This document shows positions 1 to 59,148 of a DNA stretch of 59,148 bases, piece by piece. Within the stretch, counting starts at the first letter, position 1, and each line of letters starts with the position of its first letter. Position numbers and translations under genes: made by a program. Source of the DNA: a virus. Taxonomy: Duplodnaviria; Caudoviricetes. The stretch spans positions 1 through 59,148 of IMG/VR virus record IMGVR_UViG_3300027639_000001. One strand, 5' to 3'. Under the pieces are notes generated by a model. That model saw only the letters and a program-made list of their open reading frames with translations, did not search any database and had not been told where the DNA came from.

Positions 1-20
1 GCAAGGCTGTTGCTAATGGC

Positions 21-338
21 ATGACATTTGATGATATAACGACAAGTCAGCCGAAGCCAGAAACTAAAATCCAATCCAATATTGTGATTAAGTCTCGTCC
101 ACAAGTTAGTATGCAAAGGGCTACGCCTCCTAATAGTAAAACATCAATTGTTCGTAATGAAAACGTAATGTACGGAATTTCTAAAGCAGAAAAGCCAGGG
201 GAATCGAATGTTGTTATTGCTCTGGCTGCCTGTGATAGATGCAGTAAGTCAATTAATCGTTGCCCATGTGTTGGTGGTCCGATTCTTCCCAAATTTCTTG
301 GAGGAACCCCCGGAATGCTAACACGTCCTAATGTATAA
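21..338 (+). CDS. hypothetical protein with Cys cluster (may be 5'-truncated by window edge)
   Basis: ORF with CDRC...CPC motif; reading frame may extend beyond position 1. Confidence 0.5.
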   Translation: MTFDDITTSQPKPETKIQSNIVIKSRPQVSMQRATPPNSKTSIVRNENVMYGISKAEKPGESNVVIALAACDRCSKSINRCPCVGGPILPKFLGGTPGMLTRPNV

Positions 339-353
339 AATGATTGGAAAAAG

Positions 354-554
354 TTGAAAATCAAGCACGGACACTCAATTGAAGATTATGGCCTCATCTT
401 TGTCTATCGAGGCAATGCAATTGATGTTATGCAGCATGGCGGTAAAGTAATTCATTCTTTTGATATTGATGAAGATAGAGTCAATACCGAAATTGATTTC
501 CAGCAAGAAATTGCATGGTATGGATACAATTACAATCTTCAGAGTTTAACGTGA
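354..554 (+). CDS. hypothetical protein
   Basis: 66-aa ORF in tightly packed rightward run. Confidence 0.5.
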   Translation: MKIKHGHSIEDYGLIFVYRGNAIDVMQHGGKVIHSFDIDEDRVNTEIDFQQEIAWYGYNYNLQSLT

Positions 555-797
555 AGTTTCTCTTAGGATCGCTATTTATTACCGGAGCTGCTGTAATTTA
601 TTTAACAACAGTAGGATTAGTTCAAATTGTTGGAACAATTTTGTTTGGCATTATTGGATTAGCAATTTGGCTAGGAAAATATTTCTTAAATGTACTGGAA
701 GATATTTCTGACATTATTGGGGAGTAATTCATGTATCCTGTTGATTATGAGCTTGACGAAGATTACACCGATTATCCAGAATGGCTAGAAGATTGTT

Positions 798-1355
798 ATG
801 AAATCGAATACGACTGCGAATAAGCCAATCGTGTTCATCGATATTGATGGCGTCTTGAATCCATTTGCTGAGCCTAGGTTCTTAAAACCATTTGGATTCA
901 AGCGTCATCGTATCCTTGATGACGAATCCAACAATAAATACACAATGTGGCTAAATCCACAACACAAAGATTGGCTAATGAGCCTAACAGATATTGCGGA
1001 TTTGGCATGGGCAACTACATGGAATAAGCAAGCCAATAGTAAAATTGGTTGGCGAATTGGTTTGCCAGAATTTCCAGTTGCAGAAGTGACCATTGTTACT
1101 CATGATGCAGCGGGCCAAAAACTAAAAAATCCGGTGTGGTGGAAAGCCCAGGGCATTATTGATTTGGCACAAGATAGAAAATTCATTTGGATTGATGACG
1201 ATCATGATCAATGTATGGCTACTGGTAATTCTGAAAGAGAATATTTTCAGATAGCTTGCAAAAATGATTATGCATTAATTCATGTGCCCGGATTTCACGG
1301 TTTGCAGCCACATCATATTAATGATATCCGAAAGATAATTGAATTGTGGAAATAA
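798..1355 (+). CDS. HAD-superfamily phosphatase (Swiss-army-knife RNA-repair type)
   Basis: FIDIDGVLN motif I, WATTW, WK, WIDD motif IV. Confidence 0.85.
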   Translation: MKSNTTANKPIVFIDIDGVLNPFAEPRFLKPFGFKRHRILDDESNNKYTMWLNPQHKDWLMSLTDIADLAWATTWNKQANSKIGWRIGLPEFPVAEVTIVTHDAAGQKLKNPVWWKAQGIIDLAQDRKFIWIDDDHDQCMATGNSEREYFQIACKNDYALIHVPGFHGLQPHHINDIRKIIELWK

Positions 1356-1828
1356 TCGAATTTACATTTGATCAAATATTTACATGGCAGTCTGTAGATT
1401 ACCCAAATATTGATGGTGATTTTGTAGAATGTCAGTGTATGTATGCTTGTTGGAAGCATGGTGATTTCGATTGCTTCACATGTTGCCATTTTCATCGGGT
1501 TGAAGTCCGACCAATTAATTGGTTAGAGTTGATGGATAGCAAGCGACAAGATAAGCAATATGACGAATTGGTCAAAAGTATCGAATACAATGGAATTGTT
1601 AGACTTCCAGCAGTTGCTTTTTATAAAGACTTCTTTATGCATTATGATGGTCATCATAGAATGACGGCGGCGTATGATTTAGGATTTACGAAGGTTCCTT
1701 ATCACGTCATTGGAATGAATGATGACGATAAATGGGAAAAAGAAGTATGGACCACTCACGACGATATACCCAATGCCTGGGTATGGAGAGATGGGAAATA
1801 TCGTGCGGTTGTTGGTGTTACAGCATAA
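1346..1828 (+). CDS. ParB/Srx-like nuclease domain protein
   Basis: ELVKSIEYNGIVRLP...DGHHRMTAAYDLGFTKVP matches the ParB N-terminal motif. Confidence 0.8.
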   Translation: MEIIEFTFDQIFTWQSVDYPNIDGDFVECQCMYACWKHGDFDCFTCCHFHRVEVRPINWLELMDSKRQDKQYDELVKSIEYNGIVRLPAVAFYKDFFMHYDGHHRMTAAYDLGFTKVPYHVIGMNDDDKWEKEVWTTHDDIPNAWVWRDGKYRAVVGVTA

Positions 1829-2410
1829 AGTAAAAGATTTTGTTTTCTCTGAGATTAATATTTGGCACAAAGGTTACAACAAAATTCAAATTCGTTTGTT
1901 TGTAGACGTGTGCAAAACTGATAATACAATTAGAACTATGCTAGTTTCTGAAGAAATTGTCACAAAGAATATTAAATCTGATCTACTTGCTAAAACTAAA
2001 TCTTTCTTATTTGAAGAAGGCAAGAAAAAGCAGGTAAACAAAGATGTAGAAGACGCCATTAAGTCAAATTACATGTTATTACTAAATTTGACTAATAACA
2101 TGTAATTTGATAAACTCTGCTTGGGGTCAAGCCCTGAGAGGGGGTTTAACATTGGCTCAAAGAAAGTCAAAGGGAGTAGTTACTTCAAAAGATTTACGTG
2201 ACGAAACCAATGAAGAAAGATTAGAGCGTGAAGAACAAGAGCGCAAGGAAGCTGAAGAACGTAATAAAGAAGTTCAATCAGAAGAAGATCCAGTATTAGC
2301 GCATAGACGTCGTCACCTCTATGGAACATTGGACTCTAACGAGTCCAGAGAAAGCAAATAATTAAATGCGTGGCCCCAATTGGGGCCACGCTATATTTGT
2401 AAGGAATATA

Positions 2411-2884
2411 ATGAGGTTAACAGGAAAAGTTGATGATGGTGAGTTTCTTGTTCCAGCATGTAAAAAAATATTAACAATTAATTACTCTGGCCAAGATGTA
2501 GATCTAGAATGTTTTATGATTAGGGGTCACGATAAAAATCATGGTGGAGAATTAAGGTTTCTCGATGGTAAAAACACCTGGATTGAATTAGCTAATTTTT
2601 ATTGGAATGACGATGAAATAGTTCAAATATCTGAAGCTCGAAACGGATTTGCAATAATGCTGGGAGACAAAATTCCTGCGCTTCGTGAAGAAGCAATGTG
2701 GCCTTGTAAATGTTCACACTGTTTGTATGGAAAAGCGATGCCAGAGGAGCCAATGAGAATTGGTTCTATTATCATTAACCTTAATGATAAATGCGGTTGG
2801 GGCCGAGTACCCGAAGAGAATCCAGAGAAAAACATTATTGATTGGTTGAATTCACTGGATATAGATTTTGAGGTTAAGGAATGA
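2411..2884 (+). CDS. hypothetical protein, paralog family A (C-terminal PCxC...LND..W.R....I..WL)
   Basis: AAGGA RBS before ATG 2411; C-terminus shared with the next two ORFs. Confidence 0.7.
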   Translation: MRLTGKVDDGEFLVPACKKILTINYSGQDVDLECFMIRGHDKNHGGELRFLDGKNTWIELANFYWNDDEIVQISEARNGFAIMLGDKIPALREEAMWPCKCSHCLYGKAMPEEPMRIGSIIINLNDKCGWGRVPEENPEKNIIDWLNSLDIDFEVKE

Positions 2885-3345
2885 AGCTTATTGGAAAACA
2901 CCAGTTTTATGCCGATTATCGATCATGTGGCTCAACAATAAAAGTCAATTGCAGCGGACAAAACGTTACAGTATATTGCTACTCTTATCCTGACCATCTT
3001 GGTGATCATGAAGGAACGATATCTGTTGAATATGCTGGTGACAATATTATTATACAAGAGGTAAACTGGTCAAGGCATGGTGATTATTTAAATGTTGAGG
3101 AAAATAGAGGCGGAATAGCTAAATTACTTTTATTAAAAATTCCTCAAATTAATGATGTAACTGTTGATTGGCCCTGTAACTGCGGTCTTTGCAAAGAAAT
3201 GCAAAATCAAAAGTGGTCAATACATACAACAATTGTTACATTAAATGACGAATGCCATTGGGGAAGAACTCCTGAAGAGAATTCAGAACGAAATATAATT
3301 GATTGGCTAGATTCACTTCCCTTTGATTTCACTATAAAGGATTGA
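2881..3345 (+). CDS. hypothetical protein, paralog family A
   Basis: ATGA overlap; WPCNCGLC...LNDECHWGRTPEENSERNIIDWLDSL. Confidence 0.7.
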   Translation: MKLIGKHQFYADYRSCGSTIKVNCSGQNVTVYCYSYPDHLGDHEGTISVEYAGDNIIIQEVNWSRHGDYLNVEENRGGIAKLLLLKIPQINDVTVDWPCNCGLCKEMQNQKWSIHTTIVTLNDECHWGRTPEENSERNIIDWLDSLPFDFTIKD

Positions 3346-3349
3346 AATT

Positions 3350-3673
3350 ATGGCAAATTATAAAGAAATGGCAAAAGGCTATTTAAATATAGCTAAGGAT
3401 AGAGATTGTACAAGCAATCAACGATCAGACTTGTCCGATGCTTTGGAATATATGATTAGCAACGACATCTTACAACAATTTCCATGCCCGGCCTGTTCTG
3501 ATGAAAGCCTCTTGGGAATAATAATTATTCATTTAAATGATGATCACAAGTGGCGCCGGTGCGAAACCGATCCTGGTGATGGTCCAACAATTACAGAATG
3601 GCTTGACGAATTAGAAAAGTCAGGCTATGATTTAACAGTAAAGTTCACTATTGAAGGAGAAAAGAATGAGTGA
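3350..3673 (+). CDS. hypothetical protein, paralog family A
   Basis: FPCPAC...IIIHLNDDHKWRR...ITEWLDEL. Confidence 0.7.
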   Translation: MANYKEMAKGYLNIAKDRDCTSNQRSDLSDALEYMISNDILQQFPCPACSDESLLGIIIIHLNDDHKWRRCETDPGDGPTITEWLDELEKSGYDLTVKFTIEGEKNE

Positions 3674-3869
3674 TCTATCAACTAAGGCGGAACAAATTTC
3701 CGCCGAAAAACTAGAAGAAATTACTAAGGCTCCAACCCTACAAGATTTTATTCGTATTGGTGCTTCAGTTACAGAACCTGCTGAGGGTTGGGGTGAAGGC
3801 GAAACAGCATGTGCTCTTTCCGCTGGTGTTATTGGTGCAATGGCAACTAAATGGCTGCCAAAGATCTAA
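3666..3869 (+). CDS. hypothetical protein
   Basis: AAGGAG RBS, overlap with upstream stop. Confidence 0.65.
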   Translation: MSDLSTKAEQISAEKLEEITKAPTLQDFIRIGASVTEPAEGWGEGETACALSAGVIGAMATKWLPKI

Positions 3870-3922
3870 TGTGATTGCCCCCAAATTTTGGGGGCAATTC
3901 TTCTTTATTAATGGAGAATGAA

Positions 3923-4207
3923 ATGAATGAAGAAGTCTTAGCTCTTAGTTTAGCTAAGGTTGATGAGTACGAATATATGATAGCTCGATACGATTCTGAT
4001 GAGCCAGTATTCAATCCAGAATTTCCGTTCTATCTTCCGATTCTATCGTTTAAAGACGAAGGCTGGACAGATTGGACTGGTAAGGAAATTGAAGAGATTC
4101 ATGTTGATTGTAATTGCTCTGAATGTTCTGAATATACAGAACTTCATTTCGTGAGTGAAACATTTACCGAAGAGGAGTGGATGAAGTATGGAGAAGCATA
4201 CCTCTAA
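3923..4207 (+). CDS. acidic hypothetical protein
   Basis: GGAG RBS; CNCSEC motif. Confidence 0.6.
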   Translation: MNEEVLALSLAKVDEYEYMIARYDSDEPVFNPEFPFYLPILSFKDEGWTDWTGKEIEEIHVDCNCSECSEYTELHFVSETFTEEEWMKYGEAYL

Positions 4208-4290
4208 ATCAAGATGGATTTTTAGAATCGTTTTATTTTTATCGGTTCTGCTTTTAGCATTTATTATTTTTAGTCCATATGTGTTTTAAC

Positions 4291-4339
4291 AAAAATCCCA
4301 GGAATTTTTATGATATATTCGTAATGCCCTGGGATTTTT
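4291..4339. repeat. inverted repeat AAAATCCCAGG...CCTGGGATTTT at the compositional boundary
   Basis: 11-bp arms; lies where AT-rich genes end and the GC-richer island begins. Confidence 0.5.
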
Positions 4340-4510
4340 GACACCCTTTCGTAAAGCACTATTTTTGAGCAATCGCATGTCGCCGGTTTCCTAATGCAAA
4401 GTTGATCTTTACAAATCTGTTATCTAAATCACCCATTTGGACTATTGTATGATCATGGTCTTCATGAGAAGTTGTTGACACAACAGCACAGAGGACAACG
4501 GAGGTTGATC

Positions 4511-4741
4511 ATGTACAAGCTGCATTTGCATCGTGTACGGGGTGCTCACTACTTCGTTCAAGAGTTCAGCTTTGACACGGCTGAGGACAGGCAATTTGCT
4601 TGCGACATGCTGACCGCGTGCGGCGAGTCTCCTCAACCGATCATGACTGAGGCTGAGAAGTGGCAGCGGAACATGAGCGATTACGCAAAGTGGTTGCACA
4701 AGGATTGCACTCACATTGGTGGTGGAAAATACAATGGATAA
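4511..4741 (+). CDS. hypothetical early protein
   Basis: GGAGG RBS before ATG 4511. Confidence 0.65.
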   Translation: MYKLHLHRVRGAHYFVQEFSFDTAEDRQFACDMLTACGESPQPIMTEAEKWQRNMSDYAKWLHKDCTHIGGGKYNG

Positions 4742-4901
4742 TATTATGAATCAAACGGTTCGAAGCACCGATGATGATATGCTTGGAACTGTCATCAATT
4801 ACAAAACGGCTGGATTTCCGGGAACCATTAGTATGATTAAGGTTCGATGGAATGATGGTAAAATTGATTGGCACATTCCGGGCCAATTTCAGTTTATTAG
4901 A

Positions 4902-4958
4902 TAATTGGTAATTAACTTTGGGTATATCTCGCATATACCCATTGTTACCTATCAATTG
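4902..4958 (+). promoter_or_regulatory. intergenic hairpin, putative RNase III processing site
   Basis: TAATTGGTA..TAAC-TT-TGGGTATAT loop ATATACCCA-TT-GTTA..TATCAATTG; family member. Confidence 0.6.
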
Positions 4959-4972
4959 ACTAGGGAGTCAAA

Positions 4973-5371
4973 ATGAAGGTGTACCGAGTTTGTCACGTTG
5001 AGAGAACTGTTATTATTGCCGGTTGGCTCATTTACAGTGGCCCCTATGTGATCGACTCCGGAGAGAATTCGGAATACTACCAGAAGGTTTGGGACATTCA
5101 CCACGAATTCCTTACCGATGGTGGTCATCCCACCCCTGATGATGAACGTCTGCCGATTCGAACTCACGAGGTTTGCGCATTCGAAAGTCTCCATCAATTG
5201 CGTAAATGGTTTACGCAAAGCTACATGGACTATTTGATGGATTGCGGAATGGTGATCCGTGAATACGATGTTGAAACCGTCAAGGCCGCTGAGCATCAGG
5301 TGTTGGTTCCGGCCGGTGAGATCCAATCAGAGGGACGTATCCTAGACTTCCTTGAGGTCTACGGCGTCTGA
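4973..5371 (+). CDS. hypothetical early protein
   Basis: GGGAG RBS; GPY...HPTP...CAFESLHQLRKWF. Confidence 0.75.
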   Translation: MKVYRVCHVERTVIIAGWLIYSGPYVIDSGENSEYYQKVWDIHHEFLTDGGHPTPDDERLPIRTHEVCAFESLHQLRKWFTQSYMDYLMDCGMVIREYDVETVKAAEHQVLVPAGEIQSEGRILDFLEVYGV

Positions 5372-5375
5372 GCCT

Positions 5376-5402
5376 GGGAGCCCCGAAAGGGGCTCTCTTT
5401 TT
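5376..5402 (+). terminator. intrinsic terminator
   Basis: GGGAGCCCC-GAAA-GGGGCTCTC followed by T run. Confidence 0.85.
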
Positions 5403-5451
5403 GTCCTCAGACATTTGCTAAAGTTAATTGTCACGATTAGGTTACAACGGC

Positions 5452-5480
5452 TTGACTCGGACGTGCTCTACGGGCATATT
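5452..5480 (+). promoter_or_regulatory. promoter P1 of tandem array
   Basis: TTGACT-17 bp-CATATT. Confidence 0.65.
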
Positions 5481-5529
5481 GGTGTCAGAACAACTCAACA
5501 CGGCACGAACCGCCCCGGGAAACCGGGAC

Positions 5530-5558
5530 TTGACAGCCTTACGGCTAGCGGGTAGGTT
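5530..5558 (+). promoter_or_regulatory. promoter P2 of tandem array
   Basis: TTGACA-17 bp-TAGGTT. Confidence 0.8.
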
Positions 5559-5649
5559 CGAGTCATCAAATTCCATAGGGTAGTCAAGTGGGAGCGACAA
5601 GGGTCTACGTGGTCGCGAGAGTCCCCACCACGACAGGGAAACACTACAC

Positions 5650-5678
5650 TTGACAAACCCAACGGAACGCGATAAGGT
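5650..5678 (+). promoter_or_regulatory. promoter P3 of tandem array
   Basis: TTGACA-17 bp-TAAGGT. Confidence 0.8.
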
Positions 5679-5720
5679 TCCACCACAACAACTAAATATC
5701 CGGTAAGCGAAAACAGCCGC

Positions 5721-5749
5721 TTGACACACCGGAACGAAGTTGCTAAGCT
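5721..5749 (+). promoter_or_regulatory. promoter P4 of tandem array
   Basis: TTGACA-17 bp-TAAGCT. Confidence 0.8.
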
Positions 5750-5817
5750 TCAAAGGCCAACACGGGAAACCGGAAAGGAACCCCCGCGATACGGGTTCTG
5801 GGCCACCTGATAGACGA

Positions 5818-5831
5818 TGATCTTTGAGAAC
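5818..5831 (+). promoter_or_regulatory. rRNA-type boxA antitermination site
   Basis: TGATCTTTGAGAAC resembles Gram-positive rrn boxA; downstream of P4 and of GC-rich hairpins. Confidence 0.65.
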
Positions 5832-5840
5832 CGAATATCA

Positions 5841-6034
5841 GCCCTCCTAGTCGGGAGATGACTAGGGGCGTACGGGTAGCTAACCTGCGAGGGGACCCGC
5901 CTAGTACGTTGCCTCCGTGATGCAAGCAACCGGGCAAATTGTGAGACAGTTGGGTTAGACACTGTTGCCGCAATGATGAGATTCTAGGTTGAGCCTCGCT
6001 CCCACTCATCTAGCAAGGTCATTAAAACCCAACT
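5841..6034 (+). ncRNA. candidate structured leader RNA
   Basis: non-coding; helices CCTAGTC/GACTAGG, GTTGC/GCAAC, AGTTGGGTT/AACCCAACT, GATGAG/CTCATC. Confidence 0.45.
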
Positions 6035-6040
6035 TTAAAA

Positions 6041-6097
6041 TTCTCTAGTAGCTTTTTTGGCAGGCAATAATTGCTTGCCTTTATCTCTACTAGAGGA
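6041..6097 (+). promoter_or_regulatory. intergenic hairpin, putative RNase III site
   Basis: CTCTAGTAG...TT-GGCAGGCAA-TAA-TTGCTTGCC-TT...CTACTAGAG; RBS at 3' foot. Confidence 0.55.
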
Positions 6098-6103
6098 GAG
6101 AAA

Positions 6104-6496
6104 ATGTCTAAGTTCACTGGTAAGCGTCACCACGTTGCCCCCGGGAATGGATTTCACCCGAACAACACCTACCAGGAAATGACCGATGGTCTGCATTCCG
6201 ATGGTGTGAGTGTTTGGTCTATCTCTCAGTACCCGCTAGTTGAGTGCAAGGCAAAGAAAAAGACCTGGACTGACGAATACGGTCAGGCATGCGAAAGCTT
6301 GGAGCGCTGTTCTTACAAGAGCTGTTCGGCATTGGAGGATGAACCCGTGAAGGTTCGTCACGAGAACTACTTTACTACCTGGGCTGACTACGAGAAGAAC
6401 GAGTGTACTAGGTGCGGTTGGGGTCCGAAGGATCACGGGCACGACTGGGACAAGGGACAGGACTACTGCGTGTACCTGCGTGCTGGTGAGAGCTAA
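6104..6496 (+). CDS. hypothetical early protein, Cys/His-rich
   Basis: GAGGAG RBS before ATG 6104; GC3-rich codons. Confidence 0.75.
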   Translation: MSKFTGKRHHVAPGNGFHPNNTYQEMTDGLHSDGVSVWSISQYPLVECKAKKKTWTDEYGQACESLERCSYKSCSALEDEPVKVRHENYFTTWADYEKNECTRCGWGPKDHGHDWDKGQDYCVYLRAGES

Positions 6497-6504
6497 GCAA
6501 GGCT

Positions 6505-6546
6505 GGGCAGAATGGTTGAACAAGGGTTCGATTCCCTTGCTGCTCA
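6505..6546 (+). ncRNA. mini tRNA-like element 1 (acceptor-like stem + D-loop-like AATGGTT + T-arm, no anticodon arm)
   Basis: GGGCAG-AATGGTT-GAA-CAAGGG-TTCGATT-CCCTTG-CTGCTC. Confidence 0.7.
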
Positions 6547-6584
6547 CGCGGAGAGATAGGGGAGTGAAGTACGATAAGGCATAG

Positions 6585-6830
6585 TGGCCGGACTCGTCCC
6601 TAGCAGGAAACGGACCACCTTCACAAAATTACCCGGTGATAAATGAGCTATAGGCGAAACACCGAATTGTCTCACGTCAACTACCTGATGGTAATAGGGT
6701 TGGAAAGGTTGACTACATAGGAAAAAGCACTGTGGAGTCGTTTGCACCACAATGTGGAATTGTGGAAGACTGAGAAGCGTAAGGTGCTAATTCGCCTATA
6801 TTGAATGAGTCGGTAACCGAGTATCGGCCA
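6585..6830 (+). ncRNA. candidate ~250-nt structured ncRNA
   Basis: nested helices TGGCCGGACTCG/CGAGTATCGGCCA, TATAGGCGAA/TTCGCCTATA, GTCAAC/GTTGAC, AGCAC/GTGCT; no credible ORF. Confidence 0.55.
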
Positions 6831-6876
6831 TTGAGGGGTCACAAATAAACAAAAGCCCCTCTTCTTAGGAGTCGCA

Positions 6877-7065
6877 ATGCAATTCGATTTGGTTGATTCC
6901 AGCCTTTGTGATCATGATCGTGATATATGTCATGATTGCAAAACGACTTGTCGGATTTGTGACGGAAGATTCTCTTCGCTTCAAGCATTGGATGACCATG
7001 TGGCTCTAATGCATGAGCTTAATGAAGAGGATTGTAAGTATTGTGGTCGACCCTTTGGTCACTAA
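6877..7065 (+). CDS. small Zn-finger-like protein
   Basis: AGGAG RBS; CxxC...HxxxxH (C2H2-like) plus extra CxxC. Confidence 0.65.
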   Translation: MQFDLVDSSLCDHDRDICHDCKTTCRICDGRFSSLQALDDHVALMHELNEEDCKYCGRPFGH

Positions 7066-7069
7066 TTGT

Positions 7070-7153
7070 AAGGCATAGTCCCCTTAGTACACCCGATGAA
7101 TAGAGATCAGGCGCGATCCTTTGGGGACTCGGTTCGATTCCGGTTAATGCCTT
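7070..7153 (+). ncRNA. divergent tRNA-like element
   Basis: AAGGCAT/ATGCCTT closing stem, AGTCCCC/GGGGACT arm, CGG-TTCGATT-CCG T-loop. Confidence 0.4.
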
Positions 7154-7215
7154 TGTTGGTACAAGGCTTGCCCTTGTACCGGCATGGGTGTTCCAACCCA
7201 ATCGAAAGGATGATC

Positions 7216-7464
7216 ATGTTTACCCTTGCAAATATCGAGTCCTGTCGTGAAGACCTTCAGGACGCAATGAATGCCCTTGGTGAAGCCGTTGAGAGCTTCC
7301 GAGAGGATGAGATCTCCGAGTCTGCGGTAGATGAGTGCTGGGAGACTCTTTCTCAGGCCCTGGTGGCTCTGAGGGGCATGCTAGGGGCTAGGGTGGCAGA
7401 CGAAGACGCCACCTGTCAGCAAGCACGAGACATGCTGAATATGTATGCTGGGCTGAACGTCTAG
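7216..7464 (+). CDS. acidic helical hypothetical protein
   Basis: GAAAGG RBS before ATG 7216. Confidence 0.7.
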   Translation: MFTLANIESCREDLQDAMNALGEAVESFREDEISESAVDECWETLSQALVALRGMLGARVADEDATCQQARDMLNMYAGLNV

Positions 7465-7507
7465 AGTGATATTGGTGCTAGATTTGTCTAGCACCTTTAT
7501 GGCTCTA
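7462..7507 (+). promoter_or_regulatory. intergenic hairpin, putative RNase III site
   Basis: TAGAGT-G-ATA-TT-GGTGCTAGA-loop-TCTAGCACC-TT-TAT-G-GCTCTA. Confidence 0.6.
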
Positions 7508-7522
7508 TGAGAGGATGCCGCA

Positions 7523-7819
7523 ATGAAGACTGTTCCTGTTTCTATGAGCGCTCGAATGTTGGACCTGTTTTACCCGGAATGGTGGATGTTTATCAACACC
7601 GAAACGCTTGACATTAACGATTGCGAGTTGTGCATTCTTGGACAACTTTACGATGGTGTTGCTGGATATTGGTCGGGATATGATTACTTCACCGATTTTT
7701 ACCGGCGTAGCATTGATTGGACAGTAAAGTACAACTTCAACATTCACTTCAACGATCGCGACATTGATCACCTCAATGCCTTGTGGCTGAATGAGATTTA
7801 CAAGCGTGTGAACGCTTAG
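7523..7819 (+). CDS. hypothetical protein, paralog family B
   Basis: GAGGA RBS; CILGQLY...ALWLNEI..R.NA shared with the next gene. Confidence 0.75.
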   Translation: MKTVPVSMSARMLDLFYPEWWMFINTETLDINDCELCILGQLYDGVAGYWSGYDYFTDFYRRSIDWTVKYNFNIHFNDRDIDHLNALWLNEIYKRVNA

Positions 7820-7825
7820 AATTCA

Positions 7826-7865
7826 GGGCGAATGGTTATTGATAGGTTCGATTCCTATCCGCCCG
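7826..7865 (+). ncRNA. mini tRNA-like element 2
   Basis: GGGCG-AATGGTT-ATT-GATAGG-TTCGATT-CCTATC-CGCCC. Confidence 0.7.
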
Positions 7866-7911
7866 CTAGAGCAATTAACTTGCTCGAATTCCATTCAATG
7901 GAAGGAATAAG

Positions 7912-8235
7912 ATGAAGCACAATGTCAAATTGGGCGCTCGGCTAATGGATATCTTCCGGCCAGGATGGTACCGGGAAATAGAGCGTCAACATTTCGACAT
8001 GGCGTTGGGTTGGGATTGCATTCTTGGTCAACTCTACAAGCGGCAGGCTTGGGGGTGTCAGGGAGTGCTTAACGGTTATGAATATTTCATGAATGCATAT
8101 GGTCGCTCAATGAACTGGGCCACAAAATATGGTTTCATGATTCCCTTAGGTACTCCAACAAGGGATTGTGAAGAGGAATACAAGTATCTCACCGCTTTGT
8201 GGTTGAATGAAATTCATGACCGCTTGAATGCTTAA
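7912..8235 (+). CDS. hypothetical protein, paralog family B
   Basis: AAGGA RBS; clear paralog of 7523-7819. Confidence 0.75.
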   Translation: MKHNVKLGARLMDIFRPGWYREIERQHFDMALGWDCILGQLYKRQAWGCQGVLNGYEYFMNAYGRSMNWATKYGFMIPLGTPTRDCEEEYKYLTALWLNEIHDRLNA

Positions 8236-8242
8236 TTGAATA

Positions 8243-8305
8243 GAGGTAAATGGTTGGGTGAGCATCCTAGGACACCCGAAAGGTTCGATTCCTTTCTACC
8301 TCGCC
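8243..8305 (+). ncRNA. mini tRNA-like element 3 (with inserted arm)
   Basis: GAGGTA-AATGGTT-[GGGTG..CACCC]-GAAAGG-TTCGATT-CCTTTC-TACCTC-GCC. Confidence 0.7.
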
Positions 8306-8345
8306 GGGGCTAATTGCCCTTATACCACCAATGAAAGGAAATAGA

Positions 8346-8531
8346 ATGTTTGTTATCAAGACCCTGAACCCGGACACCGGCCGTATGCGGAACTTCCGGG
8401 AGTGCAAGACGTGGGGTCACGCCAAGGTGGTTGTTGCCAAGCTGACCGGTGCAGTTGAGGTTAAGCAGGGCAAGGAACTGTTTTTCAAGCGGGACAAGAA
8501 CGGCGTTGTTTCGGTCGACCTTTTCAACTAA
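8346..8531 (+). CDS. small basic hypothetical protein
   Basis: GAAAGGA RBS; strongly biased codons. Confidence 0.7.
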   Translation: MFVIKTLNPDTGRMRNFRECKTWGHAKVVVAKLTGAVEVKQGKELFFKRDKNGVVSVDLFN

Positions 8532-8540
8532 GGGGTAGTC

Positions 8541-8870
8541 ATGGAATTGTTCACCAAGAAAATGGGTTGGTGGGTTCTCCGCGACATTCTGAAGGAAAGG
8601 AAAGAGTTTAAGAATTACAGCAAATCATTTCGCGGTTCTGCCGATGTTCCGATGAGTATTAGCAGCATGGGAACATGGTTGGAAGACGGGGAACTGAAGC
8701 GACTGAATGAATATCTTTCCAAAAAGCTCATTGATTACATCGTGTGGAGTTACAATACTCCGCTCTATGTTCATTGTGGTGGATTTTGGATTGAAGTAGA
8801 GCACCGAAGCAATTCAAAGACCACCATGTACCACCGTGGTCAAATGCAGACTGCTGTCAGTCAGCTTTAG
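8541..8870 (+). CDS. hypothetical protein
   Basis: AAGGGG RBS; YIVWSYNTP...SKTT..H motif. Confidence 0.7.
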   Translation: MELFTKKMGWWVLRDILKERKEFKNYSKSFRGSADVPMSISSMGTWLEDGELKRLNEYLSKKLIDYIVWSYNTPLYVHCGGFWIEVEHRSNSKTTMYHRGQMQTAVSQL

Positions 8871-8913
8871 TTAGTTTGGTTGCCGACTTGTTCGGCAACC
8901 TTGCTAGCCAAAG
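8865..8913 (+). promoter_or_regulatory. intergenic hairpin, putative RNase III site
   Basis: CTTTAGTTAGT-TT-GGTTGCCGA-loop-TCGGCAACC-TT-GCTAGCCAAAG. Confidence 0.6.
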
Positions 8914-8941
8914 TGGCTAAATAAAATAAGGGAGAATAACC

Positions 8942-9478
8942 ATGTCTGAGTTTCAGCCTGTCGTTGTCAACGTGACCAACCTGGACGAACTTAAGGCGCT
9001 TGCCGCGCGGGTCGGTGTTACCTGGCCCAAGGCTGGTGTGCACCCCAAGAACAAGGTTGTCTTTGAGGCTACCAAGCAGGGCATCTTTGTGAACATGAGC
9101 AACTACCAGAGCATTTCTAAGCCTAAGGCGGCTGCTGAGAAGTTTGTGGAGATCACCGCCGTGGCTGGTGGTAAGCGCTACTCTGTGGTTGCCAGTGTGT
9201 CCGAGGTTCGAGAGGCGAACGGCCTTACCGGCAAGCGAGGTGCTACGTCCAAGAACGTCTTTCGTGAGTTCGCACTGAACCAGTGGGGTCTGTCTGAGGC
9301 TGACCTTGTGAGCGGTGACGTTCAGATCTGGCCTGCGGAGGCACCGAAGGATGAGGCTAAGCCCTCTGAGACGGTTGCTAAGCCGCGTAAGGCTGCCCGC
9401 AAGGGTAAGGACACCAGCAAGGCGTCTGAGGCTGCTAGCGAGCCTGTGAAGGCTGAGAACGACACCGCGTCTGAGTAG
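8942..9478 (+). CDS. probable highly expressed DNA-binding protein (weak Lsr2-like motif, K/A-rich tail)
   Basis: GGGAG RBS; SEVREANGLTGKRG; AKPRKAARK tail; strong codon bias. Confidence 0.5.
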   Translation: MSEFQPVVVNVTNLDELKALAARVGVTWPKAGVHPKNKVVFEATKQGIFVNMSNYQSISKPKAAAEKFVEITAVAGGKRYSVVASVSEVREANGLTGKRGATSKNVFREFALNQWGLSEADLVSGDVQIWPAEAPKDEAKPSETVAKPRKAARKGKDTSKASEAASEPVKAENDTASE

Positions 9479-9524
9479 TCAATGTGGTGGGGGTCTATGA
9501 CCCCCACCTATTTGAACACTTAGA
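9470..9524 (+). promoter_or_regulatory. intergenic hairpin, putative RNase III site
   Basis: TCTGAGT..TCAA..GGTGGGGGTC-TAT-GACCCCCACC..TTGA..ACTTAGA. Confidence 0.55.
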
Positions 9525-9535
9525 TTGGAGCTAAT

Positions 9536-9721
9536 ATGCAAGATTTTGCAATGGGAATGCTTTCAGCATCTTTGGGATGGTTTTTCGGAACAATGATTTT
9601 TTGGCATGGAATTCATGCTAACGAAAAGCCGGTGTTTGTTCCTGATGATGCCAATCAAGTATGTGTTGTCACACCGGCTAAGAATGGCCAGGGTGACGGA
9701 TATGATTGTAAGGGCCTTTAA
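9536..9721 (+). CDS. small membrane protein
   Basis: GGAG RBS; N-terminal hydrophobic helix. Confidence 0.6.
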   Translation: MQDFAMGMLSASLGWFFGTMIFWHGIHANEKPVFVPDDANQVCVVTPAKNGQGDGYDCKGL

Positions 9722-9873
9722 ATGGGATGGATTTTAGTCTATATCCAAATACCATGTTTGCTTGCCTCGCTTCACTCTGGATTTATGTACGGTAAAACGA
9801 GCAAAAGGCAGTGGCAAAAACAACAGATATTTTTCGCTGCTGTTGTTCTATTGATCACTGTGCTAATCATTAT

Positions 9874-9923
9874 CTTCTAGTTTTGTTGGTGCACAAATAT
9901 TTGTGCACCTTCATTCCTAGAAG
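9874..9923 (+). promoter_or_regulatory. intergenic hairpin, putative RNase III site
   Basis: CTTCTAG..G-TT-GGTGCACAAA-TA-TTTGTGCACC-TT-C..CTAGAAG. Confidence 0.55.
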
Positions 9924-9932
9924 GGAAATGAA

Positions 9933-10220
9933 ATGAACATTCGAAATCTCATTCAGGAAATGAACGAATTGGCTCAGGAAGCTCGAAATGGTGACGGTTA
10001 TCGTCGCTATAATCAGCGCAAGCTGTGCGAAAAGTTCGAAAAACTGAGTAGTGAACTTGGAGGTTTGGGCGACAAGCTTCGTGAGGCTATTCACGATGAG
10101 CGAATGAAGGCCGATACTCGTTATTACTTGGATGGACAGAACGGAACTCTCAAGGCTCATGCCGATGCTGAGAGGAATACGGATTCATTGATCAATCAGC
10201 TATCGAATTTCGACCAGTGA
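9933..10220 (+). CDS. hypothetical coiled-coil protein
   Basis: AAGGG RBS; ORF. Confidence 0.7.
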   Translation: MNIRNLIQEMNELAQEARNGDGYRRYNQRKLCEKFEKLSSELGGLGDKLREAIHDERMKADTRYYLDGQNGTLKAHADAERNTDSLINQLSNFDQ

Positions 10221-10294
10221 GAGGCATTATCGTCGGAGTAGCAATTGGTATCGTTTTGTGGTGCATAATTCTATTGATCGTTTTTGGAGGATAA
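10217..10294 (+). CDS. 25-aa single-pass membrane peptide
   Basis: GTGA overlap with upstream stop; MRGIIVGVAIGIVLWCIILLIVFGG; abuts next ATG. Confidence 0.55.
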   Translation: MRGIIVGVAIGIVLWCIILLIVFGG

Positions 10295-10528
10295 ATGCGA
10301 TTCATTATCACTGAAGTTGTTAGTTCTAATCCGGAAGATAATCGGAGCACTGTTCCCACTCCGGATTTTGAGCATGTCTCAGATCTTGTCCATTGGCTTT
10401 CTACCGAGGGTGGCGGAGCTGGACAGGAGTATTGCCGCTCCGTAGCTGACTGGTACCTAGCGGGTGCTCATGGCTCGCTCAATGTCCCTAACGGTCCCTC
10501 TTGGCATGATGTGTGGGTGAAAGCTTAG
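10295..10528 (+). CDS. hypothetical protein, paralog family C
   Basis: GGAGG RBS; MRFI...GP...DVW..A shared with the next gene. Confidence 0.7.
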   Translation: MRFIITEVVSSNPEDNRSTVPTPDFEHVSDLVHWLSTEGGGAGQEYCRSVADWYLAGAHGSLNVPNGPSWHDVWVKA

Positions 10529-10588
10529 TTGCTAGTTTGCCCGGTGTGCTGCTGAAATATGCGTACACCGGGTTTGCTGGCCATTAAG
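10524..10588 (+). promoter_or_regulatory. intergenic hairpin, putative RNase III site
   Basis: CTTAGTTGCTAGT-TT-GCCCGGTGTGC...GTACACCGGGT-TT-GCTGGCCATTAAG. Confidence 0.6.
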
Positions 10589-10606
10589 TTCAATTAGGGA
10601 GAAACA

Positions 10607-10831
10607 ATGCGTTTTATTGTTAGGGAATTTAGGGATGGCGATAGTGTTCCTCTGTATACCGATCATTCAGAGGAAATTGTTAATGCGGCAGAACTAATTG
10701 ATTATCTCGTTTTGCAAGGTGCAGATTCAAAGTATATGGCCACCGTGCTTGAATGGCATTTTAAGGGCCACAAGAACGATTTGCTTGTTGGTGATGGTCC
10801 CGGCTATTGCGATGTTTGGCAGGTTGCCTAG
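10607..10831 (+). CDS. hypothetical protein, paralog family C
   Basis: GGGAG RBS; paralog of 10295-10528. Confidence 0.7.
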   Translation: MRFIVREFRDGDSVPLYTDHSEEIVNAAELIDYLVLQGADSKYMATVLEWHFKGHKNDLLVGDGPGYCDVWQVA

Positions 10832-10877
10832 TTATTAGCTTGCTAGCTGTCTTGTACAGCTAGCTTGCTGATTGCTA
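10829..10877 (+). promoter_or_regulatory. intergenic hairpin, putative RNase III site
   Basis: TAGTTATTAGC-TT-GCTAGCTGT-loop-ACAGCTAGC-TT-GCTGATTGCTA, then AAGGAG. Confidence 0.6.
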
Positions 10878-11117
10878 AGGAGACTAATATGGAAGGATAT
10901 AAACGCTGGCAATTGGATCTGCCTAAGCGTTCAGAATTCAATTCTGAGCAGGAATGGTTAGACGCAGTTGAACGCCATTTAAATGAAGACTAAATCAGCT
11001 ATAATTAGTCCAGGTGAATAAAATGGATGAATGGTTTAGGAATTACGAACGTAGAAACGATGCACAAGTTGTTTCCCCCGATTTTCTCATTGATGAAGAT
11101 TGGAGGCTAGGCGCAGA

Positions 11118-11423
11118 ATGAAACTGTGGGTTGACGATGAACGCGACCCGGTCCAACACAACCATGATGGTTGGGTCTGGGCTAAGACATGCTCAGAGGC
11201 CCTAGAAGCGCTTAGGTCTGGTGAGGTAACACATCTCAGCCTTGACCATGATCTAGGCGGCACAGAGACTGTCAGACCGGTTGTGCTTTGGCTCTGTGAC
11301 AATCTCGCCTGGCCAGGATTTGTTAAAACGCATAGCATGAATCCTGTTGGTCGTGAATGGATCAACCAAATGATTGCACGTTACGGCCATTGGAATTGGG
11401 AGAACAAAAATGCAGGCACTTAA
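11118..11423 (+). CDS. cyclic-phosphate-processing receiver-domain protein
   Basis: MKLWVDDER, LSLDHDLG, HSMNPVG motifs. Confidence 0.8.
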   Translation: MKLWVDDERDPVQHNHDGWVWAKTCSEALEALRSGEVTHLSLDHDLGGTETVRPVVLWLCDNLAWPGFVKTHSMNPVGREWINQMIARYGHWNWENKNAGT

Positions 11424-11649
11424 GATTGAGGCACCAAACGATTCGTCTAGAAATCCCCGGCGAGGCTGGATTGTTTACAATGAGAGCGGCAATATTGTCT
11501 CATTTGTAAATGAGAATTATAATTCAAACGCCCTGAAGAGAGCTTATCCGTTTATTCGAATGACGGATTTGGGCTGCATTCCAACAACCGCTAAATTTTA
11601 CAATCAAATGATGAGGGATTATGCACACAGAGTGCCACCTGTGCAATAA
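11410..11649 (+). CDS. hypothetical protein
   Basis: GGGAG RBS; ND...NPRRGWIV motif. Confidence 0.6.
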   Translation: MQALKIEAPNDSSRNPRRGWIVYNESGNIVSFVNENYNSNALKRAYPFIRMTDLGCIPTTAKFYNQMMRDYAHRVPPVQ

Positions 11650-11809
11650 ACCAAAAGAACAAACTCCGATCACCAGGCTGGATAGCATTATTCATGACCG
11701 GCAAGAAAAATTGGATGCTATTCTGACAGAAATCGAAAGGCTTAGGCAAGAGGCTCAGGCAGTAGGAAAAGAGCTAGGAATCTTTAGACATATTCGATAT
11801 GGTAGTTAA
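11621..11809 (+). CDS. small coiled-coil protein
   Basis: ORF with CxxC and heptad pattern. Confidence 0.5.
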   Translation: MHTECHLCNKPKEQTPITRLDSIIHDRQEKLDAILTEIERLRQEAQAVGKELGIFRHIRYGS

Positions 11810-11859
11810 ACGTTGATTACGCTAGCCTCAACTGAGGCTAGCTAAATGAGTGTTTAACT
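11804..11859 (+). promoter_or_regulatory. intergenic hairpin, putative RNase III site
   Basis: TTGATTACGCTA...TAGCTAAATGAGTG shared exactly with 13184-13238. Confidence 0.6.
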
Positions 11860-12198
11860 CGGGAGGAAAAATGATTTGTGACGCATGTGAATATGGTGAA
11901 GAGGATGGGCCTCTTTCGGGTTACCGAGGTGGAGCATATTTTCACGACCATTGTGCAGAAGAATTGGGCATTTCTGAAAGCGAAATGAACTAGTTCCATT
12001 GTTCAATAAAATTATCCGAGGTGACTAATCATGCTGGCAAGCAGACGAAACCGAGCAGTGTGGAACGTTGACAACCCAATGGACGACGACGGGTTTTACA
12101 TGTACGCCTGGGACACCAAGAGCAAGGCACCCCGTCGAAGGGCTCTCAGGCGTAAGGAGAACAACGCTTGGAGGCAGGAAGCTCGAAGGTACCTGAGC

Positions 12199-12249
12199 TG
12201 AGGATTGATCTTGCTAGGCTCGATCTGAGCCTAGTTTGATGGGTTCTCA
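12199..12249 (+). promoter_or_regulatory. intergenic hairpin, putative RNase III site
   Basis: TGAGGATT-G-ATC-TT-GCTAGGCTC-loop-GAGCCTAGT-TT-GAT-G-GGTTCTCA. Confidence 0.6.
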
Positions 12250-12265
12250 ACGAAAGGATGACCCA

Positions 12266-12715
12266 ATGAAGATAGAAGATCTTGATCTGACACAGGTAAA
12301 CATTAGTGCGGTTCAAGAGTGGATTAATGCTTTGCGTTCTGGCAATTACCGGCAGGGCAAAAATGCTCTTGCTAGAAGCACAGCAGAAGGAACCGAGTAT
12401 TGTTGCATGGGAGTTGCATGCGAAATTGCTCCCTTTGAAGATATTAAGGGTTTGTTTACTACAAACTTGCTCTTTCTTTATGATAATGAAAATATGGTGA
12501 TGCCTCTTAGAGTCAGGCAATGGCTTTTTGGTAAACAGGAGGTTGTGCTAGGGAATCCTTACATCACTAGTATGGATGTTGAGCATGAGTTTTTCGACAA
12601 TGAATCTTCTCTTGCCGAACTGAATGATGCTCACGGCTGGACCTTTGATGAAATTGCTGAGGTAATTGAACAGGCAATTTTGGAGCCTGCCAAACTGGCA
12701 CAAGCCAAAAGTTAG
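12266..12715 (+). CDS. hypothetical phage protein
   Basis: WINALRSGNYRQG..L, CCMGVAC, LAELND..GWTFDEIA motifs. Confidence 0.75.
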   Translation: MKIEDLDLTQVNISAVQEWINALRSGNYRQGKNALARSTAEGTEYCCMGVACEIAPFEDIKGLFTTNLLFLYDNENMVMPLRVRQWLFGKQEVVLGNPYITSMDVEHEFFDNESSLAELNDAHGWTFDEIAEVIEQAILEPAKLAQAKS

Positions 12716-12846
12716 ATATGTTTAGTGTGATTGCAGCTCGATTTGATCGAGCTGCTTTCGGGTTAAACGTGCCTAGAATAATTTCGGGGTACAATCACCC
12801 ACATGTTTATTCAAACAAAGTGGTAGTGACGATTATAGGGGTAGGA

Positions 12847-13035
12847 ATGTATTGGCAATGCTTTCTTTTGACGCTCATTTTTGCGGGTGCATCATTGACT
12901 GCTAGTTTATCAACAGGATCATTTAAGGAAGGTGGATACTTTATGGGCATTGTGCTAATGATTGCTACCTTCTTTATGAGTTCCGCCGCCATGATGCAAC
13001 TATTGCACATTCTGAAGCTTACTTTTAAGGGGTAG
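12847..13035 (+). CDS. two-helix membrane protein
   Basis: GGGG/AGGA upstream; two hydrophobic segments. Confidence 0.55.
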   Translation: MYWQCFLLTLIFAGASLTASLSTGSFKEGGYFMGIVLMIATFFMSSAAMMQLLHILKLTFKG

Positions 13036-13183
13036 CAATGGAAACGGCTATCGCTGTTGCTGCTAATGGGCATTTGATGGAATACGAAGTCAAGCCCAAT
13101 GGTGAATACGTTGAATGGTCGGCAAGGTGTGTTAAAGAATGCCGGGCTTGTCGTGATGGTGAATATCTGCCGGATTGGTAAAA

Positions 13184-13238
13184 CTGATCATTGATTACGC
13201 TACCCCCAATCCCGGGGGGTAGCTAAATGAGTGATTAG
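13184..13238 (+). promoter_or_regulatory. intergenic hairpin, putative RNase III site
   Basis: CTGATCATT-G-ATT-AC-GCTACCCCC...GGGGGTAGC-TA-AAT-G-AGTGATTAG. Confidence 0.6.
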
Positions 13239-13245
13239 GAACAAA

Positions 13246-13458
13246 ATGCATTATGTAGAACATTGGTTAGAATGCCAAGAGTGCGGAGATCGATTAAGGC
13301 TGCTTACTCAACAGCAAGCACAAATGGTAGCTCGAAATCCGTATAATTACGTTGCTTATTGTCTTAAATGTAGAAAAGATATTATCAAACAATTAGAAAG
13401 AGAAGAATATGGCGGATTCAGCGAAGGAAATTCTTCAGAAAGAGATCGAGGTTCTTGA
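13246..13458 (+). CDS. small Zn-ribbon protein
   Basis: CQEC...CLKC. Confidence 0.6.
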   Translation: MHYVEHWLECQECGDRLRLLTQQQAQMVARNPYNYVAYCLKCRKDIIKQLEREEYGGFSEGNSSERDRGS

Positions 13459-13580
13459 TGGAGAAATTAAAATGTATGAGCGTGAAATTAACGGATTGCA
13501 TGCTAAAATTCGTTCAAATCAAGATTTAATTAGTATTTGTCGTCAAGCTAAGGATGCACTGAGCAGGGCGCTCAAGGCTC

Positions 13581-13904
13581 ATGGCTGAGAGCCACGCTAA
13601 CAAGATCAACGTTGTGATGCATGTCTGTACCTACCCCGTGAATAGTTCGGGCGGTACAGACGTTCTCAGCGTGCAAAGCGTACCGCTAGAGTTCGAGTCT
13701 GCACATGAGCTAGTACGCTACATGCGCGGGCAGGGAATATATAGGCCCAGCAGTTGGCCCGGTTATCAAGCGAATTGTTGGTATGACAGTAAGCTAATAA
13801 ACGGGGTGCAGAAAACAATAGTAAGAATAGAATCTACTAATAGAGAATGGCATAAGGTATGGTTAATAAACGCGGACCTAGAACGGGAAAGTGTCAGCAC
13901 ATAA
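13581..13904 (+). CDS. hypothetical protein
   Basis: 107-aa ORF at end of the rightward island. Confidence 0.55.
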   Translation: MAESHANKINVVMHVCTYPVNSSGGTDVLSVQSVPLEFESAHELVRYMRGQGIYRPSSWPGYQANCWYDSKLINGVQKTIVRIESTNREWHKVWLINADLERESVST

Positions 13905-14081
13905 AGCCCTGTAGATTAAAGCCATGTGATTTAGCATGGGAAGAGAAAGTGGATAATCTAGAGGCTGATATAGAAACATGGAATAGATGGGTTGCTGCTA
14001 AACGCAAATCTAAATAGATAGCCTATATGCGTATCGTTTATCGATATGCTTTATATGCTGAAAGACGAATAAATAAGTGTA

Positions 14082-14199
14082 ATTGCAAATATTAATTATT
14101 GCAAATTTTATTGCAAATATATCGATTTATTAAACATTTATTGCAAATAATAGCGATTTATTGCGCATATTGCTTAATTTACGCAATATTATTGCATAT
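14082..14199. repeat. cluster of ATTGC(AAAT) direct repeats in very AT-rich DNA
   Basis: ATTGCAAAT at ~14082, 14098, 14111, 14141; variants at ~14160, 14191. Confidence 0.65.
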
Positions 14200-14562
14200 C
14201 TACAATAGATATATTCAAAGGAGAATCAGAGTGAATAAGAGATTGATTATTGGAAGGGTCGGAGCGGGATGTATGTCTATGTTTCTATTTCTAGTACTAG
14301 TATTTGTATTGTGTATTAGCATATGGCTTATTGGTACATGGATGATATCATGGATTGTTGTATAACCCCCGCTTTTAACACATATTATATATTAATTATA
14401 TATATATTTGTTTTTGTATTCTCTTATTCATTCTCTATTACATAGTCTATGCTATATAGGCATTGGCATATCAAACATGCACCGGCGCACGATGCATTAA
14501 ATTTTCCATATTTCATTTCTCTTATTTATTCTGATATATATATTTGCATATAAAAGACATAC

Positions 14563-14607
14563 AAAAAGCCCAGTAGACAAACCGCGTCTACTGGGCATAT
14601 TTTTTTT
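14563..14607. terminator. bidirectional intrinsic terminator between converging arms
   Basis: AAAAA-GCCCAGTAGAC-loop-GTCTACTGGGC-ATATTTTTTTT. Confidence 0.8.
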
Positions 14608-14786
14608 GCAATAAATATCGAATATGAATTGAACCTCTTAGAGCATATTTTAAATGCGAATCGAATTAATCGATTTGATATTTATGTGCGCACTATTCTT
14701 TTTTATTTTTTTTAAAAACACCACATCGTCTATTTTTAAAAAAATGTGACATTTTGATTTGAAATAAAGTTGATCTTGAAATTAGA

Positions 14787-15035
14787 TCATCGATTTAATG
14801 TTTGTCTAAAAGCGATATTTTTCAGTTCTTTTTTAATTTCTTTGCGAAAGTTTCTTAGAGTATGCTTGTATAAACAAAAGTATCCTAGTTCTTCTTTTGT
14901 TAGGCTATTATAGAATTTATATATATTACCATCAGCAACTAATACAATCACCCCGCCGGGCTGAAATTCATCTTTGACTAATCTATAACTTGTATATTGG
15001 CTTACCGCGAATGTATCTTCGCTTATCGTATTCAT
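14787..15035 (-). CDS. hypothetical protein
   Basis: ORF, last gene of the leftward arm. Confidence 0.55.
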   Translation of the reverse strand: MNTISEDTFAVSQYTSYRLVKDEFQPGGVIVLVADGNIYKFYNSLTKEELGYFCLYKHTLRNFRKEIKKELKNIAFRQTLNR

Positions 15036-15065
15036 TCTACTCTTTCTTATGTTTTCATAAAGACT

Positions 15066-15401
15066 TTATTGTTTGTCAAACCATTCATTAAATCTTCGAA
15101 TTTGTTCATCTGATATTTCTACATCAGTAAAGATAGATAGTTGTGGACTTGATCTTTTTTGTATATCTTTATATATATTATCTGATACTACAATAAATTC
15201 TTCTTGAATCCCCCGGATTATCCAATCTCCGCGATAAAGATTCTGAAAAACTCCGGTAACATAATTCCATACTTCGGCTTTGCCGACATCTAATTTTCTA
15301 AAACAATGCGTGTCTCCATGATCATGATGTTGTGCAAATTCATGCACTTCATTATCATTATCGAGCCATTGAATTGCTTCTAATTCTATATTAATCTTCA
15401 A
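15066..15401 (-). CDS. hypothetical phage protein (A.QW...GDWII.G family)
   Basis: EAIQW...GDWIIRG. Confidence 0.65.
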   Translation of the reverse strand: MKINIELEAIQWLDNDNEVHEFAQHHDHGDTHCFRKLDVGKAEVWNYVTGVFQNLYRGDWIIRGIQEEFIVVSDNIYKDIQKRSSPQLSIFTDVEISDEQIRRFNEWFDKQ

Positions 15402-15649
15402 TACTTAATACCTTTCAGTGCGCACAAACCGCGCTCGATGATATTTAATTTCTCTTTAACTTTTTGCATGATTTCTTCTGAATCTGGTTCTGAAAAAGAA
15501 AAGAAGGGATGCCTTTCTATTTTGAACATCCCTTTCTTATACTGCACTACATAATAATGTTCACCACACTGAAATACTTTTATTTTTCTAGGATCTATTT
15601 CTTTGTAGTTTTTCAGAAGCCGATTGAAGTTTTCTTGTGTAAATCTCAT
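15398..15649 (-). CDS. hypothetical protein
   Basis: 4-bp overlaps with neighbours. Confidence 0.55.
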   Translation of the reverse strand: MRFTQENFNRLLKNYKEIDPRKIKVFQCGEHYYVVQYKKGMFKIERHPFFSFSEPDSEEIMQKVKEKLNIIERGLCALKGIKY

Positions 15650-15906
15650 TTGAATCTTTCTTGTGCTGTTTGTTGATCGAATACCTGTATTGTACCGTCA
15701 TAGTCAAAGATATAATCTGAAACGTTAATTTCTAAAAGATTTTTCTCGGACACCCGGCGCAATTTGATATACGTATTTGATTTGTCTATTGCTACCGTTA
15801 TACAATCTGGATGCTGCGCAATCCAATCGTATACGTCTACTATATTTTCTCGTGTTACTTGTGCTGCTCGAACTACTTCAATAAGCACATAAGGTTTCCA
15901 CATCAT
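15646..15906 (-). CDS. hypothetical protein, loosely similar to 15066-15401
   Basis: AAQVT.EN...V.DW...DYI. Confidence 0.55.
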   Translation of the reverse strand: MMWKPYVLIEVVRAAQVTRENIVDVYDWIAQHPDCITVAIDKSNTYIKLRRVSEKNLLEINVSDYIFDYDGTIQVFDQQTAQERFK

Positions 15907-16241
15907 TCCATCCCATAAAAGTCCATGGGTCCTACAGGAGTTTCGCTATCTTCTACGATAGTGTTAAAAAATGCTTCACGCTCTAATTTAGCTCTCAGTT
16001 CCTGTATAACAGAATTAGCAGCCTGTCGTATTTTACTTTCTAGTTCTGATTGAGAATTGTTTTCTAGTGAAAACAGTCCAGAGAACATACTGAAATTACT
16101 ATCATTATAAATTCTTACTTTAAAATTACCGTTACCAATAGCATCATCCATTAGGCATTCTAGTTTGATTCCTAAAGCATCTAGCTCTGGTTGAATTGCT
16201 GGTGTTGCTGAACTAACTATCGAATCTTTTATCTTTTTCAT
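15903..16241 (-). CDS. hypothetical protein
   Basis: GGGG RBS before ATG at 16241. Confidence 0.55.
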   Translation of the reverse strand: MKKIKDSIVSSATPAIQPELDALGIKLECLMDDAIGNGNFKVRIYNDSNFSMFSGLFSLENNSQSELESKIRQAANSVIQELRAKLEREAFFNTIVEDSETPVGPMDFYGME

Positions 16242-16812
16242 ATCTACCCCGATTTTTCCATGAAATTTGTAACCTAAATCCATCTGTCCAGTGCCAGTAT
16301 AAATCTTCCTGATATTTTGCATCAGAAAGCGCATTATGTTCAGGAAACTTATTTAAGTCTCTTTCTAGGACTTCCTGCTCATTGCGAATAGTTTCAAGAT
16401 CATTGGTGAACATAGGAATAGGTTCAGGTAAGTTTATCATAGGTCCATAGATTTGTGCCAATAGCACATGATCATATGCCGAATACCAACCCCATAATTC
16501 TACTTTATCCCTTGATTTATATTTTCCATTTTTAGAAATGAAGGTTTGAATTATTGGACCCCATTTTTCGTATGGTACTCCAAATTTTTCTGTATCTTCT
16601 TTGGAAATTAATTGCAATACATTCTTATGTAACCAAGAGGAGGGCTCTGACTGAATGCCTCTCCATTGATAAGATTCTAGATTGTAATAGGTTGACATGT
16701 ATTCTCTATTAATCAAATAGAGTTCTCTGCCATCTTCAGCCTTGATTCCCAGGCTGACAGGAATAATTGTGGTTCCATTTTCTTCAAACTCAGTATCAAT
16801 AAAATATTTCAT
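16213..16812 (-). CDS. DEDDh 3'-5' exoribonuclease (RNase AS / Rv2179c-like)
   Basis: YFIDTEF, WGWYSAYDHV.L..I.G.M..LP..IPM, HNALSDA. Confidence 0.85.
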   Translation of the reverse strand: MKYFIDTEFEENGTTIIPVSLGIKAEDGRELYLINREYMSTYYNLESYQWRGIQSEPSSWLHKNVLQLISKEDTEKFGVPYEKWGPIIQTFISKNGKYKSRDKVELWGWYSAYDHVLLAQIYGPMINLPEPIPMFTNDLETIRNEQEVLERDLNKFPEHNALSDAKYQEDLYWHWTDGFRLQISWKNRGRYEKDKRFDS

Positions 16813-17093
16813 ACATAATCCTTTCCAAAGTATACTTCTTCAAACACAAAGCTATCTAGCTGACGTATAAAAACTTTAGCTCTTCTGTTTCCCTTTTTGT
16901 ATGTTATTTTGCCTTTAGTCTGGCCAATGCTTCGATAGGCACCGGAGTGACTCCAATTATTTCTAGAGTATTCAATATAAATAATAAATTCCGCGTATTC
17001 GGCTTCCGATTTATATACTTGAATCCATTGCCCATTTCTAAAAACATAAAAGTAACTTTTAGATTGAGGTTCTGGTAAATTAAATCCGTTCAC
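16809..17093 (-). CDS. hypothetical protein
   Basis: 4-bp overlaps. Confidence 0.5.
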   Translation of the reverse strand: MNGFNLPEPQSKSYFYVFRNGQWIQVYKSEAEYAEFIIYIEYSRNNWSHSGAYRSIGQTKGKITYKKGNRRAKVFIRQLDSFVFEEVYFGKDYV

Positions 17094-17350
17094 TCTGTCA
17101 TATGCTTTCTTTTGAGTTCAGCTATTACTTTATTTGATATTTCAGTGGTAGATCCTAAAACATTCAATTGATTTCTAATATTCTGAAGCTCTACCAAAAT
17201 CTTTTCTAGAACTTCAATAAGCTTGTCACCATCTCTACTTACATTCCAATTAGCCATTTTTCTCCTTTCTATTCTTTGTTTTGTTCTAATGACAAAGAAA
17301 GCCCTACCTTCATCAGATAAGGCTTTCCAAGTTTTCTTTATTTCATCCAC
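17090..17350 (-). CDS. hypothetical protein (alternative start 17257)
   Basis: ORF; AGGAG RBS before internal ATG. Confidence 0.45.
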   Translation of the reverse strand: MDEIKKTWKALSDEGRAFFVIRTKQRIERRKMANWNVSRDGDKLIEVLEKILVELQNIRNQLNVLGSTTEISNKVIAELKRKHMTE

Positions 17351-17377
17351 TTTTAGATTTAAATTATTACGTCTATG

Positions 17378-17689
17378 TTATTTAACTTCTCTAAACTTTT
17401 GTACAATCTCTTCTTCATAGGGCTCTACGATTTTGAACTCCGGTTCTTCATCACCTTGACCATAGGTATCATAATATTCCACTTGTAGATAACTACCGTC
17501 TTTGAAATGAATTACCTTTTCAATACAAGCGCCCTTCCATGAAGCATAGGTGATTTGCTCTTTGATAATTTCTCCATCGGGACTACCATCCCAAATAAAA
17601 TTATCTAAATCTTCTCGCCATTGATCATAGTCTTCATCTTCGCCGTAAAAGGCGGCAAATTGATTCACGTAGTTTTGAGCTAAAGTCAT
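17378..17689 (-). CDS. acidic hypothetical protein
   Basis: GGGAG RBS. Confidence 0.65.
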   Translation of the reverse strand: MTLAQNYVNQFAAFYGEDEDYDQWREDLDNFIWDGSPDGEIIKEQITYASWKGACIEKVIHFKDGSYLQVEYYDTYGQGDEEPEFKIVEPYEEEIVQKFREVK

Positions 17690-17705
17690 TTTATCTCCCT
17701 ATGTT

Positions 17706-18041
17706 TCACTTAATTCTCGCTAGCGATCGACATCCCATGATAGATCCATTTTCATTTCTTACTAAATCATAAGGAACTAAAAGGTCATCTCTTTCTGGCC
17801 TTGCCTGAGCTACCAATACCGACACAATGTAAAAAACACCCTCCTGGGATTCCGGCAAATTATAAACGTAGTCATACGATAAATCTACTACTTTGATGTC
17901 ACTGCATTCATGTTCAAGCAATCTCATATTACTTACTGATTCATGACATCTTGCTGCCGGGTTTGCAGCTGGAATTAAAACAACTCCCTTATCTATATTC
18001 CATATTTGAACTGGATGTGGAGTCAAGTTTATTAATTTCAC
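17706..18041 (-). CDS. conserved hypothetical phage protein
   Basis: NLTPH...YIVS..VA...R.DLL.P...R...G.I.GC motif. Confidence 0.75.
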   Translation of the reverse strand: MKLINLTPHPVQIWNIDKGVVLIPAANPAARCHESVSNMRLLEHECSDIKVVDLSYDYVYNLPESQEGVFYIVSVLVAQARPERDDLLVPYDLVRNENGSIMGCRSLARIK

Positions 18042-18219
18042 TCTACTACTATTCCCTTAAATATTGTTCCTGCTCTGGACAATTCAACATCAGTGACATT
18101 GATTTTACACACATTTGCAATACCTAAAACAAGTCTAAGCTGTTTTCCGATATAATCTTGCTTTTCTTCTTCGCTCATTCTTGGAAGAGCACTATAGGCA
18201 ATAAAAAATGAAGTTTCCA

Positions 18220-18492
18220 TTATCGTGAAAAATTCCTAAATACAGTTGTGACGTAATCACTTAATGCTGTTAAGTTTTCTTTTTCATCTTCCCAGACAAT
18301 AACTGTTCCGCCGTTATGTCCATGAATTGCTTCAACATCATTCATATTCCTATAAAAGGCAATAGAAGTGAATTCAGAATTCCAATTCATTGATGCTGGA
18401 CCACCCGGAAAAAATTCAATTCCTTCGGCAACTCGTCCAGTTCCCGAAATTCCTGTTTCGTCGTTGTTTCGTTGCAAATAAAATTTTCTCAA
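18220..18492 (-). CDS. conserved hypothetical phage protein
   Basis: GAGGAG RBS before TTG; F.L.R..D.TGISGTG.VAEG..F...HGH.G.T motif. Confidence 0.7.
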   Translation of the reverse strand: MRKFYLQRNNDETGISGTGRVAEGIEFFPGGPASMNWNSEFTSIAFYRNMNDVEAIHGHNGGTVIVWEDEKENLTALSDYVTTVFRNFSR

Positions 18493-18582
18493 AAAATCTC
18501 CTCGTATGTGTTGTGCATGTACCCGCATGTCACAGCTCCGCAGTCGTAAAAGGCCGCTTTGATCTTTCTTACAGGTCAGACC

Positions 18583-18692
18583 CTGTGACAGCTGGTGTAA
18601 CAGGACGTGTAACAAGGGGTGTAACAAGCCCATACTACCACATTTAGAGGGGTGTGACAACTGGTGTGACACATAAAAAAGCAGGGGTGACA
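18583..18692 (-). repeat. clt: clt-like locus: 8-bp direct repeats (TGTYACAC on the traB strand)
   Basis: + strand (G/C)TGTRACA at 18583, 18595, 18607, 18619 (12-bp period), 18652, 18664; variant at 18685; immediately downstream of traB. Confidence 0.75.
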
Positions 18693-18704
18693 ACTCACCC
18701 CTGC
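18675..18704 (-). terminator. intrinsic terminator after traB
   Basis: GCAGGGGTGA-GTTG-TCACCCCTGC-TTTTTT on the minus strand. Confidence 0.85.
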
Positions 18705-18706
18705 CC

Positions 18707-20599
18707 TTAAATTATAAGAAATAAACTATCTTCTTCCGCCAATTTTCCTTCTTCTACCATTCTCCCCAATTGCCTATGAAGCCAAGCTCTACTCCGAGGA
18801 ATCTTAATAACAACATCTTTAAGATCCGGAGCAGAAAATGATCTAATACCCTTGGATTTTAATTCTTCAATCTTATCCATAAGAATTTGTTTTGCCTCTT
18901 CTGGAGTTACCTCATTTTGAGGGGCAAAGTGAAAATTATCTTCATCGGCAATAACTTCTGGTTCATCGTCTATTGATGCTTCAAATTCATTTTCACTATC
19001 ATCAATTTTAGAATTAAACTCTGCATCTAAGGCAACTGATGTCATTGTATCGTCATCATCTTCCTCTTCGATATCTTCTTGTTCTTGAGGTACAGAATGG
19101 TATAGGTCACCTAATGCACCCAATGTGATTTCATCAACTTCAGGGTTGATGGCATCTTTTGCCAACTGTTTCATTAGCTCTGGCTCCATTTTGAATGTTC
19201 TTAATGGGGTTGTCCATTTGCTTTGATCGATGCCGGGGGCAACTAGATATGCATATCCTTGTCTTGCATTTCTCCATACTGCCGGATTAGCACCTGCATC
19301 TAATACTTCATCAGGAAGTGCAAATGATGCATCTCCTATATCCGCAACTCCAAAACAAAGAACTGAGGAGAATTGTGCACGAGCCTGGGTATCTACAGAT
19401 CCATGGTGTGCTCTTTGTAAAGAGGCTGAAATTTGAATTCCTGTAGATCTTGCCGTTTCCATCATTTTTACGAATGCTGGATTATTGGCAATAAGTCCCG
19501 AAGCTTCTTCAAGATGCAAATGGATAAATGTTAATCCACATCCCTTTACCCACTTATCTAGATCTTTTTTACCTAGATAGTCCGCTCGTGCTTTAATTAA
19601 GTTTTTAAATTTAACAAATAACGCCGCTGCTGTTGCTTCATCTTCGATGAACCAGTCAATTCCCGGACGAACATTATTCATTGTTTGAGATCCCTTAACG
19701 GTATCTATGACCCAAGAAACAGCATCATTTCTCTTGAACATTTCTGCAAAGATAATCTGTGCAGCCATCGATTTACCAGACCCATTCATACCCTGAATAA
19801 GCAAATGGCTTGCGCCAAGATCTCTAGTTTGAAGTGGTAAAAGTGCTGGCTCTCTATCTTCATAAATACCTATTTGCAGAGGATCGGCAATCGACTTATA
19901 ATCGTTTGCATTTGGATCATATAGTGTTTCTTGCTTTAATGCATCTCCTTTAACTACAACAATTTCTGCTTTGGATGCATTGTCAGGGTCAGGGGTAATT
20001 CTTACATTATTTATTGCTACTCCCATAAGACTAGCAAGCTTACCTTTAATACCCTGTAAGTCAGAGGCCGTATTCTTACCCCGGCGGAGTTGAATTCTAC
20101 CTCTCACCTTATTTTTAGTTTGCTCTATAAATTTTAGTCTTGCTCCCTCAAGATTATTATCTTTGAAGAAATCGGCTATCGGATCATCTCTTTCTGATGG
20201 TTTAATGCTAGTTCTTAACGACCAACTTCCGGCCAAAATAGATCCAACTAATAACCATATATCTATAAGAGGATGATTAAAGGGTCCCAGAGCAGTTGCA
20301 GCTACTAGCCATGATCCGGCCATTATCATTGTCATAACAGAGTGTACTCTGCCCAAATCTCTTCTGGATCTGGATATTATCCAGGTAAAGACAGACAATA
20401 TTGCTACACCAATTCCAAGACCCAACAATATTAATTTAAGGTGGGGATTGTGTCCCCAAAATCCATAGAATAGAATCCCCACCAAGAAGCAAGCTATCAT
20501 AACTAAAAACGGCTGAAGCCCAACTAGAGTTTTTGATGTTTCTCTTTCTATAACTCTTCGCTTAACCGCATTCATTCTCTTGCTCATATTATCACTCAC
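18707..20599 (-). CDS. traB: TraB-like FtsK/SpoIIIE-family conjugative DNA translocase
   Basis: 4 N-terminal TM helices, Walker A GMNGSGKS, Walker B HLHLEEA, SLQRA, acidic linker, C-terminal wHTH RSRAWLHRQL..MVEEG.L as in Streptomyces plasmid TraB. Confidence 0.85.
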   Translation of the reverse strand: MSDNMSKRMNAVKRRVIERETSKTLVGLQPFLVMIACFLVGILFYGFWGHNPHLKLILLGLGIGVAILSVFTWIISRSRRDLGRVHSVMTMIMAGSWLVAATALGPFNHPLIDIWLLVGSILAGSWSLRTSIKPSERDDPIADFFKDNNLEGARLKFIEQTKNKVRGRIQLRRGKNTASDLQGIKGKLASLMGVAINNVRITPDPDNASKAEIVVVKGDALKQETLYDPNANDYKSIADPLQIGIYEDREPALLPLQTRDLGASHLLIQGMNGSGKSMAAQIIFAEMFKRNDAVSWVIDTVKGSQTMNNVRPGIDWFIEDEATAAALFVKFKNLIKARADYLGKKDLDKWVKGCGLTFIHLHLEEASGLIANNPAFVKMMETARSTGIQISASLQRAHHGSVDTQARAQFSSVLCFGVADIGDASFALPDEVLDAGANPAVWRNARQGYAYLVAPGIDQSKWTTPLRTFKMEPELMKQLAKDAINPEVDEITLGALGDLYHSVPQEQEDIEEEDDDDTMTSVALDAEFNSKIDDSENEFEASIDDEPEVIADEDNFHFAPQNEVTPEEAKQILMDKIEELKSKGIRSFSAPDLKDVVIKIPRSRAWLHRQLGRMVEEGKLAEEDSLFLII

Positions 20600-20937
20600 T
20601 GAAACTTAAATTTTTTAACAGGTGCTCTCTTTTTAACATGAGCCATTTCTGTCTCATATTTAGCTTGAAATGTAGCCCAAGCTCTCATTGCAAGACCGCC
20701 ATTTAGTCGCATTTGATCTGCCAATTTGACTAATGGAATTCTTACCATTTTTGCATCATGTCTTGCTGTTGATCTAGGTAAAGCCGCAAGCAATTCATAC
20801 ACTTGATCTGAAGCATAGTGTATTTCGAGATACAGATCTCGACACATATCTCTAACCTTCATGCAGTATTCTTGCAAACCCTTGCTTGAGCTAACATCTA
20901 TGTCTTCAAGTTCTGAAGCTATTTTAGATCTTGACAT
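20596..20937 (-). CDS. traA: TraA-like plasmid transfer accessory protein
   Basis: helical protein coupled to traB by GTGA overlap; A..AWATFQ..YE.E resembles actinomycete plasmid TraA. Confidence 0.6.
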   Translation of the reverse strand: MSRSKIASELEDIDVSSSKGLQEYCMKVRDMCRDLYLEIHYASDQVYELLAALPRSTARHDAKMVRIPLVKLADQMRLNGGLAMRAWATFQAKYETEMAHVKKRAPVKKFKFQ

Positions 20938-20963
20938 GTCCCCTCCTTTGGGAATGAATTTTC

Positions 20964-20992
20964 ATTGTAACATGTTAAAGAGGGGTTGACAA
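20964..20992 (-). promoter_or_regulatory. promoter of traAB
   Basis: TTGTCA-17 bp-TACAAT, then AAGGAGG RBS. Confidence 0.75.
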
Positions 20993-20994
20993 TG

Positions 20995-21198
20995 CTACTT
21001 TTCTAGTTTCTCTAAGCTATCAAGCAACTTTAAGATTTCCTTCAGGATCTTAATCCTTAACTTCAGCCAATTAATTACTGGATCTCTATTTTTGTCTTGA
21101 GATTTTGATTTAAAGTGATCCATGTCACTTTGATGCTCTTTAATCATTAATCTAACATGATCTTTAAGATATTTGAAATCTGTCATTCTTCTACCCAC
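20995..21198 (-). CDS. hypothetical protein
   Basis: packed ORF. Confidence 0.45.
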   Translation of the reverse strand: MGRRMTDFKYLKDHVRLMIKEHQSDMDHFKSKSQDKNRDPVINWLKLRIKILKEILKLLDSLEKLEK

Positions 21199-21365
21199 GG
21201 ATCGGGGGCAACAAACTTACCCTGCTGATGATTACTAATTAAATTATTAAATGAATCTTCACCATATTTTTGGGCATGATCAATAACTAATGTATCATAA
21301 ATTCTCATTAAAGTTATTAATTGAAGTCTTAGTAGATCCCCTAGTGTAGGTTCTTCTTCAGTCAT
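21183..21365 (-). CDS. hypothetical protein
   Basis: GAGG RBS; LMRIYD....H..G....P.P motif. Confidence 0.6.
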   Translation of the reverse strand: MTEEEPTLGDLLRLQLITLMRIYDTLVIDHAQKYGEDSFNNLISNHQQGKFVAPDPWVEE

Positions 21366-21481
21366 CCATTACCTCAAATTCTATATCAACTGAATTTTTA
21401 GCCATTTGTTCTGCCTCTTCTTCGTCATAAGCAGAAACATACTTGACTAAAGCTAAGTCATCGTCCACCCAAACATTAACT

Positions 21482-21790
21482 CTATAGACCTTCATTTGGG
21501 TACTCAATTCTAGCCTTATTCTTTGTAGGAATTGTCCACTTAAATCTTTGCCATTGCATTTTATCTGCATCTATTTTTAATGAATAGGTAGATTTGGTCA
21601 AAATTGGTGAATTATCTTCCCAAATCCATTCATTATCAGATCTTGTAAAGCTTAGTGGAGATATGTGGCCTTCAATAAATACTTTATGATCTCCAACTTC
21701 AATAGTAACTTTGGCCGGGCCTGACCATTGACTAAAAATTTGTTCTACGTCGTTCATGCTACTCCTTAAATATTGCCTTGAATGTAGCAT
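21482..21790 (-). CDS. hypothetical protein (likely start ~21757)
   Basis: AAGGAG RBS before internal ATG. Confidence 0.5.
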   Translation of the reverse strand: MLHSRQYLRSSMNDVEQIFSQWSGPAKVTIEVGDHKVFIEGHISPLSFTRSDNEWIWEDNSPILTKSTYSLKIDADKMQWQRFKWTIPTKNKARIEYPNEGL

Positions 21791-21941
21791 TCAGGCGTGT
21801 TAATGTCAAGCTCTTCTAGCCTTCAATCTATCTTTTCGTTGACTCGATGTAGGTTCAATCCAAGTATGCCATTTGATAACTGGATGCCAACGCTGCAAGT
21901 GAACATCTTTGTCAATTCCACACCAACGACAACCATTTGGA

Positions 21942-22664
21942 TTAGTCATTAAAAATTGCCTTAAAGGTTGAAGGAAATAATGGTTCAACTAATTTTCTCA
22001 TAGCTTTAGCATATTCATAGATTTCTTTTTGAGCATCGTGTCCTAAACGTTCTTTTAAGAAGTGAATTAGCGCAGCTAATGACATAGTGGTTCTTACTCT
22101 AACATACATTCCATAGGCTGGTAAAAACAATCTTGCTTGTTCCGCACAAACGTCAGAACGAAGGGCCTGGTTATATAATTCTTCACCCTTATTAATGTAT
22201 GACATAAGTTCTTCAGTAAAGATTCTTCCAAGTCTTGGATCTAAAACTTCACCAGAACCCTGTTTAGAATTTTCGGGGGCACCGCGCCACTCTGTTATGT
22301 CCGGAATATAAAAAACGGGCTCCTCTGTTATGTATCTACGTGAGGATTCATTCATACAAATACCATCGGACACGTTGGCAACACCCACGATGTATTTCCA
22401 ATATTGACGAGCGACCATTAGGGGCATATATACTTCAAACTGAACAGTTGCATGGCGAAAAACTGACCAATGATTTTCTCTAACAAGAAAATTGAGAAGT
22501 TTTTCATCTCTTACTGCTAGAGTACCGTCTGGGTTGAGCACACATTCTTTATCGTATGATACACGGGCGGCGTCAACAATTGATTTATCATCACCCATAT
22601 AATCTACAATACGAACATAGCCTTTGTCTAAAACATCAAGCATTTCGTCTTCAGCATATTTCAC
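21942..22664 (-). CDS. thyX: flavin-dependent thymidylate synthase
   Basis: AARVSY, H.S.F.H, P..VARQ, NESSRRY, EQAR..LP, HAQ.EI. Confidence 0.93.
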   Translation of the reverse strand: MKYAEDEMLDVLDKGYVRIVDYMGDDKSIVDAARVSYDKECVLNPDGTLAVRDEKLLNFLVRENHWSVFRHATVQFEVYMPLMVARQYWKYIVGVANVSDGICMNESSRRYITEEPVFYIPDITEWRGAPENSKQGSGEVLDPRLGRIFTEELMSYINKGEELYNQALRSDVCAEQARLFLPAYGMYVRVRTTMSLAALIHFLKERLGHDAQKEIYEYAKAMRKLVEPLFPSTFKAIFND

Positions 22665-22832
22665 TTAATTTCCTCCCAACTTATGTATTCAGTACCATTA
22701 ATCTTTTGTGTCTTTTTATAAAATCTTTTTCCGCACGAACAGATGCGAGCCTCAAATTTTGAACCATTTTTATCTTTTGGTTGCTGCTTGGCTCGCTTCA
22801 TACTTGCTCGATCACAGCGATGTTGAATTTTT

Positions 22833-23024
22833 CTACTCATCTTCTTTCCAACTTATATAAAATTTTCCGTTAATTCTATCTGTAATTCTCATAAACATCT
22901 TTTGACAATCACATTTATAAAACTCTATTCTACATGTATCGCCATATAAAGTTTTATATTTACCATACTGCTTGTGCATTTTTTGCCTATCGCAATGATG
23001 ATTGGCATCTATCTTTTTTTTCAT
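22833..23024 (-). CDS. small basic hypothetical protein
   Basis: ATGA overlap. Confidence 0.45.
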   Translation of the reverse strand: MKKKIDANHHCDRQKMHKQYGKYKTLYGDTCRIEFYKCDCQKMFMRITDRINGKFYISWKEDE

Positions 23025-23251
23025 TTTTGCTTCTCAAACAATAACTTTGCAGATTCTATGCATCTGCATATCCATGTATATTCTCTTAATCCAATTTCCC
23101 GGCGGAAATCACAAAGAACACACTTAATTACTAATTCTAAACTTAATGGATCAGCGAGCAAGAAGGGATGATCTTTATCATTACATTTTAATGGTGTAAG
23201 ATAACCCCTTCTTGCCCAGTTCTGATATTCAGTTATTTTCTTATGCTCCAT
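23021..23251 (-). CDS. small Zn-binding hypothetical protein
   Basis: C....H...CVLC....GL..Y. Confidence 0.6.
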   Translation of the reverse strand: MEHKKITEYQNWARRGYLTPLKCNDKDHPFLLADPLSLELVIKCVLCDFRREIGLREYTWICRCIESAKLLFEKQK

Positions 23252-23610
23252 ATTTCAACCCAAAACCTTTCTCCGTCATTAGTATGTCCTCCTAGCTCAA
23301 CCTGAGCAAAGACATCATACTCTGTCATTCTATCAGCTAGATCAGGATAATTTCTACTTAAACCAGAGAGACGGAAGAAAAAGTTTCCTAAAGTTTCTAC
23401 CTTAATCGTATAAATTGATTCAATTTCAAAAAATTCTGGACCCAAGCCTTCGTGCACCTGTGTTTCTAGATGCTCCACAACCCATTTCGGAAACCCATTT
23501 TCTGCCGGTACAATGTACCTACCAAGGGCAGCAAGAAATGGTCGCCTAGATTCTGCCTCCATTAATTCTTTGATAATATGAAATTCATAGCAATGCTTAC
23601 AGTGGCTCAT
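23233..23610 (-). CDS. hypothetical protein
   Basis: packed ORF. Confidence 0.55.
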   Translation of the reverse strand: MSHCKHCYEFHIIKELMEAESRRPFLAALGRYIVPAENGFPKWVVEHLETQVHEGLGPEFFEIESIYTIKVETLGNFFFRLSGLSRNYPDLADRMTEYDVFAQVELGGHTNDGERFWVEIWSIRK

Positions 23611-23828
23611 TTTAACTCCAAATGATCAATTATACCTCTAAGACAAGTAAATGTTGCTGATGCACTATGAATTGCTAATTCGGTATTACCTTGAATAATA
23701 TGAATTATTGTATCTAATTGTAGGCTTTCAGCCTTAAGTGCCCTCTTCTCAAGAGAGTCTTTTGCATCCTTTATAAGATCTAATGTATATTGTTGCTGAT
23801 CCTTTAAAAACTGAAGGCTATTATTCAT
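23607..23828 (-). CDS. hypothetical protein
   Basis: 4-bp overlaps. Confidence 0.55.
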   Translation of the reverse strand: MNNSLQFLKDQQQYTLDLIKDAKDSLEKRALKAESLQLDTIIHIIQGNTELAIHSASATFTCLRGIIDHLELK

Positions 23829-24178
23829 TTTCCCATTCTTTCAAGAATACTATCAATAACAACCGCCCAAGATTCGAATTCTCGATAGGATTTATCTCCA
23901 TACCATTCATCTAATCCTTTAATGCCAGTGGCGTAAATAGATCGTAGCTTTTGGTTTCTACAATTCATTACTTCTTCAAAGTACCTTTGATTATTTGGAT
24001 GATCAAATTCATCAGGGGCTTCGATTGGCGTTGTATCACTACATTCACAATCTGAAGAATTATTAGAAATAATGAATTGTCGACATTGCCCACAAAATTC
24101 TGTCTCACATTGTTTGTAGCTACAATAAATAAAGATGTTGTCACCATCTTCTGTACTTTCTACACAGCAGTCAGGCAT
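23825..24178 (-). CDS. Cys-rich hypothetical protein
   Basis: GGAG RBS; multiple Cys. Confidence 0.55.
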   Translation of the reverse strand: MPDCCVESTEDGDNIFIYCSYKQCETEFCGQCRQFIISNNSSDCECSDTTPIEAPDEFDHPNNQRYFEEVMNCRNQKLRSIYATGIKGLDEWYGDKSYREFESWAVVIDSILERMGK

Positions 24179-24476
24179 CTGTTACATCTCCGTTTCTCAT
24201 CGCTAACAAGCCTTCTTGAACTTCCGGTTTCAAGAAGAGCTTTAAATTATCATTTTCATTTCTTAGTGCCACGTTTTCTTTAAGAACTTCAACTAGTTCA
24301 GACTTAATCTGACTCCATTCCTCATTTGTAAAAATTTTACAATCCAGCCATTTATCTAATTCTTCGCGGAATGAATCATAAGTTAATTCATATTTAGAAT
24401 TAGAGTTTACATATTCCTGTCTGTTAATTAAGTTAACAAACTCTTCCCATTTTGCATCTGAGATATTCATGACCAC
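24171..24476 (-). CDS. hypothetical protein
   Basis: packed ORF, GGAGG RBS. Confidence 0.55.
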   Translation of the reverse strand: MVMNISDAKWEEFVNLINRQEYVNSNSKYELTYDSFREELDKWLDCKIFTNEEWSQIKSELVEVLKENVALRNENDNLKLFLKPEVQEGLLAMRNGDVTDA

Positions 24477-24724
24477 TTTCCTCCGCTCATAGGATTTTCG
24501 ATCCTACGTCGATTTCTATCTTCCATTTGTTTGCATTTTCTGTGTAATTTTTTAGCTTGAGAAATTCTTGGATTATCTTTTGTAAACTCTTTCTTACAAA
24601 AGACACACCTATTCTTTTTATCCTTCTCTAGTGCTGAAATACACTTTTTGTGTATCCATACACCCTTATAAAAATCAAGCTTGCCAACTACACGACACGT
24701 CTTACACTTTCTTGTACTTTTCAC
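24467..24724 (-). CDS. basic Zn-finger-like protein
   Basis: two CxxC...HxxC units; AAGGA RBS. Confidence 0.6.
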   Translation of the reverse strand: MKSTRKCKTCRVVGKLDFYKGVWIHKKCISALEKDKKNRCVFCKKEFTKDNPRISQAKKLHRKCKQMEDRNRRRIENPMSGGKWS

Positions 24725-25155
24725 AATTATCCTTAAATCCTTTATTTAATAATGATTATTAAATAATATTAATTTCTATAATGAAGAAAGAGTCTTATAT
24801 CCCCCCCCCCGCGTGCCCAAAGAGAAGAGGCAGATAAGATAATATCTTTTTATATCGCTTCTCTTGCTGTGGAGTTCTACTCTGCTGCCACTGTTGGAAC
24901 CTCTCAGTCACACTTTCCAACACTCGGTTTGCCAATCTTACTCTGATTGGTTTTTCCATATTTACTATTAATCCTACTGGTGAATACTGGCTGGAAAAAG
25001 GGAAAAATCGCCATAGAATATATGAGACAGCAGCATCATATAAGCTGTATTCACCCCGGTCGTCTTGGCATTAGTCTCGACCCTACCTCTTTCTAACTAC
25101 CTTTTCCCTTGGGGCAAGTTCCGTTTTGTTTCAACGGCAGATAGCCTTAAAAATA

Positions 25156-25184
25156 AAAAAGGCCCTGGTCCGAAGACCAGGGCC
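25156..25184 (-). terminator. intrinsic terminator with C(UUCG)G loop
   Basis: GGCCCTGGTC-TTCG-GACCAGGGCC-TTTTT on the minus strand. Confidence 0.85.
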
Positions 25185-25272
25185 GATAGGCCGACTACCT
25201 ATTTTGTTAAGTATTATAAACCCGCTTAACTCGGGGAGCTTGTAAATGACATCGGTTGTCGGCCCTGTCTAT
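25156..25272 (-). ncRNA. candidate sRNA / attenuator leader
   Basis: bounded by promoter and terminator with no ORF; GGCCGAC/GTCGGCC helix. Confidence 0.55.
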
Positions 25273-25278
25273 AGGTAC

Positions 25279-25307
25279 ATCCTATCAGAGCCGGTGCTGC
25301 TTGTCAA
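25279..25307 (-). promoter_or_regulatory. leftward promoter
   Basis: TTGACA-17 bp-TAGGAT with extended TG. Confidence 0.8.
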
Positions 25308-25417
25308 TACCTTAATTAGAAAAGCTCCAATTTCTTGGAGCTAATCCTTTGCAGCAATCTACCCAACACATGCAAGATACTTATTTAAACTCGTATACCT
25401 CAACGAAAGATACTACT

Positions 25418-25446
25418 ATCATAGCTCAAGTGCACCGGCTTGTCAA
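25418..25446 (-). promoter_or_regulatory. second leftward promoter
   Basis: TTGACA-17 bp-TATGAT. Confidence 0.8.
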
Positions 25447-25453
25447 TAGGCTA

Positions 25454-25482
25454 TTGAGAGTACTTGATCTGTATGATATACT
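25454..25482 (+). promoter_or_regulatory. rightward promoter (back-to-back)
   Basis: TTGAGA-17 bp-TATACT with extended TG. Confidence 0.75.
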
Positions 25483-25504
25483 TTGTATAAATTTAAGGAG
25501 AATT

Positions 25505-26488
25505 ATGAAAATTTCTTTCTACACTGTAGAATCTAATTTTGAACGTACTCATGGCTATGGTGTAGCTGGATACAAAGTAGTGACCTCTTTACAGCAATTA
25601 GGATACACTGTTCCTTATAACGATGCAACAGCCCCAGTACAATTAAATTTTTGTCAACCTAATTGGTTTGCAGATTTTTTGCGTCCAAATCAATATCAAA
25701 TAGCATACACTCCATGGGAATCTACAGAATTACCAGAAGATTGGCTTGAAATATTTAACGAATGTGATGAGGTATGGACAACCTCTGATTGGGTAGCAGA
25801 TATTTATAAAAATGCCGGAGTTGAAAAGCCAATTAAAGTATATTTACATGGAATTGATCCAATATGGAAACCAATAAAAAGAGTACGTAAAAAAGTATTA
25901 AAATTTTTTCATAATGGAGAGCCTGCACCCCGAAAAGGTGGTCAAATGGCCCTTGATGCATTTAGAGAAGCCTTTGGAGATGCAGAAGATGTGTCTTTAA
26001 CATTTAAGGCTAATAAAACATCAACAATTAGATCTAAAAATAGATATGGAAATATTGTTTCATTGCCCCGGAACGTGAGAGTTATTAACGCTCTTTACGA
26101 TGAACAAGCTCTAGTTGACTTTTACAGATCACATGATATCATGGTGTATCCTTCGTATGGTGAAGGCTTTGGGTTCATACCCCTACAAGCTCTTGCTACT
26201 GGAATGCCAACTATTTGTACAGCAGAGTGGGCACCATATAGAGATCATTTGCATGATCTTGCTCTTGATTCACAATATATAGAATCGCCATGGCAAGTTA
26301 TGCATCCGGGACAAGTTGTTGAACCCAATTTTGAAGATTTAGTCAAAAAATATAGATATGCCTATGAGCATTTTGAAGAGCTTTCTAATAAGTTTTTTAA
26401 AAATTCTTTTGCAATTCATAAAGAATATGATTGGTTAAAAGTGACAAAAGATGCAGCTCACGGGCTTAAAGAAAAATTTCAGCAGTAA
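25505..26488 (+). CDS. glycosyltransferase (GT-B, family 4-like)
   Basis: AAGGAG RBS; WEST, RKG, PSYGEGFG..PLQALATG.P.I. Confidence 0.9.
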   Translation: MKISFYTVESNFERTHGYGVAGYKVVTSLQQLGYTVPYNDATAPVQLNFCQPNWFADFLRPNQYQIAYTPWESTELPEDWLEIFNECDEVWTTSDWVADIYKNAGVEKPIKVYLHGIDPIWKPIKRVRKKVLKFFHNGEPAPRKGGQMALDAFREAFGDAEDVSLTFKANKTSTIRSKNRYGNIVSLPRNVRVINALYDEQALVDFYRSHDIMVYPSYGEGFGFIPLQALATGMPTICTAEWAPYRDHLHDLALDSQYIESPWQVMHPGQVVEPNFEDLVKKYRYAYEHFEELSNKFFKNSFAIHKEYDWLKVTKDAAHGLKEKFQQ

Positions 26489-26513
26489 AACCCAGAAAAT
26501 AATATGATATAAT

Positions 26514-26933
26514 ATGAAAACATGTAAAACGTGTACGATCACTAAAAGCTTGGAGGAATTTTATTCAAAAAGAGCCTCATGTAAACAATGTGATCGAAAT
26601 CGAGAAAGAGTCTTGGACAAAGACAAAGAAAAAAATCGAAAACTAAAGTATTATTATGGCATCTCGTTAGACGAATATAACGAGATGCTTTTTGATCAAG
26701 GTGGTGGATGTAAAATCTGTTCTAGAACTCCTGAAGAAGTGGGAACGCTAGTAGTAGATCACGATCATAATTGCCACCCCGGCAGAAGATCATGTAGAGA
26801 TTGTATTCGTGGGCTACTTTGTCAAGACTGTAATATAGGATTAGGTAAATTCTTTCATAATATGGAAATTTTACTCGAAGCGCAAAAATACTTAAACGAA
26901 GCAGGAGATAATAAATTTGACAAAGTTGGTTAA
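26514..26933 (+). CDS. endonuclease VII-family nuclease (probably homing)
   Basis: YGI....Y..M...Q...C.IC, VDHDH, RGLLC..CN.GLG. Confidence 0.9.
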   Translation: MKTCKTCTITKSLEEFYSKRASCKQCDRNRERVLDKDKEKNRKLKYYYGISLDEYNEMLFDQGGGCKICSRTPEEVGTLVVDHDHNCHPGRRSCRDCIRGLLCQDCNIGLGKFFHNMEILLEAQKYLNEAGDNKFDKVG

Positions 26934-28857
26934 TGAAGATGGATACTTAATAGATCCATATAGACAATTTATACATACCTCACGTTATGCTCGTTGGAAT
27001 GATAAACTTGGAAGACGAGAGACTTGGGAAGAAACAGTAGATAGATATATGAAGTTTATGGATGGTCATATTGAAGATATCCCAGATGAAATATATCATG
27101 AGATTAGAGTTGCAATTTTAAACATGGAAGTTCTTCCTTCCATGCGAGCATTAATGACAGCAGGACCAGCATTACAAAAGAATCACATTGCAGCATATAA
27201 TTGCTCATATGTCCCAGTAGATTCACCCCGGGCATTCGATGAGATTTTATATGTTTTAATGCATGGAACTGGTGTTGGTTTTTCAGTAGAGGCAAAAAAT
27301 GTAGATAAAATGCCAGTAATCGCTGATGAATTTGATGATACTTCTACAGTTATCGTCGTTGAGGATTCAAAAGAAGGCTGGCAAAAATCGTTCAAAGAAA
27401 TGGTTGCTATGCTCTATGCTGGAAATATTCCTACTTGGGATACTTCTAAGGTTAGAGAAAAGGGGGCACGGTTAAAAACTTTTGGAGGCCGTGCATCTGG
27501 ACCAGAACCCTTAGAAGAGCTTTTTAGATTTACAGTTGAGCTTTTTAAAAAAGCATCAGGCCGTAGATTAAAACCTATGGAATGTCATGATTTAGTATGT
27601 AAAATTGCGGACATTGTAGTTGTTGGTGGAGTCCGCAGATCAGCCCTTATTTCTCTGTCTGATCTAGACGATCAAATAATTGCTAAGTCTAAGATTGGAG
27701 AATGGTGGAATGCTAATGATCAACGACGTTTGGCAAATAATTCTGCCGTCTATGTTGATAAACCGGATGCAGAAACATTTCTTAAAGAATGGACTAACCT
27801 CGTTCAATCAAAATCAGGTGAACGAGGTATTTTTAATAGAAAAGCAGCTGCAAAAGCGGCCGGAAGATCAGGAAGAAGAACTACAGAAGGAATTGATTTT
27901 GGAACAAATCCATGCTCTGAAATCAATCTTAGACCATATCAATTTTGTAATTTAACAACAATTCCGGTTCAAGAATCAGATGATATTGAATCCTTAAAGA
28001 AAAAGGTAAGACTTGCTACGATTTTGGGAACATGGCAAGCAACCTTAACTAATTTTAAGGGATTAAGATCTATTTGGAAAAAGAACACCGAAGAAGAAAG
28101 ATTGCTTGGTGTGTCTATGACAGGAATTTTTGGAAATAAGCTATTGAATGGAAAAGATGGACTAGAAAGAACAGCAGATGTTCTTTCTGAACTCCGACAG
28201 GTATCTATTAAAGTCAATAAAGAGTGGTCAGAGAAACTTGGTATAAACCAGTCTGCTGCTATTACTTGCATTAAACCAGAAGGAACAACATCTAGCCTTA
28301 CAATGACATCTTCTGGAATTCATCCTTGGCACAATGAATACTACACTAGAACAGTTCGTGGAGATAAAAAAGATCCATTAACTCAATTCTTACTTGATTC
28401 TGGAATACCGGCAGAACAAGATGTTATGAATCCAGAAAACATGGTATTTAGCTTTCCAACCAAAGCTCCTGATGGAGCAATAACAAGAAAAGATATAACA
28501 GCAATTGAGCATTTAGAATTATGGTTGCTTTATCAAAGATATTGGTGTGAGCATAAGCCCTCAGTAACCATTAGTGTCAAAGAAGATGAATGGTTAGAAG
28601 TTGGTGCATGGGTATATAAGCATTTTGATGAAGTAACCGGTGTTTCATTTTTACCATATAGTGATCACACTTATAAACAAGCTCCATACCAAGATATTAC
28701 TGCTTCAGAATATAACGAAGCAATTAAAGCTATTCCATCAGAATTAGAATGGTCTTTATTGGGACATTACGAAGAAGATGATTCTGCTGTAGTTGGTGGA
28801 AGAGAATTAGCTTGTTCAGCCGGTGCTTGTGATATAGTTGATATTGGAACATCATAA
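26917..28857 (+). CDS. nrdJ: class II (AdoCbl-dependent) ribonucleotide reductase
   Basis: PSMRAL, YNCS, GGVRRSALI, TNPCSEI, KPEGT, EHKPS, C-terminal CSAGAC. Confidence 0.93.
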   Translation: MTKLVNEDGYLIDPYRQFIHTSRYARWNDKLGRRETWEETVDRYMKFMDGHIEDIPDEIYHEIRVAILNMEVLPSMRALMTAGPALQKNHIAAYNCSYVPVDSPRAFDEILYVLMHGTGVGFSVEAKNVDKMPVIADEFDDTSTVIVVEDSKEGWQKSFKEMVAMLYAGNIPTWDTSKVREKGARLKTFGGRASGPEPLEELFRFTVELFKKASGRRLKPMECHDLVCKIADIVVVGGVRRSALISLSDLDDQIIAKSKIGEWWNANDQRRLANNSAVYVDKPDAETFLKEWTNLVQSKSGERGIFNRKAAAKAAGRSGRRTTEGIDFGTNPCSEINLRPYQFCNLTTIPVQESDDIESLKKKVRLATILGTWQATLTNFKGLRSIWKKNTEEERLLGVSMTGIFGNKLLNGKDGLERTADVLSELRQVSIKVNKEWSEKLGINQSAAITCIKPEGTTSSLTMTSSGIHPWHNEYYTRTVRGDKKDPLTQFLLDSGIPAEQDVMNPENMVFSFPTKAPDGAITRKDITAIEHLELWLLYQRYWCEHKPSVTISVKEDEWLEVGAWVYKHFDEVTGVSFLPYSDHTYKQAPYQDITASEYNEAIKAIPSELEWSLLGHYEEDDSAVVGGRELACSAGACDIVDIGTS

Positions 28858-28875
28858 ATATTTTCAATTGATTTG

Positions 28876-28899
28876 AAAAGGGCCGAAAGGCCCTTTTTT
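28876..28899 (+). terminator. intrinsic terminator
   Basis: AAAAGGGCC-GAAA-GGCCCTTTTTT. Confidence 0.85.
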
Positions 28900-28901
28900 A
28901 T

Positions 28902-28930
28902 TTGCCTTTCATATCTGTAACTGATATTAT
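28902..28930 (+). promoter_or_regulatory. promoter for endolysin
   Basis: TTGCCT-17 bp-TATTAT with extended TG. Confidence 0.6.
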
Positions 28931-28952
28931 AGAATATTGAGGAGGTGAATAA

Positions 28953-29957
28953 ATGGCATATTTAACATGGCTGGCACAAGTACTAAGAGATGCTGGCTGT
29001 AAAGTTTATGAACACGGCAATTGGAAAGCTCATGGACATGGACCTATGAGTGATATTAGAGGAGTACTATTACATCATACTGCTGGTCCTGTAAATGGGG
29101 ACTATCCTTCAGCAAATACCGTTGTTAATGGTCGTCCAGGATTAGATGGTCCTCTTGCTCACCTAGGATTGGCACGTGATGGTTATTGGTGGGTTATTGC
29201 TGCTGGCCAGGCGTGGCATGCAGGAAACGGATCGTATTCTTGGTGTGGAACTAATAATGGAAATGCACATCTAATTGGAATTGAGGCTGAATCTACTGGA
29301 CGAGGTGATTGGACACAAGAGCAATTGGATGCTTATCCTAAAGGAGTGGCAGCATTACTAGATTATTTGGGACTTGGTACAGAGAGAGCAATAGGTCACA
29401 AAGAATGGGCACCAGGAAGAAAAATTGATCCTCATGGTTGGCCGGGAGACATGAAGGGTTTTAGGCTAGAAGTTCAATCAATTAGAAATGGAGAGGAGGA
29501 AGAAGACTTGAAAGACGACGAAAGACAAGCGCTTTTCGATATTAAAAATCAAGTAATGAAATTTATTGCAGGAAATCACTCAACAAATGGACAATGGGAC
29601 GACTCAAAGGTAGAGGTTCAAGATGAAGAAGGAAATGTTACTACCGAACTTGTAGAAAAGTGGGGCGTACTTGCTGTACCACCTGTAAAGGCAAATTTGG
29701 TAACTGGACCGAAAGGAAGATCATGGTTCTCTATGGTAACACCAGACAAAGATGCTGAAATTATTGGAATTTGGGCAGTAGCAGATAAAGGTCCAGGTCC
29801 TAAAGCAGGAGAATATCCACTAGTCACTGGTAAGTTTACTTTGACAAAAGATGATCGACCAATGTGGGAATTACCAGATGGAGTAACACAAGTTTCTGTA
29901 AAATATAAGGCAAGTAATCCAATTGGATGGTTGCTTGAACATAGATCAGAATGGTGA
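28953..29957 (+). CDS. endolysin, N-acetylmuramoyl-L-alanine amidase (Amidase_2) with C-terminal binding domain
   Basis: HHTA, GRPGL.GPL, AWHAG, IGIE, GHKEW..GRKIDP. Confidence 0.9.
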   Translation: MAYLTWLAQVLRDAGCKVYEHGNWKAHGHGPMSDIRGVLLHHTAGPVNGDYPSANTVVNGRPGLDGPLAHLGLARDGYWWVIAAGQAWHAGNGSYSWCGTNNGNAHLIGIEAESTGRGDWTQEQLDAYPKGVAALLDYLGLGTERAIGHKEWAPGRKIDPHGWPGDMKGFRLEVQSIRNGEEEEDLKDDERQALFDIKNQVMKFIAGNHSTNGQWDDSKVEVQDEEGNVTTELVEKWGVLAVPPVKANLVTGPKGRSWFSMVTPDKDAEIIGIWAVADKGPGPKAGEYPLVTGKFTLTKDDRPMWELPDGVTQVSVKYKASNPIGWLLEHRSEW

Positions 29958-30015
29958 TATAATTTAATTATGGGATCTGTGAAGTTGAATTAGTGCAGAT
30001 CGCTACTTAGGATGC

Positions 30016-30046
30016 AAACGGGCCGTAGTGCCCGTTTGTTTTTTTT
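30016..30046 (+). terminator. intrinsic terminator
   Basis: AAACGGGC-loop-GCCCGTTT, then T run. Confidence 0.75.
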
Positions 30047-30072
30047 ATATACCTATAGTATAATCAAAATAA

Positions 30073-30480
30073 ATGAACCTATTGGGAAGAGTAGAAGACT
30101 TATCAGATCAATTAAACCTGCTTATAGAAAAGGCAGAACTTTGGCAACTGCTGTTTGACGAATGTCCAATGGCTGTAGCTGCGTTTGATCATTCCATGAC
30201 TTTCTTTTTAGTTAATAATGCCTTTACACTACTTACTGGATTTTCTAGGCAAGAGATAATTGGGGAGAAAATAAAATTAGTTCTTCCAATGGATCAAAGG
30301 AAATCTCATTCTAAATATGAAAAAGAATTTATAAAAAATCCTATTAAAAAACTTGACAGGCATGGATTGTCTCCAAACATTTTAGATAAATCTGGTCAAG
30401 AAATACCAATACAAATAGATTTATCTTTTATTAATTATGATAGTAAAATATATTATATAGCATTTATGAGGAGAATATAG
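30073..30480 (+). CDS. stand-alone PAS-domain protein
   Basis: LFDECP.A....D......VN.AF..LTGFSR.EIIG.....LP...KSG.EIP....LS. Confidence 0.85.
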   Translation: MNLLGRVEDLSDQLNLLIEKAELWQLLFDECPMAVAAFDHSMTFFLVNNAFTLLTGFSRQEIIGEKIKLVLPMDQRKSHSKYEKEFIKNPIKKLDRHGLSPNILDKSGQEIPIQIDLSFINYDSKIYYIAFMRRI

Positions 30481-30884
30481 TGGCAAGTACAACAATACAA
30501 TTACCAGCAGGAACTGACGTTAGTCATATGATTAACTTTCCAATGGCCGCCGGATGGTTGGGCGGAGTTGTTGTTACACTATGTTCAAGTGTTAACGCAA
30601 CGGTACATGAAATGCTTTTTATAGCAGACTATGGTCCATCAGTACAAAAGCGCATCAGGCGTGTTGGCGGCACCAGTGTTAATAACTGGTTTGAATGGAC
30701 ATTAGGTAAATATTCACGTCCGCCCTGGTTTTTATATAATCATGAGTCCATGATGTGGATTAATTACACATCTACTGCAAATATTTCTGTATGTATAGAA
30801 ACAAATAGAAATGTGCAACCAAGACCATATCCAGATTATCCCGGTGATGTAAGTGACTGGGAAGGTACGATTTATTATGAGTAA
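30480..30884 (+). CDS. hypothetical protein sharing a domain with tail protein 48165 and the endolysin C-terminus
   Basis: QL..GT.....INFPM..GWLG...NAT.H...INYTST.N.S.C.E. Confidence 0.7.
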   Translation: MASTTIQLPAGTDVSHMINFPMAAGWLGGVVVTLCSSVNATVHEMLFIADYGPSVQKRIRRVGGTSVNNWFEWTLGKYSRPPWFLYNHESMMWINYTSTANISVCIETNRNVQPRPYPDYPGDVSDWEGTIYYE

Positions 30885-30886
30885 AC

Positions 30887-32488
30887 ATGAGCACCTATGA
30901 TCAGTTAGCATTATCAACAAGTCCAGCATTCTATTTAGCATCCCCATTGACAACTGATCAATCGGGGACAACAACATTTACAATTGATTCGAATACATCA
31001 ACTTTAGATGGACAACCCATTATTTTTGGTCATGAATCCTCATTCAGAATAAATGGTGATCAAGCAATAGAAATCACTGGAAATATGGGGATCTTTAGAC
31101 AGGATTCTAGTATTGAGCTTGTTGTTTACTGCTTAAGACCACAGGATGAAATTCCATTGCTGGCAGATCCTACCACCGGCAGTGGAATATTTCTGACAAA
31201 TACTGGAGTATCACTAGTGCTTTATTTCGATTATTGGAGAATGATTTCTCCTATAATAGTTTCACTAGACGTTACTGACTGGAATCAGAAACTACACATT
31301 GTAGTTAATTTTATGAATAATCAAGCTGAACTTAATGTAAATTCTCAGTCAGTCATTTTAGAATATGTTGGAGATCCTGTAGCGGTTGCTGATTGTAAAA
31401 TAGGGTCTGGAACTTTAGATGCTAGTGAGTCATTTTTTCTAGATGGGCTAGGAGTCTATTTCAGAGGATTTGAGCAAAAAACAAAGTATATTGATGACGA
31501 TAATTTGGGGTATCAGTATCTTTCTTCCAGAAAATACGGCGGAATCAATACAGTATTTTCTGGAAATACTGTAGCTATGACATCAGTAGTATCATCTGAT
31601 GACTTTACTTTTTTTGATGACGTTGGACAAGAAAGTTTTGCATACTATCAAGTACCTGCAACAGAAGACGATAAGCTATTTGATTTTGTCACTGTAAAAA
31701 ACTCTAATGAAAATGTTAATCTTTATTATAGAATAAATCAAGAATCCACATGGACACAAATTATTAATAGTGCAATTATTGACATTGATGAAGAAATGCC
31801 TCTTATCACATTCAAACAGTATCATGGTGGACAAAGAGACAGCGTTCAATTTGAATTGAAAATAAATGTATTTTTCGATGGTGGCGTTACTTATCAAACG
31901 CCTGCGAATTTAACATCTGTGGGTGGAGCCATTTATCCAGAAGTATATGAGGCATCGATAGTTAATTGTCCGGATGGAGTTATTCTTCAAGACTCTTATT
32001 ACAATGGAGAATGGATTTCTGGTCAATTTTTTGAAGATGTGCCTAAAACTATAGAAGTAGTTTTCAGACCAGAAAGTATTGATGTAAAAACCTATGTATT
32101 TAACTCTGCCGATGGATCAGCCTCGTTTGGTCCCTCTGGATCTATAGTGGGATACACTGCTTATCTAAATGGTCAATTAGTTACAGATTTAGATAACGTT
32201 CAGAAAAATCAGTGGTATCATTTAGTCCTTGTAGACTCAACACCAGCAGACACAACTTTTTCTTTAAATTTTCCAGATCCAAGTAATATATCTTATATGA
32301 TTTTGACTGGATATCAAAATGAATTGGCAGAATCCGATGCCTTGGTCTTGTATAAAACATTAGTTGGAACAGACAATATTTCAGAGACTGAAAATTTAGG
32401 AATAGTTTCAGAATATGTAGGAGAAACTGGAACAGCATATACCCCTTATTCATATGCTTGGTCAATTATTGGTGCAGGCGGCAATTAA
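30887..32488 (+). CDS. probable virion protein (beta-rich, LamG-like segments)
   Basis: Y....L..SP..Y start, WYHLVLV; upstream of portal. Confidence 0.5.
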   Translation: MSTYDQLALSTSPAFYLASPLTTDQSGTTTFTIDSNTSTLDGQPIIFGHESSFRINGDQAIEITGNMGIFRQDSSIELVVYCLRPQDEIPLLADPTTGSGIFLTNTGVSLVLYFDYWRMISPIIVSLDVTDWNQKLHIVVNFMNNQAELNVNSQSVILEYVGDPVAVADCKIGSGTLDASESFFLDGLGVYFRGFEQKTKYIDDDNLGYQYLSSRKYGGINTVFSGNTVAMTSVVSSDDFTFFDDVGQESFAYYQVPATEDDKLFDFVTVKNSNENVNLYYRINQESTWTQIINSAIIDIDEEMPLITFKQYHGGQRDSVQFELKINVFFDGGVTYQTPANLTSVGGAIYPEVYEASIVNCPDGVILQDSYYNGEWISGQFFEDVPKTIEVVFRPESIDVKTYVFNSADGSASFGPSGSIVGYTAYLNGQLVTDLDNVQKNQWYHLVLVDSTPADTTFSLNFPDPSNISYMILTGYQNELAESDALVLYKTLVGTDNISETENLGIVSEYVGETGTAYTPYSYAWSIIGAGGN

Positions 32489-32545
32489 ATGGGCAACATT
32501 TGGTCCAATTTGCTAAATAATGGGCAATCATGTTAAAATATTTTT

Positions 32546-32881
32546 ATGAATAGCCCAAAAAATAGCAATAAAATAACAGTAATCAGTGAAACTGATTTGG
32601 GAATCTATGTCTGGCAAATGCCGGATGGTAGATTTGTTACAGATAAAGATCTTAACGTCATGAATATTGTTTCTAGAAGAAATGATTTACAGGCAATGGC
32701 TACTTTAACAAGAGTGGCGAGAAAACATGACATTCATGAAGGCCGCCCCTATTTTATTGAGGGTGCAAGACGAACAGATGATGAAGAATTAAAAGAGCAA
32801 GTGGAAAGAATGAAGGCGGGACTTGTTCCAGACCCGTATGACATTGGTGTGTATAAGGAGTCATTAAGAAATAATGAGTAA
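32546..32881 (+). CDS. conserved hypothetical protein preceding portal
   Basis: G.YVW.MPDG....D....MNI...R....E..EQ..R...GL.P. Confidence 0.7.
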   Translation: MNSPKNSNKITVISETDLGIYVWQMPDGRFVTDKDLNVMNIVSRRNDLQAMATLTRVARKHDIHEGRPYFIEGARRTDDEELKEQVERMKAGLVPDPYDIGVYKESLRNNE

Positions 32882-34406
32882 AGAGGATCAAGAAGAAAAG
32901 TTATTGGAAGTAACAATAACTAATCGAGTAAGTATAGAAGATACATCAGTAGATTCCTTTGAAAAATCTCTAGATGAGATTAGATCTCTTCGTGGATTGC
33001 ACAGAAATTTTATACGCAAAGCAGACCGTGCTGCCAATAAAGAGGCTCAATCTAAGCGTGTAGATAGAGATAGACATTTTGGCTATAACTATTTGGACTG
33101 TGTAACGCCACCGTACAACTTTGACTATTTGTCAAAACTTTATGATCTTTCTCCCGCACATCATTCAGCCAGTAATGCTAAAGTTGATAATATTGTTGGA
33201 TTAGGTTGGGAATGGATAGAGTCTCATTTAGTCAAAGAGAAAAAGTCTAAAGCTAAAACTAAGCGCAAACTTGAGATTATTGATCAAACGCTTACTGAAA
33301 CAAAGAATGCTCTGAATGAGTGGATTGATACTGTAAGCAAAGAAGATCCATTCGAAGAGACCTTGAGAAAGATTTGGATCGATTATGAAGCTACTGGAAA
33401 CGGTTATATGGAAATTGGACGTATGAAAAACGGACAGATAGGTTACATAGGTCATATTCCACCAAATAATCTCAGGGTTAGAGTAGAAAGAGATGGATAC
33501 GTTCAAATTGTTGGTAATATTGCAACCTATTTTAGAAATTTTGGTGAACAAAATCCAAATCCAGTTACTACTGATACAATGCCAAATGAAATTATTCATT
33601 TTAAGAAATATAGCCCAACAAACGCTTTCTATGGAGTTCCAGATATTATTTCAGCTAAGACGGCATTGGCCGGAAATGAATTTGCTGCTAGATATAACTT
33701 AGACTACTTTGAAAATAAAGCTATTCCAAGATATGCAATTATTGCTAAAGGAAGTCGTCTTTCGCAGGGTGCTATCAATAAGTTGGTAGAGTTTTTTGAA
33801 ACTGGATTGAGAGGAAAACATCATCGAAGTGTTTATATTCCTATTCCAGCTGGTGATAACGACATTAAGTTTGAAGCCATTGAATCATCAACACAAGATT
33901 CTTCATTTGGCTCATATCGAGAATCAAATAATGAAGAAATCTTTATGGCCCATAGAGTTCACAAATCTAGAGCTGGTGTTTTAGATAGTTCTGGCGGACT
34001 ATCAGCAGCCCGAGATGCAGACAAAATCTTTAAAGAATCAGTCTGTAGACCAGAGCAAAGAATTATTGAAAAGAAGCTTAATAAAATCTTTAAAGAAATA
34101 ACCGATATGTTCTTATTCAAATTAAGTGAATTGAGTTTGACAGACGAAGACACTCAATCAAAGATTGATGAAAGAAACGTTCGCATGGGCATTGATGTAC
34201 CTGATGAAGTTCGTGCAAGAGATGGAAAGCCGCCTAGACCAGATGGTAAAGGTAATGAACCTTGGGCTGCTAATCCTCAACAGGCAGCAGAACAAAATGC
34301 TCAATCAGCTGCAAGCCGTACAAGAGATTCTGAAAGGTCAGCAGGTGCATCCGATTCAGATGGTGAGGGCAGAAACGAGCAAGGCGCAGGCCGAAAAACA
34401 TCATAA
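32874..34406 (+). CDS. portal protein
   Basis: PPYN...L, DYEATGNGY.E, EIIHFK, YGVPD, YFEN.A.P, EVR. Confidence 0.9.
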   Translation: MSKEDQEEKLLEVTITNRVSIEDTSVDSFEKSLDEIRSLRGLHRNFIRKADRAANKEAQSKRVDRDRHFGYNYLDCVTPPYNFDYLSKLYDLSPAHHSASNAKVDNIVGLGWEWIESHLVKEKKSKAKTKRKLEIIDQTLTETKNALNEWIDTVSKEDPFEETLRKIWIDYEATGNGYMEIGRMKNGQIGYIGHIPPNNLRVRVERDGYVQIVGNIATYFRNFGEQNPNPVTTDTMPNEIIHFKKYSPTNAFYGVPDIISAKTALAGNEFAARYNLDYFENKAIPRYAIIAKGSRLSQGAINKLVEFFETGLRGKHHRSVYIPIPAGDNDIKFEAIESSTQDSSFGSYRESNNEEIFMAHRVHKSRAGVLDSSGGLSAARDADKIFKESVCRPEQRIIEKKLNKIFKEITDMFLFKLSELSLTDEDTQSKIDERNVRMGIDVPDEVRARDGKPPRPDGKGNEPWAANPQQAAEQNAQSAASRTRDSERSAGASDSDGEGRNEQGAGRKTS

Positions 34407-34407
34407 T

Positions 34408-34436
34408 TTGCATGATATAAAAAAATAGTTTATAAT
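34408..34436 (+). promoter_or_regulatory. late-type promoter
   Basis: TTGCAT-17 bp-TATAAT. Confidence 0.7.
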
Positions 34437-34445
34437 GAGAATCAA

Positions 34446-35681
34446 ATGATAGAGAAAGCACAATTTTCAACAGACAATGATAGAATTCAAATTGGAATTC
34501 CATTTGTTAAGCATAATGAAGAGAAGCGGACCGTTTCCGGATTTGCTACATTAGATAATGTAGATTTAAGTGGGGAAGTTGTCACTGCCGATGCTTCGAG
34601 AAAAGCTTTTGAAAATTTCCGTGGAAATGTTAGAGAACAACATCTGCCTATAGCGGCCGGTAAAGTTGTCAATTTTCATCAGGAATCATATTTTGATTCT
34701 GCAACAGACAGAATATATAATGGAATATTTGTTGATGTGTATGTCAGTAAGGGTGCTCAAGATACCTGGGAAAAGGTATTAGACGGAACTCTTACTGGCT
34801 TTTCTATTGGTGGAACAATTAAATCATCAGATGAATATTATGATGCTAAATCAGATAGATGGATAAAATTTATTAATGACTATGATTTAATAGAACTAAG
34901 TTTAGTTGATTCACCAGCAAATCACCTATGTAATGTATTTTCAATAGCTAAAAGTAATGATGGCCTATCTGCACAAGGTATTGCTACAGAAACTGTTGTC
35001 GAAAATGTATTTTGGTGTGCAACTGATTCCATTGCAATAGCTACAAAAGAAGAAAAGTCTTCATGCTCCATTTGTCAAAAAGAGATGTCAAACCAAGGTT
35101 GGTTTGAATCAACTGAAAACAAAACGGAGAAAATGAGAGAAATTATATCAAAGTCTTTAAAGACTGAAGAGTCAGAGGAAATGAAAGGAGGTTCCCAAGT
35201 GGCTGAAAAAAACACTGAAGAAGCTGAATTAACAAAGTCAGAAGTCACAGAGGAAGCAACAGAGACAAACGAAGGCACAGAAGTAATGCAAAAATCTGAA
35301 GAAGCTTCTGAAGTCGCTACTGATGAGCCGGATTTCGAATCTATGGCTAAAGCTCTTGACGAAATTAAAAAGTCAGTTTCTACATATACAGAAGCTAGAG
35401 GAGCGGAAAAAGAAGAATTAATTAAGGCTGTTTCAGACAAGGTTAAAGAGGTTCAAGACGGAGTTCAAGAACAATTGGCAGATCTTTTAAAGAAGCACGA
35501 TGCTTTAGCTGAGCAGTTCCAAGGATTTAAGGCGGGTCTAGATAATGTCGAAAAAAGACTAGATGCTGAACTAGATACTGCTGTAAAGAAATCACAATCA
35601 TCAACTTCAAATCTTGATGATGAATTGAAAAAAGAGAAAAAAGGACTATGGACAGGCGTACTTCTTCCAAGTAACGACTAA
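34446..35681 (+). CDS. capsid maturation protease with C-terminal scaffold
   Basis: VSGFAT...D, REQH, GFSIGG, ELSLVDSPAN; acidic coiled-coil tail. Confidence 0.88.
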   Translation: MIEKAQFSTDNDRIQIGIPFVKHNEEKRTVSGFATLDNVDLSGEVVTADASRKAFENFRGNVREQHLPIAAGKVVNFHQESYFDSATDRIYNGIFVDVYVSKGAQDTWEKVLDGTLTGFSIGGTIKSSDEYYDAKSDRWIKFINDYDLIELSLVDSPANHLCNVFSIAKSNDGLSAQGIATETVVENVFWCATDSIAIATKEEKSSCSICQKEMSNQGWFESTENKTEKMREIISKSLKTEESEEMKGGSQVAEKNTEEAELTKSEVTEEATETNEGTEVMQKSEEASEVATDEPDFESMAKALDEIKKSVSTYTEARGAEKEELIKAVSDKVKEVQDGVQEQLADLLKKHDALAEQFQGFKAGLDNVEKRLDAELDTAVKKSQSSTSNLDDELKKEKKGLWTGVLLPSND

Positions 35682-35711
35682 AAATAAAATAAAGAAAGGA
35701 GTAAAAATACT

Positions 35712-36698
35712 GTGAGCAATGAACTACTTGAAAAAGTAATTCGTACTACTGAAGTAGGTTCTGGTGGTGGTGGTTTACTTAACGCCGACCAAAGCAACAA
35801 GTTTATCGACTATATGTTCGATGCAACTGTACTTGGTAAAGAATGTCGTCAGATCCGTATGAGCGCATCTGAAGCTGATATTGATAAGATTGGCGTAGGT
35901 CAACGTATCGCTCGTTTAGCAACAGAAGCTGTTGACACTGGTGTCAACGCTGCTGTTCAATTCACTAAAGTTACAATCTCAACAAAGAAACTTCGTTTAG
36001 ACTGGGAACTTTCAAGTGAATCACTAGAAGATAACATTGAGGGGGCTGATCTAGAAGACACAATCGCTAGATTAATGGCTACTCAATTCGGTAATGATCT
36101 AGAAGATCTTGCTATTAATGGTGATACAGCTTCATCAGATCCACTTATTAAATCATTCGATGGTTGGTACAAACTTGCATTAGCTGGTGCACATATTGTT
36201 GATGGTCAAGGAGATACACTTAACCGTTTGCAATTTAACAAGGCTCTTAAGGCTATGCCACGTAACTACATGCAGCGTCGTAACCAATTGTCATTCTATA
36301 GTGGTTCCAACGCAATTCAGGATTACCTATACAGCTTAACTGATCTAAGCACAACTCCTGAAAATATTGCGGAATCAATGATCCGTACTGGACCAGTTCG
36401 TACAGAAGGCGGTGCCGGATTTGTTTCATCTTATGCTTTTGGTATTCCTGTAAAGGAAGTTCCACTATTTGATGAAACTGCCGATGGTACTTATTCTGGT
36501 GCTTCTGGCGATCACGGACATCTTGAACTTACATTCCCTAAGAATAGACTTTGGGGTATTAAGAGAGATGTTAAGATCTACAGCCAGTTCGACCAGAAGA
36601 AAGACACAATTGAATACACTGTATATGTTCGTTTTGGTGTTCAAATCGAAAACACAGACGCGTATGTAGTTGTTTCTAATGTTGGTATTACAAGTTAA
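35712..36698 (+). CDS. major capsid protein (HK97 fold)
   Basis: GGLL...Q...FI, E.LEDNIEG, DLEDLAINGD; follows protease; terminator after. Confidence 0.9.
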   Translation: MSNELLEKVIRTTEVGSGGGGLLNADQSNKFIDYMFDATVLGKECRQIRMSASEADIDKIGVGQRIARLATEAVDTGVNAAVQFTKVTISTKKLRLDWELSSESLEDNIEGADLEDTIARLMATQFGNDLEDLAINGDTASSDPLIKSFDGWYKLALAGAHIVDGQGDTLNRLQFNKALKAMPRNYMQRRNQLSFYSGSNAIQDYLYSLTDLSTTPENIAESMIRTGPVRTEGGAGFVSSYAFGIPVKEVPLFDETADGTYSGASGDHGHLELTFPKNRLWGIKRDVKIYSQFDQKKDTIEYTVYVRFGVQIENTDAYVVVSNVGITS

Positions 36699-36721
36699 TA
36701 TGGTTGTCTAATTTAATATCG

Positions 36722-36750
36722 AATATAGGGCGGGTTTCCCGCCCTATATT
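36722..36750 (+). terminator. terminator hairpin after capsid gene
   Basis: AATATAGGGCGGG-TTT-CCCGCCCTATATT. Confidence 0.75.
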
Positions 36751-36795
36751 GCTTTTCATAAAAGATATATGATAGAATCGATTCAAGGAGGTAAA

Positions 36796-37218
36796 ATGTC
36801 TTTTAGCGGATTAAAAGTAGATGAATTAAGAAAAGCATGTGATTTTTTTGCGGTGGATGTTGAACCAAAAGCCAAAAAAGAAGAATTAATTTTAGAGTTA
36901 CAAAATAATGGTGTAGATTGGCAATCATATCAAAAATTTGTTTTGGGTGAACCAGATGTTCCGGTAGAGAGCACTCGTGTTGAACCGAAAAAGGTTGTAA
37001 CGGAAGAGCTTCAAGCAGCAGACAATAAATACACAAATAGTACAGTTCTTGTGAAGTTGCAAGGCAAAAATGCTTCGTTTGAAGTAATGGGATTTAAATT
37101 TACTCAAAGAAATCCTTATAATGCAATGCCAGCAGATAAGGCTCAGAAAATAATGGATTGGCATCCTGGAGTTTTTTGTGTAGCAACACCCAGAGAAGTT
37201 CAAGAATTCTATAGTTAA
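36796..37218 (+). CDS. hypothetical head-region protein
   Basis: GGAGG RBS; LKVDELRK N-terminus; ATPREVQEFYS end. Confidence 0.7.
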   Translation: MSFSGLKVDELRKACDFFAVDVEPKAKKEELILELQNNGVDWQSYQKFVLGEPDVPVESTRVEPKKVVTEELQAADNKYTNSTVLVKLQGKNASFEVMGFKFTQRNPYNAMPADKAQKIMDWHPGVFCVATPREVQEFYS

Positions 37219-37223
37219 TAAAT

Positions 37224-37274
37224 AAAAGGGGCTAAATGCCCCTTTTTGCTATAAAAAATCAATTATGCTACAAT
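37224..37274 (+). promoter_or_regulatory. terminator hairpin overlapping a promoter
   Basis: AAAAGGGGC/GCCCCTTTTT, then TTGCTA-17 bp-TACAAT. Confidence 0.65.
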
Positions 37275-37292
37275 TGGCCTGGTGAAGAAATT

Positions 37293-38156
37293 TTGAAATA
37301 TATCTATTCCAATACTTTATCATCGTTAACATATAATATTTATGTAGATGGTGTATTAACAAATGCAGATTCTAATGTTTCTGTATCGGTAAATGGCGTT
37401 CCTCTTGGAACAGCCGCTACAACTTCAACCGGCAAGTATTCAAAACCTTTACCATCAACCTATAACGCAGAAAACGGGGAACTTGATGTTCAATGGTCGT
37501 TCTCCCTCTCTGATAACCCATATCTAATAGATGAATGTTATCAAGTTATTACACCTTATGTAACATGGGATGAAGTTTATGATAAATTTACTACCTATGG
37601 TAAAACATATCAAGATTATTTAGAGGCAGAGAGCTTAGTAAGAAACATTATTGATGTTTACTGTGGTCAAAAGTTTATGAAGTTCGAAGCACAATTAGAG
37701 GCTGAGGGAACAGGCACTGATGGCCTTATTTTGCCAAATAGATTAATAACATTAGATGATGTTCAGTGGTATGACGATCAAAATGTTATTTATGTAGATC
37801 AAGACACTCCATGGGAACTGGCTGCTGATGGATGGATATTAAGAAAGCAGTCCTATTATGACAAGTTTGATCCGACTTGGCCAGGTAGAGATAAGTTCAG
37901 AAGAAATAGAATATATTTCGTCTCAGGATTATGGGGCTATGAATGTGTACCTGAAGAAATCCATGAGGCAGCTGGAGTCTTAATAGAAGATTATATTTGT
38001 CCAGATCAGAACTATAGAAATAAATATCTAGATAATATTAGATCTGGTGAATGGAGGCTTGAATACAATAGTTTTGCCTTCATAGGAACAGGCAATGCTG
38101 TAGCAGATCAATTGCTTAATTCATATAGAAGATTCCCTGAGTTTGGTGTGATATAA
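37293..38156 (+). CDS. head-to-tail adaptor
   Basis: R..ID.YCGQ.F, G.WGY..VP..I..A, GTGN..AD.LL; position. Confidence 0.7.
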   Translation: MKYIYSNTLSSLTYNIYVDGVLTNADSNVSVSVNGVPLGTAATTSTGKYSKPLPSTYNAENGELDVQWSFSLSDNPYLIDECYQVITPYVTWDEVYDKFTTYGKTYQDYLEAESLVRNIIDVYCGQKFMKFEAQLEAEGTGTDGLILPNRLITLDDVQWYDDQNVIYVDQDTPWELAADGWILRKQSYYDKFDPTWPGRDKFRRNRIYFVSGLWGYECVPEEIHEAAGVLIEDYICPDQNYRNKYLDNIRSGEWRLEYNSFAFIGTGNAVADQLLNSYRRFPEFGVI

Positions 38157-38582
38157 GTGGCATGTATTTTATCTTCAAGATATGTGTATGAAGCTGATAT
38201 TTATAAAAAAACTATAACTAAAAACTCTAGTGGACAACTTATAAGCAATTGGGTGTTCGATAGAACAATAGTCTGTTATGCGGAAACTATTGTTGATGGC
38301 GGAGTAAAGTCAGCAGCTACAACAGAGACGTTTGATATACGCTATGAAAATGTCGATTGGGTTAAAATAACTAGTGGTCAAGCCTTAAGACGTTCAGATA
38401 GAGTTACCAATATTCGTAATAAAGCAACTCAAGAACTTGTCTGGAAAGAGGAAGAAATAAAAAATAATCCAGCAACTTGGTTTAATTCAAACGGGTCTGC
38501 ACCAATAAATGATCCATTTGGAAGAACAGTTGAGTATAAAACTTTAATCAAGAGAGCAGAGGTTCAGGGTAATGGCAATTAA
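38157..38582 (+). CDS. head-to-tail stopper
   Basis: size and position; G.....W, RVTNIR, DPFG. Confidence 0.6.
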   Translation: MACILSSRYVYEADIYKKTITKNSSGQLISNWVFDRTIVCYAETIVDGGVKSAATTETFDIRYENVDWVKITSGQALRRSDRVTNIRNKATQELVWKEEEIKNNPATWFNSNGSAPINDPFGRTVEYKTLIKRAEVQGNGN

Positions 38583-39387
38583 TATACAAGCAGAATTAGC
38601 AAAAATAGAAACTGTTGTTTCAAAAATTAATTCTATTGGTGTAACCCTAAAGACAGAAAGTCATATTTCCTCTATGCTCAAAGCTTCCCATTCAGTTATG
38701 GCATCTGGATTTGTTTCTCACATGACAATAGAATCTATGAAGAATCCACAAAAATTTCATCATATGTATGAGTGGAGTCAAATTGGTGATCCAAACGCTA
38801 GATTATGGAGACATGTTTTACGTGGTGGTGGAAAGAGCAGAAAGGCATTTTTTGAATTCAAAGCGTCTAAAAAAACTGTTCCTGTACCCAAAGAACTTCA
38901 GGCCGTAGGCGTCAAGAGAAGACACATTTTTTATTGGAAAGCTCCAATAATTGAATATGGTCTTCCAGTTAGAATTTCTCCTAAAACAGCAAAAGCACTT
39001 GTTTACTTGAAAAAAGCTAGTCAGTCAAATCCAAATTCAAGATTTGTTGGGTGGGAGTCTGGCGGAATTATTTATAGAGAATCACCTGTCAATATCGATA
39101 AGCAGGGAAATAAAATGACTTGGGGATCATTTACTAAAGAGTATATAGCATGGTTTTCGGGAGATGAACCTAAAAAACTTGTACAAAATGCGGTCTTGAA
39201 ACCGGCAGGTAAAACTATAAAGCAGGTTCTAGATTCAGAATTAAAGCAGGTAAATAAAAAGAAGTTTAGACAAAAAACTTTATCAATTGAAGCAATTGCA
39301 TATGATCCTACTATAGGCGCAAAGTTGCAACAAGCACTTAATAACAATTATGCATTGGCATCAAAAAATAGGATGGTTGAAGAATGA
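38572..39387 (+). CDS. neck/tail completion-type protein
   Basis: HHMYEW..IG....RL; position. Confidence 0.5.
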   Translation: MAINIQAELAKIETVVSKINSIGVTLKTESHISSMLKASHSVMASGFVSHMTIESMKNPQKFHHMYEWSQIGDPNARLWRHVLRGGGKSRKAFFEFKASKKTVPVPKELQAVGVKRRHIFYWKAPIIEYGLPVRISPKTAKALVYLKKASQSNPNSRFVGWESGGIIYRESPVNIDKQGNKMTWGSFTKEYIAWFSGDEPKKLVQNAVLKPAGKTIKQVLDSELKQVNKKKFRQKTLSIEAIAYDPTIGAKLQQALNNNYALASKNRMVEE

Positions 39388-39980
39388 GCAAGTGGTCCAT
39401 AGCCCCATACTATTTTATCAATAAGTTTATTGAGGCTAGTCTAAGAAATGAAGATATTATTCCCGCAGAATCTAGTTATATGACAGAATTAGATTCACAA
39501 GATGTCTCACTTCCATTTTTTATACCAGCGCAACAAACAGCTGAAATGACTTCAGCCTATAATGAAGCAATTATAGAGCCAGGCGAAGAGGGTTTCGTAG
39601 ATTTGCCTTTCGGTATATATACTGTAGCAATTCTATCGAGATCCGATTCGCCATTTTTTAGTTGTGGACGAATCGCCTACACTTTTTATTCACATGATGT
39701 AGATAAGTTGTTAGAAATAGTAAATTATGTAGTTAATTTATGTCAACGTGAAGATTGGACAGCAGCAGATATAAATGACTTTTTAAAGTCTGATGCCAAT
39801 AATCCATTCGAATTTAAGACAATAATTTCTGAAAATTCGGCCGGTCCAATGGAAACAGAAGATGAAGGTGGAAGATATGCTTATATGGTAGTAGTTTATT
39901 ATGAATCTACATATGAGGGTCTTTCTAGAGATTCAGATGGTCCAACAGTATTTTCTGGCAATTTGGGTATGTGGCATTAA
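39384..39980 (+). CDS. tail terminator-like protein
   Basis: acidic, immediately before the major tail gene. Confidence 0.55.
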   Translation: MSKWSIAPYYFINKFIEASLRNEDIIPAESSYMTELDSQDVSLPFFIPAQQTAEMTSAYNEAIIEPGEEGFVDLPFGIYTVAILSRSDSPFFSCGRIAYTFYSHDVDKLLEIVNYVVNLCQREDWTAADINDFLKSDANNPFEFKTIISENSAGPMETEDEGGRYAYMVVVYYESTYEGLSRDSDGPTVFSGNLGMWH

Positions 39981-40067
39981 TTTGCAACATAATTGTCATT
40001 ATGGGATAATATTAATTGGAAGAAGACGGCGGTTTGAAATTTTTGAAAAGGAGGGTAAAACCTAAAA

Positions 40068-40811
40068 ATGGCACAAGGTAATTCACGTAATATTATTGTT
40101 GGAGCAGCAGCTATGTATATTTCTGCAAAAGACTCGCTAGATCCAACATTCTATACCAGCTCTGATTCTGATATTCCATCACCAGCTATTCCAACTTTAA
40201 GCTCAGGTGTTTCAGCGGTATCAGCTTTAGATGGTAGCTCCGCTTGGAGATTTACCGGTTATACTCAAGAAGGTGTTGAGGTAGCTTACGAACCTGATTA
40301 TGGTGAAGTAGAAGTTGACCAATTGCTTGACGCTGCTAAGATGTATAAGCAAAAAATGACTATGAGTGTTCGAACAACTCTTGTTGAAGCAACTCTAGAA
40401 AATCTAATGGTTGCATGGGCACAGTCTCCAAACGTTTCTGAAGGACAAGCACCTTCATATAAAGCGAATGGTGTTGGTGGACTAAATGACACTACAGGTT
40501 TCGATCAAGGTGGTTCAGCAGTAACTCTAAATGAGGGTGATGAACATCTTGGTATGGCTGCTGGTGCTCTTGGTATTGAGCCGGTAGAACGTTCACTTGC
40601 TTTCGTTGGACTATCACCTAGATCAAAGGTTGATGGAAAGAAGAGAGAAAGAATTTACCACGCGCGTAGATCACTTCAGGTTGAATCATCAACTCATGGT
40701 TTAAAGCGTGCTGAAGCTACTGTATTCCCAGTATCATTCCGTTTGCTACCTGCAAGCGTTTCTGGTGCGGAATATGGTTCTATTCGTGACAGAGTTATTA
40801 CAACTGCGTAA
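40068..40811 (+). CDS. major tail (tube) protein
   Basis: NIIVGAA, GYT..G....Y.P...EV.VDQ, T.L.EATLENL, FPV.FR.LP. Confidence 0.85.
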   Translation: MAQGNSRNIIVGAAAMYISAKDSLDPTFYTSSDSDIPSPAIPTLSSGVSAVSALDGSSAWRFTGYTQEGVEVAYEPDYGEVEVDQLLDAAKMYKQKMTMSVRTTLVEATLENLMVAWAQSPNVSEGQAPSYKANGVGGLNDTTGFDQGGSAVTLNEGDEHLGMAAGALGIEPVERSLAFVGLSPRSKVDGKKRERIYHARRSLQVESSTHGLKRAEATVFPVSFRLLPASVSGAEYGSIRDRVITTA

Positions 40812-40831
40812 TCTCTAGTTTCACGTTATCT

Positions 40832-40860
40832 GATAGCCCTGGTTCGCCAGGGCTATCTTT
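40832..40860 (+). terminator. intrinsic terminator
   Basis: GATAGCCCTGG-TTCG-CCAGGGCTATC-TTT. Confidence 0.8.
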
Positions 40861-40926
40861 AGTTTAGTTGCAAAATAATTATTGCTATGATACTATTTAT
40901 TTTAAGATAACGTGAAAGGAACTATA

Positions 40927-41265
40927 ATGGCAAATAGAGTTTATTCTGTCGAGGATATTGAACTACAGGATTGGGACAAGCCAATCAGAATACATCCTCT
41001 TACTATTAAAAAGCTAAAGAAACTATTTGAGAAAATAGATTTTGAAAATGAAGATGTAAAAAAGAAATCATTACTAGATGTATTTTTAGATGCTGTTGCT
41101 GTTGCAATGGAAACATTTGAACCAAGATTGAGTGATCCAGATGTTTTATCAGAACATATCGATCAACCAACCCTAGAACATATTTTAGATGTAGCAGCAG
41201 GGGTGAAGTTAAATGACCCAAATCTAGCAGCGGCGATGGCGAACAATCAGGATGGGATCAATTAG
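40927..41265 (+). CDS. tail assembly chaperone (G)
   Basis: between major tail and tape measure; ends shortly after a slippery site. Confidence 0.75.
   Translation: MANRVYSVEDIELQDWDKPIRIHPLTIKKLKKLFEKIDFENEDVKKKSLLDVFLDAVAVAMETFEPRLSDPDVLSEHIDQPTLEHILDVAAGVKLNDPNLAAAMANNQDGIN
41217..41223 (+). other. -1 programmed frameshift heptamer C CCA AAT
   Basis: X XXY YYZ in frame; -1 frame is open from here to 41555 and closed by TGA just upstream. Confidence 0.75.
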
Positions 41266-41555
41266 TAGATCTAGAAGCTGAACTTATGTATTTATACCCG
41301 GGAACTTGGAAAAGTTTTGATGATTTAGAGGAAAATCTAACTAGACAAGAATTAGCAGTCATGTTAGAAAAAGGTAGAGACTTGAAGCGAGAACAATATA
41401 AGTTCATGGCAGCACTAAAGGGTATAGATCTAGATAAAGAACAGCAGTCATCTTTTGATGATGTAAAACGTCGTGCAGCCGCAAGAGTTGCCGGAATGTC
41501 TGAAGAGCAAATTGAGCTTGATGGTATGATTCAAGTTATAGAAGAGGATGAATAA
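41217..41555 (+). CDS. tail assembly chaperone frameshift extension (T)
   Basis: -1 frame: W..L.DLEAEL....G.WK.FDDLEENL. Confidence 0.7.
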   Translation, partial: PKSSSGDGEQSGWDQLVDLEAELMYLYPGTWKSFDDLEENLTRQELAVMLEKGRDLKREQYKFMAALKGIDLDKEQQSSFDDVKRRAAARVAGMSEEQIELDGMIQVIEEDE

Positions 41556-41557
41556 AA

Positions 41558-44500
41558 ATAGAACAAATTACAATAAGCTTTCAAGGTGAAGCTGACTTTA
41601 AAAAGGTTCAGGCCGAACTAACAGCCCTAAACAGATCTATTGGAGATTTGGGTAGGGGTATTGAAACTTTAAATTCTAAAACTCTTTCTTCTAAAATGGC
41701 TAGAGATATTCAAGCCATTGCTCAACCTAAATTTGATTGGGATATGGGGCTTCGTCAAGCTGATCAGATGGCGAAGCTTATCCAAAAGAATAAAGTCGGA
41801 ATTAGCGAATTCTTTGGACAATGGCGCAAAATGGGTGATATGGCTGTTCAGCAAGCCAGATTACAAAACTCATTATCTAAAAATCTAGGTAATGGTGCTA
41901 TGCAAATAACGGTTCCAACAGCTAGCTCTGTAAAAGAATTTACATCGAGCATGGAACTTGCTAACAGAGAAATGTCTTTGCATGGTGAACTTTTAAAATC
42001 TACTGGTACCCAAATTCAAAATTGGGGTAAAAATACTCAGTGGGCTGGTAGACAGCTTATGGTTGGTTTTACAATTCCTTTTGCAGCAGCAGCCGCTGCT
42101 GCTGGTGTTTATGCTTACACCGTGGACAAAGAATTAACCCGAATTGAAAAGGTCTATGATGGAACAACCGAGGGCCTTAGAAAAATGTCAATGGAAACAG
42201 CCAAAATGGTTACTCAAACAATGGGTCAGCCAGTTAAAGAAACATTAGACGTTATGGGTCAATTAGCTGCTGTAGGTAAACAAGGTGTAGATTTGCAAAG
42301 ATCAACTGCTGAAGTTCAGAGACTAACAACCTTGGGTGAAATGGATAGAATGGATTCACTTAAAGCTGTCATTTCATTGCAATCTACATTTAAAATGAGT
42401 ACTCAGGAAACTACTGAGGCCATCAACTATATGAACGCCGTTGAAAATGCTACCTCATTGAGCATGCAAGATTTTGCTGAAGCTATTCCGCGCGCAGCTG
42501 CTCCAGTAGCAGAATTGGGCGGTAGCATTAAAGAACTTGGTACTATTTTAGTAGCCATGAAAGAACGTGGTGTGGATGCTGCTGAAGGTTCAAATGCTAT
42601 TAAAACCGTTATGAATAGATTGCTTAATCCCGCAAAAGAAACAGAGCAATTATTCCAGCAATTAACGGGGAAATCTCTTAAAGATTTTATTACGACCACT
42701 AAAGGTCAACTAATGCCTACAATGATGGGGCTTTCAAAGATTATTCAAGAATCTAATCTTTCTGTAGCTGAACAACAGCAATTAATTGGTCAATTAGCTG
42801 GTTCATATCAGATGACCAGAATGACTTCTATTTTGCAAGGTCTAGCCGACACAGGTGGTCAGGTAGGAAGAGCAATGGAAGTTGCCAAACAAGGTGCTGG
42901 AGATTTGGCAAATGTGGCTGGTAACGAACTCCAAAAGCAAGTTGGAAGCCTTTCTGGTCAATTTAACATAGCACTTGAAGGATTTAAATCAGAGTTTCAA
43001 GAATTCGGTGAAATAGCGCTTAAGGTGGCAACATTAATCCTTAAGAGTGGTGAAGCAGTTCTATCATTTGTTAATAACATGCCAGATTGGGTTAAAAGCG
43101 GAATAGTTATTCTTGGAGCTTTTACAGCTATTGCTGGTCCATTAGTCATGATTGCTGGTTTAATTGGTAACCTTATTGGAACTGGTGCTAAGTTAGTTGG
43201 TTCATTTATGCGTCTTGCTGGTGGATATAAGTCTATGACTATTGAGCAAAAGGCTGCCCAAATGGCTTCTGGAACTTACAACAAGATGCTTTTAACTGAG
43301 GCTGACAGTGTTCAAATACTTATTTTCCAATTAGAAAAACTTCAGGCCGCATATAAAGCAACAAGTATGGCAGCAACTGCCCCGGGTAATAATTTAAATC
43401 AAATTAACGGAATGGCTATAGGTAGAACCAAAGATGGATCAATGTACATTAACGATCCAAAAATTGGTCCTAGAGCATTGAATGCTTCTGAAAAATCGGC
43501 ATACAATGAACAGGTTGCAATTGCTGCAACAGCCAGGGAACAAGCAAAGGTTACAGATGAAACCAAAAAGTCTGCTACTGCTCAACGCGCCTTTACTGGA
43601 GAATCTTTGCTTGCTGTATCTGCTGTGTCAGGTATTGCGTCTATGGCTATGGGTGCAAATAGCAGTTTTGCAGAATGGTTAAATTATATTTCATTGGCTT
43701 CTGTAGCGCTTTATGCGCTTATGCCTATCTTAGGTAAAATTGGAACAGCAATTAAAGCTAATGCCGCCGCACAATCTCTTATGGGAATTGGCGGAGGTGG
43801 ATTAGCTGCTAAAGGTGCCGGAATGCTGTCAGGAATTGGATCATTTTTAATGAATCCAGCTACATTATTAGTAGGTGCTGGTGTTGCTACGGCTTATGGT
43901 ATATACTCATTAGTTACTGCTGAATCAAGAGAGCAACTTGCAAACATGGAGGCCGTAAAGAATTCTACAGATCTTTGGTCCAAGTCCCTTGGTTTTGTTA
44001 AGCAAGAAATGGGTCAAATTAAAACTGCTTCTGGAGAAGTTAAGGATACTGTTGATAGTATTGCTCAAAAGATGAGAGAAGAAAATTCTCCATTAGTTCA
44101 AGAAGTGAGAAAGCTTAGCGATGGAAAGCTATATGACAGAATTAGAACTGAACTTTATAAGCTTCAGGGTCAAGGACTTCCACAAGATCAGATTACTCAG
44201 GGACTAGATGCTTTACTTCGTGCCGCAGGTAAAAAGAAGGAAGAAATTGATAAAATTATGGGTCAAATTAAATTCGATTTCGATTTTACTGGCTCTAAAA
44301 AAGATTTAGATAAATTCCTTTCAGATGTAAGGAGAAGAACATTTGATTCTACTATTGCTGGTGGAGCGTTCCAAGGCGATCCAGGATTTTTTGGAAAACT
44401 TTCTCAAGTTACTGACCAGGGTGCCGCAGGCATTAAAGAGACAGCCAAAACTTTATGGGACAGAATGGTAAATCTTGATCCTTCTCAAAGAGCGTATCTT

Positions 44501-47500
44501 TTGAATAATATAACCACACAAATGTCAGACATTCAAAAACAAACAGCAGATAGGATTAATCAAAAATTCAAGGGTACTGTAGGGTTTAATTCTGGTCCAG
44601 CATATAACTGGGAACAATTAATGCAAAAGTATACAACATTTAGTGATAAATATGGTGTATTTAGTGCAAAAACAGATGATGCCTTTTCAAAAGAAATTGC
44701 TCTTGCTGCTAATTCTATGAGATCGTTTACAACAGAGGTTGCTAATTTGGCTGGTGTTTCTCCGGATGTAAGTAAGAAATTTAAGACATTTAGTGACTTG
44801 CTTCCACACCTGAACCAAGGAACTATGTCTGGTGAACAAGCTATTAAGCAATATGGTGAGGCTTTGAGTGCAGCAGAAAAAGATGGTAAAAAGCTTACAG
44901 ATGAGCAAAAATTACAATTGGCAACAATTTATGCTTTGGCTGGTGGATTAGATGCTGCTAAATTAGCAACTGGAGAATATACAAGAAAGCAAACAGACCT
45001 TGGTGCAGAAACTCAGGCTAATGCAACTAAACTTCAAGCATTTCTTACTACGTTAAAAAACGTTAATTCTGAACAGGGTAAATTCTTTGATGCAAAGACC
45101 TCTGGAAATCAAGGATTTGTTAATTTGGGTGAAGATGTTCAAAAGCAAGCTCAAACATTAGCTAATTCAACCAAACAAATTTATTCTGGTGCTTCAAGTA
45201 CTATTATGGATGCATTGGCATCACAATCTGAACGACAATTCCAAGCAAGACTAGACTCTATTAGTGCGGCATATGACAGAAAGAAGAGCGCATTGGATAG
45301 AGAATCTAAGGCTTTGGATAAATCTTGGGATGCTAGAATGAAAGATTCTAAGCGTGGATTCGATGAAACTAAGAAGCAAATTGAAAAGAATTCCGAAGCA
45401 GAAATAAAGGCAATTGATGGACAAATCAAGGCTCTTCAAGATAAGAAAGAAAAAGAGCAAGAAATTGAAGAGCAACGTCAGGCACAATTTGAAGCTGAAC
45501 AACGAAGAATCGAAAGACTTAATGAAATTGCCAATAGAAATATTGACTTCAATAGAGCAATGGCTGAAGGCAATTTGGATGAAGCTGCTCGAATTCAGAA
45601 TAATATGGCCGGTGTTCAATCTGGATGGGGTTCAGAAGATGATGCCAGAAAGTCTCAATTTGCTGCTAATCAGAGATCAAAAGAAATTGATCAACAAATT
45701 ACTGAACTTAATGAAAGAAAGCAAATCATTAATGAGGCTAAGGCAGCCAAACTAGAAGCTCTAGCTGCTGAAGAAGAGGCAGTGACAGAATCTTTGCAAA
45801 GACAAAGAGAGATGGAAAAAGAGGCTCTTCAGGAAAGAATGGACAATCTTCAAAAAGAGCAAAAGGCAAAAGAGGATACAGAGCGTCGTAAGCAAGAAAT
45901 CCAAAAGAAATCTTTGGAAATTGAACTTGCAACATTGAGAGAATTTGTTCCTCAAAACGAAGCTGAATTGTGGTCACATATTGGAAGAGTGCAAGATGCT
46001 TATGGTCGTCATGGAATCCAACTTACTATTAAAGGTGGAGAATGGGGCCAAATTATTGGTAATGCACTTCAATCCAATGTTGATAGAGCCAGAATAAATA
46101 TGTCAAATGATGCGGCATGGGCATCGTTCGGTGCTGCTGTAGCAGGTGCTATTTCTAATGGTGCGTTTGGGCTTAGCCTGGGAGACTTCTTTAACATGCT
46201 TGTAACTGGTAATCCTCCTTCAGGATGGAAACCGCCTGGCGCAAGTAAGCCATATCAAGGGCAGCGCGGCGATATGCAATATGCATTCCATACAGGTGGT
46301 TATATTGGTCGTGATACTGGTGGTAGATTAGGCAGAACTGGAGGACTTTATGATGATGAAGTTCCAGCTATTCTACAAAAAGGAGAATATGTTCTAAATA
46401 AAGATGCTGTTAGCAAGTATGGAACAGATTGGGTAGATCAAATTAATTCCGGTAAAGTTGGAATTGGTGGAGGAGACCCCGGCGTAGCTATGGCTGGTAT
46501 GTTCGGTGGCGTTATTGGAACTATGATGAGAGGGCTTATTGGGGCTACATTCTTGGGTGCTCAAGAGCAATCAGCTACTAATGGTGGACTTTCAGTTCTC
46601 AATATGGCTCAAAAGGCAGGTGTTTATGGTGGGGTTAAGCTCTCAGATGAACAATTAAGAAATGCTAACATCATTGCCAATGTTGGTAAAAGCATGGGCG
46701 CATCCACAAGAGATATCATTATCTCTTTGATGACTGCTATGCAAGAGTCGACTTTGAGAAATCTTAACTATGGTGACCGAGATTCTGTTGGTCTATTCCA
46801 GCAAAGAACATCGCAGGGTTGGGGAAGTATTGCACAAATTATGAATCCAGAATATGCTGCAATGAAGTTTTTCCAGGGATTGCTTAGAATTAAAAATAGA
46901 GATTCTATGTCACCAACTCTTGCAGCTCAAGCTGTTCAAAGATCAGCCTTTCCTTACGCCTATGCAAAATGGCAACCAATGGCTGAAGCTCTTGCGGGCG
47001 CTGGAATTGGATCAGCCAATTTCTCAAGAGCAATGTCAGGATTGCCTGGATTTGGAATGTTTGCCAGATTAATGAGCGGCAACTCTTCTGGATCTATAAT
47101 TGGATCAGGAACAGGTAAATATGCTAAACCTACATCTGGTAGAGTAACATCAGAATATGGTAACAGAAGAAATCCAATTTCGGGCAGAAATGAATTGCAC
47201 GATGGTATTGACATTGGCGCACCTTCAGGAACACCGATTTATGCAACAGACTCGGGTACAGTTGTATCTGCCGGAATGAATTCTGGTGGATTTGGTAACT
47301 GGACTATTCTAGATCACGGCGGTATTAAATCTGGTTATGCTCACCAATCTAGAATTGTAGTTTCACCAGGGCAACGAGTAAATAAGGGTCAACTAATTGG
47401 TTATGTGGGTTCAACTGGTTATTCAACTGGTCCTCACTTGCATTTCCAGATGGGTGGAGGTCCAAGAAATTGGCAAAACCCAAGAACATTTATTCCGGGA

Positions 47501-47758
47501 CTAGAAATTGGTGGAATGATCAAGTATGATAATACCTTGGCTAATTTACACAAGGATGAGACTGTTTTAACAGCTCCATTGTCTGCTAAGCTTGAGCGCG
47601 GCATTGATAATCTTGACAAAGGAATGCCAAATCAGTATTATATAGATATCAATATAGAAGGAACCAGCGTTTCCAAAGAAGAAATAACAGAATCTGTTAT
47701 GTCTGCGATTGAACAAGCAAATAAGAATAAGGACAAGAGATTGGGGAAGATTAGATAA
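41558..47758 (+). CDS. tape measure protein with C-terminal lytic transglycosylase-like and M23 peptidase domains
   Basis: >2000 aa helical; QES.LRNL.YGDRDS.GLFQQR; HDGID...HLHF; frame open from ATA 41558 (first TTG at 41648). Confidence 0.9.
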   Translation: MEQITISFQGEADFKKVQAELTALNRSIGDLGRGIETLNSKTLSSKMARDIQAIAQPKFDWDMGLRQADQMAKLIQKNKVGISEFFGQWRKMGDMAVQQARLQNSLSKNLGNGAMQITVPTASSVKEFTSSMELANREMSLHGELLKSTGTQIQNWGKNTQWAGRQLMVGFTIPFAAAAAAAGVYAYTVDKELTRIEKVYDGTTEGLRKMSMETAKMVTQTMGQPVKETLDVMGQLAAVGKQGVDLQRSTAEVQRLTTLGEMDRMDSLKAVISLQSTFKMSTQETTEAINYMNAVENATSLSMQDFAEAIPRAAAPVAELGGSIKELGTILVAMKERGVDAAEGSNAIKTVMNRLLNPAKETEQLFQQLTGKSLKDFITTTKGQLMPTMMGLSKIIQESNLSVAEQQQLIGQLAGSYQMTRMTSILQGLADTGGQVGRAMEVAKQGAGDLANVAGNELQKQVGSLSGQFNIALEGFKSEFQEFGEIALKVATLILKSGEAVLSFVNNMPDWVKSGIVILGAFTAIAGPLVMIAGLIGNLIGTGAKLVGSFMRLAGGYKSMTIEQKAAQMASGTYNKMLLTEADSVQILIFQLEKLQAAYKATSMAATAPGNNLNQINGMAIGRTKDGSMYINDPKIGPRALNASEKSAYNEQVAIAATAREQAKVTDETKKSATAQRAFTGESLLAVSAVSGIASMAMGANSSFAEWLNYISLASVALYALMPILGKIGTAIKANAAAQSLMGIGGGGLAAKGAGMLSGIGSFLMNPATLLVGAGVATAYGIYSLVTAESREQLANMEAVKNSTDLWSKSLGFVKQEMGQIKTASGEVKDTVDSIAQKMREENSPLVQEVRKLSDGKLYDRIRTELYKLQGQGLPQDQITQGLDALLRAAGKKKEEIDKIMGQIKFDFDFTGSKKDLDKFLSDVRRRTFDSTIAGGAFQGDPGFFGKLSQVTDQGAAGIKETAKTLWDRMVNLDPSQRAYLLNNITTQMSDIQKQTADRINQKFKGTVGFNSGPAYNWEQLMQKYTTFSDKYGVFSAKTDDAFSKEIALAANSMRSFTTEVANLAGVSPDVSKKFKTFSDLLPHLNQGTMSGEQAIKQYGEALSAAEKDGKKLTDEQKLQLATIYALAGGLDAAKLATGEYTRKQTDLGAETQANATKLQAFLTTLKNVNSEQGKFFDAKTSGNQGFVNLGEDVQKQAQTLANSTKQIYSGASSTIMDALASQSERQFQARLDSISAAYDRKKSALDRESKALDKSWDARMKDSKRGFDETKKQIEKNSEAEIKAIDGQIKALQDKKEKEQEIEEQRQAQFEAEQRRIERLNEIANRNIDFNRAMAEGNLDEAARIQNNMAGVQSGWGSEDDARKSQFAANQRSKEIDQQITELNERKQIINEAKAAKLEALAAEEEAVTESLQRQREMEKEALQERMDNLQKEQKAKEDTERRKQEIQKKSLEIELATLREFVPQNEAELWSHIGRVQDAYGRHGIQLTIKGGEWGQIIGNALQSNVDRARINMSNDAAWASFGAAVAGAISNGAFGLSLGDFFNMLVTGNPPSGWKPPGASKPYQGQRGDMQYAFHTGGYIGRDTGGRLGRTGGLYDDEVPAILQKGEYVLNKDAVSKYGTDWVDQINSGKVGIGGGDPGVAMAGMFGGVIGTMMRGLIGATFLGAQEQSATNGGLSVLNMAQKAGVYGGVKLSDEQLRNANIIANVGKSMGASTRDIIISLMTAMQESTLRNLNYGDRDSVGLFQQRTSQGWGSIAQIMNPEYAAMKFFQGLLRIKNRDSMSPTLAAQAVQRSAFPYAYAKWQPMAEALAGAGIGSANFSRAMSGLPGFGMFARLMSGNSSGSIIGSGTGKYAKPTSGRVTSEYGNRRNPISGRNELHDGIDIGAPSGTPIYATDSGTVVSAGMNSGGFGNWTILDHGGIKSGYAHQSRIVVSPGQRVNKGQLIGYVGSTGYSTGPHLHFQMGGGPRNWQNPRTFIPGLEIGGMIKYDNTLANLHKDETVLTAPLSAKLERGIDNLDKGMPNQYYIDINIEGTSVSKEEITESVMSAIEQANKNKDKRLGKIR

Positions 47759-48165
47759 TGGGAATAATTAGATTGCCTATAGACTGCATTGTCAGTTTTG
47801 GCGGAATGAGAGTTACAGACCATAAAAGATCTCCATTATCTATGAGTACATCCAAAATTGAAAATAAAAAACGTATGGCGGATGGAACCCTAAGAAGATT
47901 TGTTGTTGCAGAAAAAAGAAAATTTAGAGTTTCTTGGGAAGATCTTCCAAATGAAGATTCGAAAACAGTTGACGGATATGCCGGGGTAATTTCTATATAT
48001 GAATTCTATAAAGATAATCAAGGGAGCTTTATAATGACTATCACTTATGGTGATAAATCAACAGAAGATGTACTTGTAATGTTTGAAGACTTTAACTATA
48101 AGTTAAAGAAAAGGGGATCATATACAGACTTATATGATCTAGACATTTCATTGGATGAGGTATAA
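47758..48165 (+). CDS. distal tail-like minor tail protein
   Basis: RMADGTLR, SW..LP; directly after the tape measure gene. Confidence 0.65.
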   Translation: MGIIRLPIDCIVSFGGMRVTDHKRSPLSMSTSKIENKKRMADGTLRRFVVAEKRKFRVSWEDLPNEDSKTVDGYAGVISIYEFYKDNQGSFIMTITYGDKSTEDVLVMFEDFNYKLKKRGSYTDLYDLDISLDEV

Positions 48166-51100
48166 TGCAGTCTATACCTACAGAATATTTAACTGCAATC
48201 CGTCGAGGACATGATATAAAGGGTAAACCTTTAGTTATTGCTGAGTGGAACTTTAATCATTTAAAAACAACAGAAGTCAATGAATTGGACTCTGATAATA
48301 CCGCATGGCCATATAACAAACAATATTTTCCAATTGGTGCTATAACAGATAGAATTAGGCCAAAATCTGGAATATTTTATGCATTCGCAGATAACGAATC
48401 ATACACTATGACGAATACAGGCGCGGGGCTCTCCTCAGAAAGATTTTATACTATCGAGACAGACAGCAAATTTAAATACTATATGTCCCCATTACAATCA
48501 GAAACTTATGACATCAATATCTCTGATCCAGCAGGACCAATTGGTGAATTTAAATTAGACAAATTTAAAGTTAAGGTTGATTATGAATCTTTTGTCAAAT
48601 CCAATAAAATTAGAATTGGATTTAATTTGGGAACTATACCTAAAGATTGGTCTATCGAAGTGTTCGAAAAGAACGCTAATGCTTGGGTAGAAATAGCGGA
48701 CCGACCAGATGTCGACGCTGCTACAGGCTTATGTGAAATTTGGTGGAATGGTTCGGCTTGGGTAGATATTCAACAGCTTGATGAATCTATTTATCAAGAA
48801 ATTAAGGGTGTAAGAATACATATTCGAACTGTTGCCGACGCCGATTCTAGAATTCAGTTGCTAGAAATCGCGGCTATGCGTGAACTAGATCTTACTTACA
48901 GAGTTTCAGAATATAGTATTGACATGAGCATGGATGAGGAAGATTTTATTTATCCAGTTGGACAAATTAGTTCAAATAGTGCATCCATTGTTATCAATGA
49001 CTATGATCTAAAAATAAGCAATAAAGATCCAGCATCAGATTTCTTTGGATTATTAAATGTTTGGTGTCAATTTAGACTTTATGTAGATTATGACCTTTCG
49101 GATTATTCCGGCGCAGCTAGCTACAAGGCTAGAGTTGCAACCATGTATACATCTGAATGGCAACAAACAAACGAATATGAATACACGCTTGAAGTATTTG
49201 ATGTATTAAAGATACTTCAAGATTTATATTGTCCAGCAATGCTTGTAGAAAATGAATCTATTGCCAGAACAATGTCAACCATATTGGATCAGGTTGCTGT
49301 AGATTCTTATAGTTTTCAATCCGAGGATTTCGATACAACAGCAACAGTAAAATACTTCTGGACAAATGGAGAAGAGACTGTATATGAGGCTTTTCAAAAA
49401 TTATGTGAATCTCATCAGTGTGCAATTTTTTGTGATGAATTTGGAGTTATTCAACTAGTTACCCGCTCTGAAATAGCAAATGAGACGGATACTCCAGTAT
49501 GGACATTTTTGGCAGAAGAAGATGGGTTAGATATCCCCGACATTGCTACCTTTGATAGAAAATATGAATTGATTGCCAATGATGTAACTATTAAATACAA
49601 AAAGATGCAAGCAAAAGTCGATGAATTAGATTTAACCAATCAGCCATTGACATCAGTTGTGTGGGAACCGGATGACACCGTAACTCTTCGTGCATCAGCA
49701 CTACAAAGGGAAATAACTTCTTCAGGAGTTTCATATCCACATCCAACTCTTGGTACACCTGTTAATAACAGCATTTGGATTGATCCAGCTGAGGCTGCAA
49801 CCTGGCAATATAAGGGATCAGCAAATATTGATGGAGAGGTCTTTGAGTATAACGGAAAAGGATACTTTCAATGGGACTTTACTGCCGGGACTAAAACCGA
49901 GGTTATCATTTACAATGATGATGAAAAGCGCAAAAAGGATCTAGAAACTTGGAATAGCTTTACTGGTGGTGGAATTGATCCAACAAGACAAAATCATTTT
50001 ACTGGTAGATTAGTTACAACAAAAAGAAATGTAGACGGTCGCGGAGAACTATTCCATTCACCTCGCATTGCTGATGGATGGTATTTAATGCATATGTGGA
50101 TGGCAGGTGCAGGTTCAGCATATTGGCCAGGTAAATATTTCGAATGGGGTGGTCAATTCGTCCCGGGCGATTGGAGAACAAAAACAAATTGGGTTGAAGC
50201 TCAATACAAATGGAGTTGGAAAGACTCAATTTTAACCTGTGATCATGTAAAAACAGGTGGCTCAAATCCAGATGTATGTGCTGTTATTCTGAGAGAATTT
50301 GATACAACAGAAATGAGAGAGTTCGGAACAAGGATCAGATTTACTCCAGGATGGGGCCACGCCGGTATCGTTTTAAATATATCTGATGCAGATGGGTTTG
50401 TTTATGATGATCAGGGTCCAGATCACCCAATGGATGCACATAGATTCTATCAAGTTAGTTTACTATCTACTGAAGCGACAGATAAGCTTGGCCGTGGATG
50501 GCAAGACGAAATATTTTGTGAAGTAAAAAATGGAAATACATACAAGCCCATGAAATCTTTTAACGGTGGCTTACGTGGTATCAAATGGCAACTAGACAAC
50601 AATAAGTGGTATGATTTAGATATTACTTATAGCGAAGATACATGGATTAATGGAGAGCACTGTTCGGCTATTGAAGTATTTATTGATGGTCAACTAGTAG
50701 ACACTTTTTATACAACAGATAGAATTAGAGCTACTAATTGGGGTGGACTTTTTGTCCGTGGTGCCAGCAAGGTAGATTTTGATTATTTTTATGCAACCAA
50801 TAACATTGATAGTAGATACCACTATGACGATGAGAAATTTGATATGAATGTTGTTCAATTAGAGCCGGGAACGAATCTTAAAAAGATAATTAATTTTCCT
50901 ATGCAAGATGGTTGGCTAGGAACTGGTGCACTTAGCCTAGTAACACATACTACAAATGCAACCATTCATTCATTAAAGCTAATTCATGATCCTGGCATTA
51001 ATATACCAAAGAGTGTTAAAAATCTTGGAACGTTTACACTGACTCCAAAATCCAGACGTGTTTGGGAATTGTCAGAAACAATGGATTATGCCTCTATGAT

Positions 51101-51926
51101 AGAGATAAATTACACCTCTACAAATAATTTATCTTTATGTTATGAATTTACTCAGGTGCCAAATATGGCATATGGAGAGGGTTCATATAACGCACCAAAT
51201 GATTTTTCTATCTATGACATCAGCAAGGGCGGATACATTTCAAACAAATTGGGGGCAACTATATTAATGTCCCCAGACGGATTGCCAGCCAATAACTGGG
51301 GATTTGATGAGTTTGGAAACGCTAAGCAAAGAAACTATTTTTATGAAGAATTCGGTGCAATTGCACATGAAATTAGAACATTTGAAGTAGATCTAGATAA
51401 ACAGCCAGCAAAATCAATTAATATTTTTCTTAGTAATGATAAGATTAGATTGGTTGATCAGAAGTATCATCCAACCAAAGGTGTTTTTACTTTAGCAAAT
51501 GCTTCTAGAAAAACTGAAATAGTTAATGGGACAGAGGAAATTACTGAATCCCAAAGCATTGATCATTCGCTAATGCTTTATGGATATGTTTTAGAAGAAA
51601 AGGGCGAAGGACAAAAGAATGTCAAGGATGAAATTTCTGTCAGACGATATGGTCCAATTAAAATGACTTTAGAGGCAGAATGGATTCATACAGAAGAAGA
51701 AGCGGAAGAATTATCAAAATGGATAGTTGAACATTGGGCAGATCCAATGGACGCTGTAGAAATTGAAGTGTTTTCTAACACCTTTACCCAAATTGGCGAT
51801 AAAGTTAATATTAAATTTTCTCAGGCGGGTGTAGAAGAGGCTTGGCTATTTATTGTTACAAGACTTCAAAGGGACTTTGATAACGATGGATTTTCTTGTA
51901 AAATGTCGCTTCGTAGAGTACGCTAA
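48165..51926 (+). CDS. large minor tail / baseplate hub protein
   Basis: 1253 aa; DEFG, GD.V.I end motif; position. Confidence 0.7.
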   Translation: MQSIPTEYLTAIRRGHDIKGKPLVIAEWNFNHLKTTEVNELDSDNTAWPYNKQYFPIGAITDRIRPKSGIFYAFADNESYTMTNTGAGLSSERFYTIETDSKFKYYMSPLQSETYDINISDPAGPIGEFKLDKFKVKVDYESFVKSNKIRIGFNLGTIPKDWSIEVFEKNANAWVEIADRPDVDAATGLCEIWWNGSAWVDIQQLDESIYQEIKGVRIHIRTVADADSRIQLLEIAAMRELDLTYRVSEYSIDMSMDEEDFIYPVGQISSNSASIVINDYDLKISNKDPASDFFGLLNVWCQFRLYVDYDLSDYSGAASYKARVATMYTSEWQQTNEYEYTLEVFDVLKILQDLYCPAMLVENESIARTMSTILDQVAVDSYSFQSEDFDTTATVKYFWTNGEETVYEAFQKLCESHQCAIFCDEFGVIQLVTRSEIANETDTPVWTFLAEEDGLDIPDIATFDRKYELIANDVTIKYKKMQAKVDELDLTNQPLTSVVWEPDDTVTLRASALQREITSSGVSYPHPTLGTPVNNSIWIDPAEAATWQYKGSANIDGEVFEYNGKGYFQWDFTAGTKTEVIIYNDDEKRKKDLETWNSFTGGGIDPTRQNHFTGRLVTTKRNVDGRGELFHSPRIADGWYLMHMWMAGAGSAYWPGKYFEWGGQFVPGDWRTKTNWVEAQYKWSWKDSILTCDHVKTGGSNPDVCAVILREFDTTEMREFGTRIRFTPGWGHAGIVLNISDADGFVYDDQGPDHPMDAHRFYQVSLLSTEATDKLGRGWQDEIFCEVKNGNTYKPMKSFNGGLRGIKWQLDNNKWYDLDITYSEDTWINGEHCSAIEVFIDGQLVDTFYTTDRIRATNWGGLFVRGASKVDFDYFYATNNIDSRYHYDDEKFDMNVVQLEPGTNLKKIINFPMQDGWLGTGALSLVTHTTNATIHSLKLIHDPGINIPKSVKNLGTFTLTPKSRRVWELSETMDYASMIEINYTSTNNLSLCYEFTQVPNMAYGEGSYNAPNDFSIYDISKGGYISNKLGATILMSPDGLPANNWGFDEFGNAKQRNYFYEEFGAIAHEIRTFEVDLDKQPAKSINIFLSNDKIRLVDQKYHPTKGVFTLANASRKTEIVNGTEEITESQSIDHSLMLYGYVLEEKGEGQKNVKDEISVRRYGPIKMTLEAEWIHTEEEAEELSKWIVEHWADPMDAVEIEVFSNTFTQIGDKVNIKFSQAGVEEAWLFIVTRLQRDFDNDGFSCKMSLRRVR

Positions 51927-51927
51927 C

Positions 51928-51955
51928 TTGACCAAAAAAATCTAGATGGTATAAT
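51928..51955 (+). promoter_or_regulatory. promoter
   Basis: TTGACC-16 bp-TATAAT with extended TG; ATG 7 nt downstream (possibly leaderless). Confidence 0.6.
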
Positions 51956-51962
51956 AAGTTTA

Positions 51963-52301
51963 ATGACACAAATCAAATCAAATGATATTATTCAAGAAGA
52001 AAGTAAAAGAGTAAACCCGATTAATCCACTTCCCCGCGATTTGGCACAGTCGGGTATTACCGATGGCAATAGTCCAGCACCCACTATAAAAACAGAAGCT
52101 AAAATAGAGGAAAGTGCAGCTCCAAACCAGATAGATCCTGCTCGTATTCCAGAAGCACCAGCGGTATTGTCAGTCAAAAGCCAAACTGTCAGGTTTACCT
52201 CCGATGGAACTTCAGTAATTGATTTGGTTTTAGTTGTTCAAGACGTCGCGGATGCAGTAGAATATGATGTGAGGGTGACTAAAGATGCAGGGTCAGTATA
52301 A
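51963..52301 (+). CDS. hypothetical tail-region protein
   Basis: ORF in tail module. Confidence 0.6.
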   Translation: MTQIKSNDIIQEESKRVNPINPLPRDLAQSGITDGNSPAPTIKTEAKIEESAAPNQIDPARIPEAPAVLSVKSQTVRFTSDGTSVIDLVLVVQDVADAVEYDVRVTKDAGSV

Positions 52302-53169
52302 AATATTTGTAGATGGAGAGTTATTATATATAAAAAATATAATAACCGCTGAAGGTAGATTGGCTGCGATTAATGCTATTGCAGGTAAAAGAACTGGATT
52401 TGCAGAATCTATTGTCGTTGGCATTGGATCAACTGCTGCAACAGCTGATGATAAAACCTTAGAATTTCTTGTTGCTGGCTCTTCAATATCAACAATAATT
52501 ACTGATCCAGTTAATGAAAGAATATACTTTAAGTCTGTCCTACCAGCCGGTGACCAATATAAAATTTATGAATTAGGATGTTATTCATCTGGAATTAATG
52601 CTGCCCTTCAAACAGGGGTCTCTACAGGCGTATTGTTAAATAACTTTAACGGGGCAACAACTTGGACAGATGTTTCTGGCACACACACATTATCTGCTGT
52701 AAACTCACGATTAGATTCGGACTCCATCGAGTATGCAATTACTGCTTCGGGAACTGTCAAAGGTTATGCAACATCAGCTATTGATCTATCATCTTTACCC
52801 GATAGCACAGAATTTTCATTGGCATATTATGTTAATAATTTAGCAGATTTAATTATTAGATTTAAAACTGACGATACAAATTATTACTCATATAATGGAT
52901 TAGTTGTTTCTAATGGATATAAAATAGATAAATTTTTAAAGTCAGACTTTTCTGCTACCGGATCTCCAAATTGGGCCAGCATTGTAGCTATAGAAATTGA
53001 AGCTACTGCCACAGGTAGCCCAGGAACAATATCATTAGACGGATTAAGATATGATATTGTTCAGGCAGCTGGATCAGGGTTAGTTTCTAGAGCAGTATTG
53101 AGTTCTCCTATGGAAAAGCTTAGTGGAATTACTATGGATATAGAATATGTATTGGAGCTTGACATTTAA
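52285..53169 (+). CDS. minor tail protein
   Basis: N.IT..G, VGIG...A...D..L, I.ELG, IEY.L. Confidence 0.7.
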   Translation: MQGQYKIFVDGELLYIKNIITAEGRLAAINAIAGKRTGFAESIVVGIGSTAATADDKTLEFLVAGSSISTIITDPVNERIYFKSVLPAGDQYKIYELGCYSSGINAALQTGVSTGVLLNNFNGATTWTDVSGTHTLSAVNSRLDSDSIEYAITASGTVKGYATSAIDLSSLPDSTEFSLAYYVNNLADLIIRFKTDDTNYYSYNGLVVSNGYKIDKFLKSDFSATGSPNWASIVAIEIEATATGSPGTISLDGLRYDIVQAAGSGLVSRAVLSSPMEKLSGITMDIEYVLELDI

Positions 53170-56100
53170 TGCCAGAAATATTAATGAGGGATTTGAGTCC
53201 TGGACAAAATTACGTCTTTCAGGTTAGAGCAAAAGATAGAGATGGAGATTTTTCATCATGGTCAACTGTATTTAAAGTAAATACAGTTAGTGATACAATT
53301 GCACCTAGCCCAGTAACAGGATTGTCTTGGACAGTAGTTGGATCATCCTTTGTTGCCACTTGGACAAAACCGACTACAGATTCTAATGGCAATACATTAA
53401 AAGACTTTAAGGATTATCAAGTAACTGTAACAGTCGGTGGAACAAGCAAGGTTTATTACGTTGCTCAAGAACGCTTCGATTTCTCTTTTGATGCAAATGT
53501 TGGTGTCTTTGGCTTACCAGAACCAGCTGTTGATATTTCAGTTAAAGTAAGAGATCTTGTTGGTAATCTGTCAACAGCAGCAACTGCATCAGCAACGAAT
53601 CCGGTGCCAAATAATATTGTCAATTTGACTGTTAGTGATGCACCAGATTCTATTGCTGTTAATTGGGACGCGGCAACAGATGATGATTTAAAAACTTATG
53701 AAGTTTACTTATCATTAACTGATCCATTTACTCCAGATTCAACAAATATAGTTTATTCTGGATTGGCCACTAATTTTATTTATAGTAGTACAAATTCTAC
53801 TATACATTATGTTAAGGTCCGTTCCGTTGATGTATTTGGCCAGGGCTCAAGCTATGCTTCTGGATCAGCAACTCCTAAATTAACTTCTACAGTAGATACT
53901 GATCCACCAGGAACTATTTCAACTGTTACTGTGACAACAGGCGCAACACCAGTTGACTCATATATTGATGTTGTTTGGTCACCTGTAGCTGATACAGATT
54001 TACAAGATTATATTATTAGATATAGTACAGATGAGCTTTCATGGCAATATATTAATGTGCCCGCTGATCAAACAGAGGTAAGAATTTCAAGACTTCTACC
54101 AGATGAAGACTACTTTGTTTCGGTTAAAGCTGTAGATTTTTCTGGTAATGCTAGCGGTTGGACAAACGCTAGCACATATCCAATTACTACAGCGAAAGAT
54201 ACAACACCACCTTCAAAACCGGCGGTACCAACTATTGCAACTGGACCGTTAAGTATTCAATTCAGTCATGATGGTACTAAGGATGGTGGAGGAAATCTAG
54301 AATCTGATGTTGAATACTTTGAAATTCATGCTAGCACTACAAATGGATTTACACCAAGTTCATCAACACTAATTTCTACAGCTCCATTTGCAGGCCCAGG
54401 CCTTCCTATTGTTGAAAAAATAGTTATTCCCATGCCAGACTCTGTTGCAAATGCCTATTGGAAGATTATTGCAGTTGACACAGCAGGAAACAAATCAACA
54501 GCATCCAATCAAGTTTCAGCTTTGCCGGGTCTGATTGAAAATGCCTACATACAAAATGCTACTATTACTGACGCTAAGATACAAACACTAAGTGCTGCAA
54601 AGCTTATAGCGGGAACAGCCTTTATTAATGATTTATATATAAGATCAACATTAACAATCGATGATTCAGATGGAGTTATTCAATCGTCAGACTACAGTGT
54701 CCCACTGCAAACGGGATGGAAGTTGGATGAAAATGGATTATTTATTTATGATGGTGTAGTTGCTGCAAAAGCATTGCTTGTTCAAGACTCAAATAATCTT
54801 ATTCCTCTAATGTTTGCTGACTTTGAATGGAGTCAAGATTATTATCATGATGAAAATGATCTAGTTAATACTGATTTTATGGAAGCATCTTTGCAGATGA
54901 GAGTTAATCAAACTACTATGATTGGTGGTAGTCGATTTGGCGATAAGGCACTAAGATTGTATGATGTTGGAACAGCTGTAGAAAATTACTTAGATTTCGC
55001 TGTTGGCGGGTTTGGTTCAGGATTCAATATTGATATTGAAGGTAATCAAACTTATATCATCTCAATGTACATCAAAAATAATCTTGGGATTCTAACATCT
55101 ATTAATGTCGGCTTTGACCATGACGTTCCTGGGGAAATTGAAGATTCTATTGATATTGATGCTGGAACAGATTGGAATAGATATTATGTTATTGTCACAG
55201 TTCCATCTGGTGCAACAAAAGGTAAAATCTATATAGAAATTCCGTTGGGAACAGAATTTGATTTCTATATTGACGGATTAATGGTGGAAAGACAAATTGC
55301 CGGTATTGAAGAGCCTTCACCATGGACACCACCATCATCTACTATTATTGATGGTGGATCAATTGTCACTGGCGTAATTAAATCATCCGCACCAGCTGTA
55401 TCTGCACCAGATCAACCAGCATGGTCATTAGATGCTGAGGGAAATGCTCAATTTGGTGATGTTCTAGTTCGTGGTGAGATGGTCGTCGGAGCTGGAGGAG
55501 ACCTTGCAAATTCAACTGTTAGTTCAGCAAATTATGTTGCCAATACATCAGGATGGATTATTAAAGGTGATGGAACCGTAGAATTTAATGATGGAATTTT
55601 CCGAGGAGGATTGTTTCTTCAAGAGACTATTGAGGGAGAAGATTATTCAATTAACATTGATAATGCTATTTCTTCATTCCGGTTCAGTGGATCACCAACC
55701 TATGATGATGTATTTGATGATGGCATTGCATTAACAAACGTTATTGATGGTAACAGCCCGGTTATTCATATGAAGGGTTGGTCATTCTCATATGATGATG
55801 GATTATTTATTGCGTCAACTCCAGTACAGGCAGTGACAAGAATTACTCCCCAAGGGCATTTACAGCTTTTACACGATTCTTCACATGGAACTGAAATCTT
55901 TGATTTAGATGGAAACTATACATCTAGCGCAGATCCAGATAAAGAAATTAATGATACCTATGGATTTTCTACAGTGTATTTGGGTGCCAATGCGGATAGA
56001 GGTATTGAGAATGCAACAAATAATGCATATGATAATAAACACTTTTTGGAAAATAAAACAAGAGGAGCTTTATATAATGATTCTGTTGGTGCAACAGAGC

Positions 56101-57515
56101 CAAGAGTTGTAGCAAAAACAAATGAAATTTCAAAAACATCTGTTCCGTGGGCGTATGGATATAATCCAGTGTCTAGTATTAAAAAAGAGGTAATTACAAG
56201 AAATTACTTCAAGTCGAATAACAAGATTAATGACACTTGGGATATTTTCGATAACGCTGGTGGTATTTCGTATTACAATACAAATACAACAAGAAATAGA
56301 ATTTCTCTTATTTCTATTGATAATAATATGTGGGCAGCAGGATATACAAATCTTAAGTCACTAAATATGTCTTTTGTGACTGCTGGTACCGGAAACCCTA
56401 TTATTTATTTAGGTCCAACAGATACAACTTATAATCATACTGTTACTCCAGGACATTATTTACATCTGAGTGCTTGGTTTGCAACAGCAAATAATACTAT
56501 TCAAGTGCGAGCAAGAATTAAATTTAGTAATGGGACAATCGCATGGGGGCCTTGGGAATACTTAAATAACAATTTTGGTGGTGCTGTAGGCACTCAACCA
56601 GTTGGATTTCCTTATGGGTATTGTTATGCTGCTAATTTTGATACAACGGCGATTGGTCCCGTTCCCGCCGGTGTAACTACATGTTTGGTTGGATTTGAAT
56701 TTACACCAGTAGTATCAACAAGTACCGTATGGATGACAGCAGTACACTTTTCATCATATAACGATAATAATAAATCTGGTGGTGCTTTTGCGGCAGTTGG
56801 AGCTACAGAAAACATTATTTCAAAAGCCGGTATTGAAATCGATACAACTGCTGACCCTGATTCGTATCAAAATGTTTTTGCAGCAGGATCTTTTAATGCG
56901 CCAATCAACGAATCTGATTGGCAGATTGACAAAAGCACCCTAACTGGTATAACATTATATGCTGAGAGAAATAATGTATTAACTAATGAGACCTTCAAGG
57001 TCGACATTAATACAATGGGTCTTGGTTGGGGAACTATTCCTGAATCAAGAAAACAACATGGTGTTTATCTGGTTAATAACTCAAATGTTTCTGTAACTCA
57101 AAGTTCTTCACTAAAAAGACTTGATGTTCCTAATTTAGTAACAGTGAAGCATACAAATAGAAAAACTTATACATCATTATGGAATGAAAATGGATTAGTT
57201 TGGGAAACAGCTGTTTCTGGAACTAATTATACAAGATTGTGGGCTAGACGTAGTGGAATGTATATTATTACTGCGGCTGCAAGAATATCTAACTTTGGAA
57301 CAGGATATACTGCAACATTAGAAATTTGGGACGAAACAAATAACGTATATATAGCTAGATCACCATGGGTTGCAGGACTTTGGGAAAACAGCATTAGTAT
57401 GGTATTTCCAGCAAGCGCTGGAACAGCTTATTATGTAGGAATTACCCCATGGAATCTTGCTGGTACAACACAAAATATTCATGATGTAAGAATAGGATTT
57501 GCACAATTAATTTAG
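53169..57515 (+). CDS. tail fibre / receptor-binding protein with fibronectin type III repeats
   Basis: repeated DT.PP, W, Y.V.V.AVD.SGN.S; ITDAKI..LSA.KL.AG; carbohydrate-binding-like segments. Confidence 0.8.
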   Translation: MPEILMRDLSPGQNYVFQVRAKDRDGDFSSWSTVFKVNTVSDTIAPSPVTGLSWTVVGSSFVATWTKPTTDSNGNTLKDFKDYQVTVTVGGTSKVYYVAQERFDFSFDANVGVFGLPEPAVDISVKVRDLVGNLSTAATASATNPVPNNIVNLTVSDAPDSIAVNWDAATDDDLKTYEVYLSLTDPFTPDSTNIVYSGLATNFIYSSTNSTIHYVKVRSVDVFGQGSSYASGSATPKLTSTVDTDPPGTISTVTVTTGATPVDSYIDVVWSPVADTDLQDYIIRYSTDELSWQYINVPADQTEVRISRLLPDEDYFVSVKAVDFSGNASGWTNASTYPITTAKDTTPPSKPAVPTIATGPLSIQFSHDGTKDGGGNLESDVEYFEIHASTTNGFTPSSSTLISTAPFAGPGLPIVEKIVIPMPDSVANAYWKIIAVDTAGNKSTASNQVSALPGLIENAYIQNATITDAKIQTLSAAKLIAGTAFINDLYIRSTLTIDDSDGVIQSSDYSVPLQTGWKLDENGLFIYDGVVAAKALLVQDSNNLIPLMFADFEWSQDYYHDENDLVNTDFMEASLQMRVNQTTMIGGSRFGDKALRLYDVGTAVENYLDFAVGGFGSGFNIDIEGNQTYIISMYIKNNLGILTSINVGFDHDVPGEIEDSIDIDAGTDWNRYYVIVTVPSGATKGKIYIEIPLGTEFDFYIDGLMVERQIAGIEEPSPWTPPSSTIIDGGSIVTGVIKSSAPAVSAPDQPAWSLDAEGNAQFGDVLVRGEMVVGAGGDLANSTVSSANYVANTSGWIIKGDGTVEFNDGIFRGGLFLQETIEGEDYSINIDNAISSFRFSGSPTYDDVFDDGIALTNVIDGNSPVIHMKGWSFSYDDGLFIASTPVQAVTRITPQGHLQLLHDSSHGTEIFDLDGNYTSSADPDKEINDTYGFSTVYLGANADRGIENATNNAYDNKHFLENKTRGALYNDSVGATEPRVVAKTNEISKTSVPWAYGYNPVSSIKKEVITRNYFKSNNKINDTWDIFDNAGGISYYNTNTTRNRISLISIDNNMWAAGYTNLKSLNMSFVTAGTGNPIIYLGPTDTTYNHTVTPGHYLHLSAWFATANNTIQVRARIKFSNGTIAWGPWEYLNNNFGGAVGTQPVGFPYGYCYAANFDTTAIGPVPAGVTTCLVGFEFTPVVSTSTVWMTAVHFSSYNDNNKSGGAFAAVGATENIISKAGIEIDTTADPDSYQNVFAAGSFNAPINESDWQIDKSTLTGITLYAERNNVLTNETFKVDINTMGLGWGTIPESRKQHGVYLVNNSNVSVTQSSSLKRLDVPNLVTVKHTNRKTYTSLWNENGLVWETAVSGTNYTRLWARRSGMYIITAAARISNFGTGYTATLEIWDETNNVYIARSPWVAGLWENSISMVFPASAGTAYYVGITPWNLAGTTQNIHDVRIGFAQLI

Positions 57516-57522
57516 GAGAAAA

Positions 57523-57729
57523 ATGTCGGATATAGATTTGCAACAAGTTATTAATAATTTAACAGCTAGAATTTCTAATATAAGCTTAGAGCATGCAGTT
57601 GTTAGTGCTCAATTAAAGACTGAAAAACAAAAAAATTCAGATTTGGAAGAGCAACTTACAAATTTAACAATAGAAAACAAAAGATTAACCGAGGGCAATA
57701 ATGGCCTTGTTCAAAAAGAAAAAAAATGA
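57523..57729 (+). CDS. small coiled-coil protein
   Basis: AGGAG RBS; heptads. Confidence 0.65.
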   Translation: MSDIDLQQVINNLTARISNISLEHAVVSAQLKTEKQKNSDLEEQLTNLTIENKRLTEGNNGLVQKEKK

Positions 57730-58147
57730 AAATATTTGGAGACCACCAAATAAAAAATTAATTTATCCAAAGTGGTCATATGTTTATAACTCAGATACAG
57801 AAGAATATTATTTAGTTTTAAGCAAAACTAAAAGTAAATTTATTTCACAAAGGGCTTTCTGGTCATGGTCGGTACAACCAATCATGGGAACAACCGAGAC
57901 TCTTTCAGGTTATCCGTTATATGGTCAGACTGGCTTTCGTCCGGGTAGTATGATAAGATCAATAACAACAAGTGCAGTATTCTATATAGATGGTGATAGT
58001 AAAAGATTGATTACCACACCCGATTTTTATTCAGAGCTAGGATTTCAATATAATAGAATTATTGATGTTTCAGCAGAAGAAATAGAATTTCATAAGGAAG
58101 GAGAGCAAATTAAAAGTGTCTATTTACAAAAGAATAAGCTGGGGTAA
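57701..58147 (+). CDS. conserved hypothetical protein
   Basis: R...SW, GFRPG.....KR.IT.PD, E...H.EG. Confidence 0.65.
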   Translation: MALFKKKKNENIWRPPNKKLIYPKWSYVYNSDTEEYYLVLSKTKSKFISQRAFWSWSVQPIMGTTETLSGYPLYGQTGFRPGSMIRSITTSAVFYIDGDSKRLITTPDFYSELGFQYNRIIDVSAEEIEFHKEGEQIKSVYLQKNKLG

Positions 58148-58553
58148 AGAAGCTATTTCTTCAGCAAAATTAAATGATATGGTCAGAAATATGGATTATT
58201 TATATGAAAAAATGATTACTGGCTATTATAATTTATATGGTGTTGCCAGAGAAACAGGCTTGACTATTCGTGCTGGACATGCTAAACTTCCTTTTACTGA
58301 AGCACAGGGTAACGGAGTAGTTCATTATTTTCCTAGACCATTTTTGCCAGGATCAAGACCGGCAGTAGTAACTAGCGTGAATACTGATTATTATGTGAGA
58401 TTCTTTCATGCAATTAGAGGTTTGGATGGAAGAGCTGTTCCCGATCATCGTGGATTTTATTCAATTTTTAATCAAGATAGATTAGCAGGTGGACCAACAG
58501 AATTCCAAGGAGACATGTACTATACATATATAGCACTCGCTCCAAATGGGTAG
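58116..58553 (+). CDS. hypothetical (possible minor tail) protein
   Basis: W....I...KLN.M..N..YL; F...F...P.VV. Confidence 0.55.
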   Translation: MSIYKRISWGKEAISSAKLNDMVRNMDYLYEKMITGYYNLYGVARETGLTIRAGHAKLPFTEAQGNGVVHYFPRPFLPGSRPAVVTSVNTDYYVRFFHAIRGLDGRAVPDHRGFYSIFNQDRLAGGPTEFQGDMYYTYIALAPNG

Positions 58554-58582
58554 TTGACACATGATCACATCTCTGTTAAGAT
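58554..58582 (+). promoter_or_regulatory. promoter
   Basis: TTGACA-17 bp-TAAGAT with extended TG. Confidence 0.7.
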
Positions 58583-58668
58583 GACGTTCTACTAGAAAGG
58601 TAGAGACATGAAAGTGGTGACTTCGAAATGAAGTTGCCGCTTTTGCTTTCCTATGATATGATCTACTT

Positions 58669-59148
58669 ATGGAATGTATTATAGAAGCATGTGTTCGTAT
58701 AAAAAGAAGAAGAAATGGCATGTGTGAGTCCCATTATAGAGCCTCTATCCCAGCTGAAGAATGTATCGCGAATGAATGTGCTTCGCCAGGGAGAAAGGGT
58801 AGAGGATATTGCTCAAAACATTATCAAAGGCTTATAATGGGCAAAGATCCAAATGAAAACCCATTTGGAAAAACATATTTGTCGCCAGATGGCTATGTTG
58901 TTGAATATGATCGAAATCATATTCAGGGTCACAAAGGAAAAATTCTTCAACATAGAAGGGTTTATTCGGATTTTCTGGGAAGAAAATTAGAAAGTTATGA
59001 AAATATTCACCATAAAAATGGTGTTAAATCAGATAATAGATTGGAAAATCTAGAGTTATGGGTAAAGAGACAACCCGCAGGACAAAGAGTAGAAGACTTA
59101 ATAGAGTGGGCAAAATGGATATTACAGGAGTACGACAATGACAAATGA
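58669..59148 (+). CDS. HNH endonuclease
   Basis: HR.V....LGR.L...E.IHHKNG.K.DNR.ENLEL; N-terminal C..C/C..HY repeats. Confidence 0.92.
   Translation: MECIIEACVRIKRRRNGMCESHYRASIPAEECIANECASPGRKGRGYCSKHYQRLIMGKDPNENPFGKTYLSPDGYVVEYDRNHIQGHKGKILQHRRVYSDFLGRKLESYENIHHKNGVKSDNRLENLELWVKRQPAGQRVEDLIEWAKWILQEYDNDK

What the first reader, a model, noticed from the sequence alone, without database searches (positions are those of the whole stretch)
18583..18692. clt-like 8-mer array with 12-bp periodicity
(G/C)TGTRACA occurs at 18583, 18595, 18607 and 18619, then at 18652 and 18664, all in one orientation with 4-bp variable spacers. A variant sits in the terminator stem and an inverted copy lies at ~18528. 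Oriented 8-mers next to traB fit TraB recognition sequences, and their retention argues the translocase still has a cis target on the phage genome.
Basis: partly seen in the sequence, partly recalled or inferred. Interest (0 to 1): 0.8.

Follow-up and report, generated by a model that had tools for sequence, protein, structure and literature searches.

The report
Phage-borne TraB recognition repeat array
A tight cluster of short, equally spaced DNA words just behind a plasmid-type DNA-pump gene in a soil phage is most likely that pump's own docking site, which suggests the phage genome can be handled like a conjugative Streptomyces plasmid.

Summary
On the gene (minus) strand there are six TGTYACA(C/G) words: 18671-18664 and 18659-18652, then four at 12-bp steps from 18626 to 18583. 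A TTGTCACC variant sits in the terminator and an inverted copy at 18528-18534. Six same-strand copies within 100 bp compares with at most 3 in 1000 random sequences.

The gene ahead is a real TraB homologue: NCBIfam plasmid_TraB E 1.7e-132, FtsK-motor fold and a C-terminal winged helix. It is preceded by a TraA-like gene.

All 10 related phage loci carry one TGT[C/T/A]AC(C) array downstream of traB. In 16 of 17 high-GC actinomycete loci, repeat arrays (mostly TGACACC) start at the traB stop codon. TGACACC is the word that the purified Tra protein of plasmid pWTY27 footprints and that transfer requires (PMC3583192).

I read the array as a clt-like TraB recognition site (confidence 0.65). It is interleaved with the promoter of the next operon, so it probably also gates transcription. 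Binding and transfer are untested.

This scan has noted similar phage-borne TraB/clt arrays on other DNA. New here are the low-GC (37%) phage of roughly 130 kb (inferred), the word variant and the promoter embedding.

The parts
20964..20992 (-). Promoter-like site ahead of traA-traB: TTGTCA, 17-bp spacer, TG-extended TACAAT. Its -35 and spacer (TTGTCAACCCCTCT) resemble the promoter-like site inside the array.
20596..20937 (-). TraA-like gene, 113 aa. Its stop overlaps the traB start.
   Evidence: NCBIfam NF041213 plasmid_TraA, E 7.1e-10, 39.2 bits (cut-off 80), profile positions 46-155 of 165
18707..20599 (-). TraB-like membrane-anchored FtsK-family dsDNA translocase, 630 aa. It has hydrophobic N-terminal helices, Walker A GMNGSGKS, an acidic disordered linker (507-558) and a C-terminal winged helix (566-630) whose helix 3 is RSRAWLHRQLGRM.
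   Evidence: NF041214 plasmid_TraB E 1.7e-132, 443 bits, cut-off 800. 28-31% identity over 94% to Streptomyces TraB. 27.7% identity to pWTY27 TraB. AF2 model pLDDT 88.4. FtsK motor 6t8g E 1.1e-15. Protein sequence.
18677..18708 (-). Intrinsic terminator of traB. Its loop and 3' arm hold the variant word TTGTCACC (18693-18686), which is the consensus word of the related phages.
18664..18671 (-). Copy 1, TGTCACAC
18652..18659 (-). Copy 2, TGTCACAC. With the preceding T it supplies the -35 hexamer TTGTCA.
18632..18660 (-). Promoter-like site between the two groups of copies: TTGTCA, 17-bp spacer, TG-extended TAGTAT.
   Evidence: This is a consensus match only, not evidence of function.
18583..18626 (-). 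Copies 3-6 at exact 12-bp steps: TGTTACAC x3 (18626-18619, 18614-18607, 18602-18595) and TGTCACAG (18590-18583).
18572..18579 (-). CTGACCTG element closing the array. It is conserved inside or at the end of arrays of related phages and of high-GC traB loci.
18540..18548 (-). TACGACTGC, a conserved element of unknown role in the leader of the next operon.
18528..18534 (+). Inverted copy, TGTCACA on the + strand.
18220..18492 (-). First gene of the next operon, 90 aa from TTG at 18492 after the RBS GAGGAG (18503-18498). It belongs to phrog_7499, function unknown.

Best explanation
The array is the cis-acting recognition locus (clt-like set of TraB recognition sequences) of the phage's own TraB-type DNA translocase.

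Proposed mechanism:
- The C-terminal winged helix of TraB (helix 3, RSRAWLHRQL) reads the oriented 8-mer TGTYACAC.
- Six phased copies plus one terminator variant and one inverted copy give high-avidity, oriented loading of the membrane-anchored hexameric pump. Loading happens at one unique place in the phage genome.
- The pump can then move double-stranded phage DNA, as Streptomyces TraB moves plasmids.
- Copy 2 supplies the -35 of the promoter-like site of the next operon, and four copies lie just downstream of it. Occupancy by TraB should therefore also shut or gate that operon.

Shown here: the array is real, non-random and unique in the record. The translocase is homologous to TraB. The gene-plus-array arrangement and related words are conserved from phages to actinomycete plasmids.

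Inferred: binding by this TraB, translocation of phage DNA, and the regulatory side effect.
For: 1. Non-random and unique. Six same-strand copies lie in 100 bp, against at most 3 in 1000 random sequences. Only 2 further TGTYACAC occur in 59 kb.

2. The neighbour is a TraB homologue with a TraA homologue ahead of it. It has an FtsK motor fold and a confident C-terminal winged helix.

3. Conservation in phages.
- An unbiased 6-mer cluster scan puts a TGT[C/T/A]AC/GTCACC array first in 9 of 10 related phage loci; in L011 it ties at 4 copies with an unrelated 6-mer.
- Arrays hold 4-9 forward copies by the word pattern.
- Of 60 spacings, 33 are 10-13 bp and 15 are 20-23 bp.
- In 5 relatives' whole records, TGTCACC clusters only at this place.

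4. Conservation far beyond phages. 16 of 17 high-GC traB loci have arrays at the traB stop, and 12 use (C)TGACAC(C). L028 uses CGTCACAC, which matches the window's word at 7 of 8 positions.

5. Experimental anchor. In pWTY27 the purified Tra protein footprints the region holding all four TGACACC copies, and deleting the clt lowers transfer about 1000-fold (PMC3583192, passages). The copies are seen at the traB stop in L035.

6. The whole cis region looks inherited with traB. CTGACCT(G/T) lies in the arrays of the window, of 4 distinct related phage records and of 11 high-GC loci (L018-L020, L022-L028).

7. The constant neighbour is traB, not the downstream gene. The first downstream genes of 9 phage loci fall into 4 unrelated families.

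8. The helix-3 core RSRAW is conserved, and the residues after it differ by word class. H/Y/R-K/R goes with TGTNAC, and S or T with TGACAC, TGACGC or CCGCACA.

9. Natural variation. A variant strain (run X4) changes two TGTTACAC copies to TGTCACAC, at the one degenerate position, and moves a flank towards TTGT.
Against: - There is no binding, transfer or expression evidence for this phage.
- In all 5 loci scanned, a copy of the word is the -35 of the promoter-like site. The traA promoter has a similar -35. An ordinary operator or promoter role could therefore explain part of the conservation.
- TraA is as constant a neighbour as TraB, and its function is unknown.
- The protein scores below the NCBIfam equivalog cut-off (443 bits against 800).
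- The winged helix matches only generic winged-helix structures (Foldseek E >= 0.035; VIA Z <= 9.2). Pfam FtsK_gamma is not detected.
- The helix-3/word correspondence rests on a few clades and was not tested with independent contrasts.
- The X4 differences come from one contig at depth 4.2.
- The host is unknown, and the 37% GC is far from that of Streptomyces.
Confidence: 0.65

Rival explanations
1. The array is an operator array for a transcription regulator other than TraB (TraA, another phage protein or a host factor). The phased words bracket the promoter of the next operon and serve only to repress or time it.
For: - The promoter-like site has its -35 in copy 2, and four copies lie just downstream.
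- In 5 of 5 loci scanned, a direct or inverted copy is the -35.
- The traA promoter shares TTGTCA..CCCCTCT.
- TraA-like genes always accompany traB.
Against: - The position of the predicted promoter relative to the direct copies is not fixed. It lies between the two groups in the window and L011, and after the whole array in L012, L013 and L017.
- The downstream genes are of 4 unrelated families.
- No other DNA-binding family was found among the 16 neighbouring ORFs that I scanned.
- In pWTY27 the translocase alone binds the related word (PMC3583192).
Confidence: 0.2
2. The array is a set of replication-origin iterons or a partition centromere, where phased direct repeats load a Rep or ParR/ParB-type protein.
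For: Phased direct repeats at about one helical turn with a short A/T-rich gap resemble iterons and type II centromeres. That resemblance is recalled, not tested here. The array occurs once per record.
Against: - No Rep, ParA, ParB or ParR family hit was found among the flanking ORFs.
- GC skew changes sign at about 14 kb and 26 kb, where gene orientation switches, and not at 18.6 kb.
- The same kind of array is an experimentally defined transfer locus, separate from the replication iterons, in pWTY27.
- A better origin-like repeat zone lies at 14080-14200.
Confidence: 0.07
3. The array is an RNA element. The four downstream copies act in the 5' leader, as a structure or as binding sites for an RNA-binding protein.
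For: If the promoter-like site at 18660-18632 is used, copies 3-6 are transcribed.
Against: - The leader folds no better than shuffles (z = -0.38; 58 of 200 shuffles fold at least as well).
- There is no Rfam family hit.
- Two copies and the terminator variant lie upstream of the promoter-like site.
- In L012, L013 and L017 the whole direct array precedes the promoter-like site.
Confidence: 0.04

Closest known systems
clt of Streptomyces sp. Y27 plasmid pWTY27 with its Tra protein (called TraA in PMC3583192, TraB in RefSeq)
   Same: Both have direct 7-8-bp words in gene orientation, starting at the 3' end of the FtsK-like tra gene, plus an inverted copy. The word TGACACC matches the relatives' TGTCACC at 6 of 7 positions and the window's TGTCACA at 5 of 7. 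The translocases are homologous (27.7% identity over 87%, E 4e-54). Binding and the need for transfer were shown for pWTY27 (passages; sequence).
   Different: pWTY27 is a 14-kb high-GC plasmid, whereas this is a 37%-GC tailed phage of at least 59 kb. Here the copies sit at strict 12-bp steps, in two groups around a promoter-like site. No DC2 (CCCGCCC) word is present. Nothing has been tested experimentally here.
pSVH1 TraB and its TRS/clt (Streptomyces venezuelae)
   Same: An 8-bp repeated word is read by helix alpha-3 of a C-terminal winged helix of a hexameric, membrane-associated FtsK-like pump (statements in PMC3583192, PMC4170104 and PMC4447253, passages read). The domain order is the same in the model.
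   Different: The pSVH1 word (GACCCGGA, recalled; the primary paper was not held) is unrelated. pSVH1 was not among the loci I examined.
pJV1 clt (Streptomyces phaeochromogenes)
   Same: Direct repeats CCGCACA(C/G)(C/G) start at the tra stop codon (passage; seen in L036). The translocase is homologous (31.4% identity).
   Different: The word differs, the element is a rolling-circle plasmid, and the repeats abut each other rather than sitting at 12-bp steps.
FtsK/KOPS and SpoIIIE/SRS
   Same: Oriented 8-bp words are read by a winged helix at the C-terminus of an FtsK-family pump. The motor fold is shared.
   Different: KOPS and SRS are dispersed and strand-skewed over a chromosome (recalled). 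Here there is one cluster and only 2 stray copies in 59 kb. Pfam FtsK_gamma is not detected in this protein.
Streptomyces plasmid-phage pZL12
   Same: It is an element that forms virions and also needs a major tra gene for conjugal transfer (title in the reference list of PMC4487206; one sentence in PMC3583192).
   Different: pZL12 is a high-GC plasmid-prophage of about 90 kb (size recalled). The paper itself was not held, so I could not see whether a clt was defined.

Membership tests
clt / TraB recognition sequence array of actinomycete conjugative elements | Lies at or just after the 3' end of a traB (FtsK-like tra) gene | tested here: met
   The array starts 36 bp after the stop of a gene that matches NF041214 plasmid_TraB (E 1.7e-132) and Streptomyces TraB proteins.
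clt / TraB recognition sequence array of actinomycete conjugative elements | Several direct copies of a 7-9-bp word, with inverted repeat(s) | tested here: met
   There are six direct copies, one variant and one inverted copy. The clustering is beyond chance.
clt / TraB recognition sequence array of actinomycete conjugative elements | Conserved next to orthologous traB genes, with words related to experimentally bound ones | tested here: met
   Arrays are present in 10 of 10 phage loci and 16 of 17 high-GC loci. TGACACC of pWTY27 matches the relatives' word at 6 of 7 positions.
clt / TraB recognition sequence array of actinomycete conjugative elements | Bound by the C-terminal winged helix (helix alpha-3) of the cognate TraB | not testable with these tools
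   The domain is present and confidently modelled. No protein-DNA assay or co-fold was available.
clt / TraB recognition sequence array of actinomycete conjugative elements | Required in cis for TraB-dependent DNA transfer | not testable with these tools
   This needs a mobilisation assay. The host is unknown.
TraB (NCBIfam NF041214 plasmid_TraB, equivalog) | Score at or above the curated cut-off of 800 bits | tested here: not met
   The score is 443.1 bits over profile positions 10-625 of 639. The protein is a clear homologue but not an equivalog by NCBI's threshold.
TraB (domain architecture) | N-terminal membrane helices, FtsK-type motor and C-terminal winged helix | tested here: met
   The AF2 model has helices at 3-131 (hydrophobic by eye), a motor that matches FtsK 6t8g/2ius (E about 1e-15) and a winged helix at 566-630.
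FtsK gamma domain / KOPS-type guidance | Pfam FtsK_gamma domain in the pump | tested here: not met
   There is no PF09397 hit at E <= 1 in the window's protein, while the relatives P0066 and P0067 have one internally.
FtsK gamma domain / KOPS-type guidance | Fold of the C-terminal domain like FtsK gamma | tested here: inconclusive
   Generic winged-helix matches only. No FtsK gamma chain was among the rows listed.
FtsK gamma domain / KOPS-type guidance | Words dispersed and strand-skewed over the replicon | tested here: not met
   Five of 7 TGYACAC-type (TGTYACAC) matches lie in one 80-bp stretch. The record is estimated at only 45% complete.
Iteron origin / partition centromere | Adjacent Rep or Par protein gene | tested here: inconclusive
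   No such family was found in the 16 flanking ORFs scanned. Many of these ORFs have no family hit at all.

The most novel reading that the evidence does not exclude
A family of large (about 105-140 kb), low-GC, virion-forming soil phages keeps a complete and functional plasmid-type conjugation unit: traA, traB and the recognition array. The phage would use it to pump its own double-stranded genome, without virions, into neighbouring hyphal compartments, cells or developing spores. The same array would switch the adjacent early operon off while the DNA is being moved.
Probability: 0.25. Interest if true: 0.85.

Novelty: new variant of a known kind. Interest (0 to 1): 0.6.

Why it matters
TraB/clt is the only known conjugation system that moves double-stranded DNA with a single protein. 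It is regarded as a plasmid and AICE trait of mycelial actinomycetes.

Here the gene-plus-site unit is conserved in about 60 orthologue-bearing phage-like contigs, and the site itself was seen in all 10 loci that I could fetch. This points to a second, virion-independent route of spread or segregation for phage genomes.

It also gives a directly testable pair: a 630-aa protein and a 110-bp site.

Finally, it shows how far the TraB word can drift (TGACACC, TGTCACC, TGTYACAC) while the helix-3 core RSRAW stays the same. That is useful for predicting clt sites.

My four literature searches listed no paper describing a clt-like site in a phage. I judged this from titles and abstract starts, plus passages of five papers. 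Supplements were closed, and two primary papers were not held.

Tried and rejected
- DNA search of 3.5 kb against the phage collection gave no match. A protein search there found only Streptomyces phage Gilgamesh's FtsK-like gene, at 28.6% identity over 28% of the query.
- The small downstream protein family (phrog_7499) also occurs in a higher-GC phage without traB or an array in front of it (L010). It is therefore not tied to the array.
- RNA-structure reading of the leader: z = -0.38. There were no Rfam hits in the window and no tRNAs.
- A PDB sequence search with the winged-helix profile gave nothing below E 0.016. Foldseek with the domain model gave nothing at E <= 0.001. VIA-align gave generic winged helices only, and no FtsK gamma row was listed.
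- The pattern TTGTYANNCCC is not enriched in the window (27 matches against 23.3 expected). The extended word is therefore not a general phage promoter motif.
- TACGACTGC with 1 mismatch is not enriched window-wide.
- Sequencing runs: no RNA holder was listed. Run X3 laid no contig, and X2 covers only 18625-19000.
- The metagenome-contig scan gave only 5 loci and the genome-contig scan only 4. About 50 orthologues could therefore not be inspected.
- Complex prediction was not used, because it does not model protein-DNA pairs.

Full report
**What is there**

The window is an IMG/VR virus record of 59,148 bp. CheckV estimates it at 45% complete, and its GC is about 37%. It encodes a portal, a prohead protease, an amidase endolysin, a ribonucleotide reductase and ThyX, so it is a tailed phage.

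Genes between about 14 and 25 kb run on the minus strand. Read on that strand, the region is laid out as follows:
- The stop codon of a 630-aa gene (18709-18707).
- An intrinsic terminator (18708-18677). Its loop and 3' arm contain TTGTCACC.
- Two TGTCACAC copies (18671-18664 and 18659-18652).
- A 25-bp gap.
- Three TTGTTACAC-type copies and TGTCACAG at exact 12-bp steps (18626-18583).
- GGTCTGACCTGT.
- TACGACTGC (18548-18540).
- An inverted copy (18528-18534 on the + strand).
- GAGGAG, then a TTG start at 18492 of a 90-aa gene.

**Is it more than chance?**

TGTYACAC occurs 7 times in the window, and 5 of these are in this stretch, all on one strand. TGTYACA occurs six times within 100 bp on one strand. 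In 1000 first-order Markov sequences the largest such cluster was 3, and that happened once.

**The neighbouring genes**

The 630-aa protein has these properties:
- It matches NCBIfam plasmid_TraB over nearly the whole profile (E 1.7e-132, 443 bits). This is below the 800-bit equivalog cut-off.
- It matches named Streptomyces TraB proteins at 28-31% identity over 94% of its length.
- A tblastn search hits 54 actinomycete plasmid records, among them pWTY27 (27.7%) and pJV1 (31.4%).
- The upstream 113-aa gene, whose stop overlaps the traB start, matches plasmid_TraA weakly (E 7.1e-10, 39 bits against a cut-off of 80).

An AlphaFold2 model from 64 aligned sequences (pLDDT 88.4) shows four parts:
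- N-terminal helices to residue 131, hydrophobic by eye.
- A motor domain. It matches the FtsK motor best (6t8g, 2ius; E about 1e-15).
- A disordered acidic linker (507-558).
- A helix / short strand / helix-helix / beta-hairpin domain at 566-630.

Modelled alone (pLDDT 81.3), that last domain matches many winged-helix DNA-binding domains. The best are Z 9.2 for Stn1 WH and Z 8.4 for Fur. It matches none specifically, and Foldseek gives E >= 0.035. Pfam FtsK_gamma is not detected. Helix 3 reads RSRAWLHRQLGRM. W606 is invariant in the 64-sequence alignment, and S603 and R604 are nearly so.

**Related phages**

A homology search returned about 60 orthologues at 41-53% identity. Many sit on contigs of 105-140 kb. 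I could fetch DNA for 10 loci of this clade: L011-L017 and L021, and L030 and L031. L013 and L031 look like the same phage.
- A scan for the most repeated 6-mer in any 150-bp stretch, blind to the motif, put a TGT[C/T/A]AC/GTCACC cluster first in 9 of the 10. In L011 it tied at 4 copies with an unrelated 6-mer.
- Each array lies 0-1.4 kb downstream of traB, in gene orientation. By the word pattern it has 4-9 forward copies.
- Of 60 copy-to-copy spacings, 33 are 10-13 bp and 15 are 20-23 bp. The sites are therefore phased at about one helical turn.
- Where the array is not directly after traB, extra genes lie between them. These look HNH-like to me by eye.
- In the whole records of five relatives, TGTCACC clusters only at this locus. 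Elsewhere it occurs as singletons, at about the rate of the reversed-word control.
- The first gene after the array belongs to 4 unrelated families among 9 loci. The constant partner of the array is therefore traA-traB, not a downstream gene.

**Distant relatives and the experimental anchor**

I examined 17 high-GC (68-71%) loci with 27-32% identical TraB homologues.
- 16 have at least 4 same-strand copies of a short word at or just after the traB stop. L032 (42% GC) has none.
- 12 use (C)TGACAC(C).
- L028 uses CGTCACAC, including a stretch TTGTCACACCCCTG that matches the window's TTGTCACACCCCTC at 13 of 14 positions.
- L024 uses CCTGACGC, L037 uses TAACAC/TCACAC, and pJV1 uses CCGCACA(C/G).
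- In L019, L023 and L025 a second array sits directly before the traB start.

The pWTY27 paper (PMC3583192; I read the abstract and passages) reports three things:
- A 175-bp clt covers 16 bp of the tra gene and the adjacent DNA, and it contains four direct TGACACC repeats.
- Purified truncated Tra protein shifts this DNA and footprints the region holding all four repeats.
- Deletions in the clt lower transfer 10- to 1000-fold.

I saw those four copies at the stop codon in the plasmid sequence. The relatives' word TGTCACC differs from it at one position, and the window's TGTCACA at two. The element CTGACCT(G/T) lies within or at the end of the arrays of the window, of 4 distinct related phage records and of 11 high-GC loci (L018-L020, L022-L028). 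This suggests the whole cis region was inherited together with traB.

**Protein-word correspondence**

The helix-3 core RSRAW (RxRxW in the most distant loci) is shared. The residues after it sort with the word class:
- H/Y/R followed by K or R goes with TGT[C/T/A]AC in phages.
- S, or T in L024, goes with TGACAC, TGACGC and CCGCACA in the high-GC elements.

This is suggestive only. The classes coincide with clades, and I did not run independent contrasts.

**Natural variation**

Contigs of four soil-metagenome runs were laid on 18200-19000.
- One run is identical and may be the source.
- One variant contig (run X4, depth 4.2) has four listed differences over 18561-18838, and three fall in the array.
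- 18599 A>G and 18611 A>G convert two TGTTACAC copies to TGTCACAC. These are changes at the one degenerate position.
- 18591 G>A turns CTGTCACAG into TTGTCACAG, towards the consensus flank.

The sample is small and low-depth, but the changes preserve the word.

**Relation to transcription**

- The consensus scan finds a promoter-like site whose -35 is copy 2: TTGTCA, 17-bp spacer, TG-extended TAGTAT (18660-18632). L011 has the same arrangement.
- In L012, L013 and L017 the promoter-like site instead uses the inverted copy (GTTACA or GTGACA) as its -35 and lies after the whole direct array.
- A copy of the word is therefore the -35 in 5 of 5 loci scanned. However, the position of the promoter relative to the direct copies is not fixed. 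That fits a docking array that also interferes with transcription better than a classical operator with fixed geometry.
- The promoter ahead of traA has a similar -35 and spacer, which leaves room for autoregulation.

These are consensus matches only. No RNA data were available.

**Rivals**

- An operator for another regulator remains the main rival (0.2).
- An origin or centromere role has no supporting gene and no skew signal at this place.
- An RNA-structure role is not supported (z = -0.38; no Rfam hit).

**Comparison and novelty**

The array works like, and by position, form, conservation and word is most simply filed with, the clt/TRS loci of Streptomyces-type conjugative elements. The two defining functional features, binding by TraB and the cis requirement for transfer, could not be tested. 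It is not KOPS-like, because there is a single cluster and no dispersed skewed words.

Precedents:
- FtsK-like genes are annotated in Streptomyces phages without functional study (for example PMC11536984, passage).
- The plasmid-phage pZL12 needs a tra gene for transfer (one sentence in PMC3583192). The primary paper was not held.
- My four searches listed no description of a clt-like site in a phage.
- Within this scan, earlier agents reported similar phage-borne TraB/clt arrays on other genomes. 51 notes hold the search words, and 8 were shown. I reached pWTY27 and the CTGACACC arrays independently, before reading those notes.

New here:
- The setting: a 37%-GC soil phage, probably about 130 kb.
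- The word variant TGTYACAC.
- The strict 12-bp phasing in two groups.
- The embedding around a promoter-like site.

I rate it a new variant of a known kind, with interest 0.6.

Noticed in passing
window 14080-14200: About seven copies of a TTATTGCAAAT-like word lie in AT-rich intergenic DNA at the end of the leftward operon. It is the only other strong short-repeat cluster in the window and could be an origin or an operator.
   Followed up: partly
window 4000-14000: This stretch is GC-richer (44-48%, against 31-39% around it) and has mostly short ORFs. No tRNA and no Rfam family were found there.
   Followed up: partly
window 18540-18548; L013, L014, L016, L017, L021, L030, L031: TACGACTGC occurs once per locus, at the same place between the array and the next start codon. 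In relatives it is followed by alternating purine-pyrimidine GCGCGCAC-type tracts. Its function is unknown.
   Followed up: partly
window 18572-18579; L011, L014, L017, L030, L018-L028: CTGACCT(G/T) is conserved inside or at the end of the arrays, from low-GC phages to 70%-GC elements.
   Followed up: partly
L019 2376-2520; L023 2375-2460; L025 near 2384: Some high-GC loci carry a second CTGACACC array directly in front of the traB start, so traB is bracketed by arrays.
   Followed up: no
L018, L025, L026, L028, L033, about 550-1300: Different 6-mer arrays (CGAAGC, TGAGCG, TGAGAC, GTACCG, CGGACA; 7-8 copies each) lie 1.2-1.9 kb upstream of traB in the high-GC loci. They may be sites for other proteins of these elements.
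   Followed up: no
P0066, P0067 (771-774 aa relatives): These relatives carry an internal Pfam FtsK_gamma domain (about 558-618, E 8e-14 and 6e-12) in addition to the TraB-type C-terminal winged helix.
   Followed up: partly
L035 (pWTY27) 4136-4755: RefSeq annotates a 'phage major capsid protein' 0.8 kb after the clt of the 14-kb plasmid pWTY27.
   Followed up: no
L013, L021, L030, between traB and the array: Extra genes with HNH-like motifs (by eye) are inserted between traB and the array, leaving the array intact.
   Followed up: no
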